NCBI RefSeq assembly: GCF_001194135.2 | Contig: NC_068994.1 | Coordinates: 44,272,960 to 44,327,784, forward strand | Length of the DNA stretch: 54,825 nt | Direction of reading: 5' to 3' | Origin: Octopus bimaculoides | Lineage: Eukaryota | In this document: one piece after another, positions 1 to 54,825 of the stretch | How the letters are laid out: each line of letters begins with the position of its first letter | How positions within the stretch are numbered: the first letter of the stretch is position 1 | Made by a program: the position numbers and the translations under genes | The notes under the pieces: model-generated | The model's input: the letters and a program-made list of their open reading frames with translations, nothing else | What the model was told of the DNA's origin: nothing | Databases searched by the model: none

Positions 1-13424: not shown

Positions 13425-14120
13425 ATTGTTTATTCTTGGAATGACATTGTAGGGTAGGTGTAAGAAGCAGAATCTAGCTGATCTGGATATGAAATAGGTA
13501 GAATATTCAGGCTAGATGTGGATGATTGAAATGGTAAAGGGTTGAATGCAGTGTCCCAGCATTGTTGCACCTAATGAGTGAAAGCAATAAAAGAATAGAA
13601 TGAAATACAAAAGCTTGTATGAAAATCTGTCCCTTGGAACCTGTCTATGATCATGATTCTATGATCATGAGCTGCAGAAACTTAAAATAAGCTTGAAATA
13701 AAACTCAAAATTCTAATGGAATATTCCACTTTCTCTTTTACAAATGAAATAATAATGAAATAGTCAAATCATGTTAGCTAATAGTTTTCATTGATGTGAT
13801 TGTTTATTTTTGGAATGACATTATAGCTTATTGGATATAAAATAGGTAGAATGTTTGGGTTGAATATGGCTGATTTAAATGCTAAAGGGCTGAATGCAGT
13901 GCTCCAGCAAGGCCACAATCTAATGATTGAAATCAATAAAAGAAAATCTATCTCTTAGAATCTGTCTATGTTTTTCCTTACTCAGATATATTTGTTCTAT
14001 GATCATGATTTGCAGAAACTTATAATAAGCTTGAAATGAAACGCAAAGTTCCAATGGAATATTCCACTTTTTGCTTTAGAAATAAAATGATAATGAAACA
14101 GACAAATCAAGTTAGCTAAT
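13425..14120 (+). repeat. Diverged ~370-bp tandem duplication
   Basis: Both units carry ttggaatgacatt...ataggtagaat...gaatgcagtg...tgcagaaactta.aataagcttgaaat...atggaatattccacttt...gttagctaat. Confidence 0.75.
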
Positions 14121-14169
14121 AAAAAAAAAAAAATAATAATTATAACAACAAAAAGCTGAAATATTTCTC

Positions 14170-14391
14170 ACATGTCAGAATAATCCTGATGTTTCATGAT
14201 TCTTCTGTTCCCATGATAGGTAGATATATTATAAAAGATGTCTGGTCTCCCTCACTCCAATTCTATCAGTTGATAAGCTGACATTATTACATCACTCTGA
14301 TAGTCAGGCAACTAGAGAAAGTCTCATGACATAAGAGTTTTTCTTCCACTGCTTTGCCACCATGTGCCACTGTTGTTTGGGGAATTTATAT
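14170..14391 (-). pseudogene. SZT2: SZT2-like fossil exon
   Basis: Acceptor tttctcttcag, phase 2, matching the phase-2 donor at 15065; YKFPKQQWHMVAKQWKKNSYVMRLSL/(frameshift)LPDYQSDVIMSAYQLIELE*GRPDIFYNIS. Confidence 0.55.
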
Positions 14392-14498
14392 CTGAAGAGA
14401 AACGTGAATGGAAATCAACATAAAACTTTATGTAATCTCTTTTCACATAATAAGCAGATAATTTTACTGCACAAATACACACACATATATACATACAT

Positions 14499-14560
<62 letters not shown>

Positions 14561-15064
14561 TACACACACACATGCACACACTCGCATACAATCATATTTG
14601 CATGCATTCAATTTTAGATCACAAGCCACAAACATATTATGATAGCTAGGCAATCAATTCCTATATTGGCAAGATTAGCAAAATTATTAAGCATTAAACA
14701 AAACACTTTACAGCATCTAGATGTGTACTTTTACATTCTGAGTTCAAATCCTGCTGAAGTCAACTCTGCCTTTTATTCCTCCAAGGTTATCTTTACCTTC
14801 TTTCATTCTTTCAAAATGGATAAAATAAAATACCAATCAAGTCCTGTGGCTGATTTAATACATTCCTGTAAAGCATCTTAAATGGGAACGGATTCATAAT
14901 AGAAAATGAAGACTATGTCTTCCACCCTTCTGTGGTCAACAGATAAAATACCAGTCAAGTATTAATGTTGACACAATTAACTATACTCAACTTAAAATTT
15001 GCTACCCTGTGCCAATGTTACAGGTAGTCAATTGAAGTAAAGTGTTACTCTATCTGAAACTTAC

Positions 15065-15419
15065 ACTCTTAAACAAAGTAAGAAAATCGTTTGGATTATT
15101 TCATTTTTGCTATGATCTATTTTCTGACTAGTTTTATTGCTCCTTATAAAACACCCCCAAAACCAGCTTCGGTTGTCATCCTTTTGCACCAGTCATCTAT
15201 ATCATCTTCTGAACCTTGAGTACCAGTCAAGTGCAGGAGTTTATCTAATATTCCTATAAAGACATCTGACTTAACTCCTCCATAGTCAGAGTACAAAACC
15301 TGCATCCCTCTCCCTGTGTGGCAGAGTAGGCTCATCAAACCAATATTCACAGCCTCCAGATCAGACTGCGGTTTGGGGGAAGAGAACATGCTGAGGTCTT
15401 CATCCTGCTGTGAACTGAA
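15065..15419 (-). pseudogene. SZT2: SZT2-like fossil exon, best preserved (one internal TAA)
   Basis: Acceptor attgctttag, donor GT|GTAAGT. 118-codon frame FSSQQDEDLS...EAGFGGVL*GAIKLVRKIDHSKNEIIQTIFLLCLR stays open on both sides of the TAA at 15144-15146. Confidence 0.65.
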
Positions 15420-15464
15420 CTAAAGCAATACAATCCAATCAATAAAGACATCTCAGATGTGAAT

Positions 15465-15565
15465 CATCATCATCGTTTAACGTCCGCTTTCCATGCTAGC
15501 ATAGGTTGGACAACTTGACTGAGGACTGATGAACCAAGTGGCTACACCAGGCTCCAATCTGATTG
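15465..15565. mobile_element. LINE-tail/SINE family C fragment (others ~15990-16250, 22380-22520, 24300-24470, 26310-26410, 29735-29980, 52290-52500)
   Basis: Shared catcatc.tttaa.gtcc..tttccatgct.gcatgggttgga terminus with an (ATC)n tail. Confidence 0.75.
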
Positions 15566-16467
15566 GAATTGTAAATGAAAACTATGACTAGGCTTGTCTT
15601 TCATCTTCAATAAACTAATTGTTAAGTTCTGGGGTTGATTTTGTTGACTGTTCTCTTCTATCAAATAATTGTTGAATATTCCAGCAGTTTTGAAGAGAAA
15701 GGTTTTTTATCAATACCATTGATTCCAGTACTTGGATTGTACTTTATTTTATTGGATCAAAAGGATGCAAAGTAAACTTCACTTCAGCAGGATTTGAACT
15801 CAAAATGTAAAGAGCTAGAAATATCATTAGGTTTTTTTTTATCTGACACTAACAATTCTGCCTTTCATCCTCCTCTCCATTATGATCATCATCATTATCA
15901 TCTATCATCATCATCGTCGTAGTTGTCATCGTCATCATCGTTGCTGTCATCGTCATCATCACCATCATCACTATCATCATCATCATCCTCATTATCATCA
16001 CTTAATGTCCGTTTTCCATGCTGGCAAAGGTTGGACAGTTTAACAGAGGTTGGTCATCTGGAGAGCTTCTCAGGCTCCAATTCTCTGTTTTGGAATGGTT
16101 TCTTTGACTGGATGCCCTTTCTAATGCCAGCCACTGTACAGAGTATACTAAGTGCTTTCTCTGTGGCACCAGCACCAATGCTTTATACATGGCACGTGCA
16201 TAGGTGCTTTTTACATGACACCAGCATGTGTGTTTTTTATGTAGCCCCAACACGGGTGCTTTTTACATGTTTTTTTACATGTTTCTGTCACTTAATGGTT
16301 TGGCAAAGGAGGCCAATAGAATGAGTACCAGGCTTTAAAAAAAATAAGTACTAGAGTCAATTCATTCTCCATTCAACTAAAAATTCTTCAAGGCAGTGCC
16401 CCAGCATGGCCGTAGGCTAATGACTGAAACAAGTAAAAGATAGAATACATACATACATATATATATA

Positions 16468-16861
16468 GGCATAGGAGTGGCTGTGTGGTAAGTAGCTTGC
16501 TTACCAACCATATGGTTCCGGGTTCATTCCCACGGCGTGGCACCTTGGGCAAGTGTCTTCTACTATAGCCTCGGGCCGACCAAAGCCTTGTGAGTTGATT
16601 TGGCAGACGGAAACTGAAAGAAGCCCATCATATATATGTATGTGTGTGTCTATGTTTGTGTGTCTGTGTTTGTCCCCCAAACATCGCTTGACAACCGATG
16701 CTGGTGTGTTTACGTCCCCGCAACTTAGTGGTTTGGCAAAAGAGACCAAAAGAATAAGTACTTGGCTTCCAAAGAATAAGTTCTGGGGTCAATTTGCTCA
16801 ACTAAAGGCGGTGCTCCAGCATGGCCGCAGTCAAATGACTGAAACAAGTAAAAGAGTAAAA

Positions 16862-16862
<1 letters not shown>
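16468..16862 (+). mobile_element. tRNA-derived SINE family A, full length
   Basis: Head GGAGTGGCTGTGTGGT (A box) ... GGTTCATTCCC (B box), central (TG)n, tail gactgaaacaagtaaaagagtaaaag. Confidence 0.9.
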
Positions 16863-16900
<38 letters not shown>

Positions 16901-17459
16901 CAAGGGAGATAAATCTTGGTATTAGTGCTCTAGAATAAATAACATTGGGCCATCATCTTGGTACCATTATGTAAATGAGCTGTATCAACCACAAGTCTCA
17001 ATAACATTTTAATGAATGCATTTCTGCTACTATCATCAACAGTTTGGAAGGGAGAAAAGAGCGAATTGTTAGATTACTATGAAGCTAATTGATTCAGTTC
17101 TTATCCCCAGCAACTGAAAAATGTCCTCTTGAGCCTGAATTTCACAATGATACCAAACACATATGAATATTTTTCCTTACATTTCTTTTCTTTATAATCC
17201 ATGCTATACTGGTAGTCTAATACTCTAATACTAACGTATTGTACTGGTACTAGTACTATAGTCCTGTATCAATACTTTAGTGCTCTCGTACCGAATCGGA
17301 ACCCGAGTACTCGAGTAATGTATTGATAGTGTAGTATAATGCAAGGGAGATAAATCTTGATGATAGTTTCATACTTTCAGTTCTTTGGAGAACAGAAAAC
17401 TTAGAAACCATAAGTTCATTTCATTTCCTTTTAATTGTATAAAGCGTATGGCTTAGTTC

Positions 17460-17660
17460 TCTGAATATCAATTCTCAAGGGAGAAACAAAACTCTCTCTT
17501 CTTTTCTTTCAAACAAAGAACAAGAGCTTAAAATGCTAGAGTCTTCACTCCTCACTGCAAATAAATTGATCAACCTCTTCTACAAACTCTCATATGAACT
17601 GATTGTTGCCAACACGACCATCAGCCAGTTGCCAACACTGACCATCAGGCCTCATTATTT
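17460..17660 (-). pseudogene. SZT2: SZT2-like fossil exon (candidate)
   Basis: ...NQFI*EFVEEVDQFICSEE*RL*HFKLLFFV*KKRRESF; resembles recalled PRQRLLLLEVVDKK. Boundaries approximate. Confidence 0.45.
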
Positions 17661-18170
17661 TAGATTAGTGGAGGGTAAGATAGTAAGAGAATATGTTTAA
17701 CTCCAATATATCATGGCACCAGTGGTTTATGGTGGGTGAACCGCCACACCCAATGCCACCAAATTTCAAGCAGGATTATAACAAAAGTTTTCCATTAAGA
17801 TTTGTGATTAAATTAATGAATAAGGTTAATATTTATAATGAATTTGCCATTTTCAATAGGTGTGCAGCACACACCTAGTACACACCTAGTACACACCTAG
17901 CACACACCTGGAACATATGCTCCTGCATGGCACATACTTTACAACATTAAAGTGAAAAAATGTTAAATTACGACAATTTATTTTTTATTTGTGTCTATAC
18001 TTTATTTTATTGATACCAAAAAGAAGAATGGCAGAGTAAACTTTGGCAAGATTTGAACTCAGAGCATAAAAGTTCATAAAACTTAATATTGCAAGGCATT
18101 TTGCCTGACACTCTAATAATCCTGCCAGTCTGCAAACATCACAAAATATTGCACAATACTTAAGTCAGGT

Positions 18171-18334
18171 TTTCGTCTGTCTTTACGTTCTGAGTTCAAA
18201 TCCCACTGAGGTCGACTTTGCCTTTCATCCTTTCAGGGTCGATAAATTAAGTACCCGTTGCGTACTGGGGTAGATCTAACTGACTGGCCACCCCCTCCCC
18301 AAAAATTTCGGGCCTTGTGCCTAAAGTAGAAAAG
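18171..18334 (+). mobile_element. 5'-truncated SINE family B with 16-bp TSD
   Basis: AATACTTAAGTCAGGT at 18155-18170 and 18335-18350. Confidence 0.85.
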
Positions 18335-21300
18335 AATACTTAAGTCAGGTGGATTTTTTACATTAGCACAAGGTAATAAGACTTTTGCTACCACCACAAG
18401 ATCTAGTCCTTGCAACAGTGTTCTGGCTTGTGTGCCTCAATGACTTTGAAAGCTATGGCAGCAGTACACAAGCCCCAAATAGGGCCTCCCATACTGAGCA
18501 GGTTAAAGGATGGAAACCAGAACAATACAGATCACTTCTTCTCAGAGATAAAAATTGGTTTGCATATGGTTAACACATACCCAGAAAAAAAACTTATGTT
18601 GCAGGAGTATAAGTGGCAATCCCAAACAAACAAAACTTAGAACAGTGGAGAATGGAGAAAAGTTATCACTGACCAATGCTCCGCAGAGAGTGAAGGGTTT
18701 ACATGAAATTAAATAAATAACGCTTTTGGAAACATAATATAAGGAAATAATCTATTAAACAATTGAAAAATGTAAGACCACAACTGGTTTTGTAAGACAC
18801 TACTTTCAATATATTTACTGGAAGAATGAAAGGTGAAGTCCACTTTGGTAAGTTTCAAACTTACAATGTAAGGGGACATAACAAAAATACTGAAAGGCAT
18901 AATGATAATTTGATATTAATTACTGTGAAGAACAGTATTTCATTTTACATCCATCATACATTTCCAAGCATATCACAGGTCTACAAGTCAATATTGTGTC
19001 TCACCCTGTGTTAGCAGGGCGATATTCTCACTTTTAAATTTATCTCTCTAGATTGTCTAAAGAATTCATAGTCAGCATTGCAGAACATCATAACTTGCAG
19101 TGAAGGTTCAGAGTTCTATATAAAATTTATGGAGATAAACTTAAAAGTGAGAATAACAATTTCCTACATAGGCAGAATGATAGAAATTTGGCAGGAAAGG
19201 AACAATCAGTCAAATCAAATCCAATATTTGACTGGTTCTTTATTTCATCAACCCACGCAGTATAAAACACTAAGTTGACTTCAGTGGGATTTGAACTCAA
19301 AATGATGTAACTAAATGCTGCAAGGCATTATTCTTCAATTGTTGGATGTTCTATCAATCCTGCTTTTATATTTTAGAATAGTGAAACAATAAGTTATGAA
19401 TTCCTTATGCCATTTTTTAAACCAAGTACATTGCTAATGTAAAACAGATATCCTGATGTTAGGAAGTTGTCTCCCTTGACTCTTGCTCTCCACTTCAAGA
19501 TTTTCTGCTGTTCTGTTAAGCTTCATTCATTGTTTGATGATTATGTCAAATACTACTTCCAAGATTATCATTTATATAGCTATGCTTATCTGTATTTGAC
19601 AAATACATATTGTCAACCAGGGAGGACAAAGAGAAAATACTGGGTTTGAAATAACCGTTAACAAGAAGTGTATCATGCTAAAATTACATCACATAGTTTG
19701 CACACAGGAATACAAGATATAATGGTGCATGTAATTAAATAGCTAAAACTATTTGCTAAAAACAAACACAGGGCTGGTAATTTTTGTTATTCTTTTCAGT
19801 CAATCGATTACCCTAAATTGGCACTTTTTTTTATCAGTCCTAAGATGACAAAAGGCAAAGTTGACTTCAATGGGATTTGTTCAGAACACAGAGATCAGAA
19901 TAGATATCATGAGACATTGTATCTGATACCTTAGCAACACTGCCAGTTCAACACCTAAATGTAAAGTCTTGATAGATAATTGCTTTTCATTCATTCAGTA
20001 ACGTAAATTCTTGATAATTTCCTGTTGTTTAAATTATCTTCTAATTTTATCATTTATCATTTACTTGCTTTAGTCATTAGACTGAAGCCATGCTGGAGCA
20101 CCACCTTGAAAGATGTAGTCAAACAAATCGACCCCAGTACTTAAGCCTGACACATTCAATTAGTCTCTTTTGCCAAACCACTAAGTTATCGGTACATAAA
20201 CACCAATACTAGTTATCATGTGATGGTAGAGAACAAACTCAAAGACACACTTCAATGATCACAAGTTCAACACCCCGAACCACTAGTTCACAGGCCTTCG
20301 CATCATTCACATCACTCACATCACCTCTAATAGGCTCCAACAATATTCCCCTTCAACTTTTACCCGTGATAGTCTCTCACAAATATTCTAAAGAAGAAAG
20401 ATAAAGAATACAGTAAATGCTTCAATTACTAAAATTTCAAATCTAAACAAGCTGGAATGTGTTGTAAGCAAAGAGCAATTACTTGAAATTTAAAAAGAAT
20501 AATAATTAGATAAAATATTCAAAATACTATAGAGAAAAAATTTTTTTTTTAAAAAGAGTTATGTAAAACCAAGCAAGATTAACAACAACACAAAAAGTTC
20601 ACACATTTCGCCAGATACTTAATGGCTGGAATAATCTTTTATGAGGAGAATCTAGTGCTTAGGATAAACAAAGAAGAATTTTAAACTAATAGTAACTTTC
20701 TATTTTAAAAAAATAAATAAACAGGTGGTGATGTGAGGTGCTTTATTGAAATTCCCAAGTTTCACAATTGCTAAGGAATTTATTCGAAATTTCTCTAGAA
20801 AATATATTTACACAAATATGAATGTAATTCTCTTAAGAGAGTGTTATGAATATTTAAAAGGTACTGTCAAGTAATCTTTATAATAATTTTTTTTTCTCTA
20901 AGCATGAGGTCTAAAATTTTGGGGGAGCGGGCTAGTCGATTAGATCTTTATAATAATTTTTTCTACTCAAGGCACAAGGTCTGAAATTTTGGGGGAGGGA
21001 GCCAGTCAATTAGATCGACCTCATTATACAACTTGTACTTAATTTATCAACCCTGAAAGGATGATAGGCAAGCTTTTTAATAGCCTGTTGACTCACCATC
21101 AAGGATAATATCTTTGGATTGTATGTTTTGGATTAACCAATGTGGTGGAAGCAGTACCAGATTTTGGACAAATGTGGCCTTGTGCTAATTAAGTTATGAG
21201 GACCCGTACTTGGGGACCCCTTACTTATAAAGGCCCTTCATTGGCCCTTTTATGTAAAATAATAACATGTAAAAGAGTTCACATTATTAATTTCACTTTT

Positions 21301-21711
21301 ATAACTTTTAGGAATAACATTTGAATTCGAATGTTTGACATTTGAAAAATTCATCCTAAAAAAATTGGTGGGAGGCAGGAAGATGCCCCACTGCCCCAGT
21401 CAACAGAGTCCTGTGCTTAAGCACACCTAAGCACAATAGTAAATCCAGCACTGGGTGGAAGCCATCTGTTTCAAAGCAATATGATTTGGTCAGCAATTGA
21501 ACTCCTGATGATCATCATAAATCTGATATTCCCTCTTGGCAAATTATGATGCTTTCATACAATCTCTACTATATTTAAACATAGCATAATTTTTAAACAA
21601 TGCATATACTATAATAATCTTGTTTTGTTAATATTTATATCAGTAGTATGTTTTATCACATATGCTAGTGATGCATGCACCAGTGGCATAAGTTATAAGA
21701 AGGTTTACTAC

Positions 21712-22127
21712 ACTTGGTTTATAACAGACTGTTGTGTCGACGGGCGAAGAAGTAGGATCTCCCAAGACATATAAATAGAGGTTGTCTGGCCGTGGCGGGG
21801 TGTGTTGAGTAGCAGTTGTGTAGCAGTTGAGTAGAGATCATCCGAAGGTGCTAGATAGCAGTAGCGTTGAGACATAACACAGACATAGTCAAATTTTTTG
21901 AGAAAGATGCCACATGAGGCATGGCTTATCATTAGGCAAGCCACACTACTAAAAAAAAAATTGAAGGTTGTTTCTTATTAGGCATCAGAAGGTCCTGCAG
22001 GTCACAAGTTGTCCATGACTGATTTGGAAACAGAACAAAAGTACTTGGTTCTAATCCAGTCAAGTACTGTGTATGCATCCATAAATAATAGACTTGATAG
22101 TGATTCGTGATCAAACCAAGTGGAATG
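21712..22127 (-). pseudogene. SZT2: SZT2-like fossil exon
   Basis: Acceptor catttacccag; single frame of about 138 codons with 3 stops: HSTWFDHESLSSLLFMDAYTVLDWIRTKYFCSVSKSVMDNL*PAGPSDA**ETTF...YMSWEILLLRP. Confidence 0.62.
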
Positions 22128-23003
22128 CTGGGTAAATGTAAATATCTGTTTATTGCTAATATGGTTATTAAACTCAGGTTAAATAGTCCTAAAATTTATG
22201 ATCATATTAGCAATAAATCATTTCAAACGTTTAGATATTTTGCAGCATAGTGCTATGTAGATTCCAAGTTCAATATTTATATTCAATAACCTTATTTAGT
22301 AACATAATAAGGATATCCCAGGTTCAATATCCACAGTATGAGACCAATATACATTTATACTAGTGAAATCATCAGCATCATCATTGTTGTCATCATTATC
22401 ATTTAATGTCTGGCTTCCATGCTGCTATAGGTTGGATAATTTGTGACGGCCTGACAAGTCAGCAGAACTGCATCATATGTCAATGACTACAGTGGCATGG
22501 CTTCTATGACAAGGATGCCCTAGAGGCAAATCTATCTTTTAGTTTGTTTTGTTTTGTTTTGCTTTTTTTCTATGTAGAAGGCAAATGCCTATAAACATCT
22601 TTATTAAATATATCATTCGATATCCCTACATTCTTTACTCGGATCCAAATTTTTCCCAAGCAGAATTAGTTATTTCCAATAAACACAAACTGAAGCTTCC
22701 TGGGTTTTTCTTATGAACTCAGCAACCCACTCTATACTCAATGAGCTTCACCACTGATTAGGTTGCTTCATAACAGATATGCTATTTCCAATGATTTACT
22801 GATGCATAAGCACTGCCTTTGTGAATGGACTAACTGACCTATCTTTGGTTACAGTTTTACATTACAGAACATTTTATTGGAAGGCTGCTTCTTACGTATG
22901 TGAGTGTGTAATTGTGTGAGTGTATATTCACGGTATTATTGGAAACATTTCTGTTAATAATGTTTACCTATCTCTAGCAAAGATCTGAGGTGATAATGCT
23001 TAC

Positions 23004-23078
23004 CGTTTTCTTCCATTATTGGTAACTGGATATTGTTATTCTTTGTATTAGACTTTGGCACTTTGGATTATTTCACTG
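23004..23078 (-). pseudogene. 75-nt fossil exon with strong splice sites
   Basis: tttttttcag acceptor and ACG|GTAAGC donor, but stops in all three frames; lies between SZT2-like exons. Confidence 0.4.
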
Positions 23079-23442
23079 CTGAAAAAAATAAGTTTTCCAT
23101 GAAAGTACGATTATTGTTGCTGCATCTTAATTTCTTGTAATATAAGTGAATGCATATGTTTGTGGATTCTAAATAACTTATCTAGCTATATATATATATA
23201 TACATACACATGAATAGATATATATATATATACATATATATATGTATGTATGTGTGTGTATATATGTATGTATATAATGTACTGTTCCATGATAGAAAAT
23301 TCAACAAAAAAAGTACTCCATCTGGTAAGAGAACTATTATTTATTTAAGGACGCAATACATGTTTGTGCCTGAAGAATGTGTTTAAAATATTTCTCAACA
23401 CATGAAATTAATAGTAGTACTTAAAGATATGTATTGTGTCCT

Positions 23443-23516
<74 letters not shown>

Positions 23517-24649
23517 TAGATAGATAGATAGATAGATAGATCTTTATATATGTATGTATGTATATGCATGTATTTTTGCATGCAAGTGTATGTGTGTATG
23601 CGTGTGTCTTAAAGATAAATTGTCCTCTAGATATGCGAATGTATTCATATATATATATATGCTTGCATGTATATTTGTATGTATATGTGTATGTGTTTGT
23701 GAATGAATGTGTGTGTGAGTGTGTATGAACATTTTTACCATGCAGCTATCATATTTTCCTTCATCCATTTCTACTTCTGTTTTTCTATGCCAGCATGTGT
23801 TAGTTGAATATTTGTATTCTTGAGGCATTGTTTTACAGCCAAATGCTCTTCTTATTGCTAATCTTAAGAGGTTTTTCAAGCAACTGATTGCTTATTCCAC
23901 ACATCTTTGAAACCACAGAACCCTTGCAAGATATGCTAACAGAGAAAGTGATGACAACATCATCACCAATTGTAACATTGGTAAAGGTAAACATTCTAAC
24001 AGACACATACACCCAATAATATATGTATACGCATATATACCTACACATCTACACATACTCACACATATAGCTTCATGGAGCTTTTGTAAACCAAATTTAT
24101 TCACATGGCATTGGTCAGCCTAGTGCTACAGCAGCACACGCTTGCCCAAGGTACCATACAGTGGGACTGAGCCCATAATTAAATCATTCAAGGTTTTCAA
24201 CAACTTCTTCTACAGACAGTTTCAAATTTGGATGCAGGGGAATGTTTTCCACACTCTAGATTTAGAGCAATAGGTCATCATGGTGAGATCAGCTACTTCC
24301 TCATCAGCATCATCATTTAACGTCCATTTTCCACACTGGCATGAGTTGGACAGTTTGATCAGAGCTGGAAAGCTGGAGAGCTACACCAGGTTCCAGTCTG
24401 ATTTGGCTTGGTTTCTACAGCTGGATGCTCTTCCTAATGCCAACCACTTTGCAGAGTGTGCTCGATGATTTTTTTTATATGGTGCCATAAAACGCACATA
24501 TAATTATTACCAGTGATGGAATCAAGGAGAAAATGAGATGTGGTAAGTAATAATTAGTAGATTGCACAGAATCTGTTAAGAAACTGAGAATTTGGGATTA
24601 TCTTCTTTGTACATCAATAAATATCTATGTTTTTTTTTTTGTCATTATA

Positions 24650-25232
24650 AGACAATGTGTCCTGGAAATGACTTTAAACTTCATCCAGTAGTGGGGCTTC
24701 TGGATCTGGAATTCCAGGGTTTTGAGGGAAGTGTAATATGTCTAAAATTAAGGACCTTTTGATAAATATGTCTAAAATTAAGGACCTTTTGATAAATTGT
24801 TTCCAAGTTTGCAAAATGATTATGAAAAACTACCTGTGGACATTATCTGCATAAAACAAGTGAATTCTATTTCATTTAATATAGTCTGCAAAAATATTAC
24901 AGTGATTTATAATAACTCTTGTAGTTGATCTGGAAGCCTATGCAATACAATGTGAGGATTAAGATCAGACACCATATTAGCAATGGCAAATCTGTAATTG
25001 ATTTGGAAGCAGCCAATGCAATATAAGTCTTAGGATTAAGACTAGACTCTGTAACACCAAGTCAAATCTGTTCCAATGTATGATTCCCAGTTCTGGTGAG
25101 TGAAAAAAGTGGACTTAAACATATGGATGCCTGAAGAAAGTATGTTACATCTTCTTCTGGTGCAACAAATTGCCAATTGAGGAACTGTACCACAAAACTG
25201 GTTTTGGAAATGTGGTCCTTGAAATAAAATTT
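24650..25232 (-). pseudogene. SZT2: SZT2-like fossil exon (large, frameshifted)
   Basis: KFYFKDHISK...LEQI*LGVTESSLNPKTYIALAASKSITDLPL/...LNPHIVLHRLPDQLQELL*...IYQKVLNFRHI(x2)TLPSNPGIPDPEAPLLDEV*. Boundaries approximate. Confidence 0.58.
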
Positions 25233-25899
25233 CTGACAGCTCATAAGACTGGATAATGCTCTCAGAATGGACCAGGACAGAGTTGCTTAAGGTGGCATTA
25301 TAATAGACATCATCTAAAAAGCATCAAAGAACACCTGATATTGAACAGTTAAAAGTTAGCTGAGAGAAATGGATTTTGATATGGAACGAGGCAAAGAGAT
25401 TTTAAAGATCAGTTTGAAGGGTATCAAATAGGTAATGTCTTATTTCCTACTAGGGAAGTAGAGCATTAAACAAATAATGAATAAGCCTTGCAGTGAAGAG
25501 AAGGAAACATAGGTTTAATGGTTAATGTTAATAAAATCTAGTTAGGGCAAAAAATGGGGAGACAACTTCATGATTTTAATTAAATTTGAATTATACATAG
25601 AGTGAAGAAATAAAAAACATAAACTTGAAGACCAATAATAATTTCACCTGATCACACGCACACACACACATGCATAGACATGTAAAATTATAATATGGTT
25701 ATCTTATGTTTATGCCAATATTTGTCATAGTTCCATTCAGTGTTTGAATATACTGAAATGTGTTAAATAAAGACAGGAGATAAAACTAAGATACACAACA
25801 TCAGGAACATTACTGTTTAGTTAAATGTTGTATTTAGATAAATTTTGGTGTTTACATAAATTTTGATGTTTAGACAAATCTTTCTGTTTAGATAAATCG

Positions 25900-26141
25900 T
25901 AAATAAAAGTATTTGATAGATGCTGGTAAACTATCTCTAGTACAAAGAAACAGCTGTACATTCATATAACACTCTGTTGCTGACCTTAAAAATATTCTAT
26001 TTATTAACCGAGAGTGAGAACAGGCAATTCACTTTCCTACTAAAGATTCCAGCAGCATTGATTACTTTTTGTGTTATCTTCTAACCTTTGCTTATTTTGG
26101 ATATTTTCTTTCTATTCATCCAGTCAAACAAATTTTTGAAA
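25900..26141 (-). pseudogene. SZT2: SZT2-like fossil exon
   Basis: Acceptor ttttttaaag, phase 2, matching the donor at 26811; FKNLFDWMNRKKISKISKG*KITQKVINAAGIFSRKVNCLFSLSVNK*. 3' end approximate. Confidence 0.5.
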
Positions 26142-26635
26142 CTTTAAAAAATATTACAGCACTAAAATTTTTATTATTTTAAATACCCCAGTGTTTGTAA
26201 ACTTTTTATTTTCATTTTTTTACTTTTGGTTTTTGTTTTTTTTAATTTGCTTATTTTGAAGCAGTGCTTCTGTACAGGGTTACACAAGGGCTCCTAGCCA
26301 TAGAAATCATGCCAAAGAAGACATTGAAGTATGACACAGTCCTCCAGTTCATTGGATCCTATCAAACTGTCCCATCTATGCTGGCATGGAAGATGGATGT
26401 TAACGATGATTATGATAATAATGACGACGACAAGGATGATGCTGATGATAACGATCGTGAAGATGATAATGATGGTGATGATGATGACAAACAATGGTTA
26501 TTCTAGCTCTTATTAGTGTTAATCATTCTGATAAAACAAACATGGAAATATTTTAGCTGCAATCAGGGAATAGTATTCCTCCAAAATTTGTGAAATCAAA
26601 ATAAAACAAGGCATATAGATGACCAGAGAATGGAA

Positions 26636-26668
<33 letters not shown>

Positions 26669-26810
26669 AACAAGAAATATTGATTACCTCCAATATCTTG
26701 AATCATGAATTAAAAAATACCAAAACAGAATTATACAAAATTTAAAACTAAAATCATGAATATTTTAAAGAATAATTAACAACATATACAATTAATTATC
26801 AGACCACAAC

Positions 26811-26940
26811 CTGAAACTGAAAGTAGCAGCTGCCATGTCAATAAACTGTCCAAAAAACACCCAAAAGCTTTGTAGTTTCTATCTTCTCATCAGAACTTCA
26901 CTATGTTCATTGACCAGCGAATAAAAATTTAGCTGTCAAT
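26811..26940 (-). pseudogene. SZT2: SZT2-like fossil exon
   Basis: LNFYSLVNEHSEVLMRR*KLQSFWVFFGQFIDMAAATFSF; donor CAG|GTTGTG. 5' end approximate. Confidence 0.5.
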
Positions 26941-27336
26941 AACCTAGTCCACCTAACCATGCTAAGGTACCAATGAGAAGTATAAGATATAGGTGCAGGT
27001 GTGGCAAAGACAGATGAAATGTTGTTAAGCCCAACTAGGAACCTGGCCTAAATGCATGCAATATCATTTGCCCTGCTACAGACACCAAAGTACCAAATAC
27101 TGCTTGTGTTAAATTGGCCAACAGATTAAATCAAGATCCCAAGAACAGGGACAGTCCATCTCAATGGACTTCCTGACAGTTTCTATCAATTTATATCTTA
27201 CCCATAGAGGAACTGAACCCGAAACTCCAGTTTCAAAACCAACCTTCTAACTACACGACAATGTATGTTCTCAGTTATCAACCTCTCCATTTGTTGATAT
27301 ACATTGGATATAAGGGAATTTCATAGAATGCTTTAC

Positions 27337-27486
27337 CTTTTTAGCTGTTGGTATCTTCACTGTAGTGGTTGATGCTTTCCATTCATTTGGTGGCTCAACG
27401 ACAAAGTAAAAGAGACTGGCTGACTTCCTTAGGTGTGAGTACCTCTTCTCAGCAGGATTTCTTATGAAGGCAAAAGGGTTGTTTGT
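27337..27486 (-). CDS. Repeat exon B4 of an unidentified protein: TNNPFAFIRNPAEKRYSHLRKSASLFYFVVEPPNEWKASTTTVKIPTAKK
   Basis: gcttttatttttag acceptor, AAG|GTAAAG donor, 150 nt, phase 0-0, no stop, homologous to B1-B3. Confidence 0.75.
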
Positions 27487-27798
27487 CTAAAAATAAAAGC
27501 AGATTCTCTTTTTGCATTCAATTCAATTTATAAAATAACAATAACAACAACAACAACAACAACAATAATAATAATAATTTTTTCATTTTATCTAGTTTCA
27601 GCTCATGAGCAGCGGCCATGCTGGGGCACTGCCATTTGGTGTTGCTACATAATTTTAATTTTACTTCACGAATGCTTTTCAGGAATTGACATTTGGTGCA
27701 TGAGAGAGTTTGGTGCGGCTGCCCTCATCTGCACCTCCTGCCACAAAATTGGTTCATCTGGGACACTTGATAATAATAATAATAATAATAGTAGTAAT

Positions 27799-28012
27799 AA
27801 TCCTTTCTACTGGAAGTACAAGGCCTCAAATTTGGGGGAAGGGATTAAGTCGATTACATCGACCCCAGTGCGTAACTGGTACTTATTTAATCAACCCTGA
27901 AAGGATGAAAGGCAAAGTCGATCCCGGCGGAATAAGAACTCAGAACGTAGCAACAGGCAAAATACCGCTAAGCACTTCCTCAGGTGTGCTAACGACTCTG
28001 CCAGCTCTCCAC
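27799..28012 (-). mobile_element. tRNA-derived SINE family B, full length
   Basis: Head GAGAGCTGGCAGAGTCGTTAG...GAGTTCTTATTCC, tail (ATT)n. Confidence 0.85.
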
Positions 28013-28054
28013 AATAATAATAATAATAATAATGATGATGATGATGATGATGAT

Positions 28055-28255
28055 AATTTTTGAGGAACTTGTTGGAGAAATTGGAATTGATATGAGAGTA
28101 GGACATGCTCAGAAACCCACTTTATTGGGTACAATTAGAATCTCTAGATTGGTGCTTGAGTGCTAAGTATAATGTAATGAGATCCTGTGAGACCTTTCAC
28201 AACAGGTTACTGTCCCCTCTTACAGAATTAACCAGAGCAAGTGAAATCAAGAGCT
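28055..28255 (-). pseudogene. SZT2: SZT2-like fossil exon
   Basis: Acceptor tttcactttcag; ELLISLALVNSVRGDSNLL*KVSQDLITLYLALKHQ.../YPIKWVSEHVLLSYQFQFLQQVPQKL; ends in microsatellite/SINE. Confidence 0.5.
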
Positions 28256-29046
28256 CTGAAAGTGAAATGGTGATGATGACAATGACGATAATAATAATAA
28301 TAATAATAATAATGATAAACTGCATCCTGGGGTGAGGTCCCAGCTCATGAATGTGGAGTTAGCTCCAAGTTACCACTTCTCCCAGATCTACTCACTCCTG
28401 TGGTGGTGTTATGGGTCAAATAACAGAAGATGATCCTGTGAGTAAGGCAATGCATGACTCAAAAAAACAATGGCCTCTATACGTGTGTCACACAAGCCCA
28501 TCTGTATGTGGAAATGCCTTGATGCCACATGAACCAGTTCCCCTACTGATGGATTAGATAGACCCTGTGTGCCAAGGGTAAACTTGGGAGAACAAGAGAC
28601 AAACAGTGTAAACTGTAAATAAACCAGCGGAAGTCAACCACACCTGGAATCTTTCTCAACAAAACTCATGAATCTTCAGGTTTTAGATGGAAACCCTTGA
28701 TTGTTGATGTCTGTCAGGATGGCACATGAGAAAAGAAATAATTAAAAACGTCTACTTTATTTTTTCGTAATTAAAAGCTAAATTTGAATTTTTTCATTGC
28801 TGAGTTAGAAACTTTATAAATGATGAACTTTTTGAGTTTTGCAGGAATGCTTCCACCAGCTATTTACAGACAGAACAGGGCATCCACATGATTGCCTAAC
28901 TTGCTAGGAATAGCAGTCAAACCCTCCTCAAACTATATGATTCATGAGGCCAATGAAGAATAACCTGGAGTTAAAATTACAGTTGTGTACAATGTGTGTG
29001 TATGCTTGTATGTATATGTATATATGTGTGTGCATATGTATATGTG

Positions 29047-29112
<66 letters not shown>

Positions 29113-29157
29113 TATATACATATGTGCATGTGTATGTATATGCCTGCAATTTTTTAC

Positions 29158-29265
29158 CTGTTGCATTGGTAGACTTCTTGATGTACTTGAAGCAATCCAT
29201 TTATTTTGTGGTTCAAGTACAAAGTAGAATTGACTTGTTGATTCGGTCAATTGAGAATCATTGGT
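29158..29265 (-). CDS. Repeat exon B3: TNDSQLTESTSQFYFVLEPQNKWIASSTSRSLPMQQ
   Basis: ttcttatttctttccag acceptor, CAG|GTAAAA donor, 108 nt, phase 0-0, no stop. Confidence 0.78.
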
Positions 29266-30143
29266 CTGGAAAGAAATAAGAAGAAAAAACAAATATGATG
29301 AGAAGGTTAAGAAAACACTTCTAAAAGAGAGCAATGTCAAATTCATTTCATTGTACAAATCATCATAAAACATATCTATATACAAAATTATTGTATATAA
29401 ATGCTTTGATTAGAATAGGTCATGATATCCTTATGTTGTAAGAAGTTCCTAAAAGATAGAATATTCTCATCCAACTCCAACCAGTATATAACTGTTATTC
29501 TATTATTCTTTTACATGTTTCATTCATTAGACTGCGGCCATGCTGGGGCACCACCTTGGTAAAAAAAAAAAAGAAATGTTGCCCTGGTAGAGGCTTGAAC
29601 TCACAACCTCCGCATTTCTTTAAACTTGGGAATTAACACAAGGAAGGTACTGTCTATAAGTATGGCGCACAAACCAATTTTGCCACCAGGGTATATAAAA
29701 TGTTGAGGATAAGGATCATCGTTGACAGCATCGCCATCATCATTTAATGCCCATTCTCCATGCTGGCATGGGTTAGATAGCTTGACAGGAACTGGCAAGG
29801 CCAGAGGCCTCACCAGGTTCTGTAGTCTGTTTTGGCTTGATTTCTACAACTGGATCCCTTTCCTAACACCAATGACTTTACAGAGAGTACTGGGTGCTTT
29901 TTATGTAGCACCATCACCAGTGCATTTTACATGGGACCATCACCAGTGCTTTTTATGCGGCACCAGCACCAGTGCAAACTCACTTCTGAAATCATTTGAA
30001 TATTTTATTTATTGATTGGCTTTTTTTTTTTTTAGATCAAATGTATGTTCAGCCTGTATGTGTTTGCTTAACTTGCTAGAAAATACAACCAAATCTCCCT
30101 CGAATTAAATCCTATCATAATAAAAATATATATATATTTTGGA

Positions 30144-30506
30144 TCTTCTTCTTCTTCTTCTTCTTCTTCTTCTTCTTCTTCTTCTTCTTCTTCTTCTTCT
30201 TCTTCTTCTTCTTCTTCTTCTTCATTCTTCTTCTTCTTCTTCATTCTTCTTCATTCTTCTTCATTCTTCTTCTTCTTCTTCATTCTTCTTCTTCTTCTTC
30301 ATTCTTCTTCATTCTTCTTCTTCTTCTTCTTCATTCTTCATTCTTCTTCTTCTTCATTCTTCTTCTTCTTCTTCTTCATTCTTCTTCTTCTTCTTCTTCA
30401 TTCTTCTTCTTCATTCTTCTTCTTCTTCTTCTTCTTCTTCTTCTTCTTCTTCTTCTCCTTTTTCTTCTTCATTCTTCTTCTTCTCCTTTTTCTTCTTCTT
30501 CTTCTT

Positions 30507-30537
<31 letters not shown>

Positions 30538-30555
30538 TTCATTCTTCTTCTTCTT
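30144..30555. repeat. ~410-bp (TTC)n/(GAA)n tract
   Basis: Direct reading; interrupted by TTCA units. Confidence 0.95.
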
Positions 30556-30690
30556 AGTCTCCCAAGTCCAAGAAAGCTGATTCCATAATTTCTTGCTGAA
30601 CAAGATGCACGGATGATTTGTTTGCACCAATCAAATGCTTGAGCTGTACATGAGCTCACTCTCCCTCTTCCTCCATCAAATCAACACTGT
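30553..30690 (-). pseudogene. SZT2: SZT2-like fossil exon
   Basis: DSVDLMEEEGE*AHVQLKHLIGANKSSVHLVQQEIMESAFLDLGD*EEEE; runs into a long (GAA)n tract. Confidence 0.5.
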
Positions 30691-32566
30691 CTGTACAGGT
30701 GCATGCTATTTCCTATTCTTTTTCTGTCTTACAAGTTAACTTGATAAACTCTCTAGAGCTGGTGACATGAAAAAGAGCATCCAATAAATACTGTAAAGTG
30801 GTTGAAGTTAAGAAGGGCATCCAGCTGTAGAAATCAGGAACTCAGGAAATCCCTGAGGTTTGCTGGATCCTGTCAAACCTTCCAAATCAGGCCAGTATTG
30901 AAAATGGATGTTAAATGACAATCATCATCATGATTGTGATTATCTTCTAACAGACTAAATCTCTGTTGATTTTGGCTGGTAATTAATTTTTGATTTCTGT
31001 AGAAATACTTCCTCGAGCTCCTAACAGAAATAACAGGGTATCTACATAGTCACTTAGCCCATTGGAAATAGCTGTCAAACGCCCCTCAAATTATATCATG
31101 CATGTAATTTTAGATATAAAATGTGGAATAGTCACAGCTAGAATTCCTTTGATAATACATGTACAATGGTGATTTTGACAATAAGTATTCAATCTACTGA
31201 ACTACCTGCTCATAGAATTGGTATGTAAGTAGCTGAGTTCTCTTCAAACATATGTACCTTTAATGTAATTATCAGCACAACAAAGCATATGACAAGACAG
31301 GGCAGTTTTTGAATTACATGTACAATCTTTCTGATGGGCTTCAGCACAATCTCTGTCAACCCAGTTTCACTCATAAGGCTTGAGTGAAGTCGAAGCTAAG
31401 GCAAAAGACACTTGCTAAATATGCATCACATTGGGACTGGATCTGGATTTTCATGATTGTGAAATGAACTTTCTATCTGTTCGACTTCGCTGCAGCATCG
31501 ATAGATTATAAAATAAGAATGAACTCACTGTATACAGTGCTCAGGTACACTACAACTCATCAGAAAAAGGGACCAAATCTACATGATCAGCATATAGAAT
31601 ATGCACAAGAAGTGCAGAGTGAATATTCTTTTATTCTTTTATTCTTTTACTTGTTTCAGTCATTTTGACTACAGCTATGCTGGAGCACCGCCTTTAGTCA
31701 AACAAATCGACCCCAAGACTTATTCTTTGTAAGCCTAGTACTTATTGTATCTGTCTCTTTTGCTGAACCACTAAGTTACATAAACATAAACACACCAATC
31801 GGTTGTCAAGCGATGGTGGGGGGACAAACACAGACACAGAAATACATACATATATATATATATATANNNNNNNNNNNNNNNNNNNNNNNNNNNNNNNNNN
31901 NNNNNNNNNNNNNNNNNNNNNNNNNNNNNNNNNNNNNNNNNNNNNNNNNNNNNNNNNNNNNNNNNNNNNNNNNNNNNNNNNNNNNNNNNNNNNNNNNNNN
32001 NNNNNNNNNNNNNNNNNNNNNNNNNNNNNNNNNNNNNNNNNNNNNNNNNNNNNNNNNNNNNNCAAAGGTTAATTTCTTCTGCTCCTAGAGTCTCTCTCGT
32101 GGGAGGCTATCCAAAGCTGATTTCCTAGATCTGACAATTCATTTGATACTATATTACCATAAAATAAACTAAATCCCTAATTCTCTGACTTGTACTTTTA
32201 TATATGCAAATTTTTGCAGTTATTACTTAACATAAGAAGAATGATACACAGATAACAATCCCATAATTTTCACAAATGGACTGGATTTTCCGGCATACAA
32301 ATCAGCATAGTATGAATTCTAAACAAAGCATGAATTTATAAACATTGTCACTATCTTTCCAAATCCTGCTGCATTTCACATAGAATTTTTGGTCCTCCAA
32401 AGTCGTCTTGGTGTACAAGTCTGTCTACCTTTTTTGGGGCTGTGAATTTTGGTCTGAAAAATTTAACATGTGTGCCAGAAAATATGGTAAACTAAAGTTC
32501 TAAACAATTGTTTTTAAAGTCACTAATGGGTTACCTTTTGCCAACTCTGTTGTCTGAAACAGATTA

Positions 32567-32903
32567 CTGTAGTTGATGGCATATAAGACACTTTTTTTCA
32601 AAAAAATAATTCCTAGAATTATCCCAGGTCTTATATGCAAATTTGGGTCTCCTGTGAGCTACTTTTGTTTCGGATGCTTGCTTTTTCTTAAATATGCTCT
32701 GCTCAAAGTAGGGAGCATGTAATATCCTTTCTACATTAAACCCAAGCCTGAAGTTTGGAGAAAGTGGGGGTGAGTAATCAATCACGACCTCAGTACAAGA
32801 CTGGTACTTACTTTACTGACCCCCAAAAGGTTGAAAGGCAAAGTCGACCATAATGGAATTTCAACTTAGAATGGCTCAGCATCTTTTATGCCATCAAATG
32901 CCG
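32567..32903. mobile_element. Tc2/pogo-like MITE with a nested SINE B fragment; second TIR-like fragment at ~32390-32489
   Basis: TA|CTGTAGTTGATGGCATATAAGAC left end pairs with TCTTTTATGCCATCAAATGCCG right end; SINE B at ~32760-32870. Confidence 0.6.
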
Positions 32904-32904
32904 T

Positions 32905-33100
32905 TATAAGACACTATTATCTAATCTGGCCTCAACTGGTTTTAAACTTGGTACTGCTGGCTAATTAAACTGTTTCTCAATTAGTATAGTCATCTCTAAA
33001 TCTAATACCAAATTTCATCAAGGTAAACTAAAACTGTTTAATACTTTAACTAAAGGTGCAGCACATAGATGTAATAAGTTACACCTACAAATAGACAGGA
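32905..33100 (-). pseudogene. SZT2: SZT2-like fossil exon
   Basis: LSICRCNLLHLCAAPLVKVLNSFSLP**NLVLDLEMTILIEKQFN*PAVPSLKPVEARLD; abuts a MITE end. Confidence 0.55.
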
Positions 33101-33174
33101 CTACATATTAAATAATACTGTAAGTTATGCTTATAATAGTCATCACTATCATTGACCACTTTCCCACTTTTTAA

Positions 33175-35185
33175 TGATCAATTTTCCATGCTTGCATGGG
33201 TTGGACAGAGTTTGCTGAGGCAGATTTTATACAACTTGATGTCTTTCCTGTCACTAACTCTCACTTAGTTCAAAACAAGGTAATATTTCCCCATAGCCAG
33301 ACATGTTTCTGCAGGAAATTGGAAATAAATTACTCTGCTTGTATGACAGCAACACGATATTGGTTTTACTTGACTCAACAGGTCTTCTCAAGCGTATCAT
33401 ATCGCACGACACATCAGGGGTACTCTTAACTGGGCCGGACATGCGTGGCAGCAATCTCACTTTAATTGCGATGTCTTCTCAATCACAACATATCTCCAAA
33501 GATCTCGGCCTCCTGTCATTGCCTCTGTGAGGCCCAATGTTCGAAGGTCATGCTTCACCTCCTCATCCCATGTCTTCCTGGGTCTTCCTCTTCCACAAGT
33601 TCCTTCCACTGTTAGGGAGTGGCACTTCCTCACACAGCTGTCCTCATCCATACATAACACATGACCATACCAGCGCAGTCATCTCTCTTGCACACCACAT
33701 TTGATGCTTCTTATGCTCAACTTTTCTCTCAGGGCACTTACACTCTGTTGTGTATGCACACTGACATTACACATCCAGCGGATCATACTAGCTTCATTTC
33801 TTTCAAGCCTATGCATGTCCTCAGCATTTGTGGCTCATGTTTCACTGCCGTGTAGCATGGCAGTTCACACACATGCATCATACAGTCTACCTTTCATCCT
33901 GAGTGAGAGGCCCTTAGTTGCCAGCAGAGGTAGGAGCTCCCTGAACTTTGCCCAGGCTATTCTTATTGTAGCTGCTACATTCTCAGAGCAACCACCCCCA
34001 CTACAGACTTGGTCACCTAGGTAGCGAAAGCTATTAACTACTTCTAGTTTCTCCCCTGGCATATGATGGAATCTATTTTCTGTACATCTTCAGTGTTTAT
34101 TGCCCCTCTGCATCTGCCACACAGAAAAACTATTTTCCCGGTTAACCTCCCTTTGATATTGCTGCACCTTTTATGTGTCCATAGCTTACACCAGGTACAT
34201 CATATGGAGTTTCTACCCATGCCTTTTCTACAGATTGAGCAAGACCATCTACCTGAAGGGAATTCAGGTTTGGCAGCATTTCTACTTACTAAGACTTTGG
34301 TTTTTGCTAGGTTGACCCTAAGGTCCTTCAATTCTAGACCTTGCCTCCACACCCTAAACTTCATCTCTAGTTCTGGCAGTGACTTGGCTATTAGGGCAAG
34401 GTCATCAGCATAGAGGAGCTCCCAGGGGCAGCCTGTCTTGAATTCCTCTATTATTGCCTGGAGGACTATCATGAAAAGAGGGGACTGAGGACTGATCCTT
34501 CATGAACACCTACTTCTACTCAGAATTTTTGACTCACCTTATTGACAGCATCCCTATATAGGGCTTGTACAGCTTTTATCAACCACTCATCTATCCCCAG
34601 TTTCTGCATTGACCACCAGATAAGAGATCATGGGATCCTGTCAAAGGCTTTCTCCAAGTCAACAAAAGCCAAGTACAGAAGTTTATCTTTGGCTAGGTAT
34701 TTCTCCTGTAGTTGCCTTACCAGAAATATGGCATCAATGGTGCTTCTGCCAGGCACAAAACCAAACTGCATTTCAACTAGGCTAACTCTCTCCCCAATTA
34801 GTTGGGCTATGATCTTCTCTGTAACTTTCATCACCTGATCCAATAATTTGATACTCCTATAGTTATTTCTATCTCAAACATCACCTTTACCTTTGTAGCA
34901 GTAGACTATGGTGCTGCTACACCAGTCATTGGGTATGACTCCTTCATGAACTACCTGATTTACGATGCAGGCAACAAGACCATAACCTACACCAGCCAAT
35001 ATTTTAATCATCTCAGTGGTGATTCCTGATTGGCCAGGTGCTTTCCCTGTCTTCATATCCTTGATTGCTTTATCTACCAGAGTACTGTCGATTCAGGTAG
35101 CTGGTCCCTCAATTGGGTCAACTTTTGGCAGACTCTCCTCCTCCCATTCATTCTCTACATTCAGCAGTCTTTCATAATGGCATAT
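33175..35185 (-). mobile_element. 5'-truncated, frameshifted RTE-clade LINE
   Basis: KTGKAPGQSG, MQFGFVPGRSTIDAIF, FVDLEKAFDR, LLYADD, FRYLGD, GRGRPRKTW motifs in order; Cys/His-rich insert CSIC...C..CKLWTHKRC after YADD. Confidence 0.95.
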
Positions 35186-35480
35186 TACAATAAAATAAAA
35201 GCAACTAAATTTCTATCTTCCACCATTTTTGATGATTATTCTTCAGAACATAAAACCAGAAGAAATGTTGCCATGCATTTTATCTGATGTGGTAACAATT
35301 CTGCCATCTCTGCCTTAAAGATTAGCTTAATATCAATGCTAGTGATAACATACATGGATTTATTCTTGATAGGATATATGGCTTTACCTATGACCATTTT
35401 ACAGATCCTCCAAGACTAGTGGAAAGAAGGATTGAAGTTATCCTCAGATCAGAAACTTGATCTAAATGTTTGGCTTTTAC

Positions 35481-35895
35481 CTGTACTCATACTTGCATTG
35501 GTAGCCAGGGGTGGATTGAACTGGCTTCAACCAACAACTTCACCACATCCTTTGCAAATGCCGACCACATCCAACAGTTGGCCACAGTTGAGGCTGTCCA
35601 GCAAGCAAAGTAATGCATCTGCCTGAAACTCAAAAATCCAGCTTGCAAATTTGACAAACACCCTACTGGGAAAGCAAGTTCACTGGACAGTACAGATGCT
35701 GTAGCCATTGCCATCATTTGCTGTTGAGGTGCAGAGTTCAGGTTCAAAGTTTCAGTGGAAATACAAATTCACATGTGGTCGTCGGTCACTTGTATACACA
35801 TTTTGGAATAGCGTGACCTGTAGCAGCTCATCTTGGCACCAATTCTCAACCACCACAGAGCAAACATAACCTTGGCTTGCAATGGAATTGATTCT
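35481..35895 (-). pseudogene. SZT2: SZT2-like fossil exon
   Basis: About 135-codon frame with 3 TGA: QGYVCSVVVENWCQDELLQVTLFQ...DALLCLLDSLNCGQLLDVVGICKGCGEVVG*SQF; donor ACAG|GTAAAA. 5' end approximate. Confidence 0.6.
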
Positions 35896-36239
35896 GTTAA
35901 ATTCATCCAAGGGTCAGTTGATGTGTTAAACTGGATGAGAGATTAAGAGCACCAATCCAAGAATGGGGACCATCATCCTTCTACTCTGATAGATTTCTAC
36001 ACAGATTCCGTCAAACAAATTTCTCTCACAAGGCTTTGTTTGACCTGAGGCTGTAGTATAGAAGATACTTGCCCAAGGTACCACACACTGGGATTGATCC
36101 CAAAACTACATTATGAACACCTACATCTATTGCCACAGCCATGACTGCAATTAGTAAACCAATCCATAGAGTAAACCTCTATAATTATCACTATTACAGC
36201 TACTATTGTAAGATTACAATTACAGGTACTACTCTATAA

Positions 36240-36860
36240 TGAGTGTTTATCACTGATACCACATTTATTACTACTGCTGCTGCTGCTGCTGCTACTACTA
36301 CTACTACTACTACAACTACTACAACTACTACAACTACTACTACTACAACTACTACTATTACTACTACTACTACCACTGTTGCTGTTGTTGTTGTTGTTGC
36401 TGTTGTCGTCGCCGTTATTGTAGGTGGTGGTGGTGGTGGTGGTGCTGCTGCTGGTGCTGCTGCTGCTGTTGTAGTTACTGAAGCTATTGTTACAACGATG
36501 ATTGCTGTTATTAATTTTTACTTTGTTAGATTTGATTTTTGATGTTGTTGTTGTTGTTGTTGCATTGCAGATTATTTTTGTTATACTGCAACTGGTGGTA
36601 TCACCAATGCTGCTGTGTTTAGGGTTACTACTACTACTACTACTTCTGCAGTATGCTAGCAATACTACTACTACAAGCCACTACCACTACTGCTACAACC
36701 CACCACCACCACCATCACTACTACTATTACTTCTGCTATTACGACTACTACTACTACTACTACTGCTACTGCAGTATGCTAGCAATACTACAATTACAAG
36801 CGATTACCACTACTACTACAATCCACCACTATCACTATTACTACTCCTATTACTATTGTA
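36240..36860. repeat. Compound trinucleotide array (ACT/GCT/GTT/GGT) with an internal ~120-bp duplication
   Basis: ctgcagtatgctagcaatactac occurs near 36646 and near 36769. Confidence 0.9.
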
Positions 36861-36989
36861 TGTGTGAGGTTTTCTTTGAGGAAGTCTGGTAGTTGCCCAC
36901 GTACACAAGTTTCCTCTATCTATACCACTAATGTTTATTCAAGGGAAGGGTCGATTCAACTTTAGCACCAGTGTTGTTGCAGGTGTTGC

Positions 36990-37346
36990 TGTCAGGTGGC
37001 AAAGAGCTGGAACAAGGCATCTTACAACAAGACATCTTGCTCAACTCCCAAAAAGGTCAGCCAATCCAATGCTCTGGATTGGTACATTTTACCAACTGCA
37101 AAAGCTTGTCTGGTATGGTCAAATATCCTGCCACAACTCCCTGTCTGAAACCATTCTCCAAGGCACAGTTGGGAGTGGGTGAAAGAGAGGCAGATGAAGA
37201 AAATCCTGGTTTGACAGCATCAAGAACTGGACAGGTTACAGCACAATGACCTTGCTACACATGACAGGGAACAGAGACCAGTGACAATGGTTGACTCTAT
37301 GAAAGCATCTACAGTGGCATCCCAATGCTTGGTTACATCAGTTAAG
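36990..37346 (+). mobile_element. RTE LINE 3' fragment
   Basis: KLVWYGQISCHNSLSETILQGTVGSG*KRGR*RKSWFDSIKNWTG followed by a (GAT)n tail. Confidence 0.85.
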
Positions 37347-38009
37347 GGGTCTTAATGATGATGATGAAAGAATTAAAGGCAAAGTTGACCTAGGCAGGAT
37401 TTGAACACTGAGAATAGGAATTTAGAACAGACACCATGAGGCCCCTAACAACTTAGCCAATTCTCCTCCTTAAAAATAGTTTATGTTATTTATATATAAA
37501 GTATCCATAAAATCTTGTTCAATGATTGTTATTTTTATTAATCTGCTCTTGAAGTTAAATACTTCAGAAGGTGAATGTTGTAATTGTTGTTGTTTTTGTT
37601 TAGCCCTAGGTCAATCTCAAACAAGCAGACCAATGGTTACTTAAATGGGTCTCCATCAGGGACAACAACAAGGGCTCCAGTTAATCTGATCAACAGAACA
37701 GCCTGCTCATGAAATTAACATGCAAGTGGTTGAGCACTACACAGACATGTGTACCCTTAACATAGTTCTCAGGGAGATTCAGCATGACAGAGAATGCCAC
37801 AAGCTTGGCCCTTTCAAATACAGGTACTACTCATTTTTGCCAGCTGAGTGAACTGGAGCAACATACCACCAGGGATCAAACTTACAACAACATTATGATC
37901 ATGAGCTGAACACACTAATCTCTAATCCATCCATACACCTTCATTCTTTGTTTACTTAAATGACATGGAAACCAGGTAACAGGTCTTGTAAGTCCAAGGG
38001 CTTACTCTT

Positions 38010-38219
38010 TTACTCTTTTACTTGTTTCAGTCATTTGACTGTGGCCAGGCTGGAGCACCACCTTTAGTCGAGCAAATCGACCCCAGGACTTATTCTTTGG
38101 AAGCCTAGTACTTATTCTAGCGGTCTCTTTTGCCGAACCGCTAAGTTACGGAGACGTAAACACACCAGCATCGGTTGTCAAGCGATGTTGGGGGGACAAA
38201 CACAGACACACAAACATAT

Positions 38220-38262
<43 letters not shown>

Positions 38263-38441
38263 CATATATATACATATATATGACAGGTTTCTTTCAGTTT
38301 CCATCTATCAAATCCACACACAAGGCTTGGGTCAGCCCGAGGCTATAGTAGAAGACACTTGCCCAAGGTACCATGCAGTGGGACTGAACCCGGAACCATG
38401 TGGTCGGTAAGCAAGCTACTTACCACACAGCCACTCCTACG
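38010..38441 (-). mobile_element. SINE family A, full length
   Basis: Reverse complement of the 16468-16862 consensus. Confidence 0.9.
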
Positions 38442-38480
38442 ACTTAAGAAAAACATAATTAAAAAAATGAGCCATATTAC

Positions 38481-38599
38481 TTTAAGATGATATAGCTATC
38501 TTTTTACAGTATAATTTTTGCTTATCTGCATCTTTCCACCTGTACCATATTTCTATCTTAACCTTCTTCATACTAACTCATCTGAATCCACCCATGACT
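38481..38599 (-). pseudogene. SZT2: Fossil exon of the same pseudogene
   Basis: Acceptor tttatatcatag, donor AAA|GTAATA; ESWVDSDELV*RRLR*KYGTGGKMQISKNYTVKR*LYHLK. Confidence 0.48.
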
Positions 38600-38729
38600 C
38601 TATGATATAAAGTTACCATTTTAAAGTAATGTAAATTAAAACATTCCCTCAAAATTTCTGTTTAATTTATGTACTGAACACCAACTTAATGGCGAAGTTA
38701 TTTGACTGAATTCTACATTATTTTCACAA

Positions 38730-38889
38730 TTAATTGAAACATGCACAAGCAGTGCATTCCAACAGCAGTAAGATATCTGTTATGCATTCCTACAATACAC
38801 CAAACCCCTGTCTTACAAGCTTCGCTTTAACATCCCCAATATCACTCACATACACCATCAAATTTGTATCACATGAAATGTTTTTTCTC
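38730..38889 (-). pseudogene. SZT2: Fossil exon of the same pseudogene
   Basis: RKNISCDTNLMVYVSDIGDVKAKLVRQGFGVL*ECITDILLLLECTACACFN; 3' end approximate. Confidence 0.45.
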
Positions 38890-39327
38890 CTTATAATAAT
38901 AACAAAAAATAAGCCTAATCTTTAAGCCATGGCTCCACTACATGCTAGATGAATAAAATGCGATCATTATCCCTTGCAATATCTATAACCATTATGGACT
39001 TAACATCTCTGATTTATATTCTACTGGAAGATAAATTTCTGTTCATAATAAAGCTTTCACTAAATTATAAATTTATCTAAACATATTAATGGGCTACTCT
39101 AAAGAGAGCAAAAAATATATACATTTTGCCAGTTACGTATTTCTCCTAAATCTAATCCATAATTTTGTTGTTATTATTTTTTTTTAATATATTCCAGAGT
39201 TTAATCTTTCATTAAGTTCTAGGATAATGTTGATATTAATATGGCTGTCTGTTAAGATGATTTGCCATGATAGCCAATTATGGCATCAATGTATTGTGCA
39301 AATGTTGCTTAATTCCACCCAACTTAC

Positions 39328-39435
39328 TTCTGGGAGCTTTATTGCTGTAGTTGAGGCTTTCCATTCATTTTGTGGTTCAAGGACAAAGTAAAACTGATTT
39401 GATGATGACTCTGTTATGGCAGCTGGAGTGTTAGT
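39328..39435 (-). CDS. Repeat exon B2: TNTPAAITESSSNQFYFVLEPQNEWKASTTAIKLPE
   Basis: catgtatttttcag acceptor, GAA|GTAAGT donor, 108 nt, phase 0-0, no stop. Confidence 0.8.
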
Positions 39436-40199
39436 CTGAAAAATACATGGAAGTTACATGAAATTGCAATGGAATACTGCAAAGTCTTTGGGTTTGGTTT
39501 GGCTAGTGATATAATTAACAGATTAAAGCTGAACGACACAGCTTGAAACCATTCATTTTCATGTAGCATCTCAGTTGTTGAAGTGACTAGTGGAAAATTA
39601 TCCTTTAAGTGAAATAGCCTTAAGTGTTTTGGAGGGGAGTAGAAATTGCTTCAGATACCAAATATCAGATTAAATTAAAGACTTTAGAATAAAGCAATTT
39701 AGAAAGCAAATTTTTTATTTTTTTATTTTTAAATAATAATTAGTAGTATTCTATGCCAAATAACTTAGTCAAAATTTTTACCAAGATTAGTAGGGTACAA
39801 ACAGATACAGGACCGAATTTAGACTAATAAATCTAATTTCAAAAATTAATTCTAGCTAGCAACAAAAATAGGAATTATATTGGGCAATTAATATAATTAT
39901 TATTTATTTTTTTTAATCTTTATATTAGAGACTTGACAAAGATGCTGATATTTACAGCAATCATAAATCAGAAAGGGAAAAATAAATTTTGTCTCTGATA
40001 AAATTTCACGATTTTACATTTACATCATGTATACCATTTATGCTAAGGTAGAAAAAAAAAAGAAGTAAATAGATAAAATACTCTGTAAATAATAAAACTA
40101 ACTGGTATTGGTTGATTATCTTAAATTTACAGACTGAAATATTCTGGACGAATAGAAGAAGCATTCTGCAGAAGTCAGAATTTTTCTTCAAACTGAAAT

Positions 40200-40400
40200 A
40201 TTAGTTGTTGATGACTGATGCAACAAAAGGCAGTGCCTTATAGTGGTTGTTTGTTTTCCATTTAATTGTTACAACCATTATCAGCAGCTGGTATGTATTC
40301 CAGACCAAACTGCTGCTACGCTTCAAGGATTACTCTGCTGTTACTTCCACTCTGCACTGTTTCCCATTCAAGCTGCAGCAGCTGCTGCTGCTGTTGTTGC

Positions 40401-40435
<35 letters not shown>

Positions 40436-40470
40436 CTGTTGATTCTGATATAACCAAGGCAGCTACTACT
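40200..40470 (-). pseudogene. Fossil polyglutamine-containing exon
   Basis: LYQNQQQ*QQQQ...QLLQLEWETVQSGSNSRVILEA*QQFGLEYIPAADNGCNN*MENKQPL*GTAF; mixed CAG/CAA run with TAG/TAA interruptions. Boundaries approximate. Confidence 0.5.
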
Positions 40471-40996
40471 GTCACAGAAATGAAGGGATAGCTACTACAC
40501 AACAGAGAGAAAATAGCAATTTTACTAGCTTGTTCGATATCTTTTATTTCATGGTATCATTTGTTCAATTATCAACATCAACCAAATTCAATGATTTATC
40601 TATCAAGTTAATTTTTGAAATAAATTCTTGGTTTTTGCCAACCAAATATAAATATATATATAAATACATAAATGTGTATATATATATATATATATACATG
40701 TATATATATATATATACATATATATATAAATATATTTTTTATCAATCACCAAATGAGATGCATGACAAGCAAAGACAGTGACAAGATTATAGATAATCCA
40801 TAGAAACATCTAAATGTTTTCTGGAAACTACATCATTTTCATTCTGTCAAAATAACTGCAAAGAAAGTTTGCTAATTCAGCTGTCGAAAAATAAATGAAC
40901 GTTTTTGTAGACAAACATAATGATCTGAAATGAATTTCTCTGGAATATTTCAGAACAGCTTCATCTGAATTCTACACTGAATATCCCTGCAAATCA

Positions 40997-41041
<45 letters not shown>

Positions 41042-41148
41042 GCTTCCATAGATTTTATAATAGAATTATTGAATAAATATACTTTTAACCCACATCTGAT
41101 AGCGCTTATTTGTTTGGGATAGAATTTTAGAGAGAAAGCAGGACTTGC

Positions 41149-41280
41149 CGGTTTAGGTGGCGGTGGTTTGAATGTGGTAGTTGAAGCTTTCCACTCATTT
41201 TGTGGTTCAAGGACAAAGTAAAACTGACTTGACGCGTCAGCCATAAGAGGGTTTCCGAATATGTCTGCAGAGCTGTAATT
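41149..41280 (-). CDS. Repeat exon B1: NYSSADIFGNPLMADASSQFYFVLEPQNEWKASTTTFKPPPPKP
   Basis: atttcttttctattccttag acceptor, open frame, phase 0. Donor is probably non-canonical CCG|GCAAGT; an alternative weak GT donor lies at 41082. Confidence 0.75.
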
Positions 41281-41392
41281 CTAAGGAATAGAAAAGAAAT
41301 GAGGGTGTTTTAGAGGAGCAAGATGGACAAAGAATTACGGCTTTATATCATAGTAGAAACGCTCAAACATAGGACATATACACACACATATC

Positions 41393-41440
<48 letters not shown>

Positions 41441-41448
41441 GAGTTGTT

Positions 41449-41486
<38 letters not shown>

Positions 41487-41767
41487 AACTGTTTTGATCC
41501 ATACATGTAACTCCCAATGAATATGTTGAGTGCCCTTCTTTCCTTTTTCTACTCACTCATATATATATATATANNNNNNNNNNNNNNNNNNNNNNNNNNN
41601 NNNNNNNNNNNNNNNNNNNNNNNNNNNNNNNNNNNNNNNNNNNNNNNNNNNNNNNNNNNNNNNNNNNNNNNNNNNNNNNNNNNNNNNNNNNNNNNNNNNN
41701 NNNNNNNNNNNNNNNNNNNNNNNNNNNNNNNNNNNNNNNNNNNNNNNNNNNNNNNNNNNNNNNNNNN

Positions 41768-41831
<64 letters not shown>

Positions 41832-42107
41832 GATGTGTATGAATACAACGCACACATATACATGCAGATTGATAGATAAATAGATAGATAGAGTACAGAT
41901 CTGGAGAAAACATACATGGTAAACAACAATCAGTGCCTAGAAAGCAATCAATGTAAACAGCACACAATAAAACAAATCACAGCCGTGAATAACAGAGTAA
42001 CAATAAGCAACTGTATATCATTATTATTATCATTATTATTATTATTATCATTATTATTATCATTATTATTATTACTATTACTATTATTATTACTATTACT
42101 ATTATTA

Positions 42108-42143
<36 letters not shown>

Positions 42144-42501
42144 TAGCATTGGTAACAAGCTATAAACCTTGAGTAAAATAACAAGAATATTGAACAAAAG
42201 CATAGTACTGAACACAAAAAAAAAATCTAATCAACACTGGACTATGACCTTCAGAGGCCACGCATTTTAATGTATTTAATATGCATATTGTAGAGGCAAA
42301 ACAGCCGAACAAATAGATAAAGTATTGGACTGACAGGACTACTGCTAGCTTCTCGGTGCAGAGTTGTTGCGTTCTATAGTGTTGTTATTATTTAACCCCT
42401 GGTCTATTCTAATTGAGCAAAGCCTATGGTCATAAGCATTTTTAGCTGTGACCATCCCAACATATGTAGGATTATCATTATCTAATGTGTTCTCTTCTTA
42501 C

Positions 42502-42783
42502 ATAAAACGATAGGGTTTGATTCAATGGAGATATGGCTGTTATTAATCTGGTTGAATGACCACATAGAAGCTCGCTTGATAGCTCGTATCTTTCTACAGT
42601 TGTTTTATTATGTCTCAGGACAGGGCACTGAATTCTTGTTATGCTTGCTTCAGTTTTACTTGCTTCGGTTATGCTTGCTTCAGTTGGGGATTACATGCAA
42701 GACTGTATCGGAATATTACTTCTCCCAGCATGGCATCTTATCTAGGGAGAGATTCAGCTCTCATTCACTTAATGTTATGGAGC
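42502..42783 (-). pseudogene. SZT2: Fossil exon of the same pseudogene
   Basis: Acceptor attactccag, donor AT|GTAAGA; LHNIK*MRAESLPR*DAMLGEVIFRYSLACNPQLKQA*PKQVKLKQA*QEFSALS*DIIKQL*KDTSYQASFYVVIQP; about 9 stops, no frameshift. Confidence 0.55.
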
Positions 42784-43084
42784 CTGGAGTAATAATAATC
42801 ACTACATATTTTAAATATTCACGTCAGTACACAGTGAAATTGTTGACTTCAATACAGATAGAATAACAGTAATATAATTGTTGGTAATTTTTTTTTTTTT
42901 AATGAAGACAAAAGAAGGAAATTTTAAGACTTATTGATACATTGTAATAATTGTTTCTAAAATAAATTTTAAAAAAACATTATTTATTTTTCACAGGTTC
43001 TATTATTCTGTCACAGCCTCAAAATGTAGATATTATCATATAATCGAATACAGCATTTAAACATATTTACTCATATGCACTAAG

Positions 43085-43277
43085 ACTCAGTATGTAAATA
43101 TGCTAGGTCACTAAACTAAATAAGCTGACATAGGTCATTACACTCAGTTTGTAGGCACGATAGCTCATGAAGCAGAACAAGTAGACATGCTACAACACAA
43201 GGAACCACCATATGTAGGTTTCCTAGGCCGTCAAACCCAATTATAATATTTAAACTCATTAGGTTGTTAAATTCAGG
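43085..43277 (-). pseudogene. SZT2: SZT2-like fossil exon
   Basis: PEFNNLMSLNIIIG...LQTECNDLCQLI*FSDLAYLHTES*; resembles recalled ALHSVIQEKFLEISRLH. Confidence 0.5.
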
Positions 43278-43521
43278 CTGTAGATATTCTTTTATTCTTC
43301 TTCTTCTATTCATCCATTATTCTATTCTTTTAGTGGATGACAATCATTGGACTGTAGCCATGCTGGAGCACTGCTTATTAAGGCTTTTGAGTTAATCATA
43401 GTGACGCATGTACTTTATTCTGCCTGGTACTTGTTTTATCAATCTCTACCTATCAAACAGCAAAGTTTGTTTTTGACATATTGTTCTACATAAACAAATG
43501 CACACATACATATATTCATAG

Positions 43522-43570
<49 letters not shown>

Positions 43571-43633
43571 TTTATTCATTTACATGCATACATATATACA
43601 TATATATGTATATATATATATATATATATACTT

Positions 43634-43668
<35 letters not shown>

Positions 43669-43673
43669 CATAC

Positions 43674-43707
<34 letters not shown>

Positions 43708-44857
43708 ATACATATATATGTAAATATATATATATATATATATATTTATTTATGTATGTATGTATATATATATGCATCTATATATATATGTATGTATATA
43801 TGCATGTATATATATATGTATATATATATGTCTGATTATATGTATATAGATATATGTATTTATGTTTGTGTGTGTAAGTGTAGTACATATATGCATATAT
43901 ACACGTGTATGTATATGTATCCATCTGTCTATATATATATATATATAGATAGATAGATAGATAGATAGGTTGATAGACAAATAAATAAACAGTGAGTTTC
44001 CACACAGTTTTTGTCTGCCAAAATCCCACTCACAAGGCATTCTTTGAACCAAGGCTACAGTAAAATGCACATCATCTCCAGAGGCATCAAACTCAGAGCC
44101 ATGTAGTTGCAAATCCATCCTCTTAACCAAACAAGTGTTCCTGCACCTTTATATTTGGTTAACAAATATAACATTCAGATATGTAAAGTAATCAAACCCC
44201 CTAGATGCAGATGTTTACAAATATTCTAGGTCATCAAATCTAATATGTGGACATATTAACATATTAAGCATAACATTTAAATATTCTTAGATATTTTAGG
44301 TTGTCAAAATAAACAGATTTATGTATTAGGCCATTGTATTTGAGACTAGTATGTTATAGCAGGGATGGAGAATTTTATAATGTTGGAAGGTTGCATTGAA
44401 GATAACTGCCATCTGGTGAATCCATATTTCAAAAAAAATAAAAATGGTGTTTTTAAGCCTATTGTTTTACAAAATTTAAGTATTCATAAATATTTTAACA
44501 AAATGCTAAAACAAATAATAATTTTAAAAAAACGATGGTATAGTTTTGGAATAAGAATCAACATTGGACTTTTCTTTGGATTTTTATCTTAAATATATTT
44601 GCAATAACTTGAACCATTTTGATACCAACCAGTGTGTGCCCCCCACCCCTGTTCAGTGATAGAAACTTTCTAATTTAAAGTGGTTTTAATTAAAATCTTC
44701 CCTCAAAATTTCTTGTGAATTTAAGTAAAAAGTACCAACTTAATAATGACAAAATCATTTTATTAAACTTTTCATTATTTTAAAAATTTATTGTAATTTT
44801 TTTAAAGTTATAACAAAAGGGTTAAATCAGTAATTAGTAGTAAAGATAAAGAAAGCT

Positions 44858-45250
44858 ATATGGTAAAAATCTTGCTTCTCAACAACATTGTTCTGGGTTC
44901 AGTCCCACTGTGTTGCACCTTGGACAAGTATCTTCTATAGTCTCAGGCTGATCAAAGCCTTGTGAGTGGATTTGGCAGATGGAAACTGAAAGAAGCTTGT
45001 TGTGTGTATATGTGTGTGTTTGTCTGTTTGTCCCCCCCCCCACCACCACCACCATCACCACCATTTCTTGACAACAGGTGTTAGTGTGTTTACGTCCATG
45101 TAACTTAGCAGTTCAACAAAAGAAATGGACAGATTAAGTACCAGGCTTTAAAAAATGGATAAGTACTGGAATCAATTCATTTGACAAAAAATTCTTCAAG
45201 ATGGTGACCCAGGATGGCTGCGGTCTAGTGACGAAAACAAGTAACAGATA
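44858..45250 (+). mobile_element. SINE family A
   Basis: B box GGTTCAGTCCC and the family A body. Confidence 0.85.
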
Positions 45251-45261
45251 ACGGATAAGAC

Positions 45262-45476
45262 ATTTCTGATGTTTACAGTTTGTTGATAAGATGAATATCA
45301 ATTAAAGATAAACCAACAACTCTGTATTCTTGTGAAATAATTTCCTCACAAACATACTTCTTTCAGAGGGTTGCATTTAGCCTTCAAGAAGGCAGAAGGT
45401 TTCCAGTCTCTGATTTACAAGATCAAGATAACACCAATATATTTGCTTCATCAGAATACAATGTTTGCTATATAAC
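45262..45476 (-). pseudogene. SZT2: SZT2-like fossil exon, 5' side replaced by a SINE
   Basis: YSKHCILMKQIYWCYLDLVNQRLETFCLLEG*MQPSERSMFVRKLFHKNTELLVYL*LIF. Confidence 0.6.
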
Positions 45477-45479
45477 ACC

Positions 45480-45642
45480 TGGCAGGCATAGCTGTGAGAT
45501 AAGAAGTTTGCTTCCCAACCACATGGTTCTGGGTTCGGTTCCAGTGAGTGACACCTTGGGCAAGTGTCTTCTACTGTAGCCATAGGCTGACCAAAACTTT
45601 GTGAGTGAATTTGGTAGCAGGAAACTGAAAGAAGTTCATTAT

Positions 45643-45676
<34 letters not shown>

Positions 45677-45888
45677 CTGTGTCTGTGTCTGTGTTTGTCC
45701 CCCTCCACCACTTGACAACCAGTGTTGGTTTGTTTTCATCCCCATAACTTAGCAGTTAAGCCAAAGAGACTGATAGAATATGTATCAGGCTTTAAAAAAA
45801 ATGTGCGGCAGTCGATTCATTCAACAAAATATTCTTCAAGGCAGTGCCCCAGCATAGCTGTAGTCTAATGATTGAAACAAGCAAAGAA
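45480..45888 (+). mobile_element. SINE family A, full length, abutting a fossil exon
   Basis: Head ggcaggcatagctgtgagataag...ggttcggttcc and the family A body. Confidence 0.85.
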
Positions 45889-46177
45889 AAGGCTTTTGTT
45901 TTCACAGCTAAAATTCCCTTAAGACATGCCTTTCAAAATTTATAAATCTTTAGTTATCAGTCTTTGCTTCGTCATGTGGTTGAGAAATTCAATCTGTGAC
46001 CACATTATTCCAGTTTCAATCCCACTACAATGAAAGAAACCTTAAACAAGTGCCTTCTATTGTAGCCTAAGGTTGACCAATATTTTATGAATGGAATTTG
46101 GTCAACAGATAAATAGAAACAGTGTGAAAGCACCTTGCATATTTATTAATTTATTTTTCAATCTACTTGTCTGTCTG

Positions 46178-46212
<35 letters not shown>

Positions 46213-46226
46213 CTATATATCATTAT

Positions 46227-46367
46227 CATCATCGTTTAATGTCCGCCTTCCATGCTAGCATGGGTTGGATGATTTGACTGAGGACTAGTGAACCAGATGG
46301 CTACACCAGTCCTCAGTCAAATCGTCCAACCCATGATAGCATGAAAGGCAGACGTTAAACGATGATG
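46227..46367. repeat. Fold-back inverted repeat of the family C terminus
   Basis: Arms 46227-46286 and 46308-46367 (60 bp, 5 mismatches), 21-nt spacer. Confidence 0.9.
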
Positions 46368-46420
46368 ATGATGATGATGATATATGTGTATATATATATA
46401 TATATATGTGTATATATATA

Positions 46421-46455
<35 letters not shown>

Positions 46456-46992
46456 NNNNNNNNNNNNNNNNNNNNNNNNNNNNNNNNNNNNNNNNNNNNN
46501 NNNNNNNNNNNNNNNNNNNNNNNNNNNNNNNNNNNNNNNNNNNNNNNNNNNNNNNNNNNNNNNNNNNNNNNNNNNNNNNNNNNNNNNNNNNNNNNNNNNN
46601 NNNNNNNNNNNNNNNNNNNNNNNNNNNNNNNNNNNNNNNNNNNNNNNNNNNNNNNNNNNNNNNNNNNNNNNNNNNNNNNNNNNNNNNNNNNNNNNNNNNN
46701 NNNNNNNNNNNNNNNNNNNNNNNNNNNNNNNNNNNNNNNNNNNNNNNNNNNNNNNNNNNNNNNNNNNNNNNNNNNNNNNNNNNNNNNNNNNNNNNNNNNN
46801 NNNNNNNNNNNNNNNNNNNNNNNNNNNNNNNNNNNNNNNNNNNNNNNNNNNNNNNNNNNNNNNNNNNNNNNNNNNNNNNNNNNNNNNNNNNNNNNNNNNN
46901 NNNNNNNNNNNNNNNNNNNNNNNNNNNNNNNNNNNNNNNNNNNNNNNNNNNNNNNNNNNNNNNNNNNATATATACATACATATATATATATG

Positions 46993-47037
<45 letters not shown>

Positions 47038-47359
47038 AATGTGACAGACAGAAATAGTGGGATATTTGTGTGTGTGTGTGTGTGTGTGTGTGTGAGTCTA
47101 TATGGGTGTCCGTGTGTCCCTATTCATGTTTACAGCTAGTGTAAACAATCACATTGAGTTGCACATTTTTATGTAAAAATAGAAAAATAAGGTAGCATAA
47201 GTAACATTTGACAAACAGACATCAATGAAATGAGTATCAGACTAAATCTGGCACTTGGGGCAGAAGTGGTAGGGTCAAGGTCAGCAAAGTACTTTGAAAA
47301 ATTCCTTGAAGGCATTGCCCCAGCATGGCCTGTGTAAAAGAGTAGCTGAAGTATTGATG

Positions 47360-47422
47360 GGTGCATTATTATTTTCATTATTACTATTATGTTTGTTGTT
47401 GTTGTTATTATTATTATGATTA

Positions 47423-47457
<35 letters not shown>

Positions 47458-47762
47458 TTGGTGGATACATCTTTCCACAGTTTCATATGTTCACTCTAGT
47501 TATTGTTGCAGCTTTGATTTCTAGTGGTGGCAGTGTTCTTTTGCTGTTATTGATAATGATGATGATGATGTGGAGGAGGAGGACAATGATGATGATGGTG
47601 ACAATGACAATGACAACAACAGCAATGACAATAATGATAATGATGATGAAGATGATGACAGTGGTGGTGGTGGTGGTGGTTTTGGTGGTGTTGATGGTGG
47701 TGCTGATGATGATGATGATGGCTATGATTATGATAATGGTGAATGGAGTGATGGTTTTGCTG

Positions 47763-47793
<31 letters not shown>

Positions 47794-47880
47794 TGATGAC
47801 AACAATGATGAAGACAATGATCATGATAATGACAATTATGATGATGATGATGATGATGATCATGATGCTGACGGTGTTGT
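47360..47880. repeat. Compound trinucleotide array (ATT/GAT/GGT)
   Basis: Direct reading. Confidence 0.9.
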
Positions 47881-47884
47881 TGTT

Positions 47885-48080
47885 TATACAGAGTAGTCAA
47901 CATTAGCAATACAGCTGCAGTAAGCAGTAGTTCTATGGTGGTATAGCAGTAGCCAATCAAATACTTCGGAGCAATACTTATAGATGTAACACTCCGGATA
48001 TGCCGTGCATCAGTCTGGGACCATGTTGCACATCCCATCAACTGGTGGGAATCAGATGCAACAGTCAGGTCATGCTGCAT
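47885..48080 (-). pseudogene. SZT2: SZT2-like fossil exon (most 5' one found)
   Basis: DAA*PDCCI*FPPVDGMCNMVPD*CTAYPECYIYKYCSEVFDWLLLYHHRTTAYCSC. Boundaries approximate. Confidence 0.52.
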
Positions 48081-48185
48081 CTGATTTTTTTTTTCCATAA
48101 TTGCATCCGGTTAATAAATAACGAAAATATTTCTTGTCAGTTCCAGAGATGGACAATGTTATGTTGTTATTATTGTTATTGCTGC

Positions 48186-48219
<34 letters not shown>

Positions 48220-48894
48220 ATTGAATTTCCTAGTTACCCTGACTGAACATGTCTATGTTCAAATGTATTTCAGCCATGACCATCCTATCTACTCAAGGGC
48301 TATTTATGACTACATTGTCTTATGTGTTTTTTTTTTAACTTTGAGAGTGATTTGTGAGAAATTTGGCTGCTCTTTCTAGATTTCTAGAAGAATGACCTAT
48401 CACATAATGGCTTCTCTTTTTAGCTCAAGAAAGAAGGAAGGAAATATGATATCAGTTGGAATGTAGAACTTTGAATTCCTGGAGTTCACACAAGTTATTT
48501 AATAACCCAGTACAGAATTTTATCCTAGCCTAGGAATTGATGATGCAGTTATTTTGGTAGTTTCGTTTTCCTGTTTTGTTTTGTCTGCCACTACATTCCT
48601 CAACGTTGCGAATTTAATTTGAATTAAATTTAATTTAAATTCAATTTGTGGTCCGTGGGAAGAGCCATTTTAACGATGCATCCTGCCCTAACTCTTCGAA
48701 ACACCTGTGTTAGAATGGGGGCAGCTGATGAAGGAGATGTTCTCTATGTGGCCTGTGTGTTTTCTGTACTCGTTTATCATTTTGTCTATGTTTTATTTAC
48801 AATGTCCTGTACCCAGATATGCATCTATATATACAGGTAGATGTAAGTATGTACATACATGTACGTATATATGCATATACTCATTTATTATGTG

Positions 48895-48934
<40 letters not shown>

Positions 48935-50455
48935 ATTAAAAAATGAAAAAGGGGGTTTGTATGATAGTGTATAGAGGAATATATTATTTAAAAGAGTTCC
49001 ACTTCTGTCTGTTTTTTATGTTTTATTTATATTCTTATAAAATTAATGTGGGATATAGAATATGGAATATATAATATATAATATAAAAATAAATGAAGTA
49101 TTGAATGTCTTATTGAATATATGAAATATTGAGTATTAAGTATATATGGGCTAGTATACTTTCCTACTTTATAGCAGTCATCAAGGTCCCGTCATATATA
49201 TATATATACCCTTTAAGTTCATTTACGGGAAATATTTTGAATATGCATATAAAAGGTCCTATTTTATTATGCCAGCTACTGCCTAATGATGCCAAGTGAT
49301 GATACCAGATTCTTGGGGTTCCACCAAGCTGTGCCAATATAATGTAGGATAAATATAGCAATAATAATAATAATCATTGGATGGAATTTATAAATGTTTT
49401 AATTTCTTTGCTACATGTAATATATATATGTATATCGGTCAGTAGTCCATATATTTGAAAAAGAAGCATGCTCTAAAACATTAGAATAATAATATCTAGA
49501 AGGTTTTTTGTTATGGCTGGTCAGAGAGTGACCATTGGCTTCACACCTATAAGGTGCTTAGCTTTACTGGTGAGGAATATATGTGCCATGGAAACTAGGA
49601 AATTGGCCCTAATGAATTAGTATGATTCAAGAAGAAAACTTTACCTTACCTTTTTTTTTACCTGTCCCCCCACTACTTGACATCTAGTGTTGATTTGTTT
49701 ACATCCCTGTAACTTAGCAGCTTGGCAAAAGAGACTTATAGAATAAGTACCAAACTTAATAAACAAATACCGGGATCTATGTTCCACTAAAATCCTTCAA
49801 GAAGATATCCCAGCATAGCTGCCATCTGATGACGGAAATAAGTAAATGATGAAATGCTGAAATGATTGAGAATACTTTATAGCAATATTAAATCTCTTGG
49901 TACTTGACTGCTATTTTATTTTATCAACCCTGGAAAAAGGAATGACAAAACTGCTCCCCAGCAAGATTTGAACTCAGAACATAAATGGTGGCAACTAAAT
50001 ACAGCAGTTCTAATGAATATCTCACAAACGCTGGTATATATTTCAAACAACTTAATGAAGTTAGTGTTGTAGAAGGTGTAGCATGGATTGTCTGGCCTAG
50101 ATTTGAACTTTGAGAGCCATGAGTTTATAGTCCAGTACCATAAACCCCAACTCCAACAGCTTTACACCTCTAAATATTTATTAAAGATGATGGATGAATA
50201 ACAGGCCTGAACATGGTAAGAGTTGGTGTCTTAAAACTTGTATTAAAATAACTATTTTCAGTTTCTGTTAGAATTATATGACTTCTATATTGATTTCTTA
50301 TATTGGCAATAGACCAAGGTAGAGATATAGTCGATTGAATTGGCTCCAGTACATTATTGGTACTCCAGAAAAGACTCAAACTCTACAAGATTGAAAGCAA
50401 AGTTGACCCCAGAGGTATTTCAACTCAGAAATGTAGACAAATAAAAGCTAGATAT

Positions 50456-50519
50456 TATTGCAGGGCATTTATTGCAGGGCATTTATTGCAGGGCATTTAT
50501 TGCAGGGCATTTATTGCAG
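50456..50519 (+). repeat. 14-bp minisatellite (TATTGCAGGGCATT)x4.5
   Basis: Direct reading; sits at the end of a SINE B copy. Confidence 0.9.
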
Positions 50520-50958
50520 TGCAGTACAGTTCTAGTACTAACACTGCCTATATGTTTGTTTGCATGAATGTATGTATGTATGTATGTATGTATGTATGTA
50601 TGTATGTATATATGCATGTATGTATGTATATATGCATGTATGTATGTATGTGTGTATATGGATGCATGTATATGTGTACGCATGAATTTGTTTATGTGCA
50701 TATGTATGTGTTTNNNNNNNNNNNNNNNNNNNNNNNNNNNNNNNNNNNNNNNNNNNNNNNNNNNNNNNNNNNNNNNNNNNNNNNNNNNNNNNNNNNNNNN
50801 NNNNNNNNNNNNNNNNNNNNNNNNNNNNNNNNNNNNNNNNNNNNNNNNNNNNNNNNNNNNNNNNNNNNNNNNNNNNNNNNNNNNNNNNNNNNNNNNNNNN
50901 NNNNNNNNNNNNNNNNNNNNNNNNNNNNNNNNNTATATATATACACAAACATACAGAC

Positions 50959-50993
<35 letters not shown>

Positions 50994-50997
50994 CATA

Positions 50998-51040
<43 letters not shown>

Positions 51041-51094
51041 TTATTAATTTATTAATAAATTAATACATTGATAATCCTTTACCCTTTTTAATTG

Positions 51095-51126
<32 letters not shown>

Positions 51127-52909
51127 AATAATATATAAATATATGCATATATACATACATACATGTAGCTACCTACATATATATGTATATATATATACAT
51201 GCATATATGGGTACAGGACATCAAAAAAATGTAAACAAAATGAGAAACGGTAATATAAAAAAAACAAAAACATAGAAAACGAACATTTTTTTGAACAACA
51301 AAAGAAGCAAACAGAGAAACAAGAAAAGCAACATAAAGAACAATCTCTTCATCAGTTGTCCCTGCCACGCATCCATTTCCAAGTAAGTTTTATCTATGTA
51401 TATACATACATATATATATATATATATGCACACACATATATGTGTGTGTATATATGTGTCTGTATGTCTATATATATATATATATATGCATACATCTATG
51501 TATTATAAATATGTGTGGGCGTGCTTGTGTCTTCAAGATTATTTCTCAGGCAAATTTTACACCAAAAGGACTAAGTAACTTATTCATTCGGGGTTAAGTT
51601 TCTTTAGCTATCAAACCATGAAGAGACTTACTATAAGGCTCTTATATGTATACATTATATATTTTTAGATGTGCCGGAAAGCAAGGAATTTAATACCTTG
51701 ATCTGGTAAAGAACAGATTTTGTGATTATAGTGCTTGGTTAATTCTCAGATAGCCTTTCCAAATGGTCACCAAATTAGACGTCACTTCATGTTAATTATT
51801 TGCAGAGATTTTATTCTTAAGTAGGTGTATTTTTGTTTTTAACCTTCTCATGTCATATCGACTCATAAGGGCTGGCCTTCCGGTTTCATGGCATATATAT
51901 TCTCCACCTGGATGGGACGCCAGTCCATCACAGGATTGTTCATTTTTTTTCCAGCTGAGTGGAATGGAGCAATGTGAAATGAAGTGTTTCCCTCAAGAAC
52001 ACCATGTGTCACCCAGTCCAGGGATTGAAACCAGAATTGTACGATCATGAGTCCAATACTCTAACCACTAAGCCAAGTGCTTCCATGGTTTTTAGATGTA
52101 TTAGAGAAAGGGTTGCAGAGGGGAAATAATGTAAGGATGTGACATTCAGAAATATTTTTCTCAAGAGTAAATTACTTTCAGATTGTTGCTGTTGCTGTCA
52201 TCATATTTCTCATTGCCATTGTCATTGTCATTGCTACTGTCATCGTCATCGTCCCCATCATTGTCATTGTCATCATTGTTGATGTCGTCATCATTTAACA
52301 GTCATTCTCCAAACTGACATGGGTTGGTTAGATGATTCAACTGGAGCTCGCAGGCCAGGGGACTGCATCAGGCTCCAATGTCTCCTTTGGCATGTTTCCT
52401 ATAGCTAAGTGCTTTTCATAATGCCAATAACCTTACAGGGTGAACTGGGTACCTTTTACATGGCACCAGCATCTCTGAGATCACCAAATAAACTAGCAAG
52501 ACAAGACAGTCCCCTACCCTCAACTGAGAGTAGGAGTAGTATTGAGGCAGATGGCTCTATACCAGGTGATGAGAGGTTAAAGCATAATAGAGGGACAGAA
52601 ACAGGTGTCTTACCACAGGTGAGGTACATGGGTGGCCCAACTGGAAAAGAAAGAGGATGGTGATGAAGATGTGTCAGAACATATCCCTAAGTTACAAGAA
52701 AGTGAATATAAGAGGCGTGGTATGGATAGATAAGCAAGTTCATGAGCGTGTAAGAGGTAAGTGGCAGATAAATAAAGATGGGTCTTAGATAGACAGACAG
52801 AATTTCACTTTTGTTATTATAGATTAGTATTAGAAAGTATTGGCAGGCAGGTAATTACAGGAACTCTTACATTGTAACTGTTAACACATTCTAGTATATA
52901 CTAGAAACA

Positions 52910-54050
52910 TTGATTTCAAATTTTAGCACAAGGCCAGCAATTTTGAGAGAGGGGATAAGTCAATGATATTGACCCCAGTGTGTAACTGGTACTTATTTAC
53001 TCAACCCTGAAAGGATGAAAGGTAAAGTCGACCTTAGCGGAATTTGAACTCAGAACATAAAGAGAGACAAAATGCTGCTAAGCATTTTGCCTGGCATACT
53101 GATGATTCTACCTGCTCACCACGTTAGTAATGCTAGTAATATTAGAGAGTATTAAAGCAGTGAACCGGCAGAACCGTTATTCCACCAGACAAAATACTTA
53201 GTGGCATTTCATCCATCTTTACATTTTGAGTTCAAATTCTGCTGAGGTCAACTTTGCTTTTTATCCCTTTGAATCAATAAAATAAGTAGCAGTTCAGCAT
53301 GGGGACTAATATAATTGGCTTACCCACTCCCTCAAAATTGCTGGCTTTGTGCCAAAAATAGAAACCAATATTAGAATGTACTGGTTGTTGAATGTTATAA
53401 TAGAATTACTTAATATTATGATAGTCCTTTCTACTCGAAGCACAAGGCCTCAAATTTGGGGGAAGAGATTAAGCTGATTACATTGACCCCCAGCACATAA
53501 CTGGTACTTATTTAATCAACCCTGAAAGAATGAAAGGCAAAGATGACCTCAGTGAAATTTCAACGCAGAATGTAGCAACGGGTGAAATACCACTAAGCAT
53601 TTCGCCCAGTGTGCTAGCAATTCTGCCTGCTCACCATCTTAATTAATGCTATAACAGTATTACAAGATATCATATGATTGTGACAATAACACATATCTGA
53701 GATACTATAGCAAGATATAAGCGTCTTAATGATACCCCTTTACTTTTCTTGAGTCCTAGGACTCATAAGATTGTCTTCCACTTTCCATGACTTATAAGTG
53801 ACTAAGATCACAGTATTTTCCCTGAATGGAACACCAGTCCATTGCAGGGTTCACTGCCAGCAATTTTGCTAAGAGGGAGCAGGTTGATTAAATTTACCCC
53901 CAATACTTGAGCGGTACTTTATTTTATCAGCCCTGAAGCAACAAAAGGTAAAGTTGGCATCAGTGGAATTTGAACTCAGAATGTCAAGAGCTAGTAGAAG
54001 TACTGCTAAGCACTTTGGCTAACATGCTAATGATTCTGCTAACCTGTTGC
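52910..54050. mobile_element. Cluster of four SINE family B copies (-,+,-,-)
   Basis: ~52910-53125 (-), 53150-53370 (+), 53420-53640 (-), 53870-54050 (-). Confidence 0.85.
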
Positions 54051-54698
54051 CTAATTATGATACTTAGATATGACTGTAGTAATGTAACATTATGTATACT
54101 AGTCTATGTGTGTGTGTGGGTCACATGAAACAAATATAGAATTGTACAAAATTATGTAAACATTATGACTGAAAATCACAGTGACAACATTATAGCTGTA
54201 ATTTATTCTTGTAGGTACACAAATGAAGAAACATAATCACATTTCTATGACTGAGAAAATGATATGATGGAGATCAGAAAAGGTGGACATTATAACATAA
54301 TATATATCTTAGGGTGAGGTCATACATTAAGACAGAAATATAGTGGAGGTAAAATCAAAGACAATACAACAGAAACAATATTATAGTGGAAATGATCGTG
54401 ATCAAAGAAAGCCAAAGTTTCATATAAAGCCATTTTTGAGTTCGCTTCCAATCAAAATTCAATTTCACAGAGAAGAGAACAATTGAAGTGGTAACATTCA
54501 TCATTCATGCACCGCCCACAGATATTATTGATATAAGGGAAATATACATACATACATACATATATATTTCTGTGTGTGTGTATACATATATATAGAAATA
54601 TATATATATAGATTATATAGATATATAGATAGTTATATGTATATATATATATATATGTATGTATATATATGTACATATATGTATATGTATATACATAC

Positions 54699-54737
<39 letters not shown>

Positions 54738-54758
54738 TTTATTAATATACATATATAC

Positions 54759-54825
<67 letters not shown>

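What the first reader, a model, noticed from the sequence alone, without database searches (positions are those of the whole stretch)
27337..41280. Unrecognised repeat protein built from four intact homologous symmetric exons (FYFVLEPQNEWKAS motif)
Seen in sequence: four exons of 132, 108, 108 and 150 nt, all phase 0-0 with pyrimidine-rich acceptors and good donors, spread over 14 kb. They share SQFYFVLEPQNEWKASTT with variable S/T/P-rich linkers. About 166 codons carry no stop, whereas neighbouring fossil exons are riddled with them. Several nucleotide differences are synonymous (GAA/GAG, GCT/GCC/GCA). Inference: a live gene under purifying selection, with a modular one-exon-one-repeat design suited to cassette or mutually exclusive splicing. 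I do not recognise the motif; it may be a cephalopod-specific family.
Basis: partly seen in the sequence, partly recalled or inferred. Interest (0 to 1): 0.85.

Follow-up and report, generated by a model that had tools for sequence, protein, structure and literature searches.

The report
Octopus protocadherin tail repeat exons
The four repeat exons are real and strongly conserved, but they are the already-annotated last coding exons of an Octopus bimaculoides protocadherin gene, encoding half of an eight-fold FYFVLEPQNEW repeat in its intracellular tail.

Summary
Four homologous phase 0-0 exons lie on the minus strand: B1 41280-41149, B2 39435-39328, B3 29265-29158, B4 27486-27337. They are not an unrecognised repeat protein. 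Joined, and preceded by a 27-nt micro-exon at 52640-52614, they match exactly the C-terminus of RefSeq XP_052828994.1, 'protocadherin beta-15 isoform X1' of Octopus bimaculoides. That protein has six cadherin repeats, one transmembrane helix and a 451-aa tail holding eight FYFVLEPQNEW modules.

The Argonauta hians orthologue has the same exon sizes and phases. Across B1-B4 it shows 49 synonymous and 3 non-synonymous differences (dN/dS 0.011). Annotated isoforms in three Octopus species skip exactly B2, so cassette use is annotated.

The core Y-F-V-L-E-P is not cephalopod-specific. It recurs with a median spacing of 36 residues in the post-membrane tails of unnamed non-cadherin single-pass receptors, one of them from the bivalve Solemya velum.

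The function is untested. My best guess is a multivalent tyrosine-based docking array whose module number is set by splicing. The assembly gap lies inside the B2-B3 intron and probably hides no exon. The gene is known; the motif is undescribed in the sources I could search. Interest is modest.

The parts
52614..52640 (-). 27-nt cassette micro-exon encoding LGHPCTSPV, the exon just upstream of B1 in isoform X1 and skipped in isoform X3
   Evidence: It is flanked by ctttcttttccag| and |gtaagac. The peptide is followed directly by B1 in P0050 and is absent from P0090.
41149..41280 (-). Exon B1, 132 nt, phase 0-0, tail repeat 5 (NYSSADIFGNPLMADASSQFYFVLEPQNEWKASTTTFKPPPPKP), with a GC-AG intron downstream
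   Evidence: It matches P0050 residues 996-1039 exactly. The Argonauta orthologous exon is also 132 nt and has a GT donor.
39328..39435 (-). Exon B2, 108 nt, phase 0-0, tail repeat 6; a cassette exon skipped in annotated isoforms
   Evidence: with an exact match to P0050. It is missing from Obim X4, Osin X5 and the O. vulgaris 1117-aa forms. The Argonauta exon is 108 nt with 16 synonymous and 0 non-synonymous differences.
31867..32062 (.). Assembly gap inside the B2-B3 intron
   Evidence: It is flanked by a (TA)n microsatellite and a dispersed repeat copy. No exon is annotated between B2 and B3 in either species' model.
29158..29265 (-). Exon B3, 108 nt, phase 0-0, tail repeat 7
   Evidence: It is also part of the older UniProt model A0A0L8H4C2.
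27337..27486 (-). Exon B4, 150 nt, phase 0-0, tail repeat 8 (FYFVVEPPNEW) preceded by an RYSHL motif
23073..23078 (-). Candidate terminal coding piece (CAG TGA, giving Q then stop) after the acceptor cttatttttttcag|; inferred only
   Evidence: P0050 ends ...TAKKQ. This is the best polypyrimidine/AG site followed by a Gln codon and a stop downstream of B4. No homology confirms it, and Argonauta ends with ATA TAA.

Best explanation
Shown: the window is the 3' part of a roughly 110-kb Octopus bimaculoides protocadherin gene (RefSeq 'protocadherin beta-15', XP_052828994.1 and its isoforms). The gene encodes a signal peptide, six cadherin repeats, one transmembrane helix and a 451-residue tail.

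Shown: the tail holds eight modules with the invariant positions F-Y-F-V-x-E-P-x-N-x-W-x-x-S-x-T. In the Argonauta orthologue, module 1 sits at the end of the large first exon and each later module has its own phase 0-0 exon; the octopus upstream exons lie outside the window and were not read. B1-B4 are modules 5 to 8. Because every tail exon is symmetric, exons can be dropped without breaking the frame. Annotated isoforms drop B2 or the 27-nt micro-exon.

Inferred, at about 40%: each module is a short linear docking site centred on the near-invariant tyrosine (YFVL, a YxxL-type site). The tail would then be a multivalent platform that recruits an SH2-type or similar partner after tyrosine phosphorylation, and splicing would set how many sites it has.

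Inferred: the modules arose by tandem exon duplication before the octopus and Argonauta lineages split. The core motif is shared, by homology or by a common binding partner, with the tails of non-cadherin single-pass receptors, at least one of them molluscan.
For: Identity:
- The concatenated micro-exon and B1-B4 match the last 175 residues of P0050 before its final Q exactly.
- P0050 has Cadherin_2 plus five Cadherin hits, E = 5e-78, and a transmembrane helix at residues 685-711 followed by RYNNMR.
- The gene range is 110.6 kb in GCA_001194135.2.

Selection:
- Argonauta hians (L008) has the same exon sizes, 132/108/108/150, all phase 0-0.
- There are 49 synonymous and 3 non-synonymous differences, dS 0.68, dN 0.008, Fisher p = 2e-33. 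Flanking intron identity is 23-57% ungapped, mostly near the random level.
- Protein identity between the two species is 98.2% in B1-B4 against 88.9% in the ectodomain.

Splicing: B2 is skipped in isoform models of three Octopus species.

Motif:
- A profile of the relatives hits the P0050 tail at E = 1.2e-14 among 1.84 billion proteins.
- Median motif spacing in relatives is 36 residues, the same as the 36-codon B2 and B3.
- In relatives the motif follows a transmembrane helix and a basic stop-transfer stretch.
- Tyrosine fills the position before [FILM][VI]LE in 163 of 167 instances when it is not required by the pattern.
- YSH[LIVT], present in 36 of 43 relatives, occurs once, in B4.
Against: - No transcript reads were examined. 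The isoforms are computational annotation models.
- No evidence of tyrosine phosphorylation or of any binding partner exists.
- The tail has no canonical ITAM, ITIM (1 of 8 modules), NPxY, WIRS or PP1 site.
- Selection is equally strong on the linkers and on the invariant Phe and Trp residues. That is more than a minimal YxxL site would need and fits a larger epitope or a small fold.
- Homology with the relatives rests on an 8-10 residue core, so convergence is possible.
- The conserved C-terminal block of the relatives (TYSSIDP...QTLPxNEYN) is absent from the window.
Confidence: 0.8

Rival explanations
1. The YFVL sites are unphosphorylated YxxPhi sorting signals read by the AP-2 mu2 subunit. 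The repeat number would then tune endocytosis or surface level of the protocadherin.
For: All eight modules fit Y-x-x-[LV]. B4 also carries an NPF (an EH-domain motif), and a [DE]xxxL[LI] site lies near the membrane. Surface level is a plausible control point for an adhesion receptor (general knowledge).
Against: A YxxPhi signal needs only four residues, and one copy usually suffices. That does not explain eight copies with invariant F(-1), E-P, N and W, or dN/dS of 0.01 across whole exons.
Confidence: 0.2
2. Each module is a small beta-hairpin (FYFVL strand, EPQN turn, EWKAS strand). The eight hairpins would fold or self-associate, for example to bundle tails in cis, and the tyrosine would be structural rather than a phospho-site.
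For: AlphaFold places a strand-turn-strand on every motif. Four aromatic residues per module are invariant, and the linkers are also conserved. There is a weak likeness to the hairpin repeat of YegP, QFRFVLKAGNG.
Against: The model has pLDDT 31 throughout, so it carries no weight. The YegP match is E = 1.4. The linkers are rich in Ser, Thr and Pro with no other hydrophobic core. In relatives the F(-1) and W positions are not conserved.
Confidence: 0.2
3. One reading: an independent, previously unrecognised and possibly cephalopod-specific gene encoding a pure repeat protein.
For: The 2015 gene model A0A0L8H4C2 treats B3 and B4 as part of a separate uncharacterised protein. Word-index searches returned no other named protein.
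Against: RefSeq models of O. bimaculoides and O. sinensis, and deposited models of O. vulgaris and Argonauta hians, all join these exons to a six-repeat protocadherin. The other exons of the 2015 model include a poly-Asp run read from a microsatellite. The core motif also occurs outside cephalopods.
Confidence: 0.02
4. The copies are fragments of a transposable element or decayed pseudo-exons that happen to stay open.
For: The window is dense in dispersed repeats, microsatellites and a LINE reverse-transcriptase fragment.
Against: There are only four copies in 54.8 kb, all in one orientation, with no flank similarity. The Argonauta locus has exactly eight copies and all are exons. Orthologue dN/dS is 0.011.
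Confidence: 0.01

Closest known systems
Vertebrate clustered protocadherins (alpha and gamma) with their small constant-region exons
   Same: Both have a large exon encoding six cadherin repeats, the membrane span and the start of the tail, followed by small downstream exons for the rest of the tail. Vertebrate tails engage tyrosine kinases (Fyn, FAK/Pyk2, Ret; PMC7339444, PMC6339937).
   Different: All 19 clustered sequences here share one N-terminus, so nothing shows many variable exons sharing these tail exons. This tail is an eight-fold repeat with one exon per repeat and has no sequence likeness to the vertebrate constant domain.
Vertebrate delta-protocadherins (CM1-CM3, WIRS and RRVTF/PP1 motifs)
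   Same: Both are non-classical cadherins with long tails, probably disordered, that carry short conserved motifs and splice variants.
   Different: No WIRS, [RK][VI]xF, RRVTF or NPxY is present in the octopus tail. Published surveys found no vertebrate-type motifs in octopus protocadherins. The octopus-specific motifs they list are EC1, EC5, EC6, TM and PP1, and none is YFVLEP (PMC6339937 text and supplement).
Unnamed single-pass receptors with H-[ND]-Y-F-[VI]-L-E-P repeat tails (P0002-P0084; one is Solemya velum KAL5015160.1)
   Same: They share the Y-F-[VI]-L-E-P-[QE]-[ND] core, a period of about 36 residues, a position after the membrane span, and YSH[LIV] motifs.
   Different: Their ectodomains are EGF-like, weakly LamG-like or unknown modules on a mucin-like stalk, not cadherin. 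Their whole tail sits in one exon. They carry H-N before the Tyr instead of Q-F, lack the invariant Trp, and add a C-terminal TYSSIDP...QTLPxNEYN block not found in the window.
Tyrosine-motif scaffolds such as LAT/PAG transmembrane adaptors and the Draper/MEGF10 tails
   Same: These also carry many YxxL-type sites spread along a disordered tail after a single membrane span. This is a functional analogy drawn from general knowledge.
   Different: There is no sequence relationship, no canonical ITAM spacing, and phosphorylation is untested here.

Membership tests
Protocadherin (cadherin superfamily) | An N-terminal protocadherin-type EC1 plus further extracellular cadherin repeats, six in all | tested here: met
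   P0050 has Cadherin_2 at residues 22-103 and five Cadherin stretches, E = 4.9e-78.
Protocadherin (cadherin superfamily) | A single transmembrane helix followed by a tail without the classical catenin-binding domain | tested here: met
   The helix is at residues 685-711 and is followed by RYNNMR. No Cadherin_C hit appears among the Pfam results.
Protocadherin (cadherin superfamily) | The window's exons are part of the same coding sequence as the cadherin repeats | tested here: met
   The string match to the C-terminus of XP_052828994.1 is exact, and the same join is seen in the Argonauta model mapped onto its genome. Read-level RNA evidence could not be examined.
Delta-protocadherin / WIRS-bearing protocadherins | CM motifs (RRVTF), a PP1 site [RK][VI]xF, or the WIRS motif | tested here: not met
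   Pattern scans of the 451-aa tail gave zero matches.
Clustered protocadherin with shared constant exons | Several alternative variable first exons spliced to the same tail exons | tested here: inconclusive
   All isoforms and orthologues retrieved share one N-terminus. The upstream 55 kb of the octopus gene was not readable.
YFVLEP-repeat receptor tails (unnamed, P0002-P0084) | At least two copies of Y-F-[VI]-L-E-P at about 33-39 residue spacing, C-terminal to a membrane span | tested here: met
   There are eight copies. The profile E-value is 1.2e-14, the 36-residue period matches, and the topology matches.
YFVLEP-repeat receptor tails (unnamed, P0002-P0084) | The C-terminal block TYSSIDP..QTLPxNEYN, DPNYG and multiple YSH[ILV] | tested here: not met
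   A family HMM finds only the four repeat exons in the window. A single YSHL occurs in B4.
ITAM / ITIM immunoreceptor motifs | YxxL/I-x6-8-YxxL/I, or [SILV]xYxx[ILV] | tested here: not met
   No ITAM is present, and the ITIM pattern fits only B4 (LFYFVV) out of eight modules.
Pfam DUF6579 (PF20219) | A score at or above the gathering threshold of 27.2 bits | tested here: not met
   Scores were 22.4 bits for B1-B4, 19.8 bits for the whole protein and 12.9 bits for B2 alone. Only 27 of the model's 210 positions were matched.
Transposable-element fragment | High copy number, both orientations, decayed frames | tested here: not met
   The window has four copies and the Argonauta locus eight. All are in one orientation and all are intact exons. 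Genome-wide counts could not be made.

The most novel reading that the evidence does not exclude
The FYFVLEPQNEW / HNYFVLEPQN module is an undescribed intracellular signalling motif shared across molluscs. On this reading its near-invariant tyrosine docks a conserved partner. In octopods it became attached to a protocadherin ectodomain and was amplified to eight copies by exon duplication, and neurons adjust the number of docking sites by skipping individual repeat exons. That would give the first concrete handle on what cephalopod protocadherins signal to inside the cell.
Probability: 0.35. Interest if true: 0.55.

Novelty: already known. Interest (0 to 1): 0.3.

Why it matters
Octopus protocadherins are a textbook case of independent expansion of a neuronal recognition family. 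Published surveys found none of the vertebrate intracellular motifs in them (PMC6339937), so their downstream signalling is unknown. This gene's tail is more conserved than its adhesive ectodomain (98% against 89% between Octopus and Argonauta). It is built from eight copies of one motif, and annotation suggests that splicing varies the copy number. That makes it a tractable starting point for finding a binding partner. For the scan itself, the lesson is that the finding is a correct reading of real exons, but the gene is already in RefSeq and the apparent orphan status was an artefact.

Tried and rejected
- **Word-index protein searches** returned only the old fragmentary model A0A0L8H4C2 and unnamed relatives. 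They never returned the RefSeq protocadherin, although it contains the query exactly. The apparent orphan status was therefore a tool blind spot. For the same reason, the absence of squid or nautilus hits is uninformative.
- **Other parts of the gene in the window.** A hydropathy scan of minus-strand open stretches, tblastn with relatives' ectodomain and transmembrane exons and a family HMM found nothing beyond B1-B4. The cadherin exon lies outside the window.
- **Pfam DUF6579** scores below threshold on a 27-residue stretch and was rejected.
- **Rfam** gave no RNA family in the window.
- **Solved structures.** Only a non-significant likeness to YegP was found, E = 1.4.
- **AlphaFold** on the 166-aa peptide gave pLDDT 31. 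That is compatible with disorder but is not evidence for any fold.
- **Literature.** No paper contains YFVLEP-type strings, DUF6579 or the sample accessions. Albertin et al. 2015 is not held in the library.
- **Taxon of the relatives.** Only one carries a name, Solemya velum.
- **Two-exon-unit duplication.** The near-equal B1-B2 and B3-B4 spacings (1830 and 1818 nt) suggested it, but the introns share no similarity, B1 is closest to B2, and Argonauta intron sizes differ.
- **Terminal exon.** Its position could only be guessed.


Full report
**What is in the sequence**

The motif FYFV[LV]EP occurs four times in the window, always on the minus strand and in one frame per copy. Each copy sits in an open stretch bounded by a polypyrimidine/AG acceptor and a donor.
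- B1 is 41280-41149 (132 nt).
- B2 is 39435-39328 (108 nt).
- B3 is 29265-29158 (108 nt).
- B4 is 27486-27337 (150 nt).

All four exons are phase 0-0. B2, B3 and B4 have GT donors that rank in the top 3% of GT sites on that strand.

The four copies match one another at tblastn E = 1e-8 to 5e-11. A family HMM and tblastn find no further copy, intact or decayed, in the 54.8 kb. Nucleotide similarity is limited to a core of about 75 nt and does not reach the introns. Differences between copies are mainly synonymous: dN/dS is 0.14-0.41 over 25 codons, and in the 17-codon core dN is 0-0.2 against dS 0.4-1.6. The observation therefore stands.

**The assembly gap**

The gap at 31867-32062 lies within the 10-kb B2-B3 intron. 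It is flanked by a (TA)n tract and a dispersed-repeat copy. No exon's reading frame crosses it. Whether it hides an exon is addressed under the orthologue test.

**What it is**

The first protein search made the peptide look nearly orphan. It returned only the 2015 UniProt model A0A0L8H4C2 of Octopus bimaculoides, which holds B3 and B4, plus a few unnamed proteins carrying repeated NYFVLEPQN.

A profile of those unnamed proteins found 43 relatives. Genomic and transcript contexts place the motif after a Ser/Thr-rich stalk, a transmembrane helix and a basic stop-transfer stretch. That is the intracellular tail of single-pass membrane proteins.

An exhaustive HMMER search of 1.84 billion representatives with the same profile found only 59 proteins. 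One of them was a 1162-residue protein matched in its last 150 residues at E = 1.2e-14. A cluster look-up names it XP_052828994.1, 'protocadherin beta-15 isoform X1 [Octopus bimaculoides]'. The cluster also holds orthologues from O. sinensis, O. vulgaris and Argonauta hians.

Its C-terminus is, residue for residue, LGHPCTSPV + B1 + B2 + B3 + B4 + Q. The LGHPCTSPV piece is a 27-nt micro-exon in the window at 52640-52614, with good splice sites.

The protein has Cadherin_2 plus five Cadherin domains and a transmembrane helix at 685-711. Its 451-residue tail holds eight FYFVLEPQNEW modules, and B1-B4 are modules 5 to 8. The gene spans 110.6 kb in GCA_001194135.2. The window is therefore its 3' part, and the cadherin exon and modules 1-4 lie upstream of it.

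**Orthologue test**

The Argonauta hians locus (L008, no gaps) could be read. Mapping its protein gives these exons:
- a 2370-nt first exon holding six cadherin repeats, the membrane span and module 1;
- exons of 147, 156 and 156 nt for modules 2-4;
- exons of 81, 39 and 81 nt;
- exons of 132, 108, 108 and 150 nt, corresponding to B1-B4;
- a terminal ATA TAA.

Every tail exon is phase 0-0. The B1 donor is GT in Argonauta.

Over the 498 nt of B1-B4 the two species differ at 52 positions, 49 synonymous and 3 non-synonymous. That gives dS 0.68, dN 0.008 and dN/dS 0.011 (Fisher p = 2e-33). The 60 nt of intron on either side align at 23-57% ungapped, mostly near the random level.

Protein identity is 98.2% in B1-B4, 96.8% in modules 1-4 and 88.9% in the ectodomain. 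The Argonauta locus holds exactly eight motif copies, all annotated exons, with none between B2 and B3.

**Splicing**

Annotated isoforms differ by whole tail exons.
- B2 is absent from O. bimaculoides X4, O. sinensis X5 and two O. vulgaris forms.
- The micro-exon is absent from O. bimaculoides X3 and from O. vulgaris forms.
- Three C-terminal endings occur: KKQ, KKI and KK.

These are annotation models and I saw no reads. No pattern of mutually exclusive use appears.

**The motif beyond octopods**

In the relatives the consensus is [EQ]-[NS]-H-[ND]-Y-F-[VI]-L-E-P-[QE]-[ND]. Median spacing is 36 residues (quartiles 33 and 39), the same as the 36-codon B2 and B3. When tyrosine is not required by the pattern, it still fills that position in 163 of 167 instances.

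Thirty-six of 43 relatives also carry YSH[LIVT], and B4 has one RYSHL.

The relatives' ectodomains are not cadherins. One has calcium-binding EGF domains, one locus has a weak LamG-like exon, and others have no Pfam match. Their tails are encoded in a single exon. Only one relative is named, a hypothetical protein of the bivalve Solemya velum.

The core motif is thus not cephalopod-specific. The Q-F-Y-F-V-L-E-P-Q-N-E-W form was seen only in the octopod protocadherin.

**How it most likely works**

Shown: the tail lies after the membrane span, is repetitive, is extremely constrained, and is varied by exon skipping in annotated models.

Inferred: each module is a docking site centred on the tyrosine (YFVL, a YxxL-type site), and the tail is a multivalent platform. 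I put this at about 40%.

Two points count against a minimal phospho-site. Phe(-1), Glu-Pro, Asn and Trp(+9) are invariant in all eight modules, and the linkers are conserved as well. Canonical ITAM, ITIM, NPxY, WIRS, PP1 and RRVTF patterns are absent, apart from one ITIM-like match in B4.

Two rivals remain at about 20% each: YxxPhi sorting signals, and a small hairpin fold that self-associates. AlphaFold gives strand-turn-strand at each motif but with pLDDT 31, which decides nothing.

Paralogue dS (0.4-1.6) is comparable to or above the Octopus-Argonauta dS (0.68). All eight modules are present in both lineages, so the duplications predate their split.

**Comparison with what is known**

Published surveys of octopus protocadherins report no vertebrate-type intracellular motifs. 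The octopus-specific motifs they list are in EC1, EC5, EC6, the membrane span and a PP1 site, and none is this one (PMC6339937 and its supplement). Vertebrate protocadherin tails use CM1-3, WIRS and FAK/Pyk2/Ret interactions (PMC7339444). No paper in the library contains the motif string, and Pfam has no family for it.

**Verdict**

However, the gene is an annotated protocadherin, not an unrecognised repeat protein. What remains undescribed, in the sources I could search, is the tail module itself and its link to the tails of non-cadherin receptors such as that of Solemya.

Noticed in passing
window 52614-52640 (minus): A 27-nt phase 0-0 micro-exon (LGHPCTSPV) of the same gene lies outside the finding's coordinates. 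It is present in isoform X1 and skipped in X3. No orthologue was found at the matching place in Argonauta, which instead has an 81-nt exon there.
   Followed up: yes
window 38006-38094, 31622-31724, 16752-16862, 13244-13321, 698-1029 and others; L008 41903-41983: The tail exon encoding SLNCGHAGAPPSRVLVDHIDPSAYFSQ lies upstream of the window. At both protein and DNA level it resembles a dispersed repeat present in ten or more copies on both strands of the window. It therefore looks like a repeat-derived exon, conserved between Octopus and Argonauta. Argonauta's extra 81-nt exon (…DFAFHPYGVDK) also matches repeat copies.
   Followed up: partly
window 41143-41148 versus L008 50297-50302: The donor of exon B1 is GCAAGT in O. 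bimaculoides but GTAAGT in Argonauta. This is a GT-to-GC donor change in an otherwise consensus site that the RefSeq model still uses.
   Followed up: partly
window 29672-29737, 20325-20387, 17292-17381, about 15463-15495 (minus): The 2015 model A0A0L8H4C2 joins B3 and B4 to an intronic ATG exon and to downstream pieces, including a poly-Asp run read from a microsatellite. The RefSeq model uses none of these, so they look like ab initio artefacts.
   Followed up: partly
window 34200-34472 (minus): A reverse-transcriptase fragment (YADD motif; RVT_1 at 20.6 bits, below threshold) lies in the B2-B3 intron.
   Followed up: partly
window, nine N runs (2777-2876, 4008-4278, 9777-9786, 11203-11234, 11867-12106, 31867-32062, 41574-41767, 46456-46967, 50714-50933): The two gaps whose flanks were read abut microsatellites: (TA)n at 31867-32062, and TA-rich and (GA)n runs at 41574-41767. 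Others adjoin TA-rich simple repeats as seen in ORF translations. This suggests assembly breaks in simple repeats rather than missing unique sequence.
   Followed up: no
L003/L004 (Logan SRR12737815, SRR12737812), protein P0043: One relative is a complete 260-aa ORF with only 13 residues before its membrane span, a juxtamembrane Cys-Cys, and four YF[VI]LE[PK] sites. This layout recalls palmitoylated transmembrane adaptor proteins such as LAT.
   Followed up: partly
tool behaviour: The word-index protein search never returned the RefSeq protocadherin cluster, although the queries are exact substrings of it. The exhaustive representative search did return it. Negative results from the word-index tool for NCBI eukaryotic proteins should not be trusted.
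   Followed up: yes
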